This document shows positions 1 to 64,000 of a DNA stretch of 64,000 bases, piece by piece. Position 1 is the stretch's first letter. Every line of letters begins with the position of its first letter. This DNA comes from Minisyncoccota bacterium (lineage in GTDB: Bacteria > Patescibacteriota > Minisyncoccia > Minisyncoccales > GWA2-38-27). The notes under the pieces are model-generated. The model saw nothing but the letters and a program-made list of their open reading frames with translations, was not told the origin of the DNA and ran no database searches. The DNA is taken from the NCBI GenBank assembly GCA_028687715.1, contig JAQTZP010000004.1:25751-89750 (forward strand). The letters run 5' to 3'. The translations under genes were made by a program, and so were the position numbers.

Positions 1-344
1 ATATCTTTTTGGACATAATCAGATTTTAAAAGCCTCATCCCGCAATTTATGTCATAGCCTATTGCTCCGGGAAAGATAACTCCGTCAGAAGATCTCATGG
101 CTCCGACAAAGCCAATAGGCACTCCGTATCCTTCATGTCCGTCAGGCATAACCAGGGAATATCTTTCTATTGACGGCAGACAAGCCGCATCAACCAACTG
201 CTTCAATGTTTTATCTTTTAACATTCCTTCAAGAACCTTTTCGCTGGCATAAATTCTGGCTGGAACTTTCATGCTGCTTTCAAAGCCTTGAGGAATCTCC
301 CAAATCAAATCATTTATTTTTCTTATATCTTTTTTAAAAATCAT
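1..344 (-). CDS. rtcB: RNA ligase RtcB, N-terminal part (gene runs off the window start)
   Basis: Own reverse translation from the ATG at 344 gives MIFKKDIRKINDLIWEIPQGFESSMKVPARIYASEKVLEGML...VMPDGHEGYGVPIGFVGA...GYDINCGMR. The PDGHxGYG and GYDINCG motifs are typical of RtcB. It is absent from the ORF track because it is truncated. Its start overlaps the stop of the upstream ORF (ATGA). Confidence 0.8.
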   Translation of the reverse strand, partial: MIFKKDIRKINDLIWEIPQGFESSMKVPARIYASEKVLEGMLKDKTLKQLVDAACLPSIERYSLVMPDGHEGYGVPIGFVGAMRSSDGVIFPGAIGYDINCGMRLLKSDYVQKD

Positions 345-1837
345 GATTTAATTCTTCTAATTCTTTTCCTTGTAAATATATAAATAGAAGGCATCCTTTT
401 TCTCAAAGAATCCTTAAGCCAATTATTAAAAGAATCCCATCTTTTCATTAGGAAAATAAGAGTATTTTTAGGGAGATATTTCCATAAGATAATTCTATCC
501 ATAAGGGGCCATAATCTTTCATTTAGAGAATAAAGCCTGGTGAATAACTTAAAATAAAGAGATAAAAACAATACTTCTTTCTTGGAAAAATCAGGCTGAT
601 TTATAAATACATCTTCTTTATAATCTATCTTATCTGCTATAAAATGATTGTTCAGGCATATTTCATAAAGCTTTGTGAAAGGGTATGGAGTGAAAATGTT
701 TACCACCATTGAATCAGGCTTTATCTCGGCATTAAGCTTTATTGTCTCTAAAGTTTTAGCTGGGGTTTCTTTCGGCAAGCCGACGATATTGTAAGCCAGA
801 GTTTTAATTCCCAGCTTCCTGCAGTTATTAAAAGCCTCTTCAATCTGAATATTAGTCATATTTCTTGATAAAATATTCTTTCTAAGCTCTTCGTTGCCGG
901 TTTCAACGCCAAAATAAATCTGGTAGCACCCAGCTTCTTTTAAGAGATCTAATATCTTTAAATTAGCCAAATTAGGACGATGGTCGCAGGAAAAAGGAAG
1001 ATTTATCTCTTTTTTGTATGTATAGGAAAACTCTTCAAGCCACTTTTCTTTGATGCCAAAGATATTGTCTAAAAACCTAAAAGAAGAAATCCAAGGATTA
1101 ATGCTTAATAATTTCTTCAAATAAAGAACTGCGTTAATAGGGCTTCTAAACCGGGTGTAATGCTCTGGGTCAGGATAAACCTCTTTTATTTTATGATTAC
1201 AGCAGTAGGCGCAGTCATAAGGACAGCCCCTTGAAATCATTGTTGTTGCTACTTTAATCTGGGTAGAGATAAGTCTCATGTAGTCAAAAAGTTCAAAATC
1301 AGGGAAAGGAAGGCTGTCTAAGGGGAAAATAAGATTTCTTGGAGGGTTTTTAATAACTTGATTGTTTTTCTTAATTAAAAGATTGGAGATATTGTCAAAG
1401 CTCTGGCCGGTATTTAATGAATCAGCCAAATCAACAAAAGCTCCTTCGCCCTCTCCCACGCAGACAAAATCAGCTCCTTCTGCCGTTATGGATTCATCGG
1501 GACTAATACTGGGATGACAGCCTCCTAAGATAGTTATAGAAGAAGGGTTTGCTTCTTTGGTCCATTTTAGATAATCGCAAATATATAAAAAAGCGCTGGT
1601 TCTTGCTGTAAAGCCTACTATTTCTGGATTTATATCTTTTAACCTGCTTTTAAAATCTTCTTTTTTAATCGGCTCGGTTAAATGAATTAAAGAAACCCTA
1701 TGGCCTTTTTCTTTTAAAACAGAGGACAAGGAAGCCAGACCCTCTGAATACCATCCCCCTTTGACAACATTAAATTTATTAGACCCTGGAGATCTGCGGC
1801 TTATTACAAAATCCGGGTAAACTAAAGCAATATTCAT
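341..1837 (-). CDS. Class-B (B12-binding domain) radical SAM protein, function unknown
   Basis: 498 aa. N-terminal Rossmann-like B12-binding-type region, then the CxxxCxxC cluster motif (GCPYDCAYCC). 4-nt overlaps with both neighbours suggest an operon. Confidence 0.8.
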   Translation of the reverse strand: MNIALVYPDFVISRRSPGSNKFNVVKGGWYSEGLASLSSVLKEKGHRVSLIHLTEPIKKEDFKSRLKDINPEIVGFTARTSAFLYICDYLKWTKEANPSSITILGGCHPSISPDESITAEGADFVCVGEGEGAFVDLADSLNTGQSFDNISNLLIKKNNQVIKNPPRNLIFPLDSLPFPDFELFDYMRLISTQIKVATTMISRGCPYDCAYCCNHKIKEVYPDPEHYTRFRSPINAVLYLKKLLSINPWISSFRFLDNIFGIKEKWLEEFSYTYKKEINLPFSCDHRPNLANLKILDLLKEAGCYQIYFGVETGNEELRKNILSRNMTNIQIEEAFNNCRKLGIKTLAYNIVGLPKETPAKTLETIKLNAEIKPDSMVVNIFTPYPFTKLYEICLNNHFIADKIDYKEDVFINQPDFSKKEVLFLSLYFKLFTRLYSLNERLWPLMDRIILWKYLPKNTLIFLMKRWDSFNNWLKDSLRKRMPSIYIFTRKRIRRIKS

Positions 1838-3156
1838 ATATTCATCTTCTTAATTTTATCAAACTCCTCTTTGACCACCTTTCTATCATCCCAGGGAATC
1901 TTCTTTCCTTTCTCAACGCACATCCAGGGTTCTGACCCTTTGCCTGTTATTATAACAACATCATCTTGTCGGGCCATTTCCAAAGCCTTTCTAATAGCTT
2001 CTCTTCTGTCTAAAATCTCGCAGAAGTCTGACTTTTTGAAATCAGATTCTAAAATTCCTGATTTTACCATTGATAATATCTCATAATGGTTCTCATCGTA
2101 AGGGTCCTCATTGGTAAGAATTATCTTTTTGCAATGATTAGCAGCGATTTTCCCCATAACCGGTCTTTTCCACTTATCCCGGCCTCCTCCGCAGGCTCCT
2201 AAAACGCAGATAAGATTTGACTGATAAGGCTTTCTATCAAGAACAGAGATATCAGACGAGTAGCTCGTCAGAGTTTCATAGACCTTTAAGAGGCTGTCCG
2301 GAGTATGAGCATAATCAACAATTACGCTGAACGGCTCTTTTACAACAACCTCCATTCTTCCTTTGATTCCCTTTATCTTTTCCAAGCCCCTCTTTATAGT
2401 CTCATAAGATATTCCATAAGATAAAGCTGTAGAGATTGCAGCTAAAGCGTTTAAAGCATTAAAAGCTCCTAAGAGGTTCATATTGAACTCAATTCCGTTT
2501 ACCTTAAAACTGATTTTATCAGGATAAGTCTTTAAATCCTCAGCTTTTATAAAGTCATTGCCTCCGAGCTCAAGCTTCCAATCTTTTATTCCGTATAATA
2601 TCTTTTTATCAGCTGGAACTTCTAAAAAGTATTCTGTATCTTTTTCATCAGAATTTATTATATGGATATTTCTTGTTATTTTAAAAAGCTCTAATTTAGC
2701 TTTGCGGTATTTCTCATAGCTTCCGTGAGATTCAATATGTTCTGGCGATAAATTGGTTAAAACAGCGGCATCGAAATTAATAAACTTGTGGCGGTACTGC
2801 TTTATGCCTTCTGAAGTCGTCTCTAAAATAAAATACTGGCATCCCTCGTTTAAAGCCTGTTTTAAAAACTTCTGAATTTTCATCCTTCCAGGCATTGTCA
2901 TCTTTAATCTATTCTGCCACTCTTTATCTTTTATCTTGAACCTGACCGAAGAGATAGACCCTGTCTTATACCCTGCTTCTTCAAAAATACTTACTATCAT
3001 ATCAACAACGCTTGATTTCCCTTTGGTTCCGGTAACAGCTATTACCTTTAATCTTTTGGAAGGAAAACCATAAAACAAGGCTCCTGTAAAAGCCAAAAAG
3101 TAATGGTAAGAATTTAAAACAAATAAAGGTGTAATTTTTCTGATTAATTCTTTCAT
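1834..3156 (-). CDS. Mur ligase family protein, MurE-like, with a hydrophobic N-terminus instead of the usual N-terminal domain
   Basis: 440 aa. P-loop VTGTKGKSS, DYAHTPDSL and ITGKGSE motifs are typical of MurE-type ligases. The N-terminal roughly 30 aa are hydrophobic. Confidence 0.7.
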   Translation of the reverse strand: MKELIRKITPLFVLNSYHYFLAFTGALFYGFPSKRLKVIAVTGTKGKSSVVDMIVSIFEEAGYKTGSISSVRFKIKDKEWQNRLKMTMPGRMKIQKFLKQALNEGCQYFILETTSEGIKQYRHKFINFDAAVLTNLSPEHIESHGSYEKYRKAKLELFKITRNIHIINSDEKDTEYFLEVPADKKILYGIKDWKLELGGNDFIKAEDLKTYPDKISFKVNGIEFNMNLLGAFNALNALAAISTALSYGISYETIKRGLEKIKGIKGRMEVVVKEPFSVIVDYAHTPDSLLKVYETLTSYSSDISVLDRKPYQSNLICVLGACGGGRDKWKRPVMGKIAANHCKKIILTNEDPYDENHYEILSMVKSGILESDFKKSDFCEILDRREAIRKALEMARQDDVVIITGKGSEPWMCVEKGKKIPWDDRKVVKEEFDKIKKMNI

Positions 3157-3193
3157 TATTCTACTTTTAACTTAACACAGAGTCTGAAATTAG

Positions 3194-3220
3194 AAAAGAA
3201 AAAGCTCTCGTGTGAGAGCC
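3194..3220 (-). terminator. Intrinsic terminator downstream of the 3229..3660 gene
   Basis: Stem GCTCTC (3204-3209) / GAGAGC (3214-3219) with a 4-nt loop, followed on the minus strand by a T-rich run. Confidence 0.5.
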
Positions 3221-3228
3221 TTATTGTT

Positions 3229-3660
3229 TTAAGAGATTTTTAAAACTGCCTCTTTGATGCCGCAGGCCAGCGCTTCTACGCCCGCCCTTACGCTGTCAGT
3301 AGAAACTCCAATACTTGTCCATTTGTTCTTCCCGTCGGAAAAAACAGCTAAAACTTCTACTTTGGCGTCTGTGCCGATTCTCCCATTGGATATTTTGACC
3401 TGATAGTCAATAAGTTCTATTGTTTTTAAGCTCGGATAAACCGGTTCTAAAGCCTTTCTTATGGCAACATCAGCTGCATTTATAGGGCCGTTTCCTTCGG
3501 CTACGGTATGAATTAGTCTTTCTCCGACTCTTATTTTAAAAATAGCTTCTGATAAAGGCTCTTCTTCAATATCTTCATCTTTTATAGTGATTATGAATCC
3601 TGAAATCTTAAAAGGCAGATTATTATCTCTTTCTTCTTCCATCTTCTGTCTCCATATCAA
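3229..3660 (-). CDS. Stand-alone LeuA allosteric/dimerisation (LeuA_dimer-like) domain protein
   Basis: 143 aa. The segment HTVAEGNGPINAADVAIRKAL ... VSTDSVRAGVEAL resembles the C-terminal regulatory domain of 2-isopropylmalate synthase. No catalytic TIM-barrel part is present. Confidence 0.55.
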   Translation of the reverse strand: MIWRQKMEEERDNNLPFKISGFIITIKDEDIEEEPLSEAIFKIRVGERLIHTVAEGNGPINAADVAIRKALEPVYPSLKTIELIDYQVKISNGRIGTDAKVEVLAVFSDGKNKWTSIGVSTDSVRAGVEALACGIKEAVLKIS

Positions 3661-3821
3661 AGTGAAAGGAACAAAAAACCTCTTTTGAGGAAGAGGTCTC
3701 TTAAAACTATTTGAAATTTTAAACTACCTCTTCTTCAAAAGAAGCCTGATAATAATTATTTGGTTGATTAAAACTATATTCATTATAAAATATTAATAGA
3801 ACTATATAATTTGTGCCAAAC

Positions 3822-4382
3822 TTAACTGCCTAAAATCTTTAATGCTTCTTTTATCTTCTCATCAAGGTCTTCTATATCTTTTGGAATCCTATCTAGGGCA
3901 TCTTTGACTCTTGCCCTGGAAAAGCCCAGTCCGATTAAAGCATCTTCAGCTTCATCTCTTTTTTCTTCTTTTTTGGAAAATGACTTAATCCTTCCTGAAA
4001 GCTCCAGGATAATTGCCATCGCTTTCTTTTTGCCTATGCCCGGGATTCCGTAGAATAATCCTTCGTCTTGAGACAGAATCTTTTCTTTAATTTTATCCAA
4101 AGGACCTAAAGAAGAAATCTCAAGAGCCGCCTTGGGGCCTATACCTCTAATTTGCTCCAATATTTCAAAAAGCTCAAGTTCATCCTGAGTTAAAAATCCA
4201 TAAAGCTCTATTCCGTTTTCCCTTACATTGAGAAAACAAAAAACCTTAATCTCTTTATCGCTTATGGACGCTTGAGAGATTGACTTGCGTGATAAAAAAA
4301 CCTTATAGCCTATTCCGTTTGATTCTAAAACAATAAACTTCTCCTTTTTCAATACTATTTTTCCAGATATAGAATAAATCAT
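3822..4382 (-). CDS. ruvA: Holliday junction branch migration complex subunit RuvA
   Basis: 186 aa. N-terminal MIYSISGKI...GIGYKV OB-fold start, and HhH motifs (IRGIGPKAALEI, IPGIGKKKA). Confidence 0.85.
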   Translation of the reverse strand: MIYSISGKIVLKKEKFIVLESNGIGYKVFLSRKSISQASISDKEIKVFCFLNVRENGIELYGFLTQDELELFEILEQIRGIGPKAALEISSLGPLDKIKEKILSQDEGLFYGIPGIGKKKAMAIILELSGRIKSFSKKEEKRDEAEDALIGLGFSRARVKDALDRIPKDIEDLDEKIKEALKILGS

Positions 4383-4462
4383 AATTGATTTGCCTATGGC
4401 TATTATATCTCTTTTAGAAATAAATCACAAAAAAAGACGAGACAATGCTCGCCCTTTGAGTA

Positions 4463-6001
4463 TCAACTCAGCTTTTTCTGCTGGTATTCTTCTAACTTTC
4501 CCATAAAATCGCTCTTTCTAAATCTTTCAATCCATTTCTTAATAAGTCCGTAAGCTTCATAGCACAATTTTTCTCTTATCAGGCTTTTAACAGAAAGCTC
4601 TTTGCCTCTTAGGAAAAAATCAATAGGGAAAATAATAAAAGTTCTAAAAAGAAAGTGTAAAAGACGAAAAGGACGCCAGTAAAACCATCTCATAATTTTA
4701 GCAGGAATGCCCTGAAGCTCTCTAGTTGTCATGCCATCGGGGATAAAACAAACATAATTTCCGTCGTAATATCTCCAAGGGACAATATCCTGGGGGAAAA
4801 TCCTGGCTTGAGCTTCAAGCCTTTTCCTTAAATCCGTTCCTGCGCCAGGTCCCGGTAAAAGCACCTGAATGCTGTTGGGACGAGCCCTGCGGATAAACTT
4901 TTTAAAACGCTTAACTATTTCTTTTGGACTAAGCTCGCATTTCTTTCCTTTTAAAGGATATCCAGCTATAAACATCAGATGAACCCAGAAGTATCTCTTT
5001 ATCATCGCAACCCATTCAACCATCTTAGAAGAAAGGTACCCTTTCCTCATAGATTTCAAGTCTTCGTCAATCGGAGATTCAGCGCCGATACTGACAAACC
5101 TTACACCTGCCTTTTTCATTGCCTCTAAAAGCCTGTTATTTTCAGCTGCCTCCAAGCGTATCTGAACTTGAAAATTAAAAGAATCTCCATATTCCTTGGA
5201 AATCATTTCAAAGAATTCTAAGGTACCTTTTAAATCTTCTTCTAGGCGATCATCTACAATAAAGAAGTTCTTTGCCCTCCTTGTATCATTAAGCCATTGG
5301 ACTATATTGAAGAGATGCCTGCTCGTAGAGAAGCGTGGCTCGCCCTTTACGCTGCAGAATTCGCAGTTTCGGCTGCATCCCCTGATTCTGCTGATAGGAT
5401 ATACTTTTATCCTAGCGTATCTGACAAGATTAAAATCCGGATAAGGAAGTAAACCTATGTCAGAAACCTTATTCTCCTTAAAATAGGTAGTAGTCATTTT
5501 TTGGTCCTGGATAAAAGAAATGCCCCCAACAAGACTTAACAGTTCTTTATTGAGTAAAACAGGAAGAATTTGAGCTATGGCCTCTTCGCCGTCGCCATGG
5601 ACAACTATATCAACATTATGACTTAATGTTTCTTCCGGCAGATAATGAGCGTGCCAGCCGCCGGCAATTGTCGGTACCTTCATTCTTTTATACAATCCTG
5701 CTAATTCCCAAACTCTTTCAATAGTACTGCTTAATCCAGTGTAAAAACCAACAGCTTGAGCCGGGTTTTCTCTTTGCAAAACCTCATGATCTGGCAGTCC
5801 TTGGACATTCCTCGGACCGCGGTAGTTATTCTCATCAATTACTTCTGCCCGCCAGCCCCAAACTTTATTGGCGCAAGTTGCAACCATTACAGGCCCCAAA
5901 GCAGTTGTTTTTTTAGCCATCCGAGTAAATACATTAACTTCTGGAAAAGCTGGAATTATTAGTCTGAACAATCTTAAACTCTCATTGAGATCAGCTGTCA
6001 T
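4463..6001 (-). CDS. Class-B (B12-binding domain) radical SAM protein, function unknown
   Basis: 512 aa. CxxxCxxC motif (GCSRNCEFCSV) after an N-terminal B12-binding-like region. Hydrophobic C-terminal segment. A hairpin plus T-run lies downstream at about 4430-4460. Confidence 0.8.
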   Translation of the reverse strand: MTADLNESLRLFRLIIPAFPEVNVFTRMAKKTTALGPVMVATCANKVWGWRAEVIDENNYRGPRNVQGLPDHEVLQRENPAQAVGFYTGLSSTIERVWELAGLYKRMKVPTIAGGWHAHYLPEETLSHNVDIVVHGDGEEAIAQILPVLLNKELLSLVGGISFIQDQKMTTTYFKENKVSDIGLLPYPDFNLVRYARIKVYPISRIRGCSRNCEFCSVKGEPRFSTSRHLFNIVQWLNDTRRAKNFFIVDDRLEEDLKGTLEFFEMISKEYGDSFNFQVQIRLEAAENNRLLEAMKKAGVRFVSIGAESPIDEDLKSMRKGYLSSKMVEWVAMIKRYFWVHLMFIAGYPLKGKKCELSPKEIVKRFKKFIRRARPNSIQVLLPGPGAGTDLRKRLEAQARIFPQDIVPWRYYDGNYVCFIPDGMTTRELQGIPAKIMRWFYWRPFRLLHFLFRTFIIFPIDFFLRGKELSVKSLIREKLCYEAYGLIKKWIERFRKSDFMGKLEEYQQKKLS

Positions 6002-6135
6002 TTCTCTCTCTCCTTATGCTTGAGTCAAAGAACATAAAAAGGAGCTATTTTCATATTGACTTATTTTTTTAATTATGGCAATAATACTCTATTGCTCTTT
6101 GCTTTTGCCCCAGCTATTTTAAAAGGGAGAACTAA

Positions 6136-6447
6136 GTGCGCCAGTCTTTTGAAAGCCTTAAAGAAGAGTTTTTAAACTCCAGCCCTGATAACCCTGAAAG
6201 AAAGCAAATTCTATCAAGACTTGCAAAATCAGCCCATACTTTCAAGCAGCATATGTATGTATTCTATAAGTTCGGAATAAAAACCGAAGAAGGAAAGACC
6301 GCTTTGGCGAATATGGCCCGTCTTGCCCACGGCTTCTATGAATGGAGAAGAGTATACTTTGCTGCTCCCATAAACAGCCATTTGGGGGAAGCTGCTTATC
6401 AGCAGATACTGAAACTTAGAAAAAAGAGAAAACTGGTAAGGCAATAA
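6136..6447 (+). CDS. Hypothetical protein (GTG start)
   Basis: 103-aa ORF. GGGAG lies about 7 nt upstream of the GTG. A hairpin GCTAAA/TTTAGC plus T-run follows directly downstream (about 6453-6485). No recognisable motif. Confidence 0.45.
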   Translation: MRQSFESLKEEFLNSSPDNPERKQILSRLAKSAHTFKQHMYVFYKFGIKTEEGKTALANMARLAHGFYEWRRVYFAAPINSHLGEAAYQQILKLRKKRKLVRQ

Positions 6448-6543
6448 TATCAGGCTAAATCGCTAAGGCGGTTTAGCTCTTTTTATTTAATAGAATAATA
6501 AAATATTTACAAAAGATTATTTATCTGCTAAACTCTTAATATT

Positions 6544-6807
6544 ATGCCTATAACAAAATCAGCGAAAAAGGCTCTCCGTCAGAATACGAAACGAAGAGCA
6601 AGAAATATTGTTTATAAAAGCAATTTAAAAAAGCTTTTAAAGGAAGCGAGGTTTTTAGTTTCCCAGAATAAAATTCAAGAAGCGAAAAATCTTCTGCCTC
6701 AAGTTTATAAAATCCTGGATAAGTCAGCCAAGGTCGGGGTTATAAAGAAAAATACAGCTAAAAATAAGAGGTCAAAAATAGCAAGGCTAATAAATTCAAA
6801 ATCTTAA
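6544..6807 (+). CDS. rpsT: 30S ribosomal protein S20
   Basis: 87 aa. Basic N-terminus MPITKSAKKALRQNTKRRARN, typical of bS20. Confidence 0.9.
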   Translation: MPITKSAKKALRQNTKRRARNIVYKSNLKKLLKEARFLVSQNKIQEAKNLLPQVYKILDKSAKVGVIKKNTAKNKRSKIARLINSKS

Positions 6808-6821
6808 AAGAACTATTCTCT

Positions 6822-7766
6822 TTATATCTCTGATATCAGCATATCAAGAGCTGTTTCTGGATTAACTCTTCCGGTCTTAGCATTTAAATCTGCCTCAAAA
6901 ATCTTTTGGTAGATTTTTTTTAATTCAGGAAAGCTGAATCTTTGAGACTGAAAATAACTCTTTTTCGCCACATAAGGATGAAGCTTTGTTTTTGAAAGAA
7001 TTATGTCATAAGGGCTGCGGTTTTCAACAAGCTCTTTGACCAGCAGAATATTGCGGAATTGATAATTTATCATTGACAGAAGATACAAAGGGGAATCGCC
7101 TTTATCCAAATGATTCTTTATTAATCTCAAAGCCTGCTTTTTGTTCTTCTCTGAAACAGCGTCAATGGTTTTAAATATATCAGCTTCTATTTTCGACCTT
7201 ACCATTAAATCTACATCTTCTGCGTTTACCTCTTTTAAATCGCAGAAAGCGGCTAATTTATGGATTTCACTGGCAAGCCTCCATAAATCATTGCCCGCGA
7301 GATTAATAATTCTCTCTAAAACCATATGGTTAATTTTTAACCCGTATCTTTCAAACTCCTTTATAACCCATAATCTAAGCTTTTGGCCCGACAAAGGAAC
7401 AAACTCCTGGCATTTGGCGCTCTTTTGAAGAAGTTTAAAAACTTTATCTTTTTTATCTATATCATTTTCTTCATATATTACTATTATGTCATCTGTTTCA
7501 ATAAACTTATCAGCCTGCTCTAAAAAAGAACTCTTAAACTTCTGGTCTTTTGAAGGATTTATTAAAACCAAAAGCTTCTTTTGCTTAAAAATAGAGATTT
7601 GTTTAATTTCATCAACCAAATTGTATAAATTTTCATTATAGTTCTCTGAAAAATCAAAATGCTTTAAGTTTAGCCCGCATTTGCAGCTTTTTTTATACCT
7701 GCTGATTATCTCTGTTAATTTCCTTTTCATTCGATATGTATCTTTTCCGTAAAGAAAATAAATCAT
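6822..7766 (-). CDS. holA: DNA polymerase III delta subunit (HolA)
   Basis: About 314 aa. The N-terminal IYFLYGKDTY start and overall size are typical of HolA. I prefer the ATG at 7766 (ATGA overlap with the mutM stop) over the track start at 7781. Confidence 0.65.
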   Translation of the reverse strand: MIYFLYGKDTYRMKRKLTEIISRYKKSCKCGLNLKHFDFSENYNENLYNLVDEIKQISIFKQKKLLVLINPSKDQKFKSSFLEQADKFIETDDIIVIYEENDIDKKDKVFKLLQKSAKCQEFVPLSGQKLRLWVIKEFERYGLKINHMVLERIINLAGNDLWRLASEIHKLAAFCDLKEVNAEDVDLMVRSKIEADIFKTIDAVSEKNKKQALRLIKNHLDKGDSPLYLLSMINYQFRNILLVKELVENRSPYDIILSKTKLHPYVAKKSYFQSQRFSFPELKKIYQKIFEADLNAKTGRVNPETALDMLISEI

Positions 7767-8632
7767 AATAGTTTTTGGCAATTAGGGCAGAAATGAGCGC
7801 TTCTGTTTTTAATTTTTATCCTTTCTATGGCAGCTCCGCAATAAAAGCACTTCTTATTTGTTCTCTGGTAGACTTTTCTTATTGGCCCGAACCCTCCTTC
7901 GTCTCCTGTAATTGTCCTATAATCGGAAATGCTGGTGCCTTTTGCCTTTACTGCTTTTTTTAAAATCTTTTTCAAAGATAAATAAATTCTTTTAAGCTCT
8001 TCTTGGGTTAATTTTGACGCATCCCTTAAAGGATGCACTCTTGCCTCCCATAGTATCTCATCGGAATAGATGTTGCCAATCCCGACAATAACTTTTTGAT
8101 CCATTAAAACTTCTTTAATCGCTCCTTTTCTTAAGCGTTTTTTAAAAACATTGAAATTAAAATCTTTATCCAACGGCTCCGGACCAAGGCTTTTAAATTC
8201 TTTTGAATCTGCCAATTCATTATTCTTCCATAACTGGACCTTGGCAAATTTTCTTAAATCAGAAAGAGCTATCATTTTTTTATTGTCTAAGAAAAAAATC
8301 AGATGAATATAGCTGTTTACTTTTTCGTTTAATCTGCTGTCTTCGGCCAGCCATCGGCCCTTCCTATTTTCCCATATTCCGTAAAGCAGATGACCGGTGA
8401 GCTTCTGATGAATCAAAAGAGAATAGTTATCTGATAGTTCAAAAATGATATTTTTTCCCCTGCGCCTTATTCCCTTTATTCTTCTGCCTTTTAATTCTTT
8501 TAAAAAAAGATTAAAGCTAATAGGTCTTTTAATTATTTTCCTGATATCGGTCCAGACATTAACAAAGGTCCTGTTGAGGACCTTGTTTTTTAAACCATTT
8601 ATAGTTGTTTCAACTTCAGGCAGCTCCGGCAT
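7763..8632 (-). CDS. mutM: Formamidopyrimidine-DNA glycosylase
   Basis: 289 aa. Invariant N-terminus MPELPEVE and a C-terminal zinc finger CxxC...CxxC (CFYCG...CPNCQ). Confidence 0.9.
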   Translation of the reverse strand: MPELPEVETTINGLKNKVLNRTFVNVWTDIRKIIKRPISFNLFLKELKGRRIKGIRRRGKNIIFELSDNYSLLIHQKLTGHLLYGIWENRKGRWLAEDSRLNEKVNSYIHLIFFLDNKKMIALSDLRKFAKVQLWKNNELADSKEFKSLGPEPLDKDFNFNVFKKRLRKGAIKEVLMDQKVIVGIGNIYSDEILWEARVHPLRDASKLTQEELKRIYLSLKKILKKAVKAKGTSISDYRTITGDEGGFGPIRKVYQRTNKKCFYCGAAIERIKIKNRSAHFCPNCQKLL

Positions 8633-8639
8633 ATCTTGA

Positions 8640-9008
8640 TTACTTTATTACGCTTCTTATCTTCTCTATTATCTCGGGCGGAGTAGAATGGGCTTTTATT
8701 AAATAATCATCGGCTCCCATTTTCAATCCTCTTTCTATATCATCTTTTTGCCCGAGATTTGAAAGAATAATAACCGGAATACTTGAAAGACCGGGATCTT
8801 CTTTGATTTTAGCCAAGACTTCAAATCCGTCTATACCCGGAAGGATAAGGTCTAAAAGAATCAAATCAGGCTTTTCGTCTTTTACCGCTTTTACTCCTTT
8901 TTCTCCGTCCACCGCTTCTTTAATATCATAGCCTTCTTTTGAGAGTTTCTGGGAAATTAATTCCCTGAGAAATTTATCGTCTTCTATAATTAAGATTTTT
9001 TTAGCCAT
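8640..9008 (-). CDS. Single-domain response regulator (receiver only)
   Basis: 122 aa. The ILIIEDD ... DLILLDLILPG ... K pattern of a CheY-like receiver, with no output domain. Confidence 0.85.
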   Translation of the reverse strand: MAKKILIIEDDKFLRELISQKLSKEGYDIKEAVDGEKGVKAVKDEKPDLILLDLILPGIDGFEVLAKIKEDPGLSSIPVIILSNLGQKDDIERGLKMGADDYLIKAHSTPPEIIEKIRSVIK

Positions 9009-9069
9009 ATTATTTTATTATTGATTTATATAATTTATTCTAACTTATTTTAAAAGGTCAGACAAGATA

Positions 9070-10206
9070 TCAATAAAACTCTCCTGTTAAGAATTCTCCG
9101 AACTTTTCTTTTATAGGAATGCTGAAGCAAAATACAGAGCCTTTTTTTTCCTTTGACTGAAACCAAATCCTTCCTCTGTGGGCTTCAATAATATTTTTTG
9201 AGATGTAGAGGCCGAGACCCGTTCCTTCCGTTTCTATTCTTACTATATTAGCACCGCGAAAAAACTTAGTAAATATTTTATCCTTCTGATTCTCTAAGAT
9301 GCCAAAACCATTATCCTCAATTTTTACCTCTACCTCCTTGTCATTTATTGAAAAAGAAACTATTATCTTTCCGCCCTTTTTATTATATCTTACAGCGTTA
9401 TCTAAAAGGTTTCCCACAGCAATAGCCATTTTCTCCTTATCAAGAAGAAGCTTGGGCAGTTTTTCTTCGGGCTTGTTGAATTCAAGCTTAATACCTTTAT
9501 CGTCTATCATCTTTTTATAACTCTCTATTACGGAATAAACTACTTCTTCAATATCTGAAAGAACTAATTTTGAAAGATATTTGCCTTCCTCAATCTGGGC
9601 AACGTTTAGAAGGTCATTAACCAGCCTTATCATCTTTTCATTTGTCTTATACGCTATATCAAGAGATTCCTTCTGATTTTCTGTGAGCTCTCCTATGTCT
9701 CCGTCAAGCAGCATCTTAATGGTCCACTTTACCGCCGAAGCAGGAGTTCTCAATTGATGAGCCGCCACTGTTACGAACTCGCTTTTTAACCTCTCTATCA
9801 TCTTTTGTTTGGTGATATCGTGAAGAATAACCAAAGTTCCTGTCTTCTCTCTATTAATCACAAGAGAAATGCTTGAAACCTCTATGATGAAATCCTGACT
9901 AATCTCAAGCTCTTTTTTCTCTGTTTCTTTAAAGCCTCCGCCAAAAACAGTGGTTAAAAGCTGAACCCGGGAATTGCGGCAGAGATCTAATAATGAAGTC
10001 CCTATAATATTTTTATTCTCAATATCTAAAATCTCTTGAGCTTTAGGGTTGATTAAAGAAAGCTTATTCCCTTTATCAAAAACTAAAATACCATCAGTCA
10101 GATAATAAACAATAGCCATTAAGATATTGCCGTTGTCGGGCATTACGCTCTTGGCCTTATCAATATCTAAGTTATCTCTTTTTGTTTTCTTCTTTTTCCA
10201 AAACAT
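9070..10206 (-). CDS. Sensor histidine kinase with PAS-like domain
   Basis: 378 aa. H-box VAAHQLRTP, N-box LDNAVRY and G-box GTGLGLYISK. Confidence 0.85.
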   Translation of the reverse strand: MFWKKKKTKRDNLDIDKAKSVMPDNGNILMAIVYYLTDGILVFDKGNKLSLINPKAQEILDIENKNIIGTSLLDLCRNSRVQLLTTVFGGGFKETEKKELEISQDFIIEVSSISLVINREKTGTLVILHDITKQKMIERLKSEFVTVAAHQLRTPASAVKWTIKMLLDGDIGELTENQKESLDIAYKTNEKMIRLVNDLLNVAQIEEGKYLSKLVLSDIEEVVYSVIESYKKMIDDKGIKLEFNKPEEKLPKLLLDKEKMAIAVGNLLDNAVRYNKKGGKIIVSFSINDKEVEVKIEDNGFGILENQKDKIFTKFFRGANIVRIETEGTGLGLYISKNIIEAHRGRIWFQSKEKKGSVFCFSIPIKEKFGEFLTGEFY

Positions 10207-10226
10207 ATCAGTTCTTTTTTATTATT

Positions 10227-11183
10227 CTACCATAAACTAAGATTATTTTTATTCTTCTCTTCGGTTTTGTTCTCCTTTTCTGGTTCGGGCAGACGGTTAA
10301 TCAGGCTTTTAAACTCAAATCTCTCAAATATCTCTTTGATTTTATCCCTGCTGTAATCGCCGAACTTAAATGTTTCAAGCTCAAAATCAACCAGAGCATC
10401 GCATCTTATCTCAGCAAGCATCTTGGAAACAAAAGCCTGGTCCTTGTAATCTATGAGCTTTTTCCTTACTGAAGCGTTTATAGTTTTTGACTTTTCAGTA
10501 TTTTCCTCAATCTCTTTGTAAAGATTGTCTAAAGAATTGAATTCTTTTATTAAAGATATTGCTGTTTTTTCTCCAATTCCATATACTCCCGGTATATTAT
10601 CAGAAGGGTCTCCTCTTAAAGCCTTAAAATCAACCAGCTTATCCGGCGCTAAATCATTATATCTTTCTTTAACTCTTTTTTCATCGTATAATACTGCTTC
10701 ATTTATGCCTTTTTTTAAAACATATACTTTAGTGTATCTGTCAACAAGCTGAAGGGCGTCTAAGTCTCCAGTTAAAATAATTGTTTCAAGCTCTGGGAAA
10801 ATCTGCTTTTTAGGAGCCTTTTTGGAAATCGTCCCGATAATATCATCTGCTTCATACCCCTTTTGCTCAAAAACCTGGATATTAAGCTCTTTAAGTATTT
10901 CTTTTACTTTCGGAATCTGTTCATAAAGGTTATCCGGCGCTTTAGGCCTGTTTGCTTTGTAAAGCTTGTACTTTACATGGCGGAAAGTTTCAGCCGGAAA
11001 ATCAAAAGCAGCGATGATAAAATCAGGTTTAAACTCTTTCATTGATTTTAAAAAGAACGATAAAAAACCGTAAACAGCGTTTACCAGTTCTCCTTTTTTA
11101 GTGGCAAGCGGCGGAAGAGCATGATAAGCCCTGTGGATTATGGCATTTCCGTCAATGATTATTAAGCGTTTTTTATCTTCCAT
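10227..11183 (-). CDS. 5'-3' exonuclease (FEN / Pol I N-terminal domain family)
   Basis: LIIIDGNAIIHRAYHA start and H3TH motif DNIPGVYGIGEKTA. No polymerase domain. I prefer the ATG at 11183 (MEDKKRL) over the track start at 11222, which would overlap tsaE. Confidence 0.8.
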   Translation of the reverse strand: MEDKKRLIIIDGNAIIHRAYHALPPLATKKGELVNAVYGFLSFFLKSMKEFKPDFIIAAFDFPAETFRHVKYKLYKANRPKAPDNLYEQIPKVKEILKELNIQVFEQKGYEADDIIGTISKKAPKKQIFPELETIILTGDLDALQLVDRYTKVYVLKKGINEAVLYDEKRVKERYNDLAPDKLVDFKALRGDPSDNIPGVYGIGEKTAISLIKEFNSLDNLYKEIEENTEKSKTINASVRKKLIDYKDQAFVSKMLAEIRCDALVDFELETFKFGDYSRDKIKEIFERFEFKSLINRLPEPEKENKTEEKNKNNLSLW

Positions 11184-11205
11184 AAATTTAAACCCTATTA
11201 TGATT

Positions 11206-11655
11206 CTAACATAGTTTATCAATAATTATCCTTCTTTTGTTTTCACCCATAGAATCTATTTTTATCCATATTGAATTTTTGGGCATAATCTTTTTAACCT
11301 TATCAGCCCATTCAACAGCAATTATATTCAAATGATTATGAATGATTTCTTTAAAACCTAAATCCAGAAGCTCTTTTGGGCTTTTAAGGCGATAGCAGTC
11401 AATGTGATAAAAAAATCTTCTCTTTATTTTAAACTTTCTTAAAATAACAAAAGTAGGGCTTAAAACTCTTTCTTTGACGCCTAAACCATTGGCAAAGCCC
11501 TGAAGAAAAGTGGTTTTTCCAGCGCCCAAGTCGCCTAAGAGCCCAATAACAATAGGTTTTTGGGAAGTTTTTTCGCTTAAAATCTTTTGAGCCAGCTTTC
11601 TGGCTAAATCCTTAGTTTCAATCTCTTTATATATTATATGGATTTCTTTTTTCAT
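11206..11655 (-). CDS. tsaE: tRNA t6A37 biosynthesis ATPase TsaE
   Basis: 149 aa. P-loop GDLGAGKTTF and the HIDCYRL motif typical of TsaE/YjeE. Confidence 0.8.
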   Translation of the reverse strand: MKKEIHIIYKEIETKDLARKLAQKILSEKTSQKPIVIGLLGDLGAGKTTFLQGFANGLGVKERVLSPTFVILRKFKIKRRFFYHIDCYRLKSPKELLDLGFKEIIHNHLNIIAVEWADKVKKIMPKNSIWIKIDSMGENKRRIIIDKLC

Positions 11656-11725
11656 AATTAAAAGATTGACTATTTATTTTAATTAAGCTAAATTAAACTT
11701 AATCAGTTAATTAATTTTAATACAA

Positions 11726-13042
11726 ATGGCAGAAATCAAAAAGATTACCAAGGAAATATCTATTGATGGAATTTTAGCAGATGATATAAAAAAGGAAATA
11801 GAGAGTGTTTCTGATTTTAAAGAAAAGATTAAAAAAAGCCTAAATAAAAATGTAAGCGATTTGGTTGAAATTATTTTAACAGCATCTTTTTATCTTGACG
11901 CCTCTGATATTCATTTAGAGCCGAGCCAAAAAAAAACAGACTTTAGACTAAGAATAGACGGAGTGCTTCATGATGTATTCTCTTTTTCTCCAGATGAGTA
12001 TAAAAAGCTTCTCTCAAGAATTAAGCTTCTGTCAAAATTAAAGCTTAATATAACAGCCAAGCCCCAGGACGGCCGATTTTCTGTTTTAATAAAAGACGCT
12101 TCTATTGAAATAAGGACATCGTCAATACCGGCAGAGTACGGAGAATCCCTTGTTTTAAGAATCCTAAACCCGAAATGGGTGGTGGAAATGGAGGATTTGG
12201 GCTTAAGAAAAGATTTAATGGAACTATTTAAAAAGGAAATAGAAAAACCTAATGGGATGATAGTCTGCACCGGGCCTACCGGTTCTGGAAAAACAACAAC
12301 TCTCTATGCTTTTTTAAAGAAGATTTACGTTCCCGAGATAAAAATCATTACAATTGAAGACCCTATTGAATACCATCTAAAAGGAGTTTCTCAAACTCAG
12401 GTTGACTCCTCAAGAGGATATGATTTTGCCAACGGATTAAGGGCTATAGTCCGTCAGGATCCTGATGTTATTTTAGTCGGAGAAATAAGGGATTTAGAAA
12501 CCGCTCAAATATCTCTTCAAGCCGCCTTAACCGGACACCTTGTTTTAAGCACTATTCACACCAATGACGCCTCAGGCACAATATCAAGATTTCAAGCCTT
12601 AGGGGAAAAACCCTCAAACATTGCTCCTGCCTTAAATCTTGCCATAGGCCAAAGGCTGGTTAGAAAACTCTGTCCTAAATGCCAGGTATCTAAAAAAATC
12701 AAGCCTGATGATTTTAAGAAAATAAAGAACGAGCTGAAAAACCTTCCCAAGTCAGTAGAAATCCCGAAATTAAGCCCTTCTATGAAAATAAATTATGGGA
12801 AAGGGTGCAAATACTGCAATTTTACCGGATTTAAGGGCCGGGCAGGAATCTTTGAGGCTTTTTTGATTGACAATGAAATGGAGAAATTCATTCTGTCATC
12901 TCCTTCTATAAATGAAATCAAACAAAAAGCAGTTGAAAAAGGAATGGTTCTAATGAGGCAGGATGGGTTTATAAAAGTATTATCAGGCATAACCACAATA
13001 TCTGAAATAGAAAGAGTTACCAGCGAGGAAGAATCTTTGTAA
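11726..13042 (+). CDS. GspE/PilB-family secretion or type IV pilus ATPase (short form)
   Basis: 438 aa. Walker A GPTGSGKTTT, Walker B/Asp box DPDVILVGEIRD, His box GHLVLSTIHTN, and a tetracysteine CPKC...CKYC. Confidence 0.85.
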   Translation: MAEIKKITKEISIDGILADDIKKEIESVSDFKEKIKKSLNKNVSDLVEIILTASFYLDASDIHLEPSQKKTDFRLRIDGVLHDVFSFSPDEYKKLLSRIKLLSKLKLNITAKPQDGRFSVLIKDASIEIRTSSIPAEYGESLVLRILNPKWVVEMEDLGLRKDLMELFKKEIEKPNGMIVCTGPTGSGKTTTLYAFLKKIYVPEIKIITIEDPIEYHLKGVSQTQVDSSRGYDFANGLRAIVRQDPDVILVGEIRDLETAQISLQAALTGHLVLSTIHTNDASGTISRFQALGEKPSNIAPALNLAIGQRLVRKLCPKCQVSKKIKPDDFKKIKNELKNLPKSVEIPKLSPSMKINYGKGCKYCNFTGFKGRAGIFEAFLIDNEMEKFILSSPSINEIKQKAVEKGMVLMRQDGFIKVLSGITTISEIERVTSEEESL

Positions 13043-13053
13043 AATAAAAACAA

Positions 13054-13177
13054 CCCTTAAGGTTGGGGGGTTGACTAAAGTTTTAGGAACTAAAAGTTTA
13101 GAATTTTTACCAGGATAAGCCTCGCCGAAACCAAGCTGTCCATAGAATAAAAATTCCAAACCCCCCAACCCTAAGAG
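13054..13177. repeat. Long imperfect inverted repeat / candidate structured RNA in the pilB-like/ruvB spacer
   Basis: Outer arms GGTTGGGGGG (13061-13070) and CCCCCCAACC (13161-13170), extendable to 13054/13177. Inner arms GAATTTTTA (13101-13109) and TAAAAATTC (13148-13156). Two tandem 12-nt palindromes: CTAAAGTTTTAG (13075-13086) and CTAAAAGTTTAG (13090-13101). Confidence 0.6.
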
Positions 13178-13206
13178 CTGTTCAATAACTCTAATTCTAA
13201 TACTAT

Positions 13207-14241
13207 ATGAAAAATTTGTCAAGACCACCCTTTCTTGCCGGCTCTGACGCTCTGACCGAAGAAGAAAAAAACCTTGACCTTGCCTTAAGGCCTAAAAATT
13301 GGGACAGCTATATCGGCCAGGATAAGATTAAAAGAAATATAAAGATAATAATTGAAGCTGCCAAAAAGAGAAACGAAGCGCCTGAACATCTTCTTTTTTA
13401 CGGAAACAGCGGTCTGGGAAAAACAAGCCTGGCCCATCTCATTGCCAAAGAAACAGGCTCTAATATCCGAGTCACCTCGGGTCCGGTAATAGAAAAAGCA
13501 GGAGACCTTGCTGCGATTCTAACCAATCTTTCAGAAAAAGATATTCTTTTTATTGATGAACTTCACAGGCTTAATAAGCTCTGCGAGGAAATAATATATC
13601 CTGCAATGGAGGATTATAAGTTGAATATTGTACTGGGAAAAGGACCCATGGCAAGAACAATGGAATTAAAACTCCCTCATTTTACCATAATCGGAGCCAC
13701 AACAAGACTAGGCCTTATATCAGCCCCTTTAAGAAATAGGTTCGGAGCAACCTTTCAGCTTAGCTTTTACCAAAAAGAAGATATAGAGAAGATTATAATA
13801 AATTCAAGCAGAATTCTAAACATAAAAATAGAGCCTGAAGCAGTAAAGATTATCGCCAGACGCTCCAGGCTTACCCCTCGAGCCGCCAACAGGCTATTGA
13901 AAAGAGTGAGAGACTTTGCCCAGGTTGAAGGACAGGGAATAATTACTGCCCCAAACGCTGAAAAAGCTTTAACTCAACTGGAAATAGACCAAATGGGGCT
14001 TGAATCTGGAGACAGAAAAATCTTAGAAGCAATCATTGATAAGTTTCAAGGAGGTCCTGTCGGACTCCAAACCTTGGCGGCAGCCACTTCAGAAGAAGAA
14101 GGCACTATTTTAGATATCTATGAACCCTATCTAATGCAGATAGGCTTTATTGAAAGAACTCCCAGAGGAAGAATGGCTACTAAATATGCCTATGAGCATT
14201 TTGGGATAAAATACAAAGGCCCTCAAAACTCATTGATTTAA
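13207..14241 (+). CDS. ruvB: Holliday junction DNA helicase RuvB
   Basis: 344 aa. LRPKNWDSYIGQ start, Walker A GNSGLGKTSLA and Walker B FIDELHR. Confidence 0.92.
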   Translation: MKNLSRPPFLAGSDALTEEEKNLDLALRPKNWDSYIGQDKIKRNIKIIIEAAKKRNEAPEHLLFYGNSGLGKTSLAHLIAKETGSNIRVTSGPVIEKAGDLAAILTNLSEKDILFIDELHRLNKLCEEIIYPAMEDYKLNIVLGKGPMARTMELKLPHFTIIGATTRLGLISAPLRNRFGATFQLSFYQKEDIEKIIINSSRILNIKIEPEAVKIIARRSRLTPRAANRLLKRVRDFAQVEGQGIITAPNAEKALTQLEIDQMGLESGDRKILEAIIDKFQGGPVGLQTLAAATSEEEGTILDIYEPYLMQIGFIERTPRGRMATKYAYEHFGIKYKGPQNSLI

Positions 14242-15428
14242 TGAAAAGATATCTTATTATAATAATCTTTGCCATAGCTCCTTTTGACGTCTTGGGAGCT
14301 AATTTTTTAGATGTGTCTATCAACGAAATATGCTGGATGGGAACAGAAATATCAGCCAATGATGAATGGATTGAACTTTACAATAACACCAACAACACCA
14401 TAAATCTTGAAGGATGGGTTTTAAAATCAGAGGATGACAGCCCAGAGATAAATCTAACCGGCGCTATCAATCCTTATGGCTATTATCTAATGGAAAGAAC
14501 AGACGACAATACAGTGCCTTATATATCTGCTGACGTAATTTATAAAGGAGGCTTGTCAAACAGCGGTGAAAGTTTAAAGCTCTATGACAATTCCGGAAAT
14601 CTAATTGACGAAGCTGATTGCAAAGACGGCTGGCCGGAAGGAGATAATGCTAAAAAACTAACAATGGAAAGGACAGATGATTCCAACTGGCAGACAAGCC
14701 AGAATACAAATGGAACCCCAAAAGCAAAAAACAGCCAGAAAGAAATAAATGCAGAGACTATAACTCCAAACAATTTGGAACAAATAACCGATATGCCGAT
14801 CATAAGGGAAGAAACCGAAACAACTTACCCGGGCGGAATATTATTTAATGAAATTCTTCCATCTCCTGAAGGAAAAGATGATACCGAAGAATGGATTGAA
14901 ATATTCAATCAGAATAACTTTGAAGTAAGCCTTTACAACTGGAAAATAAAAGACAATGAAGGGAAAACTACCGAATATATCTTTGACAGCGAATCAAAGA
15001 TATCTCCTTTGGGATATCTAGTATTGAAAAGACCTAAAACAAAAATCATCTTAAACAATGACATTGATAATCTTGTTCTCATCAACCCAATTAATGAAAT
15101 TATAGACTCTGTATCTTATGAAAAAGCGCCCCAGGGGAAATCATACAACAGAGTTTCATCTAACTGGATCTGGAGCAAGAGCCTGACTCCTGGCTCAAAA
15201 AATATCATTGTGAATGAAGAAAAAAGCACTGATTCTTTAAATAAAACTCTAGATAAAAAAGAGTTTGAGTCAAGTAATAATGATAATAAAACTGCTGAGA
15301 TAAAAGAGAAGCTAATGCCCTATGTTTCCAATAAATTTAGCTTTCTAATTGCTTTTTTAACTGCGCTCTTTTCAGCAGTGATAATTATATTTCTTAAGAA
15401 AAGCCTCTCTAAGCGTGAAGATATTTAA
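14241..15428 (+). CDS. Lamin-tail-domain (LTD) protein, two LTD repeats, C-terminal membrane anchor
   Basis: 395 aa. N-terminal signal-like segment. Two LTD-like segments: INEICWMG...DEWIELYN...W.L and FNEILPSP...EEWIEIFN...WKI. C-terminal hydrophobic helix. The start overlaps the ruvB stop (TAATG). Confidence 0.7.
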   Translation: MKRYLIIIIFAIAPFDVLGANFLDVSINEICWMGTEISANDEWIELYNNTNNTINLEGWVLKSEDDSPEINLTGAINPYGYYLMERTDDNTVPYISADVIYKGGLSNSGESLKLYDNSGNLIDEADCKDGWPEGDNAKKLTMERTDDSNWQTSQNTNGTPKAKNSQKEINAETITPNNLEQITDMPIIREETETTYPGGILFNEILPSPEGKDDTEEWIEIFNQNNFEVSLYNWKIKDNEGKTTEYIFDSESKISPLGYLVLKRPKTKIILNNDIDNLVLINPINEIIDSVSYEKAPQGKSYNRVSSNWIWSKSLTPGSKNIIVNEEKSTDSLNKTLDKKEFESSNNDNKTAEIKEKLMPYVSNKFSFLIAFLTALFSAVIIIFLKKSLSKREDI

Positions 15429-15442
15429 AATCAGTTAAAAAA

Positions 15443-15473
15443 AGACCCGGGCACTTCAACTCGGGTCTTTTAT
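15443..15473. terminator. Bidirectional intrinsic terminator between convergent genes
   Basis: Stem AGACCCG (15443-15449) / CGGGTCT (15462-15468), flanked by an A-run upstream and a T-run downstream. Confidence 0.6.
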
Positions 15474-15492
15474 TTTAAACCTTTGATTAATC

Positions 15493-18400
15493 TTAAAAAG
15501 GAGGTATTTCAATCCATTCTGGAGGAAGAAGAGTCATTCCTATAGGTACATCAATAGCCAGAGAGCAATCCCTGGACAAAGAATCGGTAACCATTAGAAC
15601 AACCTCTTTGGAACCTTCGGAATTAAACTTAATATTTGCGGGATTAGGACTAGTAGAACTCGCAGGAGTTCCGCTTTCAAAAGTCCATAAATAATTACAA
15701 GGACCTGAAGGACAAGTAGTTCCTGCGCTGAAAAAATCAGTATTTTCACCAACATTAGGATTTGAAGGATCCCAGGTAAATGAGGGACAGGGATATTCAG
15801 CTATCGAAGGAATGGTTGAGCTTGCCCAAGGAGAGTCTATAGGTCCGTTAGTATCCCAAACCATTACTCTCCAGTAATAATTAGTGCTGAAATTAATAGA
15901 TTGAGTAGCATAAGAATTTGAACTGCTTTGTACTTTATTGGTGTCAATTATTAGGTTGTTAAAACCCTCGTCAGTTGCAACCTGAACCTGATAGGCTGAT
16001 TGAAGATCGCCTTCGTCAGGATCAGAATATGTCCAAGAAAAAGCTACTGAAGGAACAGCATCGCAACAATCGGTAGCGCTGGGATTAAAGCTGATATTAG
16101 AAGGAGCATTAGGAGGATTATTAGACGGCTCTCCTTCACATCTACAATTTATACATTGCTGATATGGAAAACATAGATTTAAGCCCGGCTCTCCGCACTC
16201 CTCACCTGCATCTCTTATTCCGTCTCCGCAGCAGCAGTCTTCATCGCTAGAACACTCATCAGGAAGCTGTGATTTTGCTGATAATAAACATGCTATCATT
16301 CCGTTTGAAAAAGTACAAATTTTGCTTTTGCCTTCGCAATCTTCATAAGAGAAACATTGATTGCTTCCTTCTCCTGATACAGAAACGCAAGAATTACTGC
16401 TGTCGCATTCTAAGTGCTGTTTATCGCAGTCATTATTTGATAAACATTCATTTTTTCCCTCTCCGGGTTGAGGAACGCAAGTCGTGCCTACGCATTCATA
16501 ATGAGAGCCATCGCACCCTGAATCATCTAAGCACTTGTCTTCTCCTCCGCCTGACACAGAAACGCACCTATTGGCACTGCAGTCTAAATGTGTCTCGCCG
16601 CAATCGCTGTTTGAAAAACATTCATCAGAGCCTTCTCCTGAAACTAAATTACAGATGTTTACTCCACAAGCCCTGTGTTTATCATCTGTTCTGCAAATAG
16701 TAGAATCAGAACATTCATCTGGCCCTTGATCCATTACTGCAATGCAGTATTCAGCATAACAGATGTTATGGCTTCCCCAATCCTGGAAGCTTACTATCCC
16801 TCCCCCTTCACCAGCACAGGATTCAGGACCCTTAGAAGCAGAAGGGATTGATGAGATTTGAACGCTTGAGCCGATTTCTCCGGCTGAACCATTATTTGAA
16901 GGCGGAATGAACTTAATTGAAAAGTTTTCAGCAGAATAATTTGAACCTCCAAGCAAAGGATCTTTTGTCCTGCAGGAATTGAGTCCTGAATAAGAACAGC
17001 AATAAGGAGAATCAACAGGGCACTCAACTCCGTAATCCCAATAAGGATAAGTACCTGAATAAGCGCAGAAAGAATCAGCGCGAGGAAGATCTAGGACGGA
17101 AGCGCCCTGCAACCCACCTGCTCCCCCTGCTCCTGGGTTAAGCTGACCTTGAATAATATTTATATTAGTTAGTTGTATCGTACCGGCATTTCCTCCTTTG
17201 CCTCCAATTCCTCCGTTCCCAGGCTGATTTATGGAACTTGATTGTCCTGTTCCTCCTCTTCTGCCTATGCCGCCGCTAGCATAAAAGTTTTTTAAAATAG
17301 AGATATCAAGCGGGCTGTCTATTAAAATACTTCCTCCATCTCCGCCGCTTGCTCCTGACTGACCGCCATAGGAAGAAAAACCTGTTTGAGCAATTTCAAC
17401 TACTCCGCTTGTTCGAGATATTCCTGAGGCAACCTCTTCCGGGCTTAATACTCTTGTCTGGCAAGGAGTCTGAAGATTAGGCCCTCCTGATTTTGCTATA
17501 TTAATAAGTTCGGCTCCGCTTTTTGGATTAGTGCAGTACCAAGGATAAGAGCTGTAATCTCCGTCTCCTGTATCTCCGCCGTCTCCTCCTTTAATTTCTG
17601 CTGTAATGTTTTCAATAGGGTCATCAGTAGGCATCGGCTTTAAAGTTATATTTCCTCCAGCTCCTCCAGCGCCTGATACTTCAGCTACTTTTATCTCTTT
17701 TACTGCTTTATCTCTCCAGCCGGTTAAATCGCAGTTTCCAGTATGGTTATTGTAAATATCAAAAGGCGTTGCCATAACATTATAATCACCACTTTCTCCT
17801 CCTTTGCCCCCATTGCTTTTAAGAACTAAACTTTTAAAACAATGTATCCTGCTTGCACTTACTGTGATACTTCCTCCAATTCCTCCTGTTCCTCCTTGAC
17901 CCCCTGAACCTCTTTCATACATTGTATGAGTTACTGGTCCTTGATAGTAAATTCCGCCAACAGAGCAGTAATTACCTCCTGCGCCTATTCCTCCTCGAGA
18001 ACCATTCCCGCCGTTAGACTTCAAATCAAGAATATTAGTTCCTGACGCCCACTGGATCCTTGGACTTGTAACTGATATGTTTCCTCCATTTCCTCCAGAA
18101 ACTCCGTCTTGACCATCTGTTCCGTTGTAATATTCATGGGTTTGTTCTCTACAAAACGCATCTGTATCAGAAATAAAACTTCCAGTTGCAGGATCTAGAC
18201 TCACCCCTTCTTTTAAATACCATAAAGAGCCGTAGGGGCTTGGGTCTGAAGGAGTAAAACCAGAAGTATCTGCTATAAGGGAACGGCCCCAACCATTTGG
18301 CGCTGTTCCTTCTATCCTATAATTTGAAACTAAATTAACATCCCCCCCGTTGGGAGCAAAAGCATATCTGGCCCTGGCATAAATAGGGTTTTCTATTAAA

Positions 18401-19758
18401 AGAGTAGGTTCTAAGGAAAGATTAGTGTTTGAAGCTTCAATCCAGATATTTCCAGCAGACTGACCCGGAGGGTTTATAAGTTCGCCCGTAAATGCTGTTA
18501 CATCAAAATTATCGCTTGTTATGCTTCCTTTAACTTGAACCCAGGTTCCTTTTATATTAACATTATTAGGATCGGCTGCAGTATGAAATCCTGTAGAATT
18601 AATTCCAGAAGAACCTATAAAAACTATTCCATTGGGAGCATACAAAGAAATCTTTCCAACTATCCCAGCGCCGCTGTATCCTGTAGCATAAAGATTGCTA
18701 TTCTGATAGCCGCTGTAAGCACTGTTATTAATCCCTGAACCTACTCTTACTCCTCTCTGCTGACCAGTTCCGTTTGCTTGCAGTATAATTTTTCCACTAC
18801 TTTTATAATCCTTGCAGAATCTTCTGAATTTATAAGTGACAGGATTTAATTGGCAAAGATTTCCGTAATCGCATTTCTCTTCCTTAGTACTTTCTTCACA
18901 GGCGCTGTAGGTATAGATATTGTCAGTTATCCAGATTCTCTCATTAGCCTTAATTACAATATTACTAGGCTCAAGCCCCTGGGCAAATAAATTATTGGCA
19001 TATAAAGAGTTAATAAACATATCAAAAGGGGCAGGCAGAATTGTTATCTGACCCGCCCTGCCAAAGCCAGCAGTAGAAAAACCAAATACCGGCGCAAAAA
19101 CCCAGCCATATATTGATTGAGAAGATAAGGACCCTGCTTTAATATCTTTTCCATAAATAGAGATATTTCCTCCGTCTCCGCTAATACCGGCACAACTTAT
19201 ATTCCCTACAGAAACTATCTTCCCTTTTAAAATCACATTACCTCCATTGCCTTGATAAACTACGGCGCTTAACTCTTGGCTAGGCTGATTAAAGATATCC
19301 CCTCCGATTACCAGTCCCTCATTGGTTCTAAAAGTAATATTTGACGGAATAAATGAAACTCCTGAATACTTATAAATAGTAACGCTTTTATACTCTATCA
19401 AATCATAGGCAAATAAGTTTATGTCCGTTAAACTAGGCCTAGTTATCCGTAAACCTTCATCCGGGGAGAAATAAATCTTTTTTGTCCCCTTGATCGCAAA
19501 AGAACTAGCGGTTAATTTTACCTTATCCAAATCATTGCCGCTCCCATCTCTTAAATCAAAAGTTAAACCTGCATTAATCACATTATCAACAAAACTCTTA
19601 TTAACGCAGATAGAATCATCAGCGTCTATTTCCGAACAGGTTGAACTTTGATTAACTAAAGTGCAATTGCAAGATGCGGCAGAAACTGAACCTCCTTTTA
19701 TGGTTATTATAAAAAAGAAAAGAGCAAAGATTATTATTTTTAGCTTTTTATTTTTCAT
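15493..19758 (-). CDS. Giant secreted/surface protein: signal peptide, Gly-rich beta-helix-like repeats, Cys-rich tandem modules, FN3-like and PKD-like C-terminal domains
   Basis: 1421 aa. N-terminal signal peptide (KLKIIIFALFFFIITIKGGSVSAAS). Recurrent GGxGGxI(S/T)(L/V/I) motifs. Five or more ~31-aa Cys-rich modules. A CCCGDGIRDAGEECGEPG motif. An AYQVQV...YYWRVMVWD FN3-like segment, and a PKD-like end. Confidence 0.85.
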   Translation of the reverse strand: MKNKKLKIIIFALFFFIITIKGGSVSAASCNCTLVNQSSTCSEIDADDSICVNKSFVDNVINAGLTFDLRDGSGNDLDKVKLTASSFAIKGTKKIYFSPDEGLRITRPSLTDINLFAYDLIEYKSVTIYKYSGVSFIPSNITFRTNEGLVIGGDIFNQPSQELSAVVYQGNGGNVILKGKIVSVGNISCAGISGDGGNISIYGKDIKAGSLSSQSIYGWVFAPVFGFSTAGFGRAGQITILPAPFDMFINSLYANNLFAQGLEPSNIVIKANERIWITDNIYTYSACEESTKEEKCDYGNLCQLNPVTYKFRRFCKDYKSSGKIILQANGTGQQRGVRVGSGINNSAYSGYQNSNLYATGYSGAGIVGKISLYAPNGIVFIGSSGINSTGFHTAADPNNVNIKGTWVQVKGSITSDNFDVTAFTGELINPPGQSAGNIWIEASNTNLSLEPTLLIENPIYARARYAFAPNGGDVNLVSNYRIEGTAPNGWGRSLIADTSGFTPSDPSPYGSLWYLKEGVSLDPATGSFISDTDAFCREQTHEYYNGTDGQDGVSGGNGGNISVTSPRIQWASGTNILDLKSNGGNGSRGGIGAGGNYCSVGGIYYQGPVTHTMYERGSGGQGGTGGIGGSITVSASRIHCFKSLVLKSNGGKGGESGDYNVMATPFDIYNNHTGNCDLTGWRDKAVKEIKVAEVSGAGGAGGNITLKPMPTDDPIENITAEIKGGDGGDTGDGDYSSYPWYCTNPKSGAELINIAKSGGPNLQTPCQTRVLSPEEVASGISRTSGVVEIAQTGFSSYGGQSGASGGDGGSILIDSPLDISILKNFYASGGIGRRGGTGQSSSINQPGNGGIGGKGGNAGTIQLTNINIIQGQLNPGAGGAGGLQGASVLDLPRADSFCAYSGTYPYWDYGVECPVDSPYCCSYSGLNSCRTKDPLLGGSNYSAENFSIKFIPPSNNGSAGEIGSSVQISSIPSASKGPESCAGEGGGIVSFQDWGSHNICYAEYCIAVMDQGPDECSDSTICRTDDKHRACGVNICNLVSGEGSDECFSNSDCGETHLDCSANRCVSVSGGGEDKCLDDSGCDGSHYECVGTTCVPQPGEGKNECLSNNDCDKQHLECDSSNSCVSVSGEGSNQCFSYEDCEGKSKICTFSNGMIACLLSAKSQLPDECSSDEDCCCGDGIRDAGEECGEPGLNLCFPYQQCINCRCEGEPSNNPPNAPSNISFNPSATDCCDAVPSVAFSWTYSDPDEGDLQSAYQVQVATDEGFNNLIIDTNKVQSSSNSYATQSINFSTNYYWRVMVWDTNGPIDSPWASSTIPSIAEYPCPSFTWDPSNPNVGENTDFFSAGTTCPSGPCNYLWTFESGTPASSTSPNPANIKFNSEGSKEVVLMVTDSLSRDCSLAIDVPIGMTLLPPEWIEIPPF
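16270..16760 (-). repeat. In-frame divergent tandem repeat (~93 nt / ~31 aa Cys-rich module) inside the giant gene
   Basis: The protein shows repeated H-x-(D/E)-C-x3-5-C-V-x-V-S-G-x-G-x-(D/N)-x-C-x3-(N/S/E)-D-C units, for example HLDCSANRCVSVSGGGEDKCLDDSGC and HLECDSSNSCVSVSGEGSNQCFSYEDC. Confidence 0.6.
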
Positions 19759-19923
19759 AGATTATGTCTTTTACTTATTATGAGATTTATTTTAAAAAAA
19801 AGCGAGTGGATAAATAAGGCATCTTTTTTTATTTTATTATAACCAGAATTAAATTAAAAGAAGGAAAATAGACAAAATCCATTTTTTAAGATAAAATAAA
19901 GCTAAATTAACATTATTAAACCT

Positions 19924-20643
19924 ATGAGCGGACACAGTCATTGGAGTTCAATAAAAAGAGGAAAAGAAATTGAGGATAAAAAAAGAGGAAAGATTTTCTC
20001 AAAGCTTTCCAAGATTATAACTTTAAGCGCCAGAGAAAAAGGAGGAAATCCTGATGCTAATCCGAAGTTAAGAATAGCGATTGAAAAGGCGAAAGAAGCC
20101 AATATGCCCAAAGATAACATTGAAAGGGCAGTAAAGCGGGGCACAGGAGAATTGGCCGGAGAAAAGCTGGAAGAGTTTATCTTTGAAGCGTACGGACCTT
20201 CAGGCATTGCAGTAATAATTGAAGGAATTACTGATAATAGAAAAAGGGCGCTGGGGGATATAAAGCAGATTCTAAATCAATACAGCGGCAAACTGGCAAA
20301 CGAAGGTTCGGTTAAATGGCTTTTTGAAAGACAGGGAGTTTTAGAGATTGTAAAAGGTGAAAATAACTCAAAAGAAGAGCTTGAGCTTAAGGCTATTGAA
20401 GCTGGAGCCTTAGATTTTTTCTGGCATGATGAAGTTTTAGAAATATACACCAAGCCCGAAGAATTAGAGAATGTAAAAAAGAACCTTGAAGAATCTAAAT
20501 TAAAAATAGAGTCTGCGTCTTTGGGCTGGATTCCTAAAGAAAAGATTAAAATAGAAGGAAAAGACAAAGAAACCTCTGAAAAGCTGTTTGAAGCGCTTGA
20601 TGAAAATGAGGATGTCCAAGAGATATATTCAAACCTTTTATAA
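19924..20643 (+). CDS. yebC: YebC/PmpR family DNA-binding regulator
   Basis: 239 aa. Canonical N-terminus MSGHSHWSSIKRGK. Conserved yebC-ruvC synteny. Confidence 0.9.
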   Translation: MSGHSHWSSIKRGKEIEDKKRGKIFSKLSKIITLSAREKGGNPDANPKLRIAIEKAKEANMPKDNIERAVKRGTGELAGEKLEEFIFEAYGPSGIAVIIEGITDNRKRALGDIKQILNQYSGKLANEGSVKWLFERQGVLEIVKGENNSKEELELKAIEAGALDFFWHDEVLEIYTKPEELENVKKNLEESKLKIESASLGWIPKEKIKIEGKDKETSEKLFEALDENEDVQEIYSNLL

Positions 20644-20711
20644 CTAAACACAAGGATTTTCATTAATTTAGGCCTTTATTATTAAGGCTTGAAAACTGAA
20701 AATTAAAAACT

Positions 20712-21209
20712 TTGATAATATTAGGAATTGATCCGGGACTGGCAACCATAGGCTATGGGGTCTTAAAAAAGCCTAAAGATAAAAAAGATAAAATTAAAGT
20801 AATCGCCTACGACTGCATTACTACAAGCCCAAAGTTCAATCCCGGCCAGCGCCTTTATAAAATAAATAGAGAGCTTAATAAAATAATCAAGAAATACAAC
20901 CCTAAAGTTTTAGCCGTAGAAAACATTTATTTCTTTAAAAACTTAAAGACTGCAATGCCGGTAAGCCAAGCGAAAGGAGTAATTTTAATGACTGCGGCAA
21001 AGAAGAAAATTCCTGTTTTTGAAGTAACACCTCTGCAAGTCAAAATGACCGTGGCAGGCTACGGCAAAGCAGAAAAAAAGCAGGTTCAGAAAATGATCCA
21101 AATCCTGCTTGATTTAAAAGAATTCCCTAAAAAAGACGATGCCGCTGATGCTTTAGGGGTCGCCCTCTGCTGCGCCATAGAGAGTGAGAGAATAATTAAA
21201 CAATCTTAG
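20712..21209 (+). CDS. ruvC: Crossover junction endodeoxyribonuclease RuvC (TTG start)
   Basis: 165 aa. ILGIDPGLATIGYGV start and C-terminal DAADALGVALC. Confidence 0.88.
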   Translation: MIILGIDPGLATIGYGVLKKPKDKKDKIKVIAYDCITTSPKFNPGQRLYKINRELNKIIKKYNPKVLAVENIYFFKNLKTAMPVSQAKGVILMTAAKKKIPVFEVTPLQVKMTVAGYGKAEKKQVQKMIQILLDLKEFPKKDDAADALGVALCCAIESERIIKQS

Positions 21210-22389
21210 CAAACCTTCTTTTTCCTGCTTTAATTATCATTCCTTTTTTTATTTCAATAATCTTTTCTAAATCAGCTTGAACTTCATTATCAATTCTTAC
21301 TGCTCTTTGGACAATCAGCCTTTTTGCTTCAGATTTTGAAGAAACCAGCCTTAATTTAACCAGCAAATCAATAATAGGAATTCTTTCCCCTTCTATTTTA
21401 ACCTCGTCAATATCTGTCGGAGCCTTTTTATTCTTAAAAACTCTCTCAAACTCTTTTTCCGATTCAGATGCCAGCTTCTCTCCGTGATAAATTCTTACAA
21501 TTTCTTTGGCAAGCCATAATTTAAGGTCTTTAGGATTTGCCTTGCCTTTCAATTCTTTTTTAATCTGCTGAATTTCTTTTAAAGAGGCATCGGTAGCTAG
21601 TTCAAAATAATCTGGTATAAGGTTATCGGTCATTGACATTATCCTGCCGAACATCTCTTGAGGTTTATCCATTATTGTTATAATATTGCCCCAGCTGGTA
21701 GACATCTTTCTTGAATCAAGGCCCGGAAGCATCTTTAAGGTCATGATATCCTGAACAGGCATATTAGAGGTTTCTTGGAGCTGGCGTCCTACTTTTAAAT
21801 TAAACAATTGATCAGTGCCTCCAATCTCAACATCGGCAGAAACAGCAACTGAGTCGTATCCCTGAAACAAAGGGTACAAAAGCTCGTGAAGGCCTATAGG
21901 CTTACTGCTGGCCCATCTCTCCTTGAAGTTTCTTCTTGTAATCATCTGCTGGGCAGTAAAGTTCATTGAAAGAGAAATAAGGTCTTTGGAGTTAAGTTTT
22001 TTAAGCCATTTGCTATTGTAGCAAAATTCTGTTTTCTTTATATCCAATATCTTTCCTATCTGCCTCTTATAATCCTTCATATTCTCTTTTATCTCATTTT
22101 CTGACAAAGACCTTCTCATTGAAGTTTTATCAGAAGCATCGCCTATCAAAGCAGTAAAATCGCCGATAATTAAAACAATCTGATGCCCCAAATCCTGAAA
22201 CGCCTTAAGTTTTCTAAACTGAAGAGCCCTGCCCAAGTGAATCCTTGGACCGGTTGGGTCAATTCCGTGTTTTATTCTAAGCTTTTTCCCAGATTTCAGT
22301 TTCTTTATCAAGCTGTCTTTTTCAATAACTTCTTCAACCCCTTTTGTCAGAATTTCTTCAATTTTTTTCTCATCGCTATTTATTTTCAT
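21196..22389 (-). CDS. tyrS: Tyrosine--tRNA ligase
   Basis: 397 aa. HIGH-region variant GIDPTGPRIHLGRA, LLYPLFQGYDSVA, GGTDQLFN, KMSKS variant KMSTS, and a C-terminal S4-like domain (SKSEAKRLI). Confidence 0.85.
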   Translation of the reverse strand: MKINSDEKKIEEILTKGVEEVIEKDSLIKKLKSGKKLRIKHGIDPTGPRIHLGRALQFRKLKAFQDLGHQIVLIIGDFTALIGDASDKTSMRRSLSENEIKENMKDYKRQIGKILDIKKTEFCYNSKWLKKLNSKDLISLSMNFTAQQMITRRNFKERWASSKPIGLHELLYPLFQGYDSVAVSADVEIGGTDQLFNLKVGRQLQETSNMPVQDIMTLKMLPGLDSRKMSTSWGNIITIMDKPQEMFGRIMSMTDNLIPDYFELATDASLKEIQQIKKELKGKANPKDLKLWLAKEIVRIYHGEKLASESEKEFERVFKNKKAPTDIDEVKIEGERIPIIDLLVKLRLVSSKSEAKRLIVQRAVRIDNEVQADLEKIIEIKKGMIIKAGKRRFAKIV

Positions 22390-22433
22390 ACAATTTTATT
22401 TTATGATAAAAATACAAGATTGTAAATCCATTT

Positions 22434-24434
22434 ATGCCTAAAAGAGTTTTCAGCAGAAAAGTGTACAAAAAAGATAAAAGAAAAGAGATAATCTCTTTAG
22501 TTCTGAAATTATCAGTTTTAGCTTTAATAGCAGCTCCGGTTGTTATGGTTTTTTTATTTCTTTACTATTCAAAGGACCTGCCCCGACCGGAAAAGTTTAC
22601 TGAAAAAACCTTTGTTGAATCCACTAAGATTTACGACAGAACCGGAAAGGTATTGCTGTTTGAGATGTACGGAGAGGAAAAAAGAGAAACAGTTCCCCTT
22701 GATTCAGTCTCCGACTATTTAAAAAAAGCAGTCATCTCGGTAGAGGATGCCAATTTCTACTCCCATTATGGAATTGATATTACAGGTATCTTCAGAGCGA
22801 TTAAAACAGATATAATAATTGGGAAGCCGGCTTTCGGCGGTTCAACAATCTCCCAGCAGCTTATCCGTTCAACCTTTCTAACCCCTGAAAAGACAATAAA
22901 AAGGAAAATAAGGGAGATAATCCTAACTTTAGAGCTTGAAAGAAAGTATTCAAAAGACCAAATCTTAGAATGGTATCTTAACCAAATTCCCTTTGGTCCC
23001 AACCTTTACGGAGTAGAAACCGCTTCAAAAGCATACTTTGAAAAATCTGCCAAAGACCTTTCTTTAAACGAAGCCGCAGCCTTAGCTGCTGTGATTCAGG
23101 CGCCGAGCTATTTTTCTCCTTACGGTCCGAATAAAGAAGAACTAGTCAACAGGAAGAATTATGTTTTAGAAAGAATGAACCAGGAAGGATATATCACAAA
23201 AGAAGAGCTTGAAAGCGCTAAAGCCCAGGAGCTGGCTTTTTCAGAATCTGTTGGTTCAATAAAAGCTCCTCATTTTGTTTTTTACATCCAGAACTATCTT
23301 TTAGAAAACTACGGTAAAGATATGCTTGAGAAAGGAGGTCTCAATATTTATACTTCTTTGGACTGGGAGCTTCAAGAAACTGCTGAAAAAGCAGTTTTAG
23401 AAGGAGTTGAAAAGAATAAAAATTACAAGGTAAATAATGCGGCCCTGGTTGCAATAGACCCGAAAACAGGAGAAGTACTGGCAATGGTTGGCTCAAAAAA
23501 CTGGTTTGGAGACCCTTATCCTGAAGGATGCACTTCTGGAAAAGACTGCCTCTTTGACCCTAAGGTTAATGTAGCAACGTATAATATAGGAAGACAGCCC
23601 GGCTCTTCCTTTAAGCCCTTTGTTTACGCCACTGCTTTTTCAAAAGGTTATGACGATAAATATGTTGTAGTAGATGAAGAAACTAATTTTGGAATCTTTG
23701 GAGGAAAACCCTATATCCCCAGAAATTATGACGGGAAATTCAGGGGTCCGGTTACTTTGCGCCAGGCCTTGGCCCAGTCGCTCAACATTCCCGCTGTGAA
23801 AACTTTAGCCTATCTGGCCGGACAAAAAGACAGCATTGAAACAGCGAAAAAGCTGGGAATTACAACTCTAAACAAACCTTATTCATATTACGGACTTTCA
23901 ATTGTCTTGGGAGGAGGAGAAGTCAAGCTCTTGGATATGGTTTCTGCTTACGGTGTTTTTGCAACCGAAGGATACAGAATCCCCCCTGTTTCTGTTTTAA
24001 GAATAGAAGATTCAAAGGGAAATATTTTAGAGCAGAACAACAAGATTTCTAAAATGGTCTTGGAAAAAAGGTCAGCGGTGATATTAAACAGCATTCTTTC
24101 AGACAATGACGCCAGAGCTCCTATGTTCGGCTATAATTCTTTATTGTATTTTAAAGACTATCAGGTGGCAGTAAAAACAGGAACAACTGATGACTTTAAA
24201 GACGGATGGATTATAGGGTATACGCCTTCTGTCGTCCTTGGGGTCTGGGTAGGCAATAATAATAATGTTTCAATGAGCAAAGAACCAGGGGTGGTTTTAG
24301 CCGGACCCATCTGGAGAAGCGTAATGAGCTATATTCTTCCCAAGCTCCCTAGGGAAAACTTCACTCCTATTGAAACTATTGAGCCTCAAAAAACTGACTC
24401 TGAAATAATAGAAGAAATTGAGACAAATCCCTAG
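22434..24434 (+). CDS. Bifunctional class A penicillin-binding protein (glycosyltransferase + transpeptidase)
   Basis: 666 aa. N-terminal TM helix. GT51 motifs EDANFYSHYGID and GGSTISQQL. Transpeptidase motifs SSFKP and KTGTT. Confidence 0.9.
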   Translation: MPKRVFSRKVYKKDKRKEIISLVLKLSVLALIAAPVVMVFLFLYYSKDLPRPEKFTEKTFVESTKIYDRTGKVLLFEMYGEEKRETVPLDSVSDYLKKAVISVEDANFYSHYGIDITGIFRAIKTDIIIGKPAFGGSTISQQLIRSTFLTPEKTIKRKIREIILTLELERKYSKDQILEWYLNQIPFGPNLYGVETASKAYFEKSAKDLSLNEAAALAAVIQAPSYFSPYGPNKEELVNRKNYVLERMNQEGYITKEELESAKAQELAFSESVGSIKAPHFVFYIQNYLLENYGKDMLEKGGLNIYTSLDWELQETAEKAVLEGVEKNKNYKVNNAALVAIDPKTGEVLAMVGSKNWFGDPYPEGCTSGKDCLFDPKVNVATYNIGRQPGSSFKPFVYATAFSKGYDDKYVVVDEETNFGIFGGKPYIPRNYDGKFRGPVTLRQALAQSLNIPAVKTLAYLAGQKDSIETAKKLGITTLNKPYSYYGLSIVLGGGEVKLLDMVSAYGVFATEGYRIPPVSVLRIEDSKGNILEQNNKISKMVLEKRSAVILNSILSDNDARAPMFGYNSLLYFKDYQVAVKTGTTDDFKDGWIIGYTPSVVLGVWVGNNNNVSMSKEPGVVLAGPIWRSVMSYILPKLPRENFTPIETIEPQKTDSEIIEEIETNP

Positions 24435-24536
24435 CGCTGCAATAAAAAAGTCCTTGTTTTCCCCTTGTTGTTTGTTTTTTATCTGTGGTAGAATAAATCA
24501 AAAGTCGATAAGGAAATAATATTTTCTGAATTTAAC

Positions 24537-24950
24537 ATGGCTGATTACTCAAAAGACCAGCTTTGGGATCTTTACGAAAGCCTGCCCAAAGAGCTTCAAA
24601 AAGCTATTTTTTCCTCTGAAAATGCTGACAAGATATACAATATAGCCGTAAAGAACGGATTAGAGGAAGAAAACATTCCAATTGTTTCTAAATATACAGG
24701 CTATGTTCTTTTAGGAATTATGCCGCCTGACGAGTTCCAGAAAACAATCAAGAAAGATTTAAAACTCTCAGAGCAGACTGCCAAAAAGATTGCCCTAGAA
24801 ATAAACAGGTTTATCTTTTATCCAGTAAAAAACAGCTTGGAGGCATTATACAGGATTGAAATTGAATCAAGTCCAAAGACCTTAAAAGAAAAAGCCTCTG
24901 AACCTGTTAAAAAAACATTAAAAGATAAATACAGAGAAGAAGTAGGATAA
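24537..24950 (+). CDS. Hypothetical protein, first gene of the T4SS-like operon
   Basis: 137-aa ORF immediately upstream of the PrgI-like gene. No recognisable motif. Confidence 0.5.
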   Translation: MADYSKDQLWDLYESLPKELQKAIFSSENADKIYNIAVKNGLEEENIPIVSKYTGYVLLGIMPPDEFQKTIKKDLKLSEQTAKKIALEINRFIFYPVKNSLEALYRIEIESSPKTLKEKASEPVKKTLKDKYREEVG

Positions 24951-24958
24951 AAGATCTT

Positions 24959-25360
24959 ATGCAGTTTATTGTCCCTAAAATAGAAAGGAAATTAAGAATA
25001 GGGCCTCTCACCTTAGAACAGCTTGTTTATCTTGTTGTCGGCGGAGCAATCTCTTTTTTACTCTATCATTCAATCCCGCTTACCTCTTTTATTATTGCTT
25101 CAAGCCTGGTGATAACCCTAACTCTGCTTATGGCTTTTGGAAAAATAGGTAGAGATTCTTTTCCCGTGTTTATAAAAAAGGCGTTTTTATTCGCACTAAG
25201 CTCAAAGATTTATCTTTGGAAAAGAAAAGAAATATCTGTTAGTTTTGCTCCTGAGAAAAAAAGTAAATTAAAAGAAGAAAAGGAGGAGGAAGGCTTAAAA
25301 ATAGCCCAGTACAGCAGGCTTAAAGACTTATCAACAAAATTAGAAACCAAATCAAAATAA
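24959..25360 (+). CDS. PrgI-family-like small membrane protein (T4SS-associated)
   Basis: 133 aa. The N-terminus MQFIVPKIERKLRIGPLTLEQL, followed by two TM helices, resembles PrgI-family proteins of Gram-positive-type T4SS. Confidence 0.55.
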   Translation: MQFIVPKIERKLRIGPLTLEQLVYLVVGGAISFLLYHSIPLTSFIIASSLVITLTLLMAFGKIGRDSFPVFIKKAFLFALSSKIYLWKRKEISVSFAPEKKSKLKEEKEEEGLKIAQYSRLKDLSTKLETKSK

Positions 25361-26011
25361 TTGTTTATGGCGAAATCAATAACTCAGGATTTCTTGCAGT
25401 TCAGCCAAATCAAAGACGGAATTCTTGTTCTAAAAAACAAGGGATTAAGAGCTGTTTTAATGGTCTCTTCTTTGAATTTTGAACTTAAATCAGAAGACGA
25501 GCAAAATGCAATTCTTTATCAGTTCCAGAACTTTTTAAACTCTCTGGATTTTTCTTGTCAGATTATAATCCATTCAAGGAGATTGAATATGGCAGGATAT
25601 TTAGACAGGCTTAAAGAGATAGAAAAGAACGAAAGAAACGAACTGTTAAAAATCCAAATAAATGAATATCAAAAATTTATTGAGAGCATTGTAGGAGAAG
25701 GAACGATTATGCAGAAGAACTTCTATGTAGTAGTTCCTTTTTCTTTAATGGAAATACCTGCTAAATCATTGTCTGAAACAGGAAAAAAAATCACTAAAAT
25801 AATCAATGAATTAACCGAGGAAGAGTTTAAAAGAGCCAGAACCCAGCTGCTTCAAAGAGCGGAATTTGTGGCTTTGGGATTAAGGAGTTCAGGACTCCAA
25901 AGCGTTCTTTTAAACACCATGGAAGTTTCCGAGCTTTTCTGGAGCCTCCATCATCCAACAGAATCAGAACAAGGGTATTATCCTGAAATCCCTCCGGAAC
26001 TTACTTCTTAA
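25361..26011 (+). CDS. T4SS-associated protein resembling a VirB4/TraC N-terminal region
   Basis: 216 aa (track TTG start; alternative ATG at 25367). The pattern FSQIKDGILVLKNKGLRAVLMVSSLNFELKSEDEQ resembles VirB4-type N-termini. It sits directly upstream of the ATPase gene. Confidence 0.45.
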   Translation: MFMAKSITQDFLQFSQIKDGILVLKNKGLRAVLMVSSLNFELKSEDEQNAILYQFQNFLNSLDFSCQIIIHSRRLNMAGYLDRLKEIEKNERNELLKIQINEYQKFIESIVGEGTIMQKNFYVVVPFSLMEIPAKSLSETGKKITKIINELTEEEFKRARTQLLQRAEFVALGLRSSGLQSVLLNTMEVSELFWSLHHPTESEQGYYPEIPPELTS

Positions 26012-26016
26012 TTTTT

Positions 26017-27816
26017 ATGTTGTTTCCTTTTTTTAAAAAAAGAGATAGAAAAACACCAGAAATTCCCTCGTCTGACCCTTTTAATATCGCTGATATAATA
26101 GCCCCGTCTTTTATTGAGATAAAGCATAGTTACCTGAAAATGGGAGAACGACTGGCTAAAACCTATTTTATCTTTTCATATCCAAGATATCTAAACACCG
26201 GATGGTTTTCTCCGGTGATAAATCTCAGCTTCCCGATAGACGTCTCCATCTATATTCATCCCATTGACAGCGCAGAAGCTTTAAAGCAGTTAAGGAGAAA
26301 AGTAACAGAGGTTCAGGCGGAAATATCAGAACGAGAGGAAAAAGGATTAATCCGCGACCCGGCGCTTGAAACTGCTTATACAGACTTAGAAGACTTAAGA
26401 GACAGGCTTCAAACGGCCCAGGAAAAGATGTTTAATTTTTCTGTTTATGTAACTTCTTATGCTGACAATGAAAAAGAGTTAAGAGATATAGAGATTGAAC
26501 TGCGCTCTATTTTGGAATCACGACTGATATATATAAAGCCGGCCCTATACCAGCAGAAAGAAGGGTTTTTATCAACCTCTCCCTACAACTTGGACCTTTT
26601 AATGGTGTCTAACAAATTAAACACAAGCCCGCTTTCAACATCGTTCCCTTTTGTCTCATTTGACTTAAGCTCAAACGAAGGGATTCTTTACGGCCTAAAC
26701 AAGCATAATGCCTCTCTTGTCTTGTTTGACCGATTTTCATTAGCCAATGCCAATTCAGTTATCTTTGGGGTAAGCGGCAGCGGAAAAAGCTATGCCATTA
26801 AGCTTGAGATTTTAAGATACCTGATGCTTAATGTTGATGTTATTGTAATCGACCCTGAAAATGAATACAGATTCCTTTCTGATGCCGTAGGCGGCTCTTT
26901 TTTCGAAATATCTCTTTCATCTGACAATCACATTAATCCCTTTGACCTTCCTCAGCCTAAAGAAGATGAAAAGCCTTCTGATGTTTTAAGGTCAAACATA
27001 ATAAACATGGTTGGTCTGATAAGAATAATGCTTGGCGGATTAACGCCTGAAGAAGACGCTATTATAGACCAGGCAATAACCGAAACATACGCTGCCAAAG
27101 ATATTACTCCTGAAAGCGACCCAAAGCTCTGGGGTAAAAAAGAAGGACTGGAATTTCCTATTATGAGCGATTTAGAGGAGGTTCTTTCTACTATGGAAGG
27201 AGCTGAATCGCTTGTTAGAAGAATCCAAAGGTTTACAAAAGGGGTTTACTCCAATTTCTTTAATCAGCCTTCAAACGTTGATACGACAAATAGAATGGTT
27301 GTTTTCGGCATCAGAGACATGGAAGACGAACTAAGACCCATGGCTTTATTTATAATCCTAAGATATGTCTGGAAAACAATTACCTCCAAGATGAAAAAAC
27401 GCCTCCTTATAATAGACGAAGCCTGGTGGCTGATGAAAAATGAAGATGGAGCTTCATTTCTATTCGGCACTGTCAAAAGAGCCAGGAAATACTGGCTGGG
27501 AGTAACCACTATCACCCAGGACGTAAACGATTTTATGAAGTCTGATTACGGAAAACCGATTATCACCAATTCAGAGCTCCTTGTTTTAATGAAGCAGAGC
27601 CCGGCTACTATTGAAACGGTCAAAAATACCTTTAATCTAACAGAAGAAGAAAAGCTTTTACTGCTTGAATCTCCGACTGGCGAAGGGATATTTTTTGCCG
27701 GAACCAAGCATGTTTTAATAAGGGTGCTTGCTTCATACACCGAAGACCAGATAATCACCACAGCGCCTGAAGAGATTATAAAAATAAAGGAGGCTAAAAA
27801 AGAATTAGAAAGCTAA
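26017..27816 (+). CDS. VirB4/TrsE/PrgJ-like type IV secretion ATPase
   Basis: 599 aa. Walker A GVSGSGKSY, Walker B LLIIDEAW, and a TQD motif (TTITQDVNDF). Confidence 0.8.
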   Translation: MLFPFFKKRDRKTPEIPSSDPFNIADIIAPSFIEIKHSYLKMGERLAKTYFIFSYPRYLNTGWFSPVINLSFPIDVSIYIHPIDSAEALKQLRRKVTEVQAEISEREEKGLIRDPALETAYTDLEDLRDRLQTAQEKMFNFSVYVTSYADNEKELRDIEIELRSILESRLIYIKPALYQQKEGFLSTSPYNLDLLMVSNKLNTSPLSTSFPFVSFDLSSNEGILYGLNKHNASLVLFDRFSLANANSVIFGVSGSGKSYAIKLEILRYLMLNVDVIVIDPENEYRFLSDAVGGSFFEISLSSDNHINPFDLPQPKEDEKPSDVLRSNIINMVGLIRIMLGGLTPEEDAIIDQAITETYAAKDITPESDPKLWGKKEGLEFPIMSDLEEVLSTMEGAESLVRRIQRFTKGVYSNFFNQPSNVDTTNRMVVFGIRDMEDELRPMALFIILRYVWKTITSKMKKRLLIIDEAWWLMKNEDGASFLFGTVKRARKYWLGVTTITQDVNDFMKSDYGKPIITNSELLVLMKQSPATIETVKNTFNLTEEEKLLLLESPTGEGIFFAGTKHVLIRVLASYTEDQIITTAPEEIIKIKEAKKELES

Positions 27817-28122
27817 TTGCTTATGAGCAACTTTATATCCCCAGAAGCCGTAGTAATGCTTCTTGCCGCCGTTCTTCTTGATACAATAGGCTTTTTATTC
27901 TTGTTTCTCAGTTTTTTAGGCGTAGGTATTCCTCTTTCTTTTATCCCTGATTTAATTGGATTAATTTTTATCGGAGGCTGGATGTTTCTACGCTCTGGAG
28001 CAAGGCAAAAAAGAATAGGCAAGAGACTGGGTCTGGCTTTTTTAGGGGAAATAATCCCTTTTTTCGGAGATATTGCTCCCTGCTGGACCTTAGCTGTATT
28101 TTTTGAATTAAAAAATAATTAA
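27817..28122 (+). CDS. Small polytopic membrane protein (T4SS operon)
   Basis: 101 aa with about three hydrophobic helices. Track start is TTG; alternative ATG at 27823. Confidence 0.5.
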   Translation: MLMSNFISPEAVVMLLAAVLLDTIGFLFLFLSFLGVGIPLSFIPDLIGLIFIGGWMFLRSGARQKRIGKRLGLAFLGEIIPFFGDIAPCWTLAVFFELKNN

Positions 28123-28132
28123 TCTATATATT

Positions 28133-28480
28133 ATGAAAATTGCAATAACTATATTTTCATTACTTATTTTTCTTTTCCCGTCTATTATATATTCTTTTTC
28201 TAGACCCCCAGAGCTTGATTATCCTTTTACAGACCTTACTAATCTGCCCGGCTATATCATTTATCTTTATAATTTTGCAGTTGTGATAAGTGCATTTATT
28301 GCTCTTGGAGCTTTAGTTTACGGAGGCTTTAAATATCTTACATCAGCAGGAAATCCAAGCAAAGTTCAGGACGGGTTAGACCAAATTAAAGCAGCGATAT
28401 TCGGTATTTTGATTGTCTTGTGTTCTTATTTAATTCTTAAAACTATAAATCCTAATTTAGTAGTCTGGCCTTTCTTTTAA
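28133..28480 (+). CDS. T4SS pilin-like protein (TrbC/VirB2-type, CPR T4SS_pilin family)
   Basis: 115 aa. Signal/TM segment, then two helices around YGGFKYLTSAGNPSKVQDGLDQIKAAIFGILIV. The protein at 39210 has the same architecture. Confidence 0.6.
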   Translation: MKIAITIFSLLIFLFPSIIYSFSRPPELDYPFTDLTNLPGYIIYLYNFAVVISAFIALGALVYGGFKYLTSAGNPSKVQDGLDQIKAAIFGILIVLCSYLILKTINPNLVVWPFF

Positions 28481-28487
28481 AAATAAA

Positions 28488-28519
28488 ACACCGAGACTAT
28501 ATAACCTTGGTGTTTTTAT
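28488..28519. terminator. Intrinsic terminator between convergent operons
   Basis: Stem ACACCGAG (28488-28495) / CTTGGTGT (28506-28513), followed by a T-run. Confidence 0.6.
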
Positions 28520-28529
28520 TTTATCGAAA

Positions 28530-28991
28530 CTAAGCTTTGGGCCTTATTATCAATCTTCTTTCAGGCTCTTCTCCGATGCTCTCTGTTTCAACATCTTCTC
28601 TGTTTATCAGCTCTAAATGGATTATTCTTCTGTCATAAGAAGACATAGGAGACAGAATCTTTTCTCTTTTAGATAAAACAACCTCGTCAGCCAAAGACCT
28701 TGCTGTTTCTTTAAGATACTCGGTCTTTTTCTCTTTATAGCTGTTGATGTCAATATCTACGTAGAACTTCTGGTCTATATCCTTCCTAAGTATTGATTTT
28801 ATCAGATATTGAACTTCTGACAAAGTCTGGCCGTTCTGGCCGATTAAAATCTGAGGCTCTTCTGTTTTTATCTTTATAGAAATAGTATCTTCATATAGAT
28901 CTACTGACTTTATCTCAACTATAAAGCCTGCTTTTTGGAAAAACTCCTCCAATACTTTCTTTATTTTATTTAAATTTAGATTATCAATCAT
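28530..28991 (-). CDS. jag: Jag/SpoIIIJ-associated RNA-binding protein (KH + R3H)
   Basis: 153 aa. R3H motif region SYDRRIIHLEL. Conserved position downstream of yidC. Confidence 0.75.
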   Translation of the reverse strand: MIDNLNLNKIKKVLEEFFQKAGFIVEIKSVDLYEDTISIKIKTEEPQILIGQNGQTLSEVQYLIKSILRKDIDQKFYVDIDINSYKEKKTEYLKETARSLADEVVLSKREKILSPMSSYDRRIIHLELINREDVETESIGEEPERRLIIRPKA

Positions 28992-28994
28992 AAA

Positions 28995-29711
28995 CTATGC
29001 TGTTTTTTCTTTTTTTAGAACAAAATACTGCTGGATTATAGAAAATACAGAGCTTGTTAGAAAGTAAAGGGCAATAGCTGAAGGCATATTTAAAAGAATT
29101 ATAACGGTAAAAAATGGAAAAAAGTACTGCATTTGAGTCTGAAGTATTTTTGCAAAATCAGACTGACTCTTTAGGGAGCTTTTTGATTTAGGACCCATTG
29201 TTTTAACCTCAAGATACTGAAGGATTCCTGCTGAGGCAGCAAGATAAATATTTGATTTTGAAAGATTGAGAATTGATAAAAAATCAGGATTAATTGCTCC
29301 TTCAAAGGAAACAAAAGAGTAGAGAAACCTCATTTGTTCGGGATTAAGGCCCTGCCAGAATAATTGGTATAAAGCGATTAAAACAGGCAGTTGAATCAGC
29401 ATTGAAGAAAAGCCTGCGAAAGGGCTGACTTTTGCGCCTTTATAGACTTCCATAAGCTCTTTAGCCTGTTTTTCTTTGTCATCTTTGTACTTATTTTGAA
29501 TTTCTTTAATCTTCGGCTGAAGCTCTGAAAAAACTTTTTGAGACTTTATAGCTTTAACGTTTAAGGGATAAAGGATAAATTTTACTAAGATTGTTAAGAT
29601 AATAACCGCTATGCCGAAATCTCCAAAAGAGATATATTTGTAGATTACTATTAAAAAATTAAAAAGCGGCTGATAAAAAAAGACGTTGAAAAATTCAATT
29701 AAAAAACTCAT
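28995..29711 (-). CDS. yidC: Membrane protein insertase YidC (short Oxa1-type)
   Basis: 238 aa, about five TM helices, with a KSQKVFSELQPKIKEIQNKYKDD amphipathic loop. rnpA-yidC synteny. Confidence 0.85.
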   Translation of the reverse strand: MSFLIEFFNVFFYQPLFNFLIVIYKYISFGDFGIAVIILTILVKFILYPLNVKAIKSQKVFSELQPKIKEIQNKYKDDKEKQAKELMEVYKGAKVSPFAGFSSMLIQLPVLIALYQLFWQGLNPEQMRFLYSFVSFEGAINPDFLSILNLSKSNIYLAASAGILQYLEVKTMGPKSKSSLKSQSDFAKILQTQMQYFFPFFTVIILLNMPSAIALYFLTSSVFSIIQQYFVLKKEKTA

Positions 29712-29716
29712 ATATT

Positions 29717-30064
29717 TTATTTACTTTTGAAAAGATTTGCTTTTTTAAAGAGAATATCAATTCTTTTATCAAGCTCCCAAAAATCATTAATCTTCAATCC
29801 GGGCCTTATAATCATTATGCAGTCAAAACCTTTTTTAATCCCATCTAGCCTATTGCTTATTATCTCGCTTATTTTCCTTCTAAGACTATTCCTCATTACC
29901 GCTTTCTTGGAGAATTTCTTGCTTACAATAAAGCCAAACCTGGTACTTTTAAGATTGTTTCTATTTATTTTAAGGTATATAAAGTCTTCTTTATACCCCT
30001 GGCCTTTTTTAAAAACCTCCTCAAAATCCTTTATTCTTTTAAGCCTGTTTAGTTTCGGGAGCAT
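29717..30064 (-). CDS. rnpA: Ribonuclease P protein component
   Basis: 115 aa. LPKLNRLKRIKDFEEVFKKG start and FGFIVSKKFSKKAVMRNSLRRK (RNR motif). Located downstream of rpmH. Confidence 0.85.
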   Translation of the reverse strand: MLPKLNRLKRIKDFEEVFKKGQGYKEDFIYLKINRNNLKSTRFGFIVSKKFSKKAVMRNSLRRKISEIISNRLDGIKKGFDCIMIIRPGLKINDFWELDKRIDILFKKANLFKSK

Positions 30065-30079
30065 GAAAATATTTACCCT

Positions 30080-30214
30080 TTAAACGCTTAGTTTTTTTCT
30101 TCCTTTTTTTCTTCTTCTGGATAAAACCTGCCTTCCCTTTTTTGTTTTCTGACGGACTAAAAACCCGTGAGTCCTTTTTCTTTTTTTTCTTTTTGGCTTA
30201 TAAGTAAAAGACAT
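30080..30214 (-). CDS. rpmH: 50S ribosomal protein L34
   Basis: Own translation gives [44 protein letters not shown] (44 aa). It falls below the ORF-track size cut-off. Canonical rpmH-rnpA arrangement. Confidence 0.9.
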
Positions 30215-30308
30215 ATTCTAAAATTATTATTAATTACTGTTTGCTAATATAGTAGTATAATATTAAAATTAATCAGGGTCAACAAATCTGTTTTTTTAGA
30301 ACCAAGAA

Positions 30309-30362
30309 TTATCCATATTTAATCACCAACTTATCCACAGCTTGTTAACAAATAGTGGATTT
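30309..30362. promoter_or_regulatory. DnaA-box cluster in the rpmH-dnaA spacer (oriC part 1 and/or dnaA promoter control)
   Basis: TTATCCATA (30309-30317) matches the consensus TTATCCACA at 8/9. TTATCCACA (30331-30339) matches 9/9. A weak reverse box, AGTGGATTT, lies at 30354-30362. Confidence 0.7.
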
Positions 30363-30430
30363 CTCTGTTTATTTTAGTTTTGTTTTGACTTGTGTTAAAA
30401 TGAAATAATCGTAATTTTATTCCCATTATT

Positions 30431-31780
30431 ATGACAAACGAAGAGCTTTGGCAAGGCGTTCTTGCCCAAATTCAATTGAATATCTCCCAGGCAAACTTTG
30501 CTACTTGGTTTAAAAATACTTCTATTGTTTCTCAAAAAGAAGGCAGGTTGTTAATCTCTGTGCCTAATTCATTTGTCAGAGAATGGCTTGAAAATAAATA
30601 CAATAAGCAGATATTTAAAATAATCCATAATTTAAACGAAGAGATTAAGGAAATCAAATACAGCGTTGGGAAGGCCTCGGAAAAAGCTGTTAAAAAGGCT
30701 TCTATAGACCTGCTTGAAAGCGACCAGCTTGAGTTCCAAGAACTTAAAATAGACAAAGAAACAAACCTTAATCCCAAATACATCTTTGATTCTTTTATAG
30801 TCGGCCCCTTCAATGAACTGCCCCACGCAGCCGCCTCAGCAGTAGCTGAAAATCCAGGATACATCTATAACCCTTTATTCATTTACGGAGGAGTGGGTCT
30901 TGGAAAAACTCATTTGCTTCAGGCAATAGGCAATGAAGTTGCAAAGAACTTTAAAACAAAAAAAGTAAGATATATTTCTTCTGAAAAATTCACTTCAGAA
31001 GTTGTATTGTCTATTAAAAACCATCAAATTGACTCTTTTAAATCAAAATACAGAGCCATTGACGTCTTAATAATAGATGATATTCAGTTTTTAGCAGGAA
31101 AAGAAAAGACTCAAGAAGAATTCTTCCATATTTTCAACGTCTTATACGAGAATAATAAGCAGATTATCCTTTCATCTGATTGTCCACCCAAAGCAATCCA
31201 CTCGTTAGCCGAAAGATTAAGATCCAGATTTGAAGGAGGAATGACAGCGGATATAAGCAATCCTGATTTTGAAACCAGAGTTGCTATTTTAAAAACAAAA
31301 GCTCAGGAAAAAAAGGTTGATTTTCCAATTGAAGTATATAATTATCTTGCTTCTTCTATTCAAAAGAACATCAGGGAATTAGAAGGAGCCTTAAACAGGC
31401 TTATTGCTTATCAAAAAATAAACAACAAGCAGCTGGATTTGGAAACCATAAAGATTATTCTTAAAAACGTTCTAATGAGTCCGGCTAAGGTTATCACCCC
31501 AAAGAAAATCATCCAAACCGTGGCTGAATTCTATGATTTAAAAGAAAAAGACATTTTAGACTGCTCCAGAAAAAAAGAGATTGTAAGACCGAGACAAATA
31601 GCAATGTATTTATTAAGAGAAGAATTAAAAAGCTCTTTCCCTTTTATCGGAAGAAAATTCCAGGGCAAAGACCATACTACTGCCATTCATTCGTATAAAA
31701 AAATAGCTAAAGAAATTGAAAAAGATAAAAAACTGGAAGAAGAAATAAGTTTAATTAAAGAAAGGGTTTTAAGCTCTTAG
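30431..31780 (+). CDS. dnaA: Chromosomal replication initiator protein DnaA
   Basis: 449 aa. Walker A GGVGLGKTHLL, a sensor/box VII region, and a C-terminal DNA-binding helix (DHTTAIHSYKKI). Confidence 0.95.
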   Translation: MTNEELWQGVLAQIQLNISQANFATWFKNTSIVSQKEGRLLISVPNSFVREWLENKYNKQIFKIIHNLNEEIKEIKYSVGKASEKAVKKASIDLLESDQLEFQELKIDKETNLNPKYIFDSFIVGPFNELPHAAASAVAENPGYIYNPLFIYGGVGLGKTHLLQAIGNEVAKNFKTKKVRYISSEKFTSEVVLSIKNHQIDSFKSKYRAIDVLIIDDIQFLAGKEKTQEEFFHIFNVLYENNKQIILSSDCPPKAIHSLAERLRSRFEGGMTADISNPDFETRVAILKTKAQEKKVDFPIEVYNYLASSIQKNIRELEGALNRLIAYQKINNKQLDLETIKIILKNVLMSPAKVITPKKIIQTVAEFYDLKEKDILDCSRKKEIVRPRQIAMYLLREELKSSFPFIGRKFQGKDHTTAIHSYKKIAKEIEKDKKLEEEISLIKERVLSS

Positions 31781-31983
31781 AAGATGAGGAAAAAATGTTG
31801 ATAAGATTGTGGATTTAAAAGTGATAAAAATACAATAACTTTATCTATTAATTTATCCACAATTTATCTAATGTTTTTTAAAGGGAAAATTAGATATTAA
31901 TCCCCAATAAAACCTATATTAAAAACCTAAATTAAAACTTAACTTAATAATAATAAATTTTAATTAAAAACTAATAATTAATT
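31781..31983. other. oriC-like dnaA-dnaN spacer (DnaA boxes plus AT-rich unwinding-type tract)
   Basis: TGTGGATTT (31808-31816; its reverse complement AAATCCACA matches 7/9) and a perfect TTATCCACA (31853-31861). These are followed by about 80 nt of almost pure A/T (31900-31983). Confidence 0.65.
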
Positions 31984-33114
31984 ATGAGATTATCAATTTT
32001 ACAAGAAAAACTAAAAGAAGGATTAAATATTGTTGAAAGAGTTTCTTCTAAATCTTTATCTCTTCCTATTTTAAACAATATCTTGATTTCTACTGAAAAG
32101 AATTTCTTAAATTTAGCTGCAACTGATTTAGAGGTGGGAATAAATTGGTGGGTCTTGGCTAAAATTGAAAAAGAAGGAAAAATTACAATTCCCAGTAGAT
32201 TATTTTCAAGTTTTATTAATCTTTTACCTAATAAAAAGATAGATATAAAGGAGGAAAAGAATAATATATTTATTGAGTGTGAGAATTATAATACTCAAAT
32301 TAAAGGAATTTCAGCTGATGAGTTCCCTATTATTCCTAAAATAAATGAAGGCGAATCAGTGTCTTTTGATATTAATTTATTTTGTCAAAGCGTTAACCAA
32401 GTAGTTGATATTCCGGTATTATCAACTACTAGACCTGAAATTTCAGGAGTTTATTTCTATTTTAATAAGAATTTAATAACAATTACTGCCACTGATAGTT
32501 TTAGATTGGGCGAAAAAAAGATATTTCTTAAAAACAGCTTTAATTTAAAAAAAGAATATTCTTTAATTATCCCCCAAAGAGCTGTAAAGGAAATTATTAA
32601 TATATTCGGAGAAAAAAAAGGAGAATTAAAGGTATATTTTTCAACAAACCAAATAATGTTTGAGTCTTTTATGGAAGAAACAGAGCATTCTCAGATTCAG
32701 CTTGTTTCCCGCTTAATTGAAGGAGAATATCCGAATTATAAGGAGATTATACCTTCAAAATATGCAACTCAAATTATCTTGGATAAGAATGAGTTTTTAA
32801 ACCAAATAAAAGCAGCCAGCTTGTTCAGCGGCAAGGCTAATGAAGTTAAAATAAAATCAGGATCTGGCGATAAAACAATAGAAATTTCCAGTCAAAGTTC
32901 AGAACTTGGGAGTAATAAATCTTTAATTCCTGCTAAAATCAAAGGAGAATCAGTAGATATTTCGTTTAATTATAGGTTCCTATTAGATGGTATTTTAAAT
33001 ATTAAAAGCTCAGAAATTATCTTTGAGCTAAACAGCGATTCAGGTCCCGGGGTATTAAAACCAGTAGGAGATGATAGTTATATCTACGTAGTTATGCCGA
33101 TAAAGGCAAGTTGA
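31984..33114 (+). CDS. dnaN: DNA polymerase III beta sliding clamp
   Basis: 376 aa. The size, three-domain periodicity, position after dnaA and C-terminal YVVMPIK end are typical of DnaN. Confidence 0.9.
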   Translation: MRLSILQEKLKEGLNIVERVSSKSLSLPILNNILISTEKNFLNLAATDLEVGINWWVLAKIEKEGKITIPSRLFSSFINLLPNKKIDIKEEKNNIFIECENYNTQIKGISADEFPIIPKINEGESVSFDINLFCQSVNQVVDIPVLSTTRPEISGVYFYFNKNLITITATDSFRLGEKKIFLKNSFNLKKEYSLIIPQRAVKEIINIFGEKKGELKVYFSTNQIMFESFMEETEHSQIQLVSRLIEGEYPNYKEIIPSKYATQIILDKNEFLNQIKAASLFSGKANEVKIKSGSGDKTIEISSQSSELGSNKSLIPAKIKGESVDISFNYRFLLDGILNIKSSEIIFELNSDSGPGVLKPVGDDSYIYVVMPIKAS

Positions 33115-33134
33115 GATATTGAATTTAGATTATT

Positions 33135-33160
33135 AAAACCCGAAGCTGATTCGGGTTTTT
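33135..33160 (+). terminator. Intrinsic terminator after dnaN
   Basis: Stem ACCCGAA (33138-33144) / TTCGGGT (33150-33156), followed by TTTT. Confidence 0.65.
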
Positions 33161-33345
33161 GATTTATAAAATAGCTTAATAAATTTTCAAAAAGTTATAA
33201 GATATTTTATTTTTTAGGGGTTTTATATTCATCTATTTGTTTTATTTTAATAATTCGTTCCCATCCTTCGTAAGGCTTAATTCTCTCTTTTTTCCCCAAT
33301 TATAACATATATTATATTTTTAATTATATCTGATAACTTCACCCA

Positions 33346-33516
33346 CTAAGGAAGGTTACTGCAACCCATTAAACATTTTGAGACATCCTCTTCTTTAAAG
33401 GATATTAATATTTTATACCATTTGTGACCACATCTTGTGCATTGATAGGTTGCAAGAAATATTTTTGTAAAAATAACGCCTTTAGCATAAATTAATTTAT
33501 AAATAGATTCCTTCAT
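33346..33516 (-). CDS. Possible small Cys-containing (zinc-ribbon-like) protein, 56 aa
   Basis: Own translation gives MKESIYKLIYAKGVIFTKIFLATYQCTRCGHKWYKILISFKEEDVSKCLMGCSNLP. It carries CxxC and CxxxC pairs. It is below the track cut-off, sits in AT-rich sequence, and has no RBS evidence. Confidence 0.2.
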   Translation of the reverse strand: MKESIYKLIYAKGVIFTKIFLATYQCTRCGHKWYKILISFKEEDVSKCLMGCSNLP

Positions 33517-33645
33517 TGATGGCGTGATTCCATATTTTTTTATATAAATATTCAGGGTCAGAAGATATTTTATTCCCCTTACAAAGAGTGTTCTAAAGAA
33601 CTAATTTATAATAATATAAATTATTACCAAGAGTCAAGTGTTTTA

Positions 33646-33675
33646 TTGACAAAAATTAAAAGATGTGATTATAAT
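33646..33675 (+). promoter_or_regulatory. Near-consensus sigma70-type promoter for the SPFH gene
   Basis: TTGACA (33646-33651), an 18-nt spacer, then TATAAT (33670-33675). Confidence 0.5.
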
Positions 33676-33724
33676 TTATACATCAAGAAATAGGTTCTTG
33701 ATAGCGGAACCTTCACAATTTAAT

Positions 33725-34915
33725 ATGGAGGAAAATACAATGAAGATGTGGTATAGTTTTTGTCAGATAATATTTATCATCATTGCCCTGGTTATCGTCG
33801 GGGTAATAGCATTCTTTTTGGCAAAATTAATTTTTTGGCTCAGTATAATTAGTATCCCTATTCTAATTCTTATTTTCATCTATAATGCTATTACTATTAT
33901 TTCAGCAGATCCTCCCAATAAAGGAATTTGGGTTTTTTTTGGAAAAAGACAGAAAGTGTTATTAAAAGAAGGATGGCATTTCCTTCCTTTTTATCCTATT
34001 GTTTTTGATGCAATTTCAATTAGAGTGACTAAAATAAATCAAGATCTGCCCAATCAGGTAGTACGAACCCCCGATTTAGCAGAGGTTAGTGTAAGCATAA
34101 GCGTTACTTGGATTCCGGGTGGTCCGGACAATATAGATGAAAAAGATCAGGCAAGTGCCTTTATCCAATTTCTGAACAGCGGAGAGGAGGAAGGAGTTAA
34201 AAATATTCTCCAGGATATTATCAACGACAGGCTTAGAGGATGGGCGATCTCCGAAGAAGAGGGTCCGTCTGATTGGCAAGAATTATTGGGCGCCAGGGAT
34301 GATGCTATAACTGTTTTATTAAAAGCCATCCTAGGAGAAGATCTATCTTCTATTCCTTCTTCTGTCCCTACACCTGTGTTACTTAAATATTGGGATGTTC
34401 CCCCGAAGAGACCTTTAAAAAAAGAGATGAGTAAATGGGGAAAGAGAACTAGAAAAGGTAGTGAGTGGCAAAGATTAGAAGAAGAATTAGCCAAATTATC
34501 AGATCAAGAAAGAGAAAATTTAAAAATGAAAATAGAAGAAAGACGAAATCTTATTAAGATGGCTAGGCAAGGTAATGGGTTTTTTTATAAAAAACCTCTT
34601 GGTATTACAATTAATCGTTTTACTATCGATAACGCAGCCCCTCTAGGAAAAACTGCAGAAGCGGCTGAACTCAAAGCTAAAGAGCAACACGAAAGAGCTG
34701 CTGAAAAAACAGAAATAGAGGGAATTATGGATAGAATAAGAGATTTAAAAGATTTAGGCTTTTCTTTAGAGCAAGCCTTAGAAATAGTTCAATCTGAAAG
34801 AGGAAAGATTACTAAATCAGTTTCTGAGAGTAAGCTTAACATTTCTTCTGAGACGAGAGCAATGATTGAAAAAGTGTTTCCTGATTTAGCTAAATTATTA
34901 AAGAAAACAACGTAA
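33725..34915 (+). CDS. SPFH/Band-7 domain membrane protein with C-terminal coiled coil
   Basis: About 396 aa from the ATG at 33725. The track's GTG start at 33665 overlaps the predicted promoter. Two N-terminal TM helices. SPFH-like core (GIWVFFGKRQKVLLKEGWHFLPFYPIVFDAISIRV). Charged helical C-terminus. Confidence 0.65.
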   Translation: MEENTMKMWYSFCQIIFIIIALVIVGVIAFFLAKLIFWLSIISIPILILIFIYNAITIISADPPNKGIWVFFGKRQKVLLKEGWHFLPFYPIVFDAISIRVTKINQDLPNQVVRTPDLAEVSVSISVTWIPGGPDNIDEKDQASAFIQFLNSGEEEGVKNILQDIINDRLRGWAISEEEGPSDWQELLGARDDAITVLLKAILGEDLSSIPSSVPTPVLLKYWDVPPKRPLKKEMSKWGKRTRKGSEWQRLEEELAKLSDQERENLKMKIEERRNLIKMARQGNGFFYKKPLGITINRFTIDNAAPLGKTAEAAELKAKEQHERAAEKTEIEGIMDRIRDLKDLGFSLEQALEIVQSERGKITKSVSESKLNISSETRAMIEKVFPDLAKLLKKTT

Positions 34916-34921
34916 AAAAAG

Positions 34922-34945
34922 AACCCCATAAAGGGGTTTTATTTT
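34922..34945. terminator. Bidirectional hairpin between convergent genes
   Basis: Stem AACCCC (34922-34927) / GGGGTT (34933-34938), with A-runs and T-runs on either side. It abuts the stop codon of the minus-strand gene. Confidence 0.55.
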
Positions 34946-37014
34946 TTAAATAAATCTCTTAATTTTTTAGGTTTACTTTTTGCGGGGGGCTGGGTTTGTT
35001 TTTTTTCAATTTCAACGCCTGGCGGTAGAATTATTCTTGATATTACCCCTTTTTCTTTTTCTTCTTTCCATCGTTGCAATATTTCGGGTTTAATTGTGAA
35101 CATGCTTTGACCCGCCTGGCTGGAAAAATAATTTTTAAGAGTTGGACTTATATTGGCTCCAGTATTAATTCTTTCTTCTATCTTCGAGGCTGCATTTTTT
35201 CCAAGATTTTCAATAAGCTTATCTATATGTTTACTAGTAGCATTAATTAATATTGCATCCATTACTTCGGTGCTTTCTATTGCTTGACTAGATATCTTTT
35301 CGTAATCAGCAGGTTTCATTTTTTTAATTGTTTCCATCATGTCGGCGCCTTCAAGCATATGAGGTATTGCCTTGTCAATAACCTTATTAGACTGCCATTT
35401 CTTAGCCGTTTCTCTTATTTTCTTAATTTCTGCATCAGTTATATTCCCTTTTTTAACAAAGTCATTAAAGTTTCCATCTTCTATAATTTGATTTAATATT
35501 CCTACTTTATCAGTTTCAATCTTTGCTTTGCGGTAGGCGGATAATTGGGTTTCTGCTGTTTTTCCTTTTATGCTTTCTTGAGTTTTTTTAATCTGTTCTC
35601 TTTGGCTTTCAGTCAAGCCTGGGCCCAAAGGAGTTGCTATTGCCCTTCCAAGAGCAACAAAAGGAGTGCTTACAGTTCTTTTAGCCCAGCCTCCAATTCC
35701 GGTTTGGTTTTGTCCCCACTTTCCTGCAGTAGCCATTCCTGTCGCTGCTTTCCTAACCGCTGCTGGCACCAATTGTTTTACTTTTCCTGCCGCATACTTT
35801 CCTGCTGCTCCTGCGGCCTTCCCCCCGGCCCATCCAGCAGCTTGCTTGCCCCTTCTTTTAAATGAGTCTATTATCGCGCCAGAGCCTATAGCAGAGGTTT
35901 TTAGCCCAAATACCAGTCCAAGGCCTAGAAAAGCTAAAGAGACGAAATAGCTGATAATTCTGGCCTTAAAGCCAACAACAGCAGTGCTTCCAAAATTTAT
36001 ATCCGGTGAGCTAGAATTTATATTAGGCCATATGTTTATAAAATAGTTTGCCATAGAAAAGAAGAAGGCGCAGGTTATTCCAATGGTGGCCCATTGGACA
36101 AACTGCGTCCACCATGTATTCCAATACTGCCTTGTATTGGGCAGAATATAGAGGGCAAAGGCAATTGGGGATAAGATAACCAGTATCATTATGGCAAAGT
36201 ATCTGAGCAGAAAAATAGCGGCAAATAACAGATAAATAAAGAAGGATATCAGGTATACAAAAATTAAGACAAATAATTGAATAATACCTGTTTTAAATGT
36301 TTCATAATTCCAATTGCTCCACATTTCATATGAAAGACAGTCTGGAAGACTGTATATTGGCCTGCCTTGATAATAATAACAGGCGCTTTGCTGTTCTATT
36401 ATTCCTGATTTCTGAAAAAGGAAATAATCCATAGTAATATTTGAGGCATCAACAATAAGTCCGCATATAACAGGAGCAAAGTTTATAAGCAGAGCAATAA
36501 CAATAAAAGTGTATAAGGTTTTTTTAGTCCTGTAGTTTTCCAGTCTTAGCATGGTTGCCAGTCCAATAAACACTAAAACTAAAGCAAGCACCATATTAAT
36601 AAGACCTCTGGTATATCCCAGCCCTATTGCGACTATAGGATTAGTGCCTGGATTGGTAAGCTGCATTTCTAAAAAGCCAGGACTTATTACCCATTGTACC
36701 AGCGAGATGCCGAGGTCTTTCAACATTTCAGCTATTTTAGCAAACAGCCAGAAAAACATAGCGAAAAGATACATTATCCATGCTTCAATAAAGCTAAGGG
36801 ATTTAGTTTCAGACACTTTTTGATTATTCAAATAGTCTGCATAAGCGCCTGTTGGCATAACTCCGCCTGGTCCTGGGACAATGGGAAAAACAGTGCCTGT
36901 GCCAGGATCAACAACCTGAGCATTAGCAAATGAAGACAGAACAAGGATTGCGCCTATTAAGCATAAAGAGAAAGAAATAAGAATCTTTTTTGGGTTTTTC
37001 AATTTCTTAAACAT
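34939..37014 (-). CDS. Large polytopic membrane protein, candidate T4SS channel component (VirB6/TrbL-like role)
   Basis: 691 aa. Signal peptide, about 8 TM helices, an Ala/Gly/Lys-rich linker (GKQAAGWAGGKAAGAAGKYAAGK), and a soluble C-terminal domain. The functional call comes only from architecture and neighbourhood. Confidence 0.35.
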   Translation of the reverse strand: MFKKLKNPKKILISFSLCLIGAILVLSSFANAQVVDPGTGTVFPIVPGPGGVMPTGAYADYLNNQKVSETKSLSFIEAWIMYLFAMFFWLFAKIAEMLKDLGISLVQWVISPGFLEMQLTNPGTNPIVAIGLGYTRGLINMVLALVLVFIGLATMLRLENYRTKKTLYTFIVIALLINFAPVICGLIVDASNITMDYFLFQKSGIIEQQSACYYYQGRPIYSLPDCLSYEMWSNWNYETFKTGIIQLFVLIFVYLISFFIYLLFAAIFLLRYFAIMILVILSPIAFALYILPNTRQYWNTWWTQFVQWATIGITCAFFFSMANYFINIWPNINSSSPDINFGSTAVVGFKARIISYFVSLAFLGLGLVFGLKTSAIGSGAIIDSFKRRGKQAAGWAGGKAAGAAGKYAAGKVKQLVPAAVRKAATGMATAGKWGQNQTGIGGWAKRTVSTPFVALGRAIATPLGPGLTESQREQIKKTQESIKGKTAETQLSAYRKAKIETDKVGILNQIIEDGNFNDFVKKGNITDAEIKKIRETAKKWQSNKVIDKAIPHMLEGADMMETIKKMKPADYEKISSQAIESTEVMDAILINATSKHIDKLIENLGKNAASKIEERINTGANISPTLKNYFSSQAGQSMFTIKPEILQRWKEEKEKGVISRIILPPGVEIEKKQTQPPAKSKPKKLRDLFKK

Positions 37015-37045
37015 TAAAATATTATAACAGATATATCAAGTTAAG

Positions 37046-37879
37046 TTAACAAGTGGATAATTCACAGCTGTTTGTTAGCTTAATCCAATCATCAATACCT
37101 AATGTTTCAGCTCTTTGGCTTGGCCTAATTTCATTTTTCAAAAGCCATAACTTTATTCTGTTTTTATCCGATTTTAATTCTTTCGACAGGTTGTTTAAAA
37201 GCTGCTTCCTGGGCTGGGAGAAACCAGCTTTAACTATCTTAAAGAAGAGTTCCTTGTTGACCTTAATCTCGCTTGTCTTTGGAATAATTTCTATAACTGC
37301 GCTGTCTACTTTTGGCTTGGGCCAGAAATGATTTTTAGAAACATGTAAGATAATTTCAGCTTCTGCGTAGAATTGGACAGAAACAGCTAAAACATTCATT
37401 TTAGGAGGCTTTTCGCATATTCTCTCAGCCATTTCTTTTTGGACCAAAAGAACTATATTTTTAGGAGGACTTTTAGACTCAAGAAGCCTTTTTATAACAG
37501 GTGCTGTTAAATAATATGGGATGTTAGAGACCACATTATAATTATTCTGTATTTTATTATCAGATAGAAACCTTAAGATATCTTTTTGAACTATTTCTAT
37601 GTTCTTGATATCTTTTAGTGTTTTTTCCATTACCTTTATCATCTTAGGGTCTTTTTCAACTGCTATCACCTTTTTTGCCCTATTGGCCAATTCTTGGGTT
37701 AGATTTCCAATGCCTGGTCCAATCTCTAAAATAGTTTCATGCGGTTTAATAGAAGCTGTTTTGGTAATCCTTTGAGCTGTTTGCTTGTCAATCAGAAAAT
37801 TCTGACCCAATCCCTTAGAAGGAGAAATATTATGGTTTTTAAGAATCTCTTTGATGGTTTTTTGAGAAAATAGGTTCAT
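37046..37879 (-). CDS. rsmA: 16S rRNA (adenine1518/1519-N6)-dimethyltransferase
   Basis: 277 aa. GQNFLID start and SAM motif ILEIGPGIGNLT. Confidence 0.9.
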   Translation of the reverse strand: MNLFSQKTIKEILKNHNISPSKGLGQNFLIDKQTAQRITKTASIKPHETILEIGPGIGNLTQELANRAKKVIAVEKDPKMIKVMEKTLKDIKNIEIVQKDILRFLSDNKIQNNYNVVSNIPYYLTAPVIKRLLESKSPPKNIVLLVQKEMAERICEKPPKMNVLAVSVQFYAEAEIILHVSKNHFWPKPKVDSAVIEIIPKTSEIKVNKELFFKIVKAGFSQPRKQLLNNLSKELKSDKNRIKLWLLKNEIRPSQRAETLGIDDWIKLTNSCELSTC

Positions 37880-37987
37880 TGTGTTAATCTTACCCTTTTT
37901 ATAAATCCAAACAATATCTATAGGCTAATTGTGGAAAAACCCCTTGACCTCAGTTCTAAAAAAGGATAGGATTAAAATAACATAAAG

Positions 37988-39109
37988 ATGCTGCCTTTAT
38001 CTAATAATAAAGAGAATTTGCCTGTTGGAAGCGGCAATAAAAGGAATAAAAAGAAACGTAAAAGGGCTCTAAACCCTGTTTTTGTTAGCCTCTCATTCTT
38101 GTTTATTATCGTAATAGGAGTCTTGTTTTTTAAAGACAACAGCAATAAATCCCTTTTTGGACGGGATTTTTCTTTTTTGTCAGCAAACGCAAAAGATATA
38201 ATTTACTCCCAAAGATTATTTGTGGAACCGGCTAAAAATATTGTAAGTGATTCGCCTGATATAAATTTTGTTCAGGATAACAGTATAGCTAGAATTTGCC
38301 CTCCTGTTTCATTTAACCCCCAGTCTTTAGGCACTATTTTAGGGGAAGTGGATGTCGGCTCTGATATTGACGGCGAGATAAGGGAATACGTTGTTGAAGC
38401 AGGCGATACCCTTTCTTCTATTGCCCAGAAATTCAACATATCTCAGGAAACAATATTGTGGGCTAATAATCTAAAGAGCAAATCTGATATCAAGAATAAT
38501 CAGAAGCTTATAATCCTTCCAGTGTCCGGAGTCCTTCATATGGTAAAAGACGGAGATACTGTCGGTTCCATTGCCAAGGTCTACGGGTCAAGCTCGAAAG
38601 AGGTAGTTGATTTCAATAATTTGTCTGATGAAGGAAATATCTATATCGGAGATATTTTAGTTGTTCCCGGAGGAAAGGTGCCTCAGAAATCAGCGCCTTC
38701 GGTCCCTTCAATCCCCTTGGCTGATTCTTACTTTATCTTTCCCTGCGAAGGAACTATCAGTCAGGGCCCTCACGGCTCCTTCTTTAGCGCCATTGATATA
38801 GCCAATCAATGCGGCAAAATAGTTGTTGCCGCTGCCGGAGGAGTTGTTCAGAAGACGGGGTATATAAAAGTGGGAGGCAATATGGTGAATATCCTTCATC
38901 CGAACGGAGTTGTAACCTATTACGGACACCTTTCAAAAACAGCTGTGGCTCCCGGTCAGACAGTTGGAGCAGGAGATATAATAGGGTATATAGGAAATAC
39001 AGGCTATACTATCGGAGGCACTGGATGCCATCTCCACTTTGAAGTAAGGGGAGCAAAGAACTTTTTATCGCAGTATCCGGTAGGCACTTGCTTGAGCTGG
39101 AGGAAATAG
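37988..39109 (+). CDS. LysM-domain M23 family peptidoglycan endopeptidase
   Basis: 373 aa. N-terminal TM helix. Two LysM repeats (YVVEAGDTLSSIAQKFNIS and HMVKDGDTVGSIAKVYGSS). M23 catalytic motif HLHFEV. Confidence 0.85.
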   Translation: MLPLSNNKENLPVGSGNKRNKKKRKRALNPVFVSLSFLFIIVIGVLFFKDNSNKSLFGRDFSFLSANAKDIIYSQRLFVEPAKNIVSDSPDINFVQDNSIARICPPVSFNPQSLGTILGEVDVGSDIDGEIREYVVEAGDTLSSIAQKFNISQETILWANNLKSKSDIKNNQKLIILPVSGVLHMVKDGDTVGSIAKVYGSSSKEVVDFNNLSDEGNIYIGDILVVPGGKVPQKSAPSVPSIPLADSYFIFPCEGTISQGPHGSFFSAIDIANQCGKIVVAAAGGVVQKTGYIKVGGNMVNILHPNGVVTYYGHLSKTAVAPGQTVGAGDIIGYIGNTGYTIGGTGCHLHFEVRGAKNFLSQYPVGTCLSWRK

Positions 39110-39209
39110 GCTTAATCAATATCAATTTATAAAAGAGCAGATTAAGCTTTTTTATTTTGGAAAAGACAGTTCTTTTCTTTCATTTTAAAATATGTTAGAA
39201 TTTTAAAAG

Positions 39210-39647
39210 ATGAAAAAATCATTATTGATTATTTTTTTGATATTTACTGGATTATTATTTTTTACCAGTTCTGTTTCAGCTGCAGGAACAAATTGCCCGA
39301 CAGGACTGGTTCCCTGCGGTACAAGCGGCTGTCCCTGCACTCTGTGCGATTTTTTTGTAATGTTTAATAGGATTTTTGTATTCTTTCTTTATCCGCCGCC
39401 AATAGGAGGCGGAATTGTATTAGGCATTGCCATCCTAATGATTACATACTCTGGTTTTCTGTTTATGACCGCTTATACAGGATTGGCTGGAGATCCTCAA
39501 GGAGCTTTTTCAAGGGCAAAGCAGGTAATCATCTATACCATAATCGGGCTTTTAATAGTATACGGGGCTTGGATAATACTGCATACCTTTTTCTATCTTA
39601 TCGGTTTTAATAGATACGGAAGCTGGTATCAGGTTAACTGCCAGTAA
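39210..39647 (+). CDS. T4SS pilin-like protein (second copy, Cys-rich N-terminal region)
   Basis: 145 aa. Signal peptide ending SVSAAG, a Cys-rich stretch (NCPTGLVPCGTSGCPCTLC), and two TM helices flanking a GDPQGAFSRAKQ loop. Same architecture as the 28133 gene. Confidence 0.6.
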   Translation: MKKSLLIIFLIFTGLLFFTSSVSAAGTNCPTGLVPCGTSGCPCTLCDFFVMFNRIFVFFLYPPPIGGGIVLGIAILMITYSGFLFMTAYTGLAGDPQGAFSRAKQVIIYTIIGLLIVYGAWIILHTFFYLIGFNRYGSWYQVNCQ

Positions 39648-39720
39648 GCCCTCATAGCTCAATTGGCAGAGCAGATCCCTCTTAAGGATAAGGTTCCAGG
39701 TTCGACTCCTGGTGGGGGCA
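39648..39720 (+). tRNA. tRNA-Lys (anticodon CTT)
   Basis: Manual cloverleaf: acceptor GCCCTCA/TGGGGGC, D arm GCTC/GAGC, anticodon loop CTCTTAA, T arm CCAGG-TTCGACT-CCTGG. 73 nt, no encoded CCA. Confidence 0.85.
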
Positions 39721-39847
39721 TATGTTTGTTAAGAACTTAGGGCTTTACAAATTATTCATTTGTTATAATATCAATAATTAATATCAAAAAAGGTATTTTG
39801 CCTTTTTTATTTTTTAATTGTAAAATTAAGTTAAGAAAATAAAAATT

Positions 39848-40111
39848 ATGTTGTCGTTAGAAGAAAAAAACAAAATTATCCAAAAATACAAAATTCATGA
39901 TAAAGACAGCGGTTCAAGCGAGGTTCAAATCGCTCTTTTTACCGAAGAGATAAAAAAGCTTCTTTCTCATTTAAAAAAGAACTCTAAAGACCTTCATTCA
40001 AAAAGAGGGCTTTTGGGTATGGTTTCTAAAAGAAGAAAGCTTTTAAAGTATCTAAAAAAAGAAGACGAGAAAAGGTACAAAGAGATATTGAAGAAAATAG
40101 GACTTAAATAA
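39848..40111 (+). CDS. rpsO: 30S ribosomal protein S15
   Basis: 87 aa. DSGSSEVQIALFTEEIKKLLSHLKKNSKDLHSKRGLLGMVSKRRKLLKYL is typical of uS15. Confidence 0.9.
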   Translation: MLSLEEKNKIIQKYKIHDKDSGSSEVQIALFTEEIKKLLSHLKKNSKDLHSKRGLLGMVSKRRKLLKYLKKEDEKRYKEILKKIGLK

Positions 40112-40115
40112 ATTT

Positions 40116-40619
40116 ATGGTTATAAAGCACATAGGTCAAAAAGTTGCGGTTTTAATAGATGTTCAGAATCTTTATCATTCAGCAAAAAACCTTTATCAGG
40201 CAAGAGTTAATTTTCAGGAGGTTTTAAAATTAGCAGTCAGTAAAAGGAATCTAATTAGGGTTTTTGCCTATGTTGTTAGAACAAAAACAGGAGAGGAAAA
40301 GCCTTTCTTTGAAGCGCTTACAAAACTTGGCATTGAAACAAGAATTAGAGATTTGCAGGAATTCTACGGCGGACAGAAAAAAGCTGACTGGGATGTTGGA
40401 ATTGTAATAGACGCAATTAGGATTGCTTCAAGCGTTGATACTATAATTTTAGCCTCAGGAGACGGAGATTTTATCTCTTTGGTGGAATATCTTAAAAACC
40501 AGGGGAAAAGAGTAGAGGTAATGGCTTTCGGCAGGTCTGCTTCGTCTCATCTAAAAGAAGTAGCTGATGAATTTATAGATTTAGGAGAAACTCCCTCAAA
40601 GTTTTTATTTAAAAAATAG
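40116..40619 (+). CDS. NYN/LabA-like domain protein (predicted RNase fold)
   Basis: 167 aa. VAVLIDVQNLYHSAK start and ILASGDGDFISLVEYLKNQGKRVEVMAF are typical of NYN/LabA domains. Confidence 0.7.
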   Translation: MVIKHIGQKVAVLIDVQNLYHSAKNLYQARVNFQEVLKLAVSKRNLIRVFAYVVRTKTGEEKPFFEALTKLGIETRIRDLQEFYGGQKKADWDVGIVIDAIRIASSVDTIILASGDGDFISLVEYLKNQGKRVEVMAFGRSASSHLKEVADEFIDLGETPSKFLFKK

Positions 40620-40622
40620 AAT

Positions 40623-42728
40623 ATGAAGTTCAACTTAGAAATAAACAACAAGAATTTAGAGGTAGAATATAATAATTTGGCAGAACAAGCAAACGGCAAT
40701 GTTATGGTTTCTTTGGGCGACACAGTAGTTTTAGCCACTTCCGTAATGTCTAAAGAAGAAAGGGAGAATTTAGGTTTTTTCCCTTTAACAGTGGAATATG
40801 AAGAAAAATACTATGCTGCTGGGAAAATAAAAGGCTCCCGATATATCAAGCGCGAGAGCAGGCCTTCTGACGAAGCAATCTGCAACGCCCGCTTGATTGA
40901 TAGGGCAATCAGGCCTCTTTTTGACAAGGATTTATCAAGAGAGGTTCAGGTTATAGCAACTGTTTTATCCTGGGATAATGAAAACGACCCTGATGTCTTA
41001 GCCCTTATATCCTCTTCTTTATCTTTGGCAATTTCTGATATCCCTTGGCAGGGCCCTGTCTCTGCGGCAAGGGTGATTAAAACCAAAGACGGCAGATTTA
41101 TTCTAAACCCAAGCTATGAAGAAAGAGAAAACAGCGAACTGGATATTGTTTTTGCCGCTGTTTTAAGAGACAAAGAAATCCTTATTAATATGATAGAAGG
41201 AGGAGCTGATGAAGCAGACGAGGAATCAGTATTGAAAGCTTTTGACCTATCCCGCGATTACTTGGAAAAACTGATTGAATTTCAAAAAGAAGTTGCAGAA
41301 AAAATAGGAAAGGAAAAGATAAAAATAGAGAAATATGAACCTGAGGAGTCTTTTAGGAATAAAATGAGGGAGATATTGGCTGACAGATTGGAAAAAGCTC
41401 TTTTTCAAAAGGACAAAGATAAAAGGGCTCAAGATGTAAATCTTTTAAAACAGGAATTTATTTCAACCCTTTTGGAATCAGAAACAGATTCAAATAAGAT
41501 TAAGTTTGCTAAAAAGTTCTTTGATGAGGAGATTGACAATCTGGTTCATCTAAACGCAATAAAGCATAACAAGAGAGTTGACGGCAGAAAACTCGACGAG
41601 CTTAGAGAAATAAGCTGCGAGGTCGGGTTGTTAAAACGGGCTCACGGTTCAGCTCTTTTTTCCCGAGGACAGACAAAATCTTTATCTATACTAACCCTGG
41701 GCGCTCCCGGAGACCAGCAGCTGTTGGAAGGAATGGAGATTGTAGGCAAGAAAAGATTTATGCATCATTACAATTTTCCTCCTTATTCTACTGGAGAAGT
41801 AAAACCAGTAAGGGGCCCGGGCAGAAGAGAGATTGGGCATGGCATGCTGGCTGAAAAAGCAATTCTGCCTCTAATTCCCTCTGTTGACGAGTTTCCCTAT
41901 ACTATTCGTTCTGTTTCAGAGATGCTTTCTTCAAACGGCTCTACCTCAATGGCTTCTGTCACAAGCACTTCTTTAGCTTTAATGGATGCCGGGGTTCCCA
42001 TCAAGAACCCTGCTTCAGGCATTGCCATCGGTCTTATGCAGGACCTTGAAACAGAAGAGTTCAAGGTTTTAACTGATATCCAGGGTCCTGAAGACCATCA
42101 TGGAGACATGGATTTTAAAGTTGCCGGAACCGAAAAAGGCATTACTGCTATTCAGCTTGATGTAAAGATTTGGGGGATTAACAAAGAAATTATGAAAGAG
42201 GCGCTTTCTAGAGCTAAGAAAGCGAGGCTTGAAATACTTAATAAAATGAAAAAAGTCATATCCGGCCCCAGATCCGAGCTTTCTCCTTTTGCTCCAAGGA
42301 TTTTAACCATGCAGATAAATCCAGAGAAAATAAGGGAGGTAATAGGCCCGGGCGGTAAAATAATAAATGCTATTATCGCTGAGACCGGAGTTTCAATCGA
42401 TATTCAGGATTCAGGCCTTATCTTTATTACTTCAGATAAAGAAGAAACTGCCAATAAAGCTCTTGAATGGATAAAAAACATCACAAAAGAGGTAGAGGTT
42501 GGAGAAGTTTTTACAGGGAAAGTAAAAAGAATATTGGAATTCGGCGCCTTTGTAGAGATTCTGCCTGGCCAGGAGGGCATGATTCATATTTCTAAATTAG
42601 GCCAAAAGACCAGGGTAAAGAAGGTAGAAGATGTATTAAAAATTGGAGATAATGTATCTGTAAAAGTTATTTCTATTGACGAGCAGGGAAGGATAAACTT
42701 AACTCTTTTAAAAAAGGAGAACAAATAG
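40623..42728 (+). CDS. pnp: Polyribonucleotide nucleotidyltransferase (PNPase)
   Basis: 701 aa. Two RNase PH-like domains, then KH (GPGGKIINAI) and S1 (GEVFTGKVKRILEFGAFVEI) domains. Confidence 0.93.
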   Translation: MKFNLEINNKNLEVEYNNLAEQANGNVMVSLGDTVVLATSVMSKEERENLGFFPLTVEYEEKYYAAGKIKGSRYIKRESRPSDEAICNARLIDRAIRPLFDKDLSREVQVIATVLSWDNENDPDVLALISSSLSLAISDIPWQGPVSAARVIKTKDGRFILNPSYEERENSELDIVFAAVLRDKEILINMIEGGADEADEESVLKAFDLSRDYLEKLIEFQKEVAEKIGKEKIKIEKYEPEESFRNKMREILADRLEKALFQKDKDKRAQDVNLLKQEFISTLLESETDSNKIKFAKKFFDEEIDNLVHLNAIKHNKRVDGRKLDELREISCEVGLLKRAHGSALFSRGQTKSLSILTLGAPGDQQLLEGMEIVGKKRFMHHYNFPPYSTGEVKPVRGPGRREIGHGMLAEKAILPLIPSVDEFPYTIRSVSEMLSSNGSTSMASVTSTSLALMDAGVPIKNPASGIAIGLMQDLETEEFKVLTDIQGPEDHHGDMDFKVAGTEKGITAIQLDVKIWGINKEIMKEALSRAKKARLEILNKMKKVISGPRSELSPFAPRILTMQINPEKIREVIGPGGKIINAIIAETGVSIDIQDSGLIFITSDKEETANKALEWIKNITKEVEVGEVFTGKVKRILEFGAFVEILPGQEGMIHISKLGQKTRVKKVEDVLKIGDNVSVKVISIDEQGRINLTLLKKENK

Positions 42729-42759
42729 AAATTAAGCCTCTAGTCTCTCTTTTATTTTC

Positions 42760-45525
42760 ATGAAAGAAGATTTCTTGAAAACAGGGAATATAATAACAAT
42801 GGAAAAAGACATTGCCCGTCTTGAGGGCAGGGAGATTAAAAGACCCTCTGCTCCTGTTTTTATTGAACCCGAAGTTGTCAAAGCTAAGCCGGATAAAAAA
42901 AAAGAAGAAAAAAAGAAAGAAGAGGAAATCTTAGAAAACCAATTAAAAGAAAAAAGAAGGATAGAAGCGCTTCTAAAAGAAGAAGAGGAAAAGAGGCAAA
43001 AAGAGGAAAGACAAAAAATAATTGAAGAAGAAAAGAAAAAGCAGGAGATTAAGAAAAAAGAAGAAGAGGAAAGGATAAGGATTGAAGAAGAGAAAAAAAG
43101 ACAGGAAAAAGAAGCGCTGATAAGAGAGAGGGAAAAGGAACAGGAGATAAAGCGGATTGAAGAGGAAAAGAAAATCAGGGAAAAGATAAAGACAGAAGAA
43201 GAAGAAAGATTAATGGCAGATCCCAAAAAGAAAAGAGAGGCTCTTCTTGTCCAGCTGGAAGGGTTTAAAAAACAAAAAAACGAGATAAACAGAGAGCTTG
43301 AAAGATTTACAGTAGAAGAAAAACCTTTAAATAACAGAAAAGCAATACTCTTGAAAGAAATAGAAAGCATCAAGAAGGGTTTTGACCTTATCGCTGAGAG
43401 AGAAAAAAAGATAGAAGAAGAAGAAAGAGGGCTTGAAAGAAAAGAAGAAGAGGCTGTAGAGGCAAGAGATAGAAGAAAGCTGGAAAAAGAAAGATGGAGG
43501 ATAGAAGAAAAGAGGCAGGATCTTGAAAAGAAAAGATGGCCTTGGGACGAAAGGCTTAAAAATCTAAGCGATAAGATAGAAGAGATTGATATAGAGCTTA
43601 AAAGTATAGAGAATAAGGGATCTGGGTTTAGAAAGAAGGAGAAAGATATCAAGAAATCAGAAGACAATATCCGTCTTCAGATTGAGATAATTGATTTAAT
43701 AGAGGAGTCAAAGAAAATCGAAGAGCTTAAAAAGGTTGTCGCAGAGAAAAAGAACGAGCTTTTAAGCAGTTTAGATGGCTTTGATGAAAGAATTAAAGAT
43801 ATTTCAGATAAAGAAAAAGAAGTTGAAGAGGAAAAGAAGATAATTGAAAGCGAGGAGGAGACAAGCTCTGATTTTGAAAAAAGAAAAGAATTAGAACAAA
43901 AAAGATGGCAGATTGGAGAGGAAAGAAGGGGTATTGAAAAGCAAAGATGGCAGATTGAGGAGGAAAAAGAAAAAGTAGAGGATAATATCAAAAGAAGCGA
44001 AGAGAGATTCCAGAGTTTGATAAATAGAGCAAGCAGAATAATAGAGAGAAAGAAAGAAATTGAGAGAATTCTAACAGGAAAAGAACCCGAAGAAGAGGAA
44101 AAAAAGATAGAGAAAAAACCTGCTCTAAAACCTGTTGTTTTAGAGAAGCCAATCACTAAAGATAAAAAACCTGTTGAAGAACCTTTGATTTTAAAAGAAA
44201 AAGATGAAAAGCCTGAAGTATTTGATGAAAAGATTGAAGAAGCTAAAAAAAGAATTGCCGCTTTAAAAGACAGCCAAAAGGGGTCAGTTCAGAAGTGGGA
44301 GGACGAAGAAAGAAAAAGAGTGGAAAAAGAGGTTCTTGAAGAAAAAAAGAAGGCAGAGTTTTTGAAGATGGAGGAGGAAAGAAGAAAAGAGATTCTTTCG
44401 CGCTTGGAGGAAAAAGAAGTTGAGTTTGAAAAAGTTGAACCCATAGCAGCTTCTCCTCCTTTGAAAAAAGCTGTTTTAGAAAGAGATAAGGTTCCTAAAA
44501 AGACAACTTTTAAAGAAAAGCTTTGGGTAAGATTTTTAATATTCTCTTTTATCTTTACAATTTTAGCCGCAGTTGCAACTTTTTGGTACTGGTATCTCGT
44601 AGTAAATAGAAAGATTGTTGTTTTCCCTGACTCTGGAGGACCTCAAGAGGAAGCTGTTTTGCCTGAAGAGGAAGAATTAGAAGCTGGCTTGCCTGCTTCT
44701 ATTTTTTCCGCAGAAGAAACTAAAGTTATCAGCATATCTTCTTCAAATGAGTTAAGCGATTTAATAAAGCAGACTCTCGGCCAGTGGCATAATATAGAGC
44801 GTTTTAAAAGGATAGTAATAAAAGATGCAAAAGAGAATAAGATCCTCAATTTCAGAGAATTTCTGAATCATCTGAACATAGAGCTTCCTGAAAGCTTTTA
44901 TAGTATAATAGGAGACAAGTTCACTTTATTTATTTTCTCTCAAGCAGAAGGAAATAGAATCGGATTCGTGGTTGATATAGCCGATAAAAACAGAATGTCT
45001 TCTTTTCTTTCTTCAAGAGAGTCATCATTAAAACAGGACTTTAATCCTTTATACTCTCTAATGATAAATAATAATCCTGTTCTAAGCTCCCAATTCAAGA
45101 ATTCTTCTTCTGTAAGAGGTTATGTTGGTCTTAATTTCAGGTACCTGACTCTGGGGAAAGAAGATTTAGGTCTTTGCTATATTATCACTGATAATTATTT
45201 AGCCTTTACCAGCTCCTGGAACAGCGCTGTAAAGGTAATGGAAAGATTAAATATTGCTGGTTCTTCGGCAAAGATTGATAAAAATCTTAAGTACGGCGAT
45301 ACCGGAGAAGAGGTAACCCTTCTTCAATCATGGCTGGCTCAAGACTCTGTTATTTTCCCTGAGAAGATAATAAGCGGCATATTTGGAGATTCTACCAAAA
45401 GAGCCGTGATTCGCTTTCAGGAAAAATACGCTTCAGAGATTTTAGCCCCTCAGGGTCTTACCAGCCCAACTGGCGAAGTTGATTCTTTAACCAGGGAAAA
45501 ATTAAATGAGATTTATGGAAAATAA
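42760..45525 (+). CDS. Glu/Lys-rich coiled-coil membrane protein with C-terminal peptidoglycan-binding domain
   Basis: 921 aa. About 560 aa of E/K/R low-complexity helix encoded by purine-rich DNA (about 42880-44450). One TM helix (LWVRFLIFSFIFTILAAVATFWYWYLVV). An extracytoplasmic domain and a PG_binding_1-like end (GDTGEEVTLLQSWL...FGDSTKRAVIRFQEKY). Confidence 0.8.
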   Translation: MKEDFLKTGNIITMEKDIARLEGREIKRPSAPVFIEPEVVKAKPDKKKEEKKKEEEILENQLKEKRRIEALLKEEEEKRQKEERQKIIEEEKKKQEIKKKEEEERIRIEEEKKRQEKEALIREREKEQEIKRIEEEKKIREKIKTEEEERLMADPKKKREALLVQLEGFKKQKNEINRELERFTVEEKPLNNRKAILLKEIESIKKGFDLIAEREKKIEEEERGLERKEEEAVEARDRRKLEKERWRIEEKRQDLEKKRWPWDERLKNLSDKIEEIDIELKSIENKGSGFRKKEKDIKKSEDNIRLQIEIIDLIEESKKIEELKKVVAEKKNELLSSLDGFDERIKDISDKEKEVEEEKKIIESEEETSSDFEKRKELEQKRWQIGEERRGIEKQRWQIEEEKEKVEDNIKRSEERFQSLINRASRIIERKKEIERILTGKEPEEEEKKIEKKPALKPVVLEKPITKDKKPVEEPLILKEKDEKPEVFDEKIEEAKKRIAALKDSQKGSVQKWEDEERKRVEKEVLEEKKKAEFLKMEEERRKEILSRLEEKEVEFEKVEPIAASPPLKKAVLERDKVPKKTTFKEKLWVRFLIFSFIFTILAAVATFWYWYLVVNRKIVVFPDSGGPQEEAVLPEEEELEAGLPASIFSAEETKVISISSSNELSDLIKQTLGQWHNIERFKRIVIKDAKENKILNFREFLNHLNIELPESFYSIIGDKFTLFIFSQAEGNRIGFVVDIADKNRMSSFLSSRESSLKQDFNPLYSLMINNNPVLSSQFKNSSSVRGYVGLNFRYLTLGKEDLGLCYIITDNYLAFTSSWNSAVKVMERLNIAGSSAKIDKNLKYGDTGEEVTLLQSWLAQDSVIFPEKIISGIFGDSTKRAVIRFQEKYASEILAPQGLTSPTGEVDSLTREKLNEIYGK

Positions 45526-45544
45526 TAAATAAGAGATTAAATAT

Positions 45545-45919
45545 ATGAATAAAAAAACCATTAAAGAGCTTAAAGAGAAGCTTGAAAAGCAAAAATCAGA
45601 TATAGAGTCTGAGCTTTTAAAATTTGCCAAAGAGGATAAGAAAATCAAGGGAGACTGGGATACAAAATATCCCAGAACTGATGGAGGAACAGGAAGCCAG
45701 ACAATGGAGGATGCGGCTGACCAGGTAGAAGAATATGCCAATTTACTGCCGGTAGAGCATAGTCTAGAGCTAAGACTGAAGGATATAAATTTTGCCTTGG
45801 AAAAAATTAAAAAGAATAAATACGGAAAATGCGAAAAATGCAAAAAGCAGATTGACGAGGAAAGATTAAAAGTTTATCCAGAGGCAAGGTTCTGCGCTAA
45901 TTGTCCTAAAAAAAGATAA
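45545..45919 (+). CDS. DksA/TraR-family C4 zinc-finger protein
   Basis: 124 aa. C-terminal CEKCKKQIDEERLKVYPEARFCANC, preceded by a coiled-coil region. Confidence 0.75.
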   Translation: MNKKTIKELKEKLEKQKSDIESELLKFAKEDKKIKGDWDTKYPRTDGGTGSQTMEDAADQVEEYANLLPVEHSLELRLKDINFALEKIKKNKYGKCEKCKKQIDEERLKVYPEARFCANCPKKR

Positions 45920-45951
45920 AAAACGCTTTTTTAAAGCATTTTTTACGTTTA

Positions 45952-46024
45952 TGCCCCCGGAAGGATTCGAACCCTCAACTAGGCGTCCGAAGCGCCTCGT
46001 GTTGTCCAGTTATACCACAGGGGC
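45952..46024 (-). tRNA. tRNA-Arg (anticodon TCG)
   Basis: Manual cloverleaf on the minus strand: acceptor GCCCCTG/CGGGGGC, anticodon stem AGGCG/CGCCT with loop CTTCGGA, T arm GAGGG-TTCGAAT-CCTTC. 73 nt, no encoded CCA. Confidence 0.85.
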
Positions 46025-46106
46025 TTTTTTAATTCTAACATAAAATTGCTTAAAATCAATTCTAGGCTTATTGAAAAAAAGCATAAATTAAGATAGAGTA
46101 AATTTA

Positions 46107-47561
46107 ATGAAGATACATAAAGAAATAATATCTATTATAAATAAGCTTGAGAAAAAGGGATTTGAAGCTTATCTTGTCGGAGGATGCGTTCGTGATTTTC
46201 TGAAAAACAGAGAGCCAGAAGACTGGGATATTGCAACTAATGCCAGACCAGAGGAGATAATTAAAGTTTTTCCTAAAAGCTTTTCAGATAATAAATTCGG
46301 CACTGTCAGAGTTTTAACAGGCTCTAAAAACCAAAGATTAAAAGAAGTAGAGATTACTCCTTACAGAATTGATGAAAAATACAGCGATAGAAGGCATCCT
46401 GATAAGGTGGTTTGGGCAAAGACAATAAAAGAGGATTTATCAAGAAGGGATTTTACTATAAACGCAATGGCAATAGGGGTTCGGAAACCTTTAAGTATCA
46501 TAGATCCCTCCAATGGGCAGAAAGACTTAAAAAACAGAATAATTAGGGCGGTAGGGAACCCCCAGGACAGATTTTCAGAAGATGCCTTAAGGATGATGAG
46601 GGCAGTAAGATTCAGCGTTTGTTTGGATTTTAAAATAGAGGAAAATACTGCTTCTGCCATTTCAAAGAATTCTTTCTGGCTAAGCGCTATTTCAAAAGAA
46701 AGGATAAGAGATGAGTTTTTAAAGATCATTATGAGCGATAAAGCAAGTAAAGGAATAGAGGTTTTGAGAGAATTAGGCCTTTTAAAGCATATTGTTCCTG
46801 AGCTTGAAGAAGGATACGGAGTTTCTCAGAATAAGCATCATATCTATAACTGCTACGAGCATTCTTTGAAGTCTTTAGATTATGCCGCTAAAAAGAATTT
46901 TAATAAATATGTCAGGCTTACTGCGCTTTTCCATGATATTGCAAAGCCAAGGGTTAAAAAAGGGGAAGGTCCGGATTCTACTTTTTACAATCATGAAGTA
47001 GTCGGCGCCAAGATGACAGCTCAAATCTTGGAAAGACTGAGATTTTCTAAAAAAGATATTGAAAAGATTGTAAAGCTTGTAAGATACCATCTTTTCTATT
47101 ATAACGTAGGAGAAGTTTCAGAAGCTTCAGTTAGAAGGTTAGTCAGCAGGGTTGGCATAGAGAATATGGATGAGCTGCTTCAGGTTAGAATGGCAGACAG
47201 GATAGGTTCAGGCGTTCCAAAAGCAGAGCCTTACAAATTAAGGCATCTGCGCTATATTATCGAAAAGGCTTCTCGGGACCCTATTTCATCAAAGATGCTT
47301 AAGGTTAATGGAAACGATGTAATGAAGATATTAAATATTAAAGCTGGTCCTAAAGTAGGATTAATTTTAGAGATATTATTAGGTCTTGTTTTATCAGACC
47401 CAAAGAATAATAAAAAAGAGTTTTTGAGGAGAGAAATTAAAAATCTAGGAAACAAGCCTGATGATAATTTAAAAGGACTTGCCTTTAAGGCGAAGAAAGA
47501 AAGAGAGGATATAGAGACAAAAAAAGACAGGATGACTAAAGAGAAATACTGGGTTAGCTAA
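46107..47561 (+). CDS. cca: CCA-adding enzyme / poly(A) polymerase family nucleotidyltransferase with HD domain
   Basis: 484 aa. Pol-beta NT motif GGCVRD...DWDIAT, RRDFTINAMA, and HD-domain FHDIAKP. Coordinates are taken from the ORF track. My hand count of an A-run near 47519-47524 differed by 1 nt. Confidence 0.85.
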   Translation: MKIHKEIISIINKLEKKGFEAYLVGGCVRDFLKNREPEDWDIATNARPEEIIKVFPKSFSDNKFGTVRVLTGSKNQRLKEVEITPYRIDEKYSDRRHPDKVVWAKTIKEDLSRRDFTINAMAIGVRKPLSIIDPSNGQKDLKNRIIRAVGNPQDRFSEDALRMMRAVRFSVCLDFKIEENTASAISKNSFWLSAISKERIRDEFLKIIMSDKASKGIEVLRELGLLKHIVPELEEGYGVSQNKHHIYNCYEHSLKSLDYAAKKNFNKYVRLTALFHDIAKPRVKKGEGPDSTFYNHEVVGAKMTAQILERLRFSKKDIEKIVKLVRYHLFYYNVGEVSEASVRRLVSRVGIENMDELLQVRMADRIGSGVPKAEPYKLRHLRYIIEKASRDPISSKMLKVNGNDVMKILNIKAGPKVGLILEILLGLVLSDPKNNKKEFLRREIKNLGNKPDDNLKGLAFKAKKEREDIETKKDRMTKEKYWVS

Positions 47562-47633
47562 ACGGAGCGTAATATAACGGCAGTATACACCCTTCGGGAG
47601 GGTGCGGTCTGAGTTCGATTCTCAGCGCTCCGA
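47562..47633 (+). tRNA. tRNA-Pro (anticodon CGG)
   Basis: Manual cloverleaf: acceptor CGGAGCG/CGCTCCG (C1-G72, as in bacterial tRNA-Pro), anticodon stem CACCC/GGGTG with loop TTCGGGA, T arm CTGAG-TTCGATT-CTCAG. No encoded CCA. The 5' boundary is +/-1 nt. Confidence 0.8.
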
Positions 47634-47643
47634 ATGATATTTA

Positions 47644-49851
47644 TTATCTCATTGTCAAAGCGTTTAAAACAACGCTTATTGAAGAAAATGCCATTGCCCC
47701 AGCTGCAACAGCAGGGTTTAAGAGCCAGCCGGTAAAAGGATATAATATGCCGGCTGCTACAGGTATTCCTATTATATTATAAGAGAATGCCCAGAAAAGA
47801 TTCTGCTTTATTTTTCTTAAGGTGTATTTGCTTAATTTTATAGCTTTTACCACGTCTCTTAAGTCGTCCTTTATTAAAACTATCTCTCCTGTTTCTATTG
47901 ATATGTCAGTGCCTGAGCCAAGCGCAATGCCTAAGTCAGCTTGGGCTAATGCCGGAGCATCGTTTATCCCGTCTCCAACCATTGCTATAACATTGTTTTT
48001 AGTTTGCAGTTTTTTTATCTCTTTGGCCTTTTCTTGAGGCAGGACTTCGGCTAATACATAATCTATGCCTACTTGCTTTGCCATTGCTTCGGCAGATGTT
48101 TTGTTATCTCCGGTAATTATAGCTGTCTTTTTGCCCATATTATGAATCATCTTTACTGCTTCTTTTGAATATTCCTTCAGCGTATCGCTTACAGCAATAG
48201 CCCCGATAATTTCTTTATCCAGGGCAAGGATTGCAACGGTTTTGCCCTGATTTTCCAGTTCATTTAATTTATCTTCAATTTCCTTATAATCTATCTCGTT
48301 TTCATTCATTAGCTTCCTTGTGCCCAGTAGAGCTTTCATTTTATTAATTTCAGCTTTAATTCCTTTGCCTGGAACTGCTTGGAAGTTTTGAACCAAGGTA
48401 AGTTCTATTTTTTCTTTTTCTGCTCTTTGAATAACAGCTTGAGCCAAAGGATGCTCTGAGTTTTTTTCAATTGAGGCTGCAATTTTTAATATCTCAATGT
48501 TAGAATGTTCTTTGTTAGAGATTATATCAGTAACAACAGGCTCTCCCTTTGTTAATGTCCCTGTTTTGTCAAAAACAACCATATTAATCTTTTCAGCGGC
48601 CTCCAGCGCCCGACTGGTTTTAATAAGTATTCCTTTTTGGGCCGATAAGCCTGTTCCCATCATTACTGCTACCGGAGTTGCCAGTCCTAAAGCGCAGGGG
48701 CAGGCAATAATTAAAACTGCTACAAATACTGTTAGACTGAAGGCAAGCGACTTGCCGACTATCAGCCAGAAAATAAGTGATAGAAAAGCGATAATAATTA
48801 CCGATGGGACGAAATAAAAAGATACTTTATCTGCCAACAGCTGAATAGGCGCCTTAGACTCCATCGCTTCTTCAACTGTTTTCACGATTTGGCTGAGCAT
48901 TGTGTCTTTTCCGACTTTAGTAACTTTAAAACTTAAGGCCCCTGTTTTATTTATGGTGCCGCCGATAACTATATCTCCTTTTTTCTTTTCAACAGGCATG
49001 CTTTCTCCTGTGATAGTTTTTTCATCAACACTTGAATATCCATCAAATACAACTCCGTCAATTGGAATCTTTTCGCCCGGCTTTACTAAAATCATATCGC
49101 CTATTTTAACCTTAGAAATAGGAACTTTTATCTGCTGGTTGTTTTTTAAAATAGTAGCTTCTTTTGGCTGAAGTCCAATTAGTTTTTTTATTGCTTGGCT
49201 TGTTTTTCCTTTGGTAACTGCTTCAAGATATTTCCCTAAGGATATAAAGAGGAGGATTAAGGCGGCACTTTCAAAATAGAGATCTGCTTGGGTGATATTT
49301 AAAAAAGAAACAGCGGTACTATAAAAATAGGCGGCTGAAGTGCCTATGAAAACCAAAGAGTCCATGTTTGGGCTAAGCCGCACTAAACCCTTAAAGCCGT
49401 TCTGCCAGAGATAAAAAGAAGAAGCTACTACTAAAGTAGTGAGTATAAATTGGATTATATAATTATACCTTATTATCAATTGGGGGATATAAAGGCCAAA
49501 AAGGCTTAAAGCCATCATAATAATTAAGGGAAGGCTGAAAATTAAAGAAAAGAGAAAGCGGTTTCTCAGCTTTCTAACCTCTTCTTCTTTTTCTATTCTG
49601 TGATGGTCGTGATGATGATTCTTGAGGCTTTCATTATTGATGTCGTTTGCCTTATAGCCTGCTTTTTCTATTATTTCCTTTATTTTCTCAACGCTGATTT
49701 TTTCAGGCTCAAGCTCAATAGATGCTTTTTCTGAGGCAAAGTTTATACCAACAGAAATAATACCTTTCTCTTTTTTAAGGATTTTTTCAATATTTAAAGC
49801 GCAGGAAACACAACTCATCTTGGATATTTTTAAGATGATTTTTTGAGTCAT
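47644..49851 (-). CDS. copA: Copper-translocating P1B-type ATPase
   Basis: 735 aa. N-terminal HMA motif MSCVSCA, a His-rich linker NHHHDHH, transmembrane CPC, and DKTGTLT and GDGINDAP motifs. Confidence 0.92.
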
Positions 49852-49867
49852 TGATTTTTATAGATAA

Positions 49868-50083
49868 TTACTTTTTATCAGTCAGCATTTTGTTAGCTTC
49901 TTTTAAAAAACCTTCCATGTCAATTTTATACATCTGGGCAATATCTGATATTTTTAGGAATTGTTTTTCCTGAGCTGCCATAGGACAGCCAAGGCATGGG
50001 AAATTATACTTTAAGATAATATCTGTAAGCTCTGGAATTTCCATAAGTTCTTTTAAGGTAGTGTCTTTTGTTATCTTTTTCAT
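49868..50083 (-). CDS. DUF1858-type small redox/disulfide protein
   Basis: 71 aa. TLKELMEIPELTDIILKYNFPCLGCPMA resembles DUF1858 (hybrid-cluster-protein-associated) proteins. Confidence 0.6.
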   Translation of the reverse strand: MKKITKDTTLKELMEIPELTDIILKYNFPCLGCPMAAQEKQFLKISDIAQMYKIDMEGFLKEANKMLTDKK

Positions 50084-50102
50084 GGTATTTAAACTTAATT
50101 AT

Positions 50103-51548
50103 TTATTTTTCAACTCCGCAGCTGCAGCCTGAATCTTTGTTTTGCTCCGGCAGATATTCATTTGCTTTCTTGGTTATAACGCTGGCGGAGCTGTTTGGCT
50201 CAACTGCTTCAATTGTGCCAGAAACCATTCCCATCCAACAGCTAAACTTATATCTTCCCGGTTTATCTATAGTGAATTCCTTGATGCTGGTTTTTCCAGG
50301 GGTTAGATTAATTTCTCCTTCAAACAAATCCTTAGAAATTACAGCATTGGTGCAGCCGCTGGTTCCCAAATCTGTTATTTCCCATCTAACTGGCATGCCG
50401 GTTTTGATTATAAAGTAGTTGGGGGAGTAGCCCCGGCTTGTGGCAGTCATCTTTATAACCTGAATATTATTTTCTATCGGAGCAAAACTGCTTTGATCGT
50501 TAACTTTATTTAAATTATCTAAGCTGTAAAACCCTAAAACATTTAATTGAGAATTTATATTATATACAGCAAAAAATAAAACTAAGATTCCAGCTGTTTT
50601 TAAGAAATTGTTTGACAAGACCTGGTTTTTAGAAAATCTTACAGAAGAAAGCCCGATTATTAAAAGCATTGGCAGGGTTCCTAAGGCGAAAAAGAGCATA
50701 ATAAGGCTTCCTTTGATGGGGCTGCCTGATAAAAGAGCTATTCCTTGGGCCGTAATAGTGAAGCCGCAGGGGAGAAAAAAAGTAGAGGCCCCCATTAAAA
50801 AAGGCATATATTTTCCTTCAAAACTATGTTTGTCAGCAATCTTTCGGGCTATGATTTTTGGCAGACCAAACCTTATTTTCTGAAATCTTTTAAAGCCAAG
50901 CATCTGAAGACCCATAACTGCCATTATTATAGATACGCCGATAACCAGTATTGAAGTAAAAGATAAAGAAATCTGAAGTTTTTGACCGATTAATCCCAAT
51001 GCTGCTCCGAAAAAGGCATAAGAGATAATTCTCCCGGAGTTAAACATTATATGGGGCTGGATCTTTTCTGAGAAGTAATTCTTTGATGAATAAAGTTCTG
51101 TCCATTGCTTTGACATTGACAGGATGAGGCCGCCGACAAGAGCCGCACAGCTTGAAATTCCAGCTGCAAGACCAAGCCCGAAAAACATTGCTAAAGATGA
51201 TGTTGAATTTACGTTAATTAGTTCTGAGATGCCTAAGTTTTTAAGAATAATAAAGACTGAGATTATTACAAAAGATATTGATAAAGCGGTTAATATGCTT
51301 TTTTTAGCAGAATCTTGTTTAAATGGATTATTTGAAAAATAGTAGTTTTCTTTTTCAAAGGCTTTATTTAAAATTTCTGTTTTCGGCAGATTTCCTTCGT
51401 ACTCTATCACCACTTTATTTTCAGAAAGCGAGGCATCGGCTGATTTTATTTCTTTAAAATCTTCCAATAATTTCTTTTCAATTAAAATCTCGCAAGAAGC
51501 GCAGTGCATTCCTTTTAGATAATAAGTGTGTTTTTTTAAATTAGACAT
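50103..51548 (-). CDS. Fusion protein: HMA metal-binding domain + TauE/DsbD-like permease + C-terminal cupredoxin-like domain
   Basis: About 481 aa from the ATG at 51548 (the track start at 51620 would overlap csoR). HMA motif GMHCASCE. About 6 TM helices with a PCGF motif. The C-terminal beta-rich domain ends with FSCWMGMVSG. A Cys-rich tail, SGCSCG, follows. Confidence 0.7.
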   Translation of the reverse strand: MSNLKKHTYYLKGMHCASCEILIEKKLLEDFKEIKSADASLSENKVVIEYEGNLPKTEILNKAFEKENYYFSNNPFKQDSAKKSILTALSISFVIISVFIILKNLGISELINVNSTSSLAMFFGLGLAAGISSCAALVGGLILSMSKQWTELYSSKNYFSEKIQPHIMFNSGRIISYAFFGAALGLIGQKLQISLSFTSILVIGVSIIMAVMGLQMLGFKRFQKIRFGLPKIIARKIADKHSFEGKYMPFLMGASTFFLPCGFTITAQGIALLSGSPIKGSLIMLFFALGTLPMLLIIGLSSVRFSKNQVLSNNFLKTAGILVLFFAVYNINSQLNVLGFYSLDNLNKVNDQSSFAPIENNIQVIKMTATSRGYSPNYFIIKTGMPVRWEITDLGTSGCTNAVISKDLFEGEINLTPGKTSIKEFTIDKPGRYKFSCWMGMVSGTIEAVEPNSSASVITKKANEYLPEQNKDSGCSCGVEK

Positions 51549-51555
51549 AAAATGA

Positions 51556-51828
51556 TTATTTATTAAATAATCTAATGACTTTAAGAATCTCTTCCACCAT
51601 TTCCTGCTTCCTTTTTTCATTTTTTGCCTCTATTGCTTTTTTAAAACAGCTGTTTAAATGGTCTTCCATTATCATTTGATGAGCTGATTTTAAAAGGCCT
51701 AAAACAGCTAAATTCTGCTGCATAACGTCAATGCAGTATTTTTCTTCCTCCACCATTTTTATAATTTTAGAAATTAGGCTCTGGGCTTTTTTAAAATTAA
51801 TAAGGGTTTTTTCTTTTTTATAGGGCAT
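51556..51828 (-). CDS. csoR: CsoR-family copper-sensing transcriptional repressor
   Basis: 90 aa. C...H-x3-C signature (YCIDV ... EDHLNSC) in a helical protein of CsoR/RcnR size. Confidence 0.8.
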   Translation of the reverse strand: MPYKKEKTLINFKKAQSLISKIIKMVEEEKYCIDVMQQNLAVLGLLKSAHQMIMEDHLNSCFKKAIEAKNEKRKQEMVEEILKVIRLFNK

Positions 51829-51852
51829 AGTTTTAGTTCAGTATAATATATT

Positions 51853-51877
51853 ATACCAATACCATAGGTATAGGTAT
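51853..51877. promoter_or_regulatory. Candidate CsoR operator (double ATACC/GGTAT palindrome) in the csoR promoter region
   Basis: ATACCAATACCATAGGTATAGGTAT lies 25-49 nt upstream of the csoR start. It overlaps a minus-strand TATAAT (51850-51855). Confidence 0.5.
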
Positions 51878-51961
51878 ATTATAATATTATCATTCCAAAA
51901 TCTTATGTCAATAGCAGGTTGCTTTTTAGATCAAAAAATGATATTGTTTAAAGATAGAATT

Positions 51962-52032
51962 GGGCCTTTAGTTTAACGGCAAAACACGGCATTCGCATTG
52001 CCGGGATGGCGGTTCAATTCCGCCCAGGTCCA
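51962..52032 (+). tRNA. tRNA-Ala (anticodon CGC)
   Basis: Manual cloverleaf: acceptor GGGCCTT/CAGGTCC with the G3:U70 alanine identity pair, anticodon stem CGGCA/TGCCG with loop TTCGCAT, T arm GGCGG-TTCAATT-CCGCC. No encoded CCA. Confidence 0.8.
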
Positions 52033-52036
52033 TAAT

Positions 52037-52897
52037 TTAGTCTAAGATATTTCTCACAATGATTTGTGAGATATCTATGTTTGCCTCTTTTCTGTTTATC
52101 GTATTGGTCAAATAAAGCTTTGAGTATTTCTTCTTTATCTCTTTAATTCCTTCAGAAATTACCCCATGAGTTATTAGAGCAATTACCTTTTTTGCCTTGC
52201 ATTTTTTAGCAAAATCATAGAATTTGATTAAAGTTGCTCCGCTTCCTATTATGTCATCAACTACGGCTATAGTTTTTCCTTTGAGGTCAATTTCTTTAGA
52301 AGAAATCTTTATCTTGCAGTCATTTATCCTTTTCTTTTTTAAGCCGTTTATCCCTGTTCTTCTCTTTCCTCCTTTATCAGGAGACATAAATAGAATATCT
52401 TCTTTGAAGTCTTTTTTAGCTCTTTCAATCATTTCTTCTACAACTGATATGGCTTTAATAGGATATTTATTTATCCAGGCTCTTTTTCCAAAGTGAGGGT
52501 CAATCACATAGATCTTTTTAACAAGATAGTAAGTTATAAGTTTTTTAATTAGAGATAGAGCTGCGTTTGTTTCTCCTTTTTCAAAAACCTTATCTTGTCT
52601 GCTGTAGGGGAAATAAGAGAAAAATACCTCAGGCCTTATATCGTAATCTTTTAATATTTCTAAGATTAGCTCCAGTTCTATTATTCCCTCATTTGGATCA
52701 GGCGCCCCTGAATGCAAAATAACAACTCTTTTATTCTTAAGTCTTTCAGCTTCTGGGATTTTAACATATATTTCTTTATCTAAAAACTGCCTTTCCCCTC
52801 TTTTATTCTCTTTAGGGAAAACAGCTTTTATTTGTTTTTCTTTTATCTTTTTGATTAAATACTGAGCTTTGGATGTTGAAATGATATAAGTTGTCAT
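52037..52897 (-). CDS. prs: Ribose-phosphate pyrophosphokinase (PRPP synthase family)
   Basis: About 286 aa from the ATG at 52897. PRPP-binding loop VVDDIIGSGATL and DPHF-type motif (VIDPHFGK). Confidence 0.7.
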   Translation of the reverse strand: MTTYIISTSKAQYLIKKIKEKQIKAVFPKENKRGERQFLDKEIYVKIPEAERLKNKRVVILHSGAPDPNEGIIELELILEILKDYDIRPEVFFSYFPYSRQDKVFEKGETNAALSLIKKLITYYLVKKIYVIDPHFGKRAWINKYPIKAISVVEEMIERAKKDFKEDILFMSPDKGGKRRTGINGLKKKRINDCKIKISSKEIDLKGKTIAVVDDIIGSGATLIKFYDFAKKCKAKKVIALITHGVISEGIKEIKKKYSKLYLTNTINRKEANIDISQIIVRNILD

Positions 52898-52966
52898 TAA
52901 TGTTATTTTAGATAAAAAAGGATATAAAATCAAAAACAAGCTCCTGGTTTTTATCAGGAGCAATAA

Positions 52967-53779
52967 CTAATCCTCTTGAGGCATAAAGTACTTTATTATA
53001 TCGACTACGCCTTGAGTGTTTGCAAATGGAGAAATTCTTCCTCTTTTTTCTCTCACAAGTTCCTTGCATTTTAGACTGGCATTTACCGGGCATCCAATCA
53101 GCCGGAGCTTCCTTAGAAAGGGTATGTCTTCTTTGGCGTCTCCTATGCCTATGGATCTTTTAAGATCTATTCCTTCACGCTCGGCTAAAAATTCTAAGCC
53201 AGTGCCTTTATTGATATTAGCCGGAAATACGCTTATTGAATTATAAAGCCGAATAACTCTTAGCATCCTGCGCTTTACAAAATAATTTAGCTCACCTCTT
53301 ATAACCTTACGCATTTGATCTAAGTCAAGAGGGCCTTCAACGCTTCTTATTCTCTCTATTGAAATTCCCACAAGGTTTCCATAGCAAAGAGACATTCCAG
53401 GATGATTTTTCAAAATTCTAGCCACTCTTTTTCTTAGAGTCCTTAGAAATAATCTTTTGATTCTGGGAGTTATGTCTGGGCTTAAGATTAGTTCTTTGGT
53501 CAAAGGGTTGAAAAGGGCAATTCCGTTTTCAATCACAGAAAAACAGTCAGGCAATCCTAAAAGACAAGCGATCATCTCAACACAGTTTCTGTTTCTGCCC
53601 GAGCAAAAGGTTATTTTAGGAAACATTCCTATTTTTGCCTTCTGAATTTTTTGAGCGAGCCAGAAAAGAGACTGATAATCAGAAAGGCAGACATTAGCGT
53701 CCTGGGAAAGCAGGCAGCCGTCTATATCAACAAAAATCCTGTTATTTGTCTCTGTCATAATTCTTTCTCCTGATATCAA
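52967..53779 (-). CDS. HAD-superfamily (IIB-like) phosphatase
   Basis: 270 aa. Motif I FVDIDGCLL and motif IV GIGDAKEDIPF. Cap domain of IIB size. Substrate unknown. Confidence 0.65.
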   Translation of the reverse strand: MISGERIMTETNNRIFVDIDGCLLSQDANVCLSDYQSLFWLAQKIQKAKIGMFPKITFCSGRNRNCVEMIACLLGLPDCFSVIENGIALFNPLTKELILSPDITPRIKRLFLRTLRKRVARILKNHPGMSLCYGNLVGISIERIRSVEGPLDLDQMRKVIRGELNYFVKRRMLRVIRLYNSISVFPANINKGTGLEFLAEREGIDLKRSIGIGDAKEDIPFLRKLRLIGCPVNASLKCKELVREKRGRISPFANTQGVVDIIKYFMPQED

Positions 53780-53827
53780 GGTGCTTGATGTTTGAAAATC
53801 CTAAGGAGCTAAAAATAACCTGTTTAA

Positions 53828-54256
53828 TTAGACTATTTTTAACTCCCTAGCCACCTCTTCGTTAAGTTTGGTGGTAATTAAATTCTTAATGTCTGAAACT
53901 CTTACCCATCTTATTTCTGATATTTCATGGGGTTCTTTAGGCCTGGCAGTTTGTTTTTTAGAGTTTAGGCGGCAAAGGTGGTAAACAATCATAACTGGAA
54001 ATTGATCATGAAGAGTCAAGCTGATTTGTTTAATCGATGTTATATCATATCCTGTTTCATCTAATACTTCCCGTCTTACGCATTCTTCTCTTGTTTCATT
54101 GTATCTCTGTTTTCCGCCTGGAAATGCCCAAATTAAGATAGATTCGTCTCTGCCTTTTTCCGGCTTTCTTCTTTTAATCATCAGGACTTCATTTTTGTCA
54201 TTGAGTATTATGCCTAAGTTTATGAAGTTTTTTGCTTCTTTTATTTCTTTTGTCAT
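53828..54256 (-). CDS. NUDIX hydrolase
   Basis: 142 aa. Complete Nudix box GGKQRYNETREECVRREVLDETG. Confidence 0.88.
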   Translation of the reverse strand: MTKEIKEAKNFINLGIILNDKNEVLMIKRRKPEKGRDESILIWAFPGGKQRYNETREECVRREVLDETGYDITSIKQISLTLHDQFPVMIVYHLCRLNSKKQTARPKEPHEISEIRWVRVSDIKNLITTKLNEEVARELKIV

Positions 54257-54406
54257 AATTTTAATATTGAACCCTAGTTAAATATACCACTTTTTATGAA
54301 AAGGACAAGTTTTTAAGGCAATGTATTATATTGCCAAGGTCATTTAACTTTTAGGGTAAAAGTGGTAAAATAAGATAAATTATTTAAGATAGTATTAATA
54401 AAATTT

Positions 54407-54730
54407 ATGGAGTTTAAGAAATTGCAGAAAAAAATTATTAAAAACGCTTTAGATTATGGCAGAAAGTATAAAGTGAAAATAGACGAGGATTTTGCCTTTC
54501 TTAAATTATACGAAGAGGTTGGCGAGTTAACGCAGGATTTTTTAATTTACAAAAGAAAATGCAGACCGGAAAAATATTTATCTGAAAAAAGAGCTAAAGA
54601 AGAATTGGCAAAAGAACTCGCTGATGTTTTAGGGCTTATTGTGCTGAATGCCTACTTATTAAATATAGATTTAGAAGAGGCGATAGATAATAAGTGGATA
54701 AACAAAAAATGGATTAGCCAAAAGATATAG
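54407..54730 (+). CDS. MazG-like nucleotide pyrophosphohydrolase domain protein
   Basis: 107 aa. The EEVGELTQ and ELADVL acidic helices are typical of the all-alpha NTP-PPase (MazG) fold. Confidence 0.65.
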   Translation: MEFKKLQKKIIKNALDYGRKYKVKIDEDFAFLKLYEEVGELTQDFLIYKRKCRPEKYLSEKRAKEELAKELADVLGLIVLNAYLLNIDLEEAIDNKWINKKWISQKI

Positions 54731-54968
54731 TATTTTAGCTTAATATGAGAAAAAAATAACTCCGAGATTGTTTATTTGAAATACAAAACTTGATTAAGAT
54801 TGATAAAAATTAAAGAAGAAAAGGATAGAGTCATAGACGGAAAATTTACAATAATTAACTGTTTTGAAACAATAACAGACACATTATTAAAAGTTCTGAT
54901 CACGCATTGAGCGAATTTAATCAAAGTAGATTAGCTAGATTTATACACAATAATTTAAATTAAAACTT

Positions 54969-55533
54969 ATGAAAAAAAGAAATATAGAAATAGAATTTCG
55001 ATCAATATTCAATAAACAAAAATATGATAATTTACGAGACTTTCTGGTAAAGAATGCCCAGAATCTCGGGGAAGATGATAAAGATGTTTTTTTTCTTCAC
55101 TCTTAAAGATAAACTTCTAAAAGTAGAAAATAATATCTCAAAGAAAAATGCCAATATCGTTCTAAAGCTGAATAGAATAGGAAATGGAAGTAATTTTGAA
55201 GAATTTGAATTACCTATTCCTCAAGACAAAGTTGACCAAGCAGTTAAAATATTTACTGCAATAAATCTTACTGACAATATAATGCATTCATTTCAACGAC
55301 GAATTAATTTTATTTATAAAGATGTTGAAATCGCCCTTAAATATAGTGATGTTTGGGGGTATCATCTTGAATTAGAGAAAATTATAAACGATGAAAAAGA
55401 AAAACAGATGGCTGAAGAAAAAATAAAAAAAGTGGCGAATGAATTAAAGATTAAATTAATGACCGACAAAGAACTTACCGAATTTACTAAAAAAGCGGAA
55501 GAAAATTACAGAAAATCAAAAAAATTATATTAA
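54969..55533 (+). pseudogene. CYTH-domain (triphosphate tunnel metalloenzyme) gene split by a frameshift in a T8 run
   Basis: Frame A from the ATG at 54969 reads MKKRNIEIEFRSIFNKQKYDNLRDFLVKNAQNLGEDDKDVFFLHS* (ExExK-like EIEFR start). Frame B is the track ORF 55054..55533. Deleting one T from the T8 run (55087-55094) joins them as ...DKDVFFFTLKDKLLKV... Confidence 0.65.
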
Positions 55534-55534
55534 A

Positions 55535-64000: not shown

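Follow-up and report, generated by a model that had tools for sequence, protein, structure and literature searches.

In the 64-kb window considered here, by which we mean the whole stretch of DNA that was analysed, a gene for a PilB-like T2SSE ATPase (11726..13042, plus strand; Pfam T2SSE, E = 4.5e-112) is followed by ruvB (13207..14241, plus strand; Pfam RuvB_N, AAA_lid_4 and RuvB_C), and the spacer between the two contains a set of nested inverted repeats. The locus raises the question of whether these repeats act as DNA or as RNA and, if as RNA, from which strand and in what manner. A sequence-only reading of the window had considered a small structured RNA, a compound terminator and an operator pair in front of ruvB, and had noted a resemblance to 4.5S/SRP RNA; as checks, it had proposed folding both strands, searching Rfam, and looking for covariation in homologous spacers and for further copies of the repeated motifs. 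The results described below favour a minus-strand gene for a structured small RNA, at 13044-13186, to which we assign a probability of about 0.9. This gene, about 140 nt long, has ruvB as its divergent neighbour and the PilB-like gene as its convergent neighbour on the 3' side.

Inverted repeats, homologues and covariation

The outer stem of the element, as located by a repeat finder, consists of the arms GGTTGGGGGG (13061-13070) and CCCCCCAACC (13161-13170) and can be extended to 24-nt arms (13049-13072 and 13159-13182); between them lies an inner inverted repeat (13096-13109 and 13148-13161). The nested repeats of the sequence-only reading are present where it placed them, and they fold beyond what is seen in shuffled sequences. 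For the minus strand, the folding energy is -62.5 kcal/mol (z = -7.0), a value equalled by 0 of 200 shuffles; the plus strand folds more weakly, at -43.4 kcal/mol (z = -4.8). The repeat finder also reported two 12-mers (13075-13086 and 13090-13101), which had been described as two adjacent palindromes. The sequences are there, but since they are 92% complementary to each other and only 3 nt apart, they form the two arms of a single hairpin (P4, see below) rather than two independent palindromes. The element is also bigger than first described: the folded RNA extends from about 13044 to about 13186, and its promoter reaches out to 13222.

Within the window, no further copies of the 12-mer or of the G-run were found beyond chance: the 12-mer motif has 23 matches with up to two mismatches against 21 expected, and the single occurrence of the G-run motif is the element itself. 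The small RNA is present in one copy in the 64-kb window and in one copy per related locus, always in a syntenic position, and collections of phage and plasmid sequences contain no match to the element; a dispersed repeat of the MITE or REP type was rejected on these grounds.

In a species-level genome collection, the closest relatives of the RuvB protein of the window are only ~71% identical; they come from Staskawicz-, Nealson-, Gribaldo-, Wildermuth- and Moranbacteria, and their hosts are Patescibacteria of the Parcubacteria type. An nhmmer search located the element in 14 genome loci, in each case immediately 5' of ruvB. The MAFFT alignment of these 14 sequences gives 42 consensus pairs, 32 of which show compensatory changes. 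In this alignment, 92.3% of the cells are paired, compared with 76.5% in shuffles; 33 pairs are changed on both sides, a number reached by 0 of 500 shuffles; and the covariation score is 0.573, compared with at most 0.20 when the partners are slid by 1-3 columns. In a second alignment, which was fitted to a model and comprises 93 distinct full-length sequences, 93.8% of the cells are paired and 41 of 43 pairs are changed on both sides, again with 0 of 500 shuffles as high. Note that the model-fitted alignment leans towards the structure, whereas the 14-sequence alignment was fitted to no structure and is therefore the cleaner test of covariation. The covariation in homologous spacers that the sequence-only reading had proposed to look for is found in both.

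Covariance models were then the means of collecting homologues. The window itself is matched at 13044-13185 on the minus strand with a score of 122.3 bits (E = 1.7e-29), accompanied by a plus-strand shadow of 30.8 bits. Model R1 has full-length matches in 32 genome loci, one per locus, all on the opposite strand to ruvB and directly upstream of it. Metagenome contigs were scanned with an RNA-sense pattern taken from the P3 core alone (see below), which yielded 120 loci, the majority of them confirmed by R1 or by R2, the model of the four-way form. In total, the covariance models identify about 160 homologues, 133-160 nt in length, in Patescibacteria genomes and metagenomes.

A protein-coding reading of the element was rejected. 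An 81-aa ORF on the minus strand (12983-13228) matches no Pfam family and begins on the upstream side of the small-RNA promoter; a 17-codon ORF beginning at an AUG in P3 is not conserved as judged by eye, the AUG being missing from L008 and L011; and the indels among homologues are not multiples of three. The element has instead the general hallmarks of a non-coding RNA gene, namely compensatory changes beyond controls, a wobble bias specific to one strand, and a promoter and a terminator of its own.

Strand, transcription signals and the overlap with ruvB

A consensus scan identified a sigma-70-type promoter, TTGACA-17-TAGAAT, on the minus strand at 13222-13194, which agrees with the consensus at 11 of 12 positions. 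The -35 hexamer TTGACA (13217..13222, minus strand) is located within codons 4-6 of ruvB (AAT TTG TCA AGA, that is, N-L-S-R); the 17-nt spacer AATTTTTCATATAGTAT (13200..13216, minus strand) includes the reverse complement of the ruvB ATG (13207-13209, plus strand); and the -10 hexamer TAGAAT (13194..13199, minus strand) places the predicted transcription start at about 13186-13189. A strict TTGACA-N16-18-TAnnnT promoter is found 5' of the small RNA in 72 of 92 distinct homologues, and the median distance in homologues from the -10 hexamer to model position 1 is 12.5 nt.

At the other end, a U-rich tail, UUAUUUUA... (13036..13047, minus strand), directly follows the closing helix P1 on its 3' side and abuts the pilB stop codon (13040-13042, plus strand). 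A terminator scan of the window locus reports, at 13065-13051, a stem on the minus strand with TTTTTATTTT after it. A U-rich tail directly after P1 is found in at least 57 of 92 homologues; those without it often have a separate hairpin and U-run on the RNA strand (for example, L013, L006, L079 and the Moran-type loci), an arrangement that an automated strict criterion scored in just four homologues. The same scan found no plus-strand terminator after pilB, where the hairpin is followed by CCCTAAGAGCTGTTCAATAAC, without a T-run. As terminator-like sites are on the minus strand only, a terminator of pilB was rejected, and the compound terminator of the sequence-only reading survives only in another role: the 3' half of P1 and the U-run end the small RNA itself. 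With a promoter and a terminator on the minus strand, the predicted RNA runs from about 13186 to about 13044.

The base pairs point to the same strand. G·U cells outnumber A·C cells by 67 to 13 in the 14 sequences and by 320 to 63 in the 93 sequences, where 93.8% of the cells are paired when read as minus-sense RNA and 87.3% when read as plus; moreover, a G·U pair at the base of P2 is retained in 76 of the 93 sequences. The wobble bias and this retained pair, taken together with the minus-strand promoter and terminators, identify the minus strand as the RNA strand, and from the transcription signals we infer that the small RNA is expressed. The small structured RNA of the sequence-only reading is thereby borne out by covariation in about 93 distinct homologues and by a promoter and a terminator of its own; that it is encoded opposite to pilB and ruvB had gone unnoticed.

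These data also bear on the possibility that the element works as DNA or from the plus strand, be it as a compound terminator of pilB, a 5' leader of ruvB, a LexA-type operator pair or a MITE/REP sequence. The element does lie directly in front of ruvB, and its plus strand also folds (z = -4.8), but with no T-run on the plus strand, wobble bias, promoter and terminators all on the minus strand, 12-mers that are not conserved as sequence and one copy per locus, we regard such an element as very improbable. In particular, an operator pair such as an SOS box in front of a damage-inducible ruvB was rejected: the 12-mers vary in sequence, only their pairing being kept, and the motif is not enriched in the window. 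A riboswitch or cis-regulatory leader was rejected as well, since past the terminator the minus strand offers nothing but sequence antisense to pilB.

The position relative to ruvB is largely constant. In the window, ruvB is followed by a gene for a lamin-tail-domain (LTD) protein, and the widely kept order is tsaE(-), pilB(+), RNA(-), ruvB(+) and LTD(+). Among the 120 metagenome loci, which were sampled by the RNA pattern alone, the RNA is divergent from ruvB and 53-452 nt away in 76 and lies 912 nt from ruvB in two; 17 contigs are too short for a call on ruvB, and 25 have room for ruvB yet lack it. The divergent arrangement at 53-452 nt thus holds for 76 of the 78 loci that contain ruvB. In 11 ruvB-less loci that were examined, the gene of an LTD/ComEA-like membrane protein adjoins the RNA promoter, and in most of them (L117 and L162 differ) the protein starts with M-x-N/I-L-S-R, the peptide encoded by the -35 region. 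Some of the remaining ruvB-less loci among the 25 may be chance matches of the pattern. In the Moran-type loci, the upstream neighbour of the small RNA is different.

The divergent start codon occurs at two discrete registers within the small-RNA promoter. Its A is located 8 nt upstream of the -10 hexamer in 16 of 63 homologues, including the window, and 17 nt upstream (TTGACAT) in 30 of 63, so that 46 of 63 are covered by the two registers. An ATG at fixed registers inside the promoter means that some 30 bp of control DNA are common to the two divergent units. The mRNA of ruvB must therefore either be leaderless or short-leadered, starting from an overlapping promoter of opposite orientation, or have a long 5' UTR that is antisense to the small RNA. 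A canonical plus-strand promoter for ruvB was sought at the locus and not found; weak candidates are TTACCA-17-TAAAAT (13017-13045) and a TCTAAT that overlaps the minus-strand -10 hexamer. An SD-like motif precedes only about 6 of the 37 long ORFs of the window, and as most genes here have none, an SD-less start of ruvB is not unusual. Since the small-RNA promoter overlaps the ruvB start codon, transcription of the small RNA must interfere or be coupled with the expression of ruvB; the shared promoter region probably couples the two in cis, and this effect is likely to coexist with any role of the RNA in trans.

Such an overlap could in itself be the purpose of the element, as a cis-acting antisense or promoter-interference element that holds down ruvB or uncouples it from pilB by promoter occlusion, by head-on collision with read-through polymerases, or by formation of an RNA duplex and its cleavage by RNase III, means that are compatible with a role in trans. 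The strong minus-strand promoter on the ruvB start codon, a transcript fully complementary to the pilB-ruvB spacer, the lack of a plus-strand terminator after pilB, the near-constant divergent arrangement and the two ATG registers described above all fit this explanation, as does the replacement of ruvB by an LTD/ComEA-like gene that keeps the M-x-N-L-S-R start encoding the -35 hexamer. However, pure interference in cis needs no conserved internal loops, no 41 covarying pairs and no G·U bias on one strand, maintained across phylum-level divergence, and the linkage to ruvB is not absolute, in view of the up to 25 of 120 loci with room for ruvB but without it and of the different neighbour in the Moran-type loci. 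We therefore consider it unlikely as an account of what the RNA is for. The locus resembles known overlapping divergent promoters and cis-antisense sRNAs in that the RNA promoter and the start of a divergent gene fall in the same ~30 bp and in that the RNA is antisense to any pilB-ruvB read-through; in such systems, however, an RNA fold is usually not kept across distances like those seen here, whereas in the small RNA it is the most strongly conserved property.

Architecture of the RNA and its four-way variant

The small RNA folds into a three-way junction that consists of the closing helix P1, an arm formed by P2 and P3 with internal loops, and the hairpin P4. In the window, P1 comprises 23 bp between the 5' strand GAACAGCUCUUAGGGUUGGGGGG (13161..13183, minus strand) and the 3' strand CCCCCCAACCUUAAGGGUUGUUU (13048..13070, minus strand), the latter forming with the U-rich tail the intrinsic terminator of the small RNA. 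In the 93 sequences, all 22 modelled pairs of P1 show compensatory changes and 95.5% of the cells are paired. The outer part of the helix is free to vary in sequence as long as pairing is kept; the inner part, UGGNGG on the 5' strand paired with CCNCCA, is a G-C clamp conserved in sequence, whose N covaries (A-U in 45 sequences and G-C in 44). The strand that joins P1 to P2 (J1/2) is 2-4 nt long in the subtype of the window, compared with a U-rich strand of 8-11 nt in the Staskawicz-like subtype.

P2 begins with the conserved G·U pair and comprises 10 bp, A/U-rich in the window, between GGAAUUUUUA (13148..13157, minus strand) and its partner UAAAAAUUCU (13100..13109, minus strand); all 10 pairs covary in the 93 sequences. 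It is followed by an asymmetric internal loop, in which about 6 nt vary on the 5' strand and a "UC" is conserved on the 3' strand. The P3 arm (13113..13141, minus strand), which reads GG-AC-AGCUU-G-GU[UUCG]GC-G-AGGCU-UAU-CC in the window (pairs 58-59/99-100 and 62-69/88-95 of the 93-sequence alignment), is the most sequence-conserved module of the RNA, and its conserved nucleotides can be summarized as GG-RUA ... UAUNCC-UC, or as GG.UA ... UA..CCUC. Its apex is variable: typically it is a UNCG tetraloop (UUCG in the window), and L020 and L049 have longer hairpins inserted there.

The P4 hairpin, AAACUUUUAG-UUC-CUAAAACUUUAG (13075..13099, minus strand), occupies the 3' side of the junction and bears a conserved UUCC/UCCCA motif in its loop. 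Per-sequence folds predict a hairpin at this position in most of the 93 homologues. In the Staskawicz-like subtype, P4 has a 7-bp stem and a CCA triloop, is 100% paired in 40 distinct sequences and contains four covarying pairs; in the subtype of the window, the hairpin is weaker, being built of A-U pairs around a GUUCCYA loop. RNAalifold found no consensus pairs in the MAFFT alignment of the window-type P4 regions, as the weak A-U helices differ in register from one sequence to the next, so that the support for P4 comes from the per-sequence folds and from the Staskawicz-like subtype. A tertiary contact or switch in which the P4 loop would pair with the P2 5' strand (GGAA-UUCC or UGGG-CCCA) is suggestive in some sequences and fails in others, for example in L161.

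In Moranbacteria-like loci, the junction is four-way and contains the same P2-P3 core and P4. This variant has a P1 of the form CUGUAGAC/GUCUACAG and an extra 5' hairpin with the invariant loop CUAUCUUUU. Model R2, which describes the four-way form, matches about 33 further genome loci, where the RNA is likewise opposite to and upstream of ruvB, as well as metagenome loci, and it cross-matches the three-way form weakly (L013, 38.8 bits). Neither R1 nor R2 has a match in RuvB loci from outside the CPR, in the Microgenomates locus L078 or in the Kerfeldbacteria locus L060. At L059, the pilB-ruvB spacer is only 33 nt long and the small RNA is missing from that locus, a finding as compatible with an accessory RNA as with a core RNA. 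The small RNA is thus conserved in Parcubacteria/Paceibacteria and restricted so far to Patescibacteria of the Parcubacteria type, where it represents a real, well-supported new family of structured small RNA.

Relation to known RNA classes and possible function

A search of the whole window against Rfam 15 at the gathering score, the check named in the sequence-only reading, gave no family match for the element. When the element, seven homologous loci and one Moran-type locus were searched at E<=10 or E<=5, only chance-level matches (for example, rli32, FopS and mir-326) were obtained, and no family was recognised in a further 140 kb of related loci. In particular, the models of 6S RNA (RF00013) and SRP RNA (RF00169 and RF01854) were without a match at the gathering score in the window; nor, in the element and these loci, did 6S RNA match at permissive E-values or SRP RNA at E<=10. 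In the literature on 6S RNA, SRP RNA or structured RNAs of CPR bacteria, we found no description of such an RNA.

The resemblance to 4.5S/SRP RNA, on which the sequence-only reading had remarked, extends to the size class, the long terminal helix, the single copy and the broad conservation within the lineage, and ACCAGG and a GAAA string occur on the plus strand. However, the small RNA is encoded on the opposite, minus strand, is branched into a three- or four-way junction and lacks the helix-8 motifs: its apex is a variable UNCG loop that tolerates hairpins, with no AGCA/AGG motif and with no GNAR loop or AGCA on either strand. With no model match in addition, an identity with SRP RNA was rejected, and even a strongly divergent SRP RNA is the least credible of the explanations considered here. 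The orphan classes of non-coding RNA, such as raiA, OLE and HEARO-type motifs, are similar in that they are defined by covariation, have conserved loops and a restricted taxonomy, and have no assigned biochemical function; the small RNA differs from them in sequence and fold, in being absent from Rfam 15 and restricted to Patescibacteria, and in its linkage to ruvB and pilB.

As for function, a near-consensus promoter, paired ends that are thereby protected, variable helices of fixed length, and conserved internal loops combined with a dispensable apex and with extra hairpins in particular lineages are commonly seen in RNAs whose fold is the active part, in most cases together with a protein, and are untypical of antisense RNAs or DNA sites. 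As the small RNA has such a promoter, paired ends, fixed-length helices and conserved loops, we infer that it acts through its three-dimensional fold. We tentatively model it as a trans-acting, protein-binding RNA, at a little short of even odds; it would then act in trans through the fold and not via the DNA or a plus-strand mRNA.

Another way of acting in trans would be by base pairing, in the manner of the Gram-positive riboregulators RsaE/RoxS or RNAIII, with the C-rich P4 loop (UUCCUA or UCCCAG) as a seed that masks purine-rich ribosome-binding regions. The stand-alone promoter and terminator would suit such a riboregulator, and so would the P4 loop motif, which is conserved while the stem covaries. 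On the other hand, with SD-like motifs in about 6 of 37 long ORFs of the window there would be few substrates for an anti-SD seed, the four-way (Moran-type) variant does not keep the P4 loop, and the most conserved nucleotides are located in the internal loops of P3 rather than in an accessible seed. A base-pairing riboregulator is accordingly a rather improbable explanation.

For a protein-binding RNA, the specific model that fits best by analogy is a decoy mechanism like that of 6S RNA (ssrS, RF00013), a possible mechanism against which the odds are nevertheless clear. 6S RNAs are rods with a central bubble and are typically about 200 nt long, the 6S-1 RNA of Firmicutes has a preformed hairpin in the 3' strand of the bubble, and a truncated 6S-1 reduced to short arms is reported to complete the cycle in vitro (PMC8876501). 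The small RNA shares with 6S RNA that it is a stand-alone, single-copy RNA with a sigma-70-type promoter, that its two ends pair into a long closing helix, G-C-paired beside the centre, and that its apical arm is interrupted and variable at the tip; as in Firmicutes 6S-1, a small conserved hairpin, here the covarying P4, is present in the 3' strand of the central interruption. The U-rich 5' junction strand of the Staskawicz-like subtype, 8-11 nt long, also fits. Under this model, the sigma-A RNA polymerase holoenzyme would be decoyed by a miniature RNA of the 6S type. The downstream duplex would be P1, which would also template a product RNA, 5'-AAACCCCCCAACC...; the central bubble and 3' hairpin of Firmicutes 6S-1 would have their counterpart in the junction and its P4 hairpin; and the upstream arm would be P2-P3, whose conserved loops, at about 11-22 bp from the junction, lie at the distance expected of a -35-like contact.

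Several observations stand against this analogy. The small RNA, at 133-160 nt, is shorter than a typical 6S RNA. 6S RNA has a central bubble with an open 5' strand, whereas the small RNA has a closed three- or four-way junction; the two long arms of the rod are present, but the 5' junction strand is 8-11 nt long in the Staskawicz-like subtype and only 2-4 nt in the subtype of the window, where the adjoining P2 is paired with covariation, so that there is no preformed bubble. Pairing that resembles the collapse helix finds no support in covariation (position 39 of P2 does not change in step with position 188 of P1, as judged by eye), and the four-way variant puts a stable hairpin with an invariant loop into what would be the template strand. 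Neither RF00013 nor any other Rfam family has a match. The small RNA is therefore not filed as a 6S RNA: it has no model match, it is short, it has almost no open 5' strand and a paired P2 in the subtype of the window, and its four-way form has a hairpin in what would be the template strand.

Patescibacteria (CPR) account for a large share of bacterial diversity and have tiny genomes; to our knowledge, almost no regulatory RNAs have been characterised in them. More speculatively, and with less than an even chance by a good distance, the small RNA, in its three-way and four-way forms, may be an undescribed RNA class found throughout this lineage, either the CPR equivalent of a housekeeping regulatory RNA, as a branched mini-6S-like sequesterer of RNA polymerase, or the RNA subunit of a new bacterial ribonucleoprotein, in both cases wired into the promoter of a cluster of recombination and DNA-uptake genes (pilB-ruvB-ComEA/LTD). 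Should it be 6S-like, it would reveal to what extent an open-promoter mimic tolerates shrinking and branching. The start codon placed within a divergent promoter at two fixed registers is itself a compact case of overlapping divergent transcription units. An RNA that is supported by covariation, predicted to be strongly expressed and kept across the Parcubacteria-type lineages is likely to have a central role, and it offers a concrete handle for experiments on CPR bacteria.

Sequence matches and variants of the small RNA

At the gathering level, Rfam matched nothing in the 64-kb window besides four tRNA genes, three on the forward strand (39648-39720, 47563-47633 and 51962-52032) and one on the reverse strand (45952-46024), and it gave zero matches in 140 kb of related metagenome loci. 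The loci of Moranbacteria-like lineages (Moran-type), such as L062, L076 and L041, carry a four-way-junction variant of the small RNA (for example, L062:3688-3832, reverse strand), in which an additional 5' hairpin has the loop CUAUCUUUU, invariant in all 16 aligned sequences (16/16). In many Moran-type loci, the promoter and helix P1 are also separated by a leader hairpin about 60 nt long.

The small RNA of the window contains a 17-codon ORF (MDSLVSARLILVKILNF; 13134-13084, reverse strand) that begins at an AUG in helix P3. This ORF is probably not translated, since it is not preceded by an SD motif and is not conserved, the AUG being missing in the related loci L008 and L011. In three other loci (L152, L153 and L022), a consensus promoter, TTGACA-N17-TATACT, lies on the same strand within about 20 nt downstream of the small RNA. 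This second promoter suggests a further small transcription unit; Rfam found no family match at this place.

The small RNA is not universal at the pilB-ruvB locus, because in one Nealsonbacteria genome (L059) pilB ends at 3968 and ruvB starts at 4001, so that it cannot fit between them, and L052 has just a short, degenerate hairpin (942-995).

Start codon of the divergent gene and translation initiation

The divergent gene, ruvB in the window, has its start codon inside the small-RNA promoter (window 13194-13222; homologous loci include L004, L013, L011 and L012), in one of two fixed registers. In the first, the A of the ATG is located 8 nt upstream of the -10 element (TTGACAAATTTTTCAT) and the protein begins with M-x-N-L-S-R; in the second, it is located 17 nt upstream, TTGACAT being read as ATG TCA, and the protein begins with M-S-S/R. 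This placement of the ATG suggests that the promoter is overlapping or bidirectional, and that the ruvB mRNA is possibly leaderless.

Across the whole window, an SD-like motif lies no more than 18 nt from the ATG in only about 6 of the 37 long ORFs, and many of the ORFs have TATAAT-like strings near their ATG. SD-independent initiation, perhaps often leaderless, seems to be the rule in the source genome.

Loci in which another gene replaces ruvB

Eleven metagenome loci (L087, L098, L099, L116, L117, L120, L121, L128, L138, L139 and L162) lack ruvB, and in its place a lamin-tail-domain (LTD)/ComEA-like (helix-hairpin-helix) membrane protein adjoins the small-RNA promoter. In most of them this protein keeps the M-x-N/I-L-S-R start, which is encoded by the -35 region, the exceptions being L117 and L162, where the start is different. 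Taken together, pilB, ruvB and ComEA/LTD resemble a cluster for DNA uptake and recombination.

Follow-up and report, generated by a model that had tools for sequence, protein, structure and literature searches.

What is a T4SS-like operon that lacks both a relaxase and a coupling protein doing next to the replication origin of a member of Candidatus Pacebacteria (class Paceibacteria)? A preliminary description of the 64-kb stretch of DNA analyzed here (hereafter, the window) interpreted this operon as a chromosomal, non-conjugative apparatus involved in host interaction or macromolecule exchange. We consider it probable (about 0.8) that the operon is the core of a chromosomal Patescibacteria-type T4SS, a monoderm system that derives from the MPF_FATA class and has lost the link to conjugation. 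Such a system, which lacks a relaxase and is located close to dnaA, has been described in the ultra-small Patescibacteria (CPR) by Wang 2023, by Quinonero-Coronel 2025, and in a FEMS review of 2025, which also conclude that it is a chromosomal, non-conjugative T4SS (PMC10633639, PMC12102498, PMC12857230). Given these publications from 2023 to 2025, the locus is a correct rediscovery rather than a new system.

The six-gene operon

All six co-directional ORFs of the preliminary description were found on the plus strand, at 24537-28480, separated by gaps of 0–10 nt (8, 0, 5, 0, and 10 nt, in order). The largest gene (26017..27816) encodes a 599-aa VirB4-type ATPase that corresponds to a full-length VirB4 without its N-terminal quarter, contains Walker A (GVSGSGKS) and Walker B (LLIIDEAW) motifs, and matches PF19044 (E = 2.4e-25) as well as NF045971, the profile of the CD1110 family of MPF_FATA systems (382.7 bits, cutoff 325, model positions 187-732). 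The adjacent upstream gene (25361..26011, 216 aa, with the ATG at 25367 as a likely alternative start) encodes a TrsD-like protein, the detached VirB4 N-terminal domain, which matches NF041427 (TrsD; E = 4.3e-6), NF045975 (model positions 102-264, E = 1.6e-10), and the N-terminal part of NF045971 (positions 7-147, E = 9.7e-7). Jointly, the two proteins span residues 33-175 (a weak match to the TrsD-like protein) and 228-772 (26% identity to the ATPase, E = 1e-46) of PrgJ from pCF10 and, judging by these alignments, are a split pair, in agreement with the original family calls (VirB4 N-terminal-like protein and VirB4/TrsE-like ATPase). The window proteins have identical counterparts in a Candidatus Pacebacteria MAG. 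TrsD has its own ORF in 78 of the 80 best relatives, all 80 of which are Patescibacteria. More than 573 homologs of the ATPase in this phylum show 57–78% identity to the window protein; the plasmid VirB4 proteins do not exceed 34%, the closest ones (29–34%) coming from Firmicutes and Actinobacteria.

Directly 5' of the TrsD/VirB4 pair, as prgI is 5' of prgJ in pCF10, lies the gene for a PrgI/VirB3-like membrane protein (24959..25360, 133 aa) with two transmembrane segments at about residues 17-64. Its match to PF12666 (E = 6.4e-4, 20.6 bits) is below the gathering score of 27, but all 41 orthologs searched match this profile (best E = 2.6e-11), in support of the initial assignment. The last gene (28133..28480) encodes a minimal 115-aa VirB2-like pilin with a signal peptide and two hydrophobic helices (hydrophobic segments at residues 1-23, 38-69, and 82-111); as proposed from the sequence alone, it belongs to PF18895 (35.3 bits, gathering score 26.6) and also matches the Mbov_0395 pilin-like family (NF045849, E = 1.6e-6).

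The remaining two products, originally listed as a hypothetical protein and a small membrane protein, had no matches in Pfam and NCBIfam searches, and in the available portions of the published descriptions of the Patescibacteria T4SS (PMC12102498, PMC10633639), neither is named as a component. ORF1 (24537..24950, 137 aa, PHI53_02485) is a cytoplasmic six-helix protein, with no predicted transmembrane segments, in which a disordered linker leads to a conserved C-terminal D-x-Y-R-E tail (D130, Y132, and E134 are invariant in the alignment, and R133 nearly so). Comparison of its AF2 model (pLDDT 78) with the PDB yielded no informative match. An ORF with the tail motif is located between the VirB6-like and PrgI genes in 51 of 80 related loci, and a profile search retrieved 7,175 cluster representatives; ORF1 is a conserved component of the locus and a member of a large unannotated family, which is possibly a new detail. 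ORF5 (27817..28122, PHI53_02505; 99 aa if translation starts at the ATG at 27823) has two or three predicted transmembrane segments and is found directly 3' of VirB4 in at least 20 relatives. All its 42 homologs are hypothetical proteins, none with a Pfam domain, and it shows no similarity to PrgF and PrgG of pCF10 or to the pilin; it is, as far as these homologs indicate, Patescibacteria-specific.

A putative sigma-70-type promoter, read directly from the sequence, precedes the operon on the plus strand (24465..24494), with TTGTTG at 24465-24470, an 18-nt spacer, and TAGAAT at 24489-24494 within a TGn-extended -10 element. These previously noted elements are indeed present, but agree with the consensus at only 3 of 6 (-35) and 5 of 6 (-10) positions, and a consensus scan made no call at this site, promoter-like sites in the region being fewer than in shuffled sequences; a promoter here is plausible, though unproven. 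The terminator noted at 28488 corresponds to a real intrinsic hairpin (28480..28522) located where the pilin and jag genes converge. Its stem is formed by ACACCGAG (28488-28495) and CTTGGTGT (28506-28513), a T-run comes next, and none of 200 shuffles was as stable (-14.1 kcal/mol, z = -5.4). Because an A-run lies upstream of the stem, in addition to the T-run downstream, the terminator could act in both directions.

Components on the other side of the origin

The origin-proximal position of the operon is apparent from the minimum of the cumulative GC skew at ~30–32 kb and from the perfect DnaA boxes, of which the window has only two, at 30331 and 31853; oriC lies about 2 kb downstream of the operon, between rpmH, dnaA, and dnaN. 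The six genes are, however, only part of the system: the preliminary description missed a VirB6-like gene, an M23 hydrolase gene, and a second pilin gene on the other side of oriC, at 34.9–39.6 kb. These genes are 7–11 kb away from the operon because an inversion across oriC split the locus; in most relatives, the VirB6-like gene is directly upstream of the operon.

The putative VirB6 (34939..37014, minus strand, PHI53_02550) is an extended polytopic membrane protein of 691 aa, in which the C-terminal ~300 aa form a hydrophilic, helical domain. Its probable identity as VirB6 is suggested by the predicted structure (pLDDT 78), with Foldseek matches to TrwI at probabilities of 0.97–1.0, and by weak sequence matches to TrbL (PF04610): E = 0.012 for the window protein, 3 of 30 orthologs matching, and one homolog (P0014) above the gathering score. 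The LysM-M23 peptidoglycan hydrolase (37988..39109, plus strand; PF01551, E = 2.5e-24; PF01476, E = 5.3e-23) is a candidate functional analogue of VirB1 assigned to the system by synteny: in 21 of 80 relatives, its gene is located with those of KsgA and the VirB6-like protein, 5' of the T4SS operon. VirB1-like proteins with M23 and LysM domains are reported for Patescibacteria in the phylum-wide survey (PMC12102498). A search for a VirB8-like component found none.

The second VirB2-like pilin (39210..39647, plus strand, 145 aa) has a Cys-rich N-terminal segment, matches PF18895 (27.9 bits against 26.6), and is 25% identical to the first; a local pilin HMM detected no further pilin domains in the window. 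Among the relatives, 90 of 102 pilin-domain proteins contain long Cys-rich extensions, adhesin-like in appearance and presumably located outside the cell, a fusion that is possibly a new detail. In some close relatives (L002 and L005), no pilin gene is detectable beside VirB4, so that the pilus may not be universal.

Relation to known secretion systems

The descriptions of the Patescibacteria chromosomal T4SS (PMC12102498; Southlakia epibionticum SEML1_0006-0019, PMC10633639) list the same components, namely, VirB4, a separate TrsD, PrgI/VirB3, VirB6, PF18895 pilins, and an M23/LysM hydrolase nearby, with no relaxase or T4CP adjacent to virB4 and with dnaA, dnaN, rnpA, rpmH, and ksgA as neighbors; the class Paceibacteria, to which this genome belongs, is the best represented one in the survey. 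The window differs in the split of the locus by inversion and in its two minimal pilins, compared with the six-gene pilin array of Southlakia. With the conjugative MPF_FATA systems that Gram-positive bacteria carry on plasmids and ICEs (pCF10 prgF-prgL/pcfC, pGO1 trs, CTn2 CD1110 family), the locus shares the CD1110-family VirB4, the monoderm architecture without an outer-membrane core, the prgH-prgI-prgJ order of pCF10 (VirB6, VirB3, and VirB4 in the ancestral Paceibacteria arrangement), and, with the pGO1 subclass, the TrsD/TrsE-like split (PMC12102498). Unlike these systems, the window lacks a relaxase, a T4CP, an accessory relaxosome protein, and an integrase, the operon lacks a PrgL/VirB8-like protein and a PrgK-like hydrolase, VirB2-like pilins (missing in the Gram-positive systems) are present, and the locus is chromosomal and apparently vertically inherited, with VirB4 identity of only 26–34%.

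The similarity to the MPF_T systems of R388 and Agrobacterium VirB consists of the fold predicted for the 691-aa protein (best match, R388 TrwI/VirB6), the VirB2-type pilin architecture, and the VirB3-VirB4 partnership; however, VirB5, VirB7-VirB11, and VirD4 are missing in the window, VirB6 is extended by the large C-terminal domain, and the envelope is monoderm. The archaeal Ced/Ted DNA import systems and Helicobacter ComB likewise combine a VirB4-family ATPase and a VirB2-like pilin with no relaxase or coupling protein and are a precedent for a T4SS working as an importer, although the outer-membrane core of ComB (VirB7, VirB9, VirB10) has no relevance to a monoderm.

Inheritance and probable role

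In more than 50 species-level Paceibacteria genomes, the operon adjoins jag-yidC-rnpA-rpmH and dnaA-dnaN, that is, occupies the same place as in the window. Across these genomes, VirB4 identity follows DnaA identity (r = 0.905, n = 52), with a higher mean for VirB4 (64.8% versus 58.1%), and this co-divergence together with the stronger conservation fits vertical inheritance under strong selection. The base composition and GC3 of the operon are like those of the neighboring housekeeping genes. The only Walker A-containing proteins of 150 aa or more encoded in the window are RuvB, VirB4, a PilB-like ATPase, DnaA, TsaE, and the product of the ORF at 61697-62710, and no relaxase, integrase, or VirD4 was recognized in the ORF lists, so that the absence of conjugation genes noted previously holds for the 64 kb. 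None is annotated in the flanking DNA either (~6 kb past one end of the window and ~8 kb past the other), for a total of about 78 kb with no relaxase, T4CP, or integrase. The statement that there is no coupling protein applies to the DNA seen here; a VirD4-like gene may be present elsewhere in the genome given that, in most Patescibacteria genomes, such genes are found far from virB4, according to PMC12102498.

A conjugative or integrative element, or a remnant thereof, with the relaxase, coupling protein, and integrase located outside the region seen, is suggested by the conjugation ATPases of Firmicutes and Actinobacteria plasmids being the nearest homologs beyond Patescibacteria, by the NCBIfam family name (conjugal transfer ATPase), and by the relaxases in a few Patescibacteria genomes (PMC12102498). 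The constant chromosomal position, the native composition, and the co-divergence with DnaA make this highly implausible and argue instead for the non-conjugative apparatus of the original reading; furthermore, no tRNA or repeat boundary was found beside the operon, and the phylum-wide survey places a relaxase near only 15 of 2,474 virB4 genes (PMC12102498).

Among the non-conjugative roles, injection of toxins or host-manipulating effectors by the epibiont into the host cell is possible, if doubtful. Lack of a relaxase and a T4CP is compatible with protein export, as in the T4CP-less Bordetella Ptl and Brucella VirB systems; export is among the options in Wang 2023 (PMC10633639), and effector delivery is the subject of speculation in PMC11665869. 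The ORF1 tail, following a disordered linker, might resemble C-terminal T4SS secretion signals. In VirB/D4 substrates, however, such tails are typically positively charged, whereas that of ORF1 is acidic and aromatic; the window yielded no candidate effectors, and T4CP-less exporters load Sec-dependently via the periplasm in diderms, with no clear monoderm equivalent. It seems unlikely that the VirB4/VirB6/pilin set merely builds an attachment filament or anchors pilin-domain surface proteins, without translocation. The Cys-rich extensions in relatives and the listing of T4SS-pilin proteins under host-adhesion related domains (PMC10936435) fit such a function, but the window pilins are minimal, with no adhesin domain, type IV pili are already encoded (PilB-like ATPase at 11726-13042; see PMC12857230), and neither the strong conservation of VirB4 nor the essentiality in Southlakia is obviously accounted for. 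Environmental uptake of free or donor DNA in the manner of Helicobacter ComB or archaeal Ced, for transformation or as a source of nucleotides, which would suit Patescibacteria given their lack of nucleotide biosynthesis (cited papers) and has precedents in T4SS-based import (PMC11665869; PMC12102498), is quite improbable as well. The match of the window VirB4 to CedB (NF041017, E = 9.3e-12) is weak, reaching 44 bits where the cutoff is 700, and the protein is therefore not a Ced ortholog; the operon has no DNA-processing genes, and in Southlakia, competence requires ComEC together with type IV pili, but comEC, unlike the essential T4SS, is dispensable (PMC10633639, PMC12857230).

Because a relaxase and a coupling protein are absent nearby, the chromosomal T4SS would most likely link the epibiont to its host cell as a contact-dependent conduit, in line with the host-interaction role suggested at the outset and with the literature (PMC10633639, PMC12102498, PMC12857230). 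From homology, we infer the following assembly. The PrgI/VirB3-like protein would anchor the two-piece VirB4 (TrsD-like N-domain and 599-aa ATPase) at the membrane, where the extended VirB6-like protein, whose gene is 7 kb away on the far side of oriC, would be the platform or channel; opening of the cell wall may be the task of the LysM-M23 hydrolase. VirB4 would then pull Sec-exported VirB2-like pilins from the membrane into a polymer tube or pilus, with ORF1 and ORF5 as probable lineage-specific accessory parts. As for substrate and direction of transport, we lean slightly toward uptake of macromolecules from the host, for example nucleic acids. The homologous Southlakia system, with no recognizable relaxase or coupling protein, is essential for epibiotic growth (Wang 2023, PMC10633639), and the phylum-wide survey finds the same components in the same dnaA/dnaN/rnpA/ksgA/rpmH neighborhood (Quinonero-Coronel 2025, PMC12102498). 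Paceibacteria that parasitize methanogens express T4SS-pilin proteins at high levels (PMC10936435), and in a cultivated relative, tubular structures at the parasite-host interface and uptake of host RNA have been reported (bioRxiv 10.64898/2026.06.21.733656).

The six-gene operon and its protein families

The six co-directional genes of the preliminary description are all found on the plus strand: ORF1 (24537-24950, 137 aa), ORF2, a PrgI/VirB3-like protein (24959-25360, 133 aa), ORF3, a TrsD-like protein (25361-26011, 216 aa), ORF4, the VirB4 ATPase (26017-27816, 599 aa), ORF5 (27817-28122, 101 aa; called by NCBI as 99 aa, from the ATG at 27823) and ORF6, a pilin (28133-28480, 115 aa). The successive intergenic gaps are 8, 0, 5, 0 and 10 nt, a spacing consistent with one predicted transcription unit. 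The terminator reported at 28488 was upheld as a hairpin with an 8-bp stem (28488-28495 / 28506-28513), a 10-nt loop and a downstream T-run, with a fold energy of -14.1 kcal/mol (z = -5.4) that none of 200 shuffled sequences equaled; the terminator scan overlooked it because of the 10-nt loop. The motifs of the proposed promoter exist, namely, TTGTTG and TAGAAT separated by an 18-nt spacer, with an extended -10 (TGn) read in the sequence, but the -35 element agrees with the consensus at only 3 of 6 positions, and the consensus promoter scan passed over the site and counted more promoter-like sites in shuffled sequence than in this region, so that the candidate promoter is best described as plausible. 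The Rfam search of the window returned four tRNAs and nothing else.

ORF4 scores 382.7 bits against NF045971, the NCBIfam model of the CD1110-family VirB4-like conjugal transfer ATPase (cutoff 325), spanning model positions 187-732 of 752; it also matches PF19044 (E 2.4e-25), and both Walker A (GVSGSGKS) and Walker B (LLIIDEAW) are intact. ORF3 matches TrsD (NF041427, E 4.3e-6) and covers about positions 100-260, that is, an N-terminal portion, of full-length VirB4 models. When compared with PrgJ (796 aa) of pCF10, the Gram-positive conjugative reference (MPF_FATA), ORF3 aligns weakly to residues 33-175 and ORF4 to residues 228-772 (26% identity, E 1e-46); because these are successive parts of PrgJ, VirB4 consists of two pieces. 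TrsD is a separate ORF in 78 of the 80 best VirB4-encoding relatives; the TrsD/VirB4 split is not a frameshift artefact.

Among the other family assignments put forward earlier, that of the pilin exceeds its model threshold, as that of VirB4 does, whereas PrgI fares unevenly: ORF2, which has two TM segments, alone reaches 20.6 bits against PF12666 (PrgI), below the gathering score of 27, but all 41 of its 41 orthologs match this family (best E 2.6e-11). The PrgI alignment profile had no match among PDB sequences; in hhalign comparisons with the single pCF10 PrgI and PrgH sequences, the PrgI and VirB6-like profiles gave marginal scores (E about 0.025), and hmmsearch of four profiles against the pCF10 ORFs gave zero matches.

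A scan with one genome per GTDB species yielded at least 573 loci with VirB4 relatives, of which the best 80 all come from Patescibacteria MAGs (57-78% identity), the informative names among them being Nealsonbacteria, Staskawiczbacteria, Paceibacterota and other Parcubacteria lineages. The best plasmid VirB4 matches, from Firmicutes and Actinobacteria plasmids, show 29-34% identity. From this gap in identity, we infer that the window VirB4 belongs to the Patescibacteria VirB4 clade, with MPF_FATA ancestry.

ORF6 scores 35.3 bits against PF18895 (T4SS_pilin; gathering score 26.6) and has a signal peptide and two hydrophobic helices. A second PF18895 pilin (39210-39647), 25% identical to the first, scores 27.9 bits against the same gathering score of 26.6, and a local pilin HMM found no pilin domain in the window beyond these two. 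In the relatives, where pilin-domain genes lie at L001:4695-8906, L015:12099-15807 and in 61 other related loci, 90 of the 102 pilin-domain proteins have more than 100 residues past the domain (median extension 283 residues, maximum 1,110; 3.9% Cys), and only 7 resemble the minimal pilins of the window. The interval from VirB4/ORF5 to jag is hypervariable in the relatives, with 0-4 pilin-domain genes carrying extensions; in the window it holds only one minimal 115-aa pilin. In the relatives, the pilin domain thus usually forms the N-terminal part of a large Cys-rich protein, a detail that may be new and that we did not find in the published survey (PMC12102498). These Cys-rich fusions provide a lead, possibly a new one, to pilin domains as anchors.

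Neither ORF1 nor ORF5 has a Pfam or NCBIfam match. Together with the VirB6-like protein, they correspond (100% identity) to PHI53_02485, PHI53_02505 and PHI53_02550 (ORF1, ORF5 and VirB6-like, respectively) of a 'Candidatus Pacebacteria bacterium' MAG, all three annotated as hypothetical. The AF2 model of ORF1, a small cytoplasmic helical protein, contains a six-helix domain (pLDDT 78); a Foldseek comparison with PDB folds gave nothing informative (best E 0.9). After the domain come a variable, disordered linker and, at the C terminus, the tail D-x-Y-R-E-(P)-x-E, whose D, Y and E do not vary across the alignment and whose R is almost invariant. A regular-expression search for this tail in the 80 loci recovered 52 ORFs in 51 loci (L015:8183-8719, L025:8390-8893 and 49 others), including divergent ORF1 proteins overlooked by tblastn; all 52 lie on the T4SS strand, with the VirB6-like gene on one side and PrgI on the other, and the D-x-Y-R-E tail has no second copy within the window. 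The ORF1 profile matches 7,175 cluster representatives at E <=1e-3, and no Pfam domain was found in the homologs. ORF1 is a conserved, unannotated component of the T4SS locus, which may be a new detail. ORF5, a small membrane protein immediately 3' of VirB4, shows no similarity to pCF10 PrgF, PrgG or the window pilin (hhalign, E 0.28-0.67) and is a second lineage-specific protein of the locus, perhaps also not described before. The ORF1, ORF5 and pilin-module leads could steer complex structure prediction and genetics in tractable relatives.

Position beside oriC and components across the origin

The lowest point of the cumulative GC skew lies at ~30-32 kb, and perfect DnaA boxes occur at just two sites of the 64 kb, 30331, in the rpmH-dnaA spacer, and 31853, in the dnaA-dnaN spacer, which places the end of the operon ~2 kb from oriC, in agreement with the origin-proximal location claimed earlier. 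Comparison by tblastn of 21 window proteins with the 80 best relative loci reveals a conserved order, ORF1, PrgI, TrsD, VirB4, (ORF5), pilin(s), convergent jag-yidC-rnpA-rpmH and dnaA-dnaN, with the operon next to the yidC-rnpA-rpmH-dnaA region. TrsD was detected in 78/80 loci, PrgI in 65/80, a pilin in 57/80, YidC in 56/80, DnaA in 53/80, DnaN in 47/80 and the VirB6-like protein in 43/80.

Most relatives, distant ones among them, have the M23(-), KsgA(+) and VirB6-like(+) genes immediately upstream of ORF1/PrgI and PBP1A/TyrRS after dnaN, whereas the window and the relatives nearest to it (L002, L004, L006, L009 and L013) have these flanking blocks swapped. The swapped blocks of the window are TyrRS-PBP1A at 21196-24434 and M23-KsgA-VirB6-like(-SPFH) at 33665-39647, and the contrast in arrangement is seen between L014, L015, L025 and L036, on the one hand, and L002, L004 and L006, on the other hand. 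The swap is explained by one inversion, across oriC, of the segment running from ORF1 to dnaN. This inversion splits the T4SS locus in the lineage of the window, whereas the locus is contiguous in most Paceibacteria relatives, and, together with the synteny in the relatives, ties to the same system as the operon the VirB6-like gene (34939-37014, minus strand), the LysM + M23 peptidoglycan hydrolase (37988-39109) and the second pilin. The preliminary description overlooked these three components because the inversion had moved them. The ancestral Paceibacteria order VirB6, VirB3, VirB4 is that of prgH-prgI-prgJ in pCF10.

The VirB6-like gene lies 7 kb from the operon in the window, with oriC in between, and its identification comes from weak TrbL Pfam matches and synteny with the operon in relatives; its alignment profile yielded only coiled-coil noise against PDB sequences. 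Most of the VirB6-like homologs carry the precomputed Pfam tag PF19590, which we take to be a TrbL-like family and to which we assign no weight in the VirB6 call. The VirB6-like gene adjoins a gene for an SPFH/Band-7 membrane protein (33665-34915), and in six relatives an SPFH gene is located between the VirB6-like gene and the operon, on the opposite strand.

Conjugation genes, inheritance and relation to known systems

No relaxase-, integrase- or VirD4-like ORF was recognised on reading the ORF lists of the window. The complete list of Walker-A proteins of at least 150 aa in the window comprises RuvB, VirB4, the PilB-like T2SSE ATPase, DnaA, TsaE and the ORF at 61697-62710, none of which is a VirD4/TcpA-type coupling ATPase, so that the earlier statement on the missing conjugation genes stands for the 64 kb. 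Annotation of overlapping contigs for ~6 kb and ~8 kb beyond the window ends also contains no conjugation genes, one flank encoding RtcB, NIF3 and DUF763 and the other a radical-SAM/SPASM enzyme, a methyltransferase, histidine kinases and an aminotransferase; a relaxase or coupling protein (T4CP) just outside the window, which would have spoken for conjugation, is therefore missing from the annotation, and none was recognised near virB4 in the about 78 kb seen. The absence of a coupling protein applies to this DNA, and a VirD4-like gene may be present at a distance elsewhere in the genome.

Across 52 loci, the identities of VirB4 and DnaA to the window proteins are closely correlated (Pearson r = 0.905), with mean identities of 64.8% for VirB4, 58.1% for DnaA, 46.3% for DnaN and 45.8% for YidC. 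The GC content of the operon is 0.366, against 0.351 for the window, its GC3 is like that of the neighbouring housekeeping genes, and it occupies the same site in more than 50 species. The match of ORF4 to a conjugal transfer ATPase family might suggest an ICE or another conjugative element, but this reading is rejected: the fixed synteny, the co-divergence with DnaA, the native composition and the lack of a relaxase, T4CP and integrase all argue against it, and the nearest tRNA, at 39648, does not adjoin the operon. Membership in the Ced system, to which ORF4 bears some likeness in the CedB equivalog NF041017, is rejected given a match of 44.3 bits where the cutoff is 700, and the NCBIfam CedB and CedD models gave no match to the small proteins. 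The chromosomal, non-conjugative apparatus proposed in the preliminary description agrees with the synteny, co-divergence and composition, as well as with the published survey. VirB4 (26017-27816) surpasses even DnaA (30431-31780) in conservation, a sign of purifying selection unusually strong for a secretion ATPase.

That survey, by Quinonero-Coronel et al. (2025), covers 3,035 Patescibacteria genomes and reports that 2,425 Patescibacteria VirB4 proteins are monophyletic and nest within MPF_FATA, that TrsD, PrgI/VirB3, VirB6 and VirB2-like pilins are common across the Patescibacteria, that relaxases are rare, with only 15 near virB4, that in Paceibacteria and Microgenomatia the T4SS locus lies near dnaA, dnaN, rnpA, rpmH and ksgA, and that in most genomes VirD4-like genes are distant from virB4 (PMC12102498). 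The window has the same VirB4 type, a separate TrsD, PrgI/VirB3, a VirB6-like protein and PF18895 pilins, at the same origin-side site next to dnaA/dnaN/rnpA/rpmH/ksgA and with no relaxase or T4CP near virB4. In the epibiont Southlakia epibionticum, the homologous T4SS cluster SEML1_0006-0019 was found by Tn-seq to be essential for epibiotic growth (Wang et al. 2023, PMC10633639); according to this study, the system resembles Gram-positive conjugative systems, has essential pilin genes and no recognisable coupling protein or relaxase, and the requirement for epibiotic growth has been demonstrated in this species only. Hence both the observation and the interpretation of the preliminary description are correct, both are already published, and the system is known; the window adds no new kind of system and represents a compact Paceibacteria example, with six genes plus three across the origin.

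Possible role and neighbouring genes

The Patescibacteria T4SS, a Gram-positive-type machine paired with VirB2-like pilins, is a major open problem in ultra-small bacteria. No other T4SS is known to be essential for the growth of its owner. A 2025 FEMS review calls the Patescibacteria T4SSs 'the most exciting newcomers' and gives their function as unknown (PMC12857230), and in methanogen-parasitising Paceibacteria, T4SS-pilin proteins are among the top-expressed unknown extracellular genes (PMC10936435). A 2026 preprint (10.64898/2026.06.21.733656) reports that a cultivated member of the phylum takes up host RNA, states that tubular structures at the interface 'may be T4SS pili', and links PNPase and VirB4 to host-RNA feeding.

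By homology with characterised T4SSs, TrsD and the VirB4 ATPase would be held at the membrane by PrgI/VirB3, with the extended VirB6 as platform or channel; Sec would insert the pilins, which VirB4 would then dislocate for polymerisation, and the wall would possibly be opened by the M23/LysM enzyme. Given the lack of a relaxase and T4CP, conjugative DNA export is unlikely, and a contact-dependent conduit to the host cell is the best-supported role. As to direction, we lean slightly to import over export because of the published Ced and ComB precedents, the lack of nucleotide synthesis in the phylum and the host RNA uptake reported in the preprint.

Extended to the neighbouring genes, this leads to a joint reading that we consider improbable as a whole, at roughly one chance in five: host RNA or DNA would be imported through a VirB2-like tube, which the split VirB4 would assemble on the extended VirB6 platform, and degraded to nucleotides by the NYN protein and PNPase, with ORF1 docking on the ATPase as an adaptor and so replacing the missing coupling protein or adaptor. 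The import of DNA or other host macromolecules has already been proposed by others, including the survey (PMC12102498); the new parts would be the adaptor role of ORF1 and the connection with the RNA-degrading genes nearby.

Downstream of the second pilin, the stretch 39648-42728 contains tRNA-Lys, a small ORF resembling ribosomal protein S15, the NYN-domain protein (40116-40619), which we take to be a predicted RNase fold, and PNPase (40623-42728). The linkage of PNPase to the T4SS in the window is positional only; four relatives (L025, L036, L038 and L045) likewise have PNPase near the M23-KsgA-VirB6-like block. The gene at 42760-45525 encodes a 921-aa protein whose N-terminal half is a coiled coil extremely rich in Lys and Glu; the protein also has a single TM segment and, at its C terminus, a peptidoglycan-binding domain. 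This gene accounts for a sharp local GC-/AT-skew spike (0.37-0.40) and for lengthy spurious ORFs on the antisense strand (42732-43667 and 43677-44156).

Before the operon, in the region 11726-19758, a lone PilB/GspE-type ATPase (T2SSE, E 4.5e-112) is encoded between tsaE and ruvB, with a protein containing two lamin-tail domains 3' of it (14241-15428) and a 1,421-aa Cys-rich surface protein (15493-19758); the three probably belong to the type IV pilus and host-adhesion repertoire. The window further encodes three B12-binding radical-SAM proteins (341-1837, 4463-6001 and 57665-59245), a CofE-like F420-ligase homolog (56839-57615) and an archaeal-type AdoMet synthetase (PF01941; 60372-61685), a set that looks unexpected in a bacterium of such reduced metabolism. 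At the window end (63146-63978), there is a toxin-antitoxin pair consisting of an MNT-like nucleotidyltransferase and a HepT-like protein.

Follow-up and report, generated by a model that had tools for sequence, protein, structure and literature searches.

Patescibacterial T4SSs comprise VirB4, TrsD, VirB3, VirB6 and PF18895 pilins, lie near dnaA, dnaN, rnpA and ksgA, and are mostly without a relaxase, according to the available text of Quinonero-Coronel et al. 2025 (PMC12102498), in which a gene-dosage effect for a T4SS near the origin was also proposed. Southlakia cannot grow as an epibiont without the T4SS and its pilin array (Wang et al. 2023, PMC10633639; PMC12857230). The system itself, its VirB6 and pilin components, its position by ksgA and dnaA and the idea of a gene-dosage effect have all been described before (PMC12102498, in its available part; Wang 2023). 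The Patescibacterial T4SS derives from monoderm conjugation machinery of the MPF-FATA class, with VirB2-like pilins in addition. Following a proposal in the literature, its role is probably in the epibiotic lifestyle and not in conjugation; all functional evidence comes from Saccharimonadia, a distant class.

Herein, we analysed a neighbourhood predicted to be T4SS-related in the genome of a Minisyncoccota bacterium; the whole stretch of 64 kb is called the window. Like the published Patescibacteria/CPR T4SS (PMC12102498, as far as its available text goes; PMC10633639), the locus has VirB4 with a separate TrsD-like N-part, PrgI/VirB3, a VirB6-like protein and several divergent PF18895 VirB2-like pilins (~25% identity), with dnaA, dnaN, rnpA and ksgA adjoining and no relaxase or coupling protein nearby. 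Every feature by which the available text of PMC12102498 defines the chromosomal system was found, namely an MPF-FATA-type VirB4 (by profile), the TrsD-like, VirB3 and VirB6 components, PF18895 pilins, the location and the lack of a relaxase. Unlike in the published systems, the cluster here is divided across oriC by an inversion, a Cys-rich pilin subfamily lies between tRNA genes, and a LysM-M23 gene with a non-canonical first zinc motif is fixed beside rsmA-VirB6; we found none of these described in the available text of PMC12102498. The neighbourhood likely belongs to the chromosomal, origin-proximal T4SS characteristic of Patescibacteria, with a VirB6-type subunit and a second, Cys-rich pilin, and was split by one inversion while a second moved pilB.

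The first T4SS module and the VirB6/TrbL-like protein

The first T4SS module (24537..28480) is encoded on the + strand and contains h137 (24537-24950), a PrgI/VirB3-like gene (24959-25360; PrgI match at 6e-4, below the cutoff), a VirB4 N-part/TrsD-like gene (25361-26011) matching TrsD and the N-terminal regions of VirB4 models, the VirB4 ATPase (26017-27816; NF045971, VirB4-like CD1110 family, 3.5e-114), tm101 (27817-28122) and the pilin gene pilA (28133-28480; PF18895 T4SS_pilin, 35.3 bits). In the locus maps of most relatives, this module is immediately 3' of the VirB6-like gene. Since VirB4 falls in the CD1110/MPF-FATA conjugation family and the gene order resembles prgH-prgI-prgJ of pCF10, the genes could be remnants of an integrated conjugative element and not a domesticated chromosomal system. 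However, no relaxase, coupling protein or integrase was present in the 64-kb window, where the search for a relaxase or a VirD4-type coupling protein covered ORFs of at least 430 aa. Moreover, the GC content of the T4SS genes was uniform with that of the flanks, essential housekeeping genes are interspersed among the T4SS genes, and the same chromosomal site by rsmA and oriC is kept across ~160 loci sharing 25-55% protein identity. We therefore consider a conjugative remnant highly improbable and retain the domesticated chromosomal T4SS.

The ORF check returned the genes of the neighbourhood with the predicted coordinates and sizes, including a 691-aa protein (34939..37014, - strand) that had been described as polytopic with an unusual Ala/Gly/Lys-rich linker. 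A signal/anchor (aa 8-29) is followed by a TM core (aa ~75-380, nt 35875-36792), the linker (aa 381-469, nt 35608-35874), which was modelled at low confidence, a helical-repeat C-terminal domain that is probably cytoplasmic (aa 470-655, nt 35050-35607), and a Lys-rich tail. The polytopic character was borne out by the signal/anchor segment and at least six hydrophobic helices; the hydropathy peaks lie at residues 11-29, 73-98, 138-156, 170-188, 247-265 and 353-371, and the model adds two long helices at 266-344. The 90 linker residues 381-470 include 19 Ala, 16 Gly and 9 Lys.

The T4SS role, which had been predicted from architecture alone, gained support from fold, profile and synteny evidence, by which the protein is an extended VirB6/TrbL-like polytopic membrane protein. 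TrwI/VirB6 was the top structural match, and in Foldseek its stalk chains made up five of the best six matches, at E-values of only 0.1-0.5. The score against Pfam TrbL (PF04610) was 15.9 bits (E 0.012), under the 25.9-bit curated cutoff; among the relatives, 14/55 matched this profile at E < 1 (best E 4.2e-6), and one matched TrbL_4. Judged by sequence, the family sits at the edge of PF04610. Comparison of the VirB6-like alignment with 31 VirB6 sequences by hhalign gave P = 6.2e-4 over 152 columns at a probability of only 28%, and the 691-aa protein showed no significant similarity to PrgH or VirB6 when either was compared as a single sequence. No unrelated family assignment was obtained, and VirB3/VirB4 adjoin in most relatives, the VirB6-like gene being directly 5' of h137-VirB3-VirB4 in 45/60 informative loci.

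As in TrwI/VirB6 of R388 (PDB 7o3v, 8rt9, 8rtd) and PF04610, a conserved core segment aligns with the GPL...T+..W..Q region of VirB6, and the gene is associated with VirB3/VirB4 and VirB2-type pilins. In contrast to TrwI/VirB6 (~300 aa), to which identity is only ~14% and which the protein resembles below the Pfam threshold, the 691 residues include an N-terminal secreted segment, a Cys-containing beta-hairpin loop (aa 212-221), the linker and the 190-aa helical-repeat C-terminal domain, and the host is a monoderm without VirB5, VirB7, VirB9 or VirB10 partners. The family shares with PrgH of pCF10 and other monoderm MPF-FATA VirB6 analogues the position immediately 5' of VirB3-like and VirB4-like genes (prgH-prgI-prgJ) and the monoderm host, whereas sequence and profile similarity to PrgH was not significant (hhalign probability 1.4%), and pCF10 has no VirB2-like pilins, using the adhesin PrgB, while pilins are present here.

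A VirB6-type polytopic T4SS subunit is thus part of the explanation that we regard as likely in its entirety. If it behaves as TrwI does in the R388 structure, the protein would form oligomers in the cytoplasmic membrane, on top of the VirB3/VirB4 ATPase complex, and it may provide the channel base and the platform where pilin subunits exit the membrane and polymerise. By the positive-inside rule, the helical-repeat domain at its C-terminus and the flexible Ala/Gly/Lys linker are probably both on the cytoplasmic side; because of these two parts, we term the protein "extended VirB6".

Two inversions around the replication origin

The gap between the first module and the VirB6-like gene, claimed to be ~7 kb, measured 6.5 kb (28480 to 34939) and holds jag-yidC-rnpA, dnaA and dnaN. 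The replication origin region (30065..31983, unstranded) consists of the rnpA-dnaA spacer, dnaA and the dnaA-dnaN spacer, and its assignment to dnaA-dnaN was supported by DnaA boxes and GC skew. The only exact DnaA boxes in the 64 kb, at 30331-30339 and 31853-31861, flank dnaA, with 1-mismatch boxes beside them at 30116, 30309 and 31796, and the cumulative GC-skew minimum lies at ~30-32 kb.

Gene maps of 160 related loci, whose proteins share only 25-55% identity, were compared. The commonest arrangement was one contiguous cluster on one side of oriC. Both modules co-occurred contiguously in 45 of the 60 informative loci and were split as in the window in the other 15, and all split orders fell within a single half of the VirB6 tree. 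Two clean inversions, one on each side of a fixed M23-rsmA-VirB6 hub, distinguish the window from the commonest order. The first inverted block is h137-VirB3-VirB4-tm101-pilin-jag-yidC-rnpA-oriC-dnaA-dnaN, which encloses the origin region, and one PBP gene flanks its far side in both the contiguous and the split arrangement. This single inversion accounts for the separation of the VirB6-like gene from the VirB3/VirB4 module by 6.5 kb across oriC. On its right-hand breakpoint side, a terminator-like hairpin (34920..34940, both strands; stem-loops scored at 34920-34940 on + and 34938-34922 on -) separates the convergent SPFH and VirB6-like genes.

The second inverted block is pilB-tRNA-Lys-rpsO-NYN-pnp-p921-p124, and pilB adjoins the M23 gene because of this inversion. 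The tRNA-Arg and tRNA-Lys genes served as inversion markers, with tRNA-Arg(TCG) (45952..46024, - strand; ARAGORN) at the far breakpoint. In the six contiguous-type loci checked, tRNA-Arg (+) was 0.1-0.3 kb 5' of pilB (+); in the three window-like loci showing tRNA-Arg (L013, L015 and L024), it was beyond pnp and p124 on the opposite strand.

The claim that the apparatus is encoded in two parts bracketing oriC is correct for the window, but the layout is the product of an inversion in part of the family tree and not a conserved design. The original prediction had read it as an adaptive arrangement in which gene dosage is maximal for each half of the apparatus. Many relatives carry the T4SS cluster close to the origin, with dnaA within the locus in 22/80 VirB6-seeded loci and in 15/33 of those of at least 18 kb. 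Likewise, the available text of PMC12102498 noted the neighbourhood of dnaA, dnaN, rnpA and ksgA together with a dosage effect, and the Southlakia T4SS has locus tags 0006-0019, near the start of chromosome numbering (PMC10633639). However, bracketing is the minority state (15 split vs 45 contiguous) in a limited part of the tree, and a single inversion explains it with unchanged flanking genes. The contiguous cluster is equally near oriC, so splitting gives no extra dosage, and a dosage gain would require overlapping replication rounds, which we do not expect in slow-growing ultrasmall epibionts. An adaptive origin of the bracketing is therefore unlikely, and inversion is the preferred explanation.

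The LysM-M23 protein beside rsmA

As the ORF coordinates bore out, rsmA/ksgA (37046..37879, - strand), encoding the 16S rRNA dimethyladenosine transferase (TIGR00755, 9.3e-74; PF00398, 3.6e-60), sits between the VirB6-like and LysM-M23 genes; it is a housekeeping neighbour and not a T4SS part. It was directly 5' of the VirB6-like gene on the same strand in 40/72 loci. In the window, 31 nt separate the rsmA stop from the VirB6-like start, and a promoter-like TTAACT-17-TGnTATAAT is located at 37049-37021. Divergent from rsmA is the gene of a membrane-anchored LysM-M23 protein of 373 aa (37988..39109, + strand), for which the predicted domain content was recovered as two Pfam LysM domains and Peptidase_M23 (2.5e-24).

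The description of this protein as the type of enzyme that T4SSs use against peptidoglycan was overstated, as T4SSs do not typically breach the wall with M23 peptidases. Enzymes of the VirB1 type are lytic transglycosylases, which in monoderms have CHAP or NlpC/P60 domains. The profile search found no SLT, CHAP or NlpC-P60 domain in the LysM-M23 protein, which in this sense is not of the VirB1 type. It resembles the VirB1-type hydrolases (VirB1, PrgK, TraG of pIP501 and CwlT) in being secreted or membrane-anchored, wall-targeting and encoded in a T4SS neighbourhood, but LysM and M23 replace their lytic transglycosylase, CHAP or NlpC-P60 domains, HxxxD is altered, and the gene is divergently transcribed with rsmA as its tightest linkage. 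In the first zinc motif HxxxD, His is replaced by Phe here and by Y/F/G in 45 orthologues; an invariant His lies a few residues upstream of the altered position, and HLH and the His of YGHL are retained.

The M23 gene adjoined rsmA in 51/52 loci of the VirB6-seeded search and in 52/60 M23-seeded metagenome loci, and the VirB6-like gene was upstream in 22 of the 26 M23-seeded loci having at least 9 kb of sequence. The M23-rsmA-VirB6 synteny is thus tight in both search directions. The partner in the tightest linkage is nevertheless a housekeeping gene, and the LysM-M23 protein, with the rsmA-M23 pair, could have a housekeeping function in the wall or in cell division and not belong to the T4SS. 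The protein would then be an active DD-endopeptidase or a degenerate regulator of the LytM type (DipM, EnvC, NlpD, ActS), and its adjacency to VirB6-like would reflect nothing but conserved gene order. DipM and ActS were the top partial NCBIfam matches, and the family-wide loss of the canonical HxxxD His and the lack of SLT, CHAP and NlpC-P60 domains point the same way. Where pilin-type genes are inserted between rsmA and VirB6-like, M23 remains with rsmA. Over ~10 kb on that side, three M23 loci carry no T4SS gene; rsmA is missing there too in L121 and L161 and lies ~9 kb away in L157. Against this, the trio outlasts the two independent inversions flanking it, and VirB6-like was as frequent as given above (22/26) in M23-seeded loci with enough sequence. 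In addition, the available text of PMC12102498 reports Patescibacterial VirB1 homologues with M23 and LysM domains and, in Southlakia, essential peptidase and lysozyme genes adjoining virB4. We give the housekeeping explanation not quite an even chance. The LysM-M23 protein is a candidate peptidoglycan remodeller with a plausible T4SS role; as a membrane-anchored wall-binding factor, it may help the apparatus by opening or remodelling peptidoglycan, or may act as a general wall/division factor.

The Cys-rich pilin and the meaning of the locus

The gene pilB (39210..39647, + strand) encodes a VirB2-like T4SS pilin paralogue of 145 aa in a Cys-rich subfamily. The prediction of a second pilin-family gene held, with 27.9 bits on PF18895 T4SS_pilin against a cutoff of 26.6 (35.3 bits for pilA), and alignment of the two paralogues gave ~25% identity. 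The protein contains a signal peptide, a GLVPCG...CPCxLCDFF motif, two hydrophobic helices and a conserved C-terminal Cys; the predicted Cys-rich N-terminal segment (C-x6-C-x6-C-x-C-x2-C) is present and conserved among orthologues. Helices were modelled at 2-24 (signal), 69-90 and 96-136; the hairpin had a pLDDT of ~85 and the Cys-rich segment low confidence, and a fold search with the model returned no conjugative pilins. The protein would be secreted via its signal peptide and then inserted as a helical hairpin, and its conserved cysteines probably make extracellular disulfides.

With tRNA genes on either side, pilB is part of a housekeeping block. Its distance from VirB6-like is 8-10 kb in most relatives, and its link to the apparatus is therefore by family and not by operon. 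The first base of tRNA-Lys(CTT) (39648..39720, + strand; Rfam and ARAGORN) directly follows the pilB stop codon. This tRNA gene adjoins rpsO on the pilB side in 14/14 related loci checked, 13 of which have a pilB match in the block, and the conserved block is pilB-tRNA-Lys-rpsO-NYN-pnp.

A more far-reaching proposal is that M23-rsmA-VirB6 is a functional hub and not an accident of gene order, in which LysM-M23, with its shifted first zinc ligand, is a dedicated VirB1 substitute of Paceibacteria-type T4SSs, as an active wall-opening enzyme or a regulator of one; and that pilB, between tRNA-Arg and tRNA-Lys and 5' of rpsO, is a constitutively, highly expressed major or tip pilin, with a disulfide-stabilised pilus mediating host contact. 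Taken jointly, these suggestions are doubtful.

The locus brings no new kind of system, and it cautions against taking an origin-bracketing layout for design. The inversion reconstruction separates the conserved adjacencies, M23-rsmA-VirB6 and VirB6-h137-VirB3-VirB4, from the incidental ones, pilB by M23 and the bracketing of oriC, and two candidate accessory parts emerge, the Cys-rich pilin subfamily and the non-canonical LysM-M23 protein. Few machines have been shown to be indispensable for the epibiotic life of Patescibacteria, the T4SS among them, and the analysis gives structural and synteny support for the long, poorly annotated "hypothetical" proteins by rsmA being the VirB6 subunit of this T4SS in Paceibacteria/Nealsonbacteria-type lineages.

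Gene content on the two sides of the origin

The window is a low-GC (28-44%) piece of a Patescibacteria/CPR genome. All four ORFs of the original prediction were recovered with exact coordinates: a VirB6-like gene (34939-37014, minus strand, 691 aa), rsmA/ksgA (37046-37879, minus strand; TIGR00755, 9e-74), a LysM-M23 gene (37988-39109, plus strand) whose product combines a membrane anchor at the N-terminus with two LysM domains and a Peptidase_M23 domain, and pilB (39210-39647, plus strand), whose 145-aa product matched Pfam T4SS_pilin PF18895 with 27.9 bits against a cutoff of 26.6. The first module sits 6.5 kb to the left of the 691-aa gene, separated from it by jag-yidC-rnpA, dnaA, and dnaN. 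It consists of h137, encoding a conserved 137-aa protein (24537-24950, plus strand), genes for a PrgI/VirB3-like protein, a separate, TrsD-like VirB4 N-terminal part and a VirB4 ATPase (CD1110 family, 3.5e-114), tm101, encoding a 101-aa membrane protein (27817-28122, plus strand), and the PF18895 pilin gene pilA. No ORF of 430 aa or more in the window encoded a VirD4 or a relaxase, and no integrase was found.

Just two exact DnaA boxes were present in the 64 kb, at 30331 and 31853 on either side of dnaA, and the cumulative GC skew minimum coincided with this region. The assignment of the origin near dnaA is sound.

Several other genes of the window were recorded. A 1421-aa secreted protein (15493-19758, minus strand), very rich in Cys and Gly, is probably a surface or adhesion protein; its only Pfam match, close to the C-terminal end, was to an Ig-like Rha78A N-terminal domain. 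Genes nearby encode a protein with a lamin-tail domain (14241-15428) and an ATPase of the PilB/T2SSE type (11726-13042). Three paralogous B12-binding radical SAM proteins (341-1837, 4463-6001, and 57665-59245) are encoded within the 64 kb of this very small genome.

The 691-aa protein as a probable, divergent VirB6-type subunit

The 691-aa protein had been linked to the T4SS by its architecture. Its Pfam TrbL/VirB6 match was below threshold (15.9 bits), and there was no other Pfam match. A PF19590 label, which may denote a TrbL-like family, is precomputed for exactly this protein; no entry explaining the label was found in the Pfam scan, the literature, or the supplements of PMC12102498. A hypothetical protein from a "Candidatus Pacebacteria" MAG matched it with 100% identity. 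We gathered 66 more homologues, all from CPR metagenomes, and aligned 55 sequences. The membrane core (aa 75-380) was common to all relatives at ~40% identity, and the C-terminal domain was matched by BLAST in the 12 closest relatives only. When scanned individually, 14 of the 55 relatives reached Pfam TrbL (best E-value 4e-6) and one reached TrbL_4. In the AlphaFold2 model built from the alignment, the membrane core had a pLDDT of ~90 and a helical-repeat domain (aa 470-655) of ~95, with low confidence for the Ala/Gly/Lys-rich linker (19 Ala, 16 Gly, and 9 Lys per 90 residues).

Five of the top six Foldseek matches were TrwI/VirB6 stalk chains and the sixth, a chain that carries no label, came from the same R388 complex, with probabilities of 0.85-1.00 and weak E-values of 0.1-0.5. 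Comparison of the family profile with 31 bona fide VirB6 proteins by hhalign gave P = 6e-4 over 152 columns, a stretch that takes in the conserved "SPIAF..ILP.T..W..WW.QF" core. This significance was reached only with the VirB6 family alignment; against the single sequences of pCF10 PrgH and Agrobacterium VirB6, the profile was not significant (hhalign probabilities of 1.4% and 0.7%). A PDB sequence search with the protein and the family profile returned only low-complexity or coiled-coil noise, and the PHROGs comparison added nothing. Together with the gene order VirB6-h137-VirB3-VirB4, the TrbL, Foldseek, and VirB6-family matches support a VirB6-like identity, and we conclude that the protein is a divergent subunit of the VirB6 type, "extended" as PMC12857230 uses the word. 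Its C-terminal domain is hydrophilic and probably cytoplasmic by the positive-inside rule, as the segment after the last TM helix carries 57 K+R. We consider it likely that the VirB6-like and pilin assignments stand.

Conserved gene order and two inversions around oriC

To place the two modules in context, 20 window proteins were mapped onto 80 loci of reference genomes seeded with the VirB6-like family. With the VirB6-like gene (VirB6L) on the plus strand, the commonest order was CCA(-), tRNA-Arg(+), [pilB, tRNA-Lys, rpsO, NYN, pnp, p921, p124](+), M23(-), rsmA(+), VirB6L(+), [h137, VirB3, VirB4N, VirB4C, tm101, pilA](+), jag(-), yidC(-), rnpA(-), oriC, dnaA(+), dnaN(+), PBP(-). h137-VirB3-VirB4 followed VirB6L directly in 45 of the 60 loci with a readable downstream side, and the VirB6-VirB3-VirB4 order is that of prgH-prgI-prgJ in pCF10. 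The other 15, including the closest relatives of the window, had VirB6L followed by dnaN(-), dnaA(-), rnpA(+), yidC(+), jag(+), and pilA(-), exactly the outcome of a single inversion of [h137...dnaN]. The same class A PBP gene, its identity confirmed, lies on the far side in both arrangements. When the VirB6 core was placed in a rough neighbour-joining tree, all split-order loci fell in one half and the other half was entirely contiguous. The original observation is confirmed and its interpretation partly supported: the two modules co-occur, whereas their bracketing of oriC is a derived rearrangement rather than a design.

A second inversion brought pilB beside M23 in the window. Loci of the contiguous type have pilB ~8-10 kb from VirB6L, between tRNA-Arg(TCG) and tRNA-Lys(CTT) and upstream of rpsO-NYN-pnp. 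The window and its close relatives carry the block [pilB...p124] in the reverse orientation, and tRNA-Arg stays behind (45952-46024, minus strand). M23-rsmA-VirB6L is therefore a fixed hub between two inverted segments. No inverted repeats remained at the inversion breakpoints, where only AT-rich chance matches were found. An ICE-remnant reading of the region was rejected.

In the window, the T4SS halves (24537-28480, plus strand; 34939-37879, minus strand) both read towards oriC, head-on with replication, and the contiguous cluster of the relatives likewise points towards oriC. As the origin is part of the inverted block, the first inversion left this direction unchanged.

Two small genes without a Pfam family recurred in the cluster. 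The soluble h137 was encoded between VirB6-like and VirB3 in 37 of the 80 loci, and tm101 was detected by tblastn 3' of VirB4 in 15 of 80; both are conserved cluster parts and candidate T4SS components. The 921-aa p921 (42760-45525, plus strand), which has a C-terminal PG_binding_1 domain, and the 124-aa p124 (45545-45919, plus strand) travel with the pilB-rpsO-pnp block in relatives (29/80 and 34/80 loci, respectively) and adjoin M23 directly where the block is not inverted. With p921, the conserved neighbourhood has a further wall-associated protein.

The right-hand breakpoint is occupied, in a lineage-specific way, by an SPFH gene (33665-34915). This gene was rejected as a T4SS part, since just 3 of the 80 VirB6-seeded loci, plus one M23-seeded locus (L120), have it at the junction with VirB6. 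A perfect sigma-70 consensus (TTGACA-18-TATAAT; 33646-33675, plus strand) overlaps the listed GTG start (33665) of this SPFH/Band-7 ORF, so that translation probably begins at an ATG further downstream.

The Cys-rich pilin and the LysM-M23 protein

The two pilins, both PF18895 members, were ~25% identical when aligned, in keeping with the predicted paralogy; this is the level given for Patescibacteria pilin arrays in PMC12102498. In pilB orthologues, a signal peptide is followed by "GLVPCG...C(P)CxLC(D/H)FF", a pair of hydrophobic helices, and "GWW/F..I.C" at the C-terminus, whereas pilA-type proteins have "LExxYP...LPxYxxYxxNF" at the N-terminus instead. The Cys-rich segment therefore defines a conserved pilB subfamily, some members of which carry long Cys-rich C-terminal extensions. 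The pilB model gave the expected hairpin, and its fold search was uninformative.

In many relatives (among them L036, L047, L063, L066, and L078), pilB is embedded between the genes for tRNA-Arg(TCG) and tRNA-Lys(CTT), upstream of rpsO-NYN-pnp, and in the window tRNA-Lys begins at the base after the pilB stop codon (39210-39720 for both). This tRNA setting is unusual and of a housekeeping type for a T4SS pilin, and it hints at co-transcription. A sub-clade of six loci (L005, L019, L026, L033, L057, and L065; ~3300-9800 in each) has three extra co-directional genes between rsmA and VirB6L. Two encode large proteins (~770 and ~430-480 aa) with pilA-type N-termini ("LE(I/V)xYP...LPEY(V/L)KY(I/V)FNF"), candidates for pilin fusions or tip adhesins of the T4SS, and the third encodes a ~900-aa secreted protein.

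The LysM-M23 protein had been noted as the kind of hydrolase with which T4SSs breach peptidoglycan. M23 adjoined rsmA divergently in 51 of the 52 VirB6-seeded loci having both. For the reverse test, M23 served as seed for 80 metagenome loci: rsmA was adjacent in 52/60, and of the 26 loci that extend at least 9 kb on the relevant side, 22 contained VirB6L. This linkage is strong in both directions, but it is equally a linkage to the housekeeping gene rsmA. According to PMC12102498, some Patescibacterial VirB1 homologues have M23 and LysM domains, and peptidase and lysozyme genes beside virB4 are essential in Southlakia. Lytic transglycosylase, CHAP, and NlpC-P60 domains, the usual VirB1-type activities, are absent from the protein, and its best partial NCBIfam matches were DipM and ActS. 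We judge it roughly as likely that the protein is dedicated to the T4SS as that it acts more generally in the wall or in division.

The first zinc motif of the M23 domain (aa ~260-356) is also non-canonical. In an alignment of orthologues from L001-L078 with solved M23 enzymes, the position of the first zinc-ligand His (HxxxD) is occupied by Y/F/G in 45 orthologues and by Phe in the window. Upstream of it, only a few residues away, a His is invariant ("GLH--WYNAID"; window "GPHGSFFSAID"), and the HLH and YGHL His are intact in the family. These motifs would fit either an active enzyme whose ligand has shifted or a LytM-type regulator that has degenerated.

PMC12102498 describes the T4SS of Patescibacteria as a monophyletic branch that arose from the monoderm MPF-FATA class, generally without a relaxase, with VirB4, TrsD, VirB3/PrgI, VirB6 (480 homologues, 304 close to virB4), and PF18895 pilins, often in divergent arrays. 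It also places the system near dnaA, dnaN, rnpA, and ksgA and suggests an origin-linked dosage effect, so the gene-dosage hypothesis is not new. The T4SS and its pilins are essential for Southlakia epibiotic growth (Wang et al. 2023, PMC10633639), and its authors argued that it may export proteins rather than DNA. The finding correctly recognises, in a new genome, a system that is already known; the pair of inversions, the subfamily of Cys-rich pilins set between tRNA genes, and the non-canonical zinc motif of M23 add modest new details.
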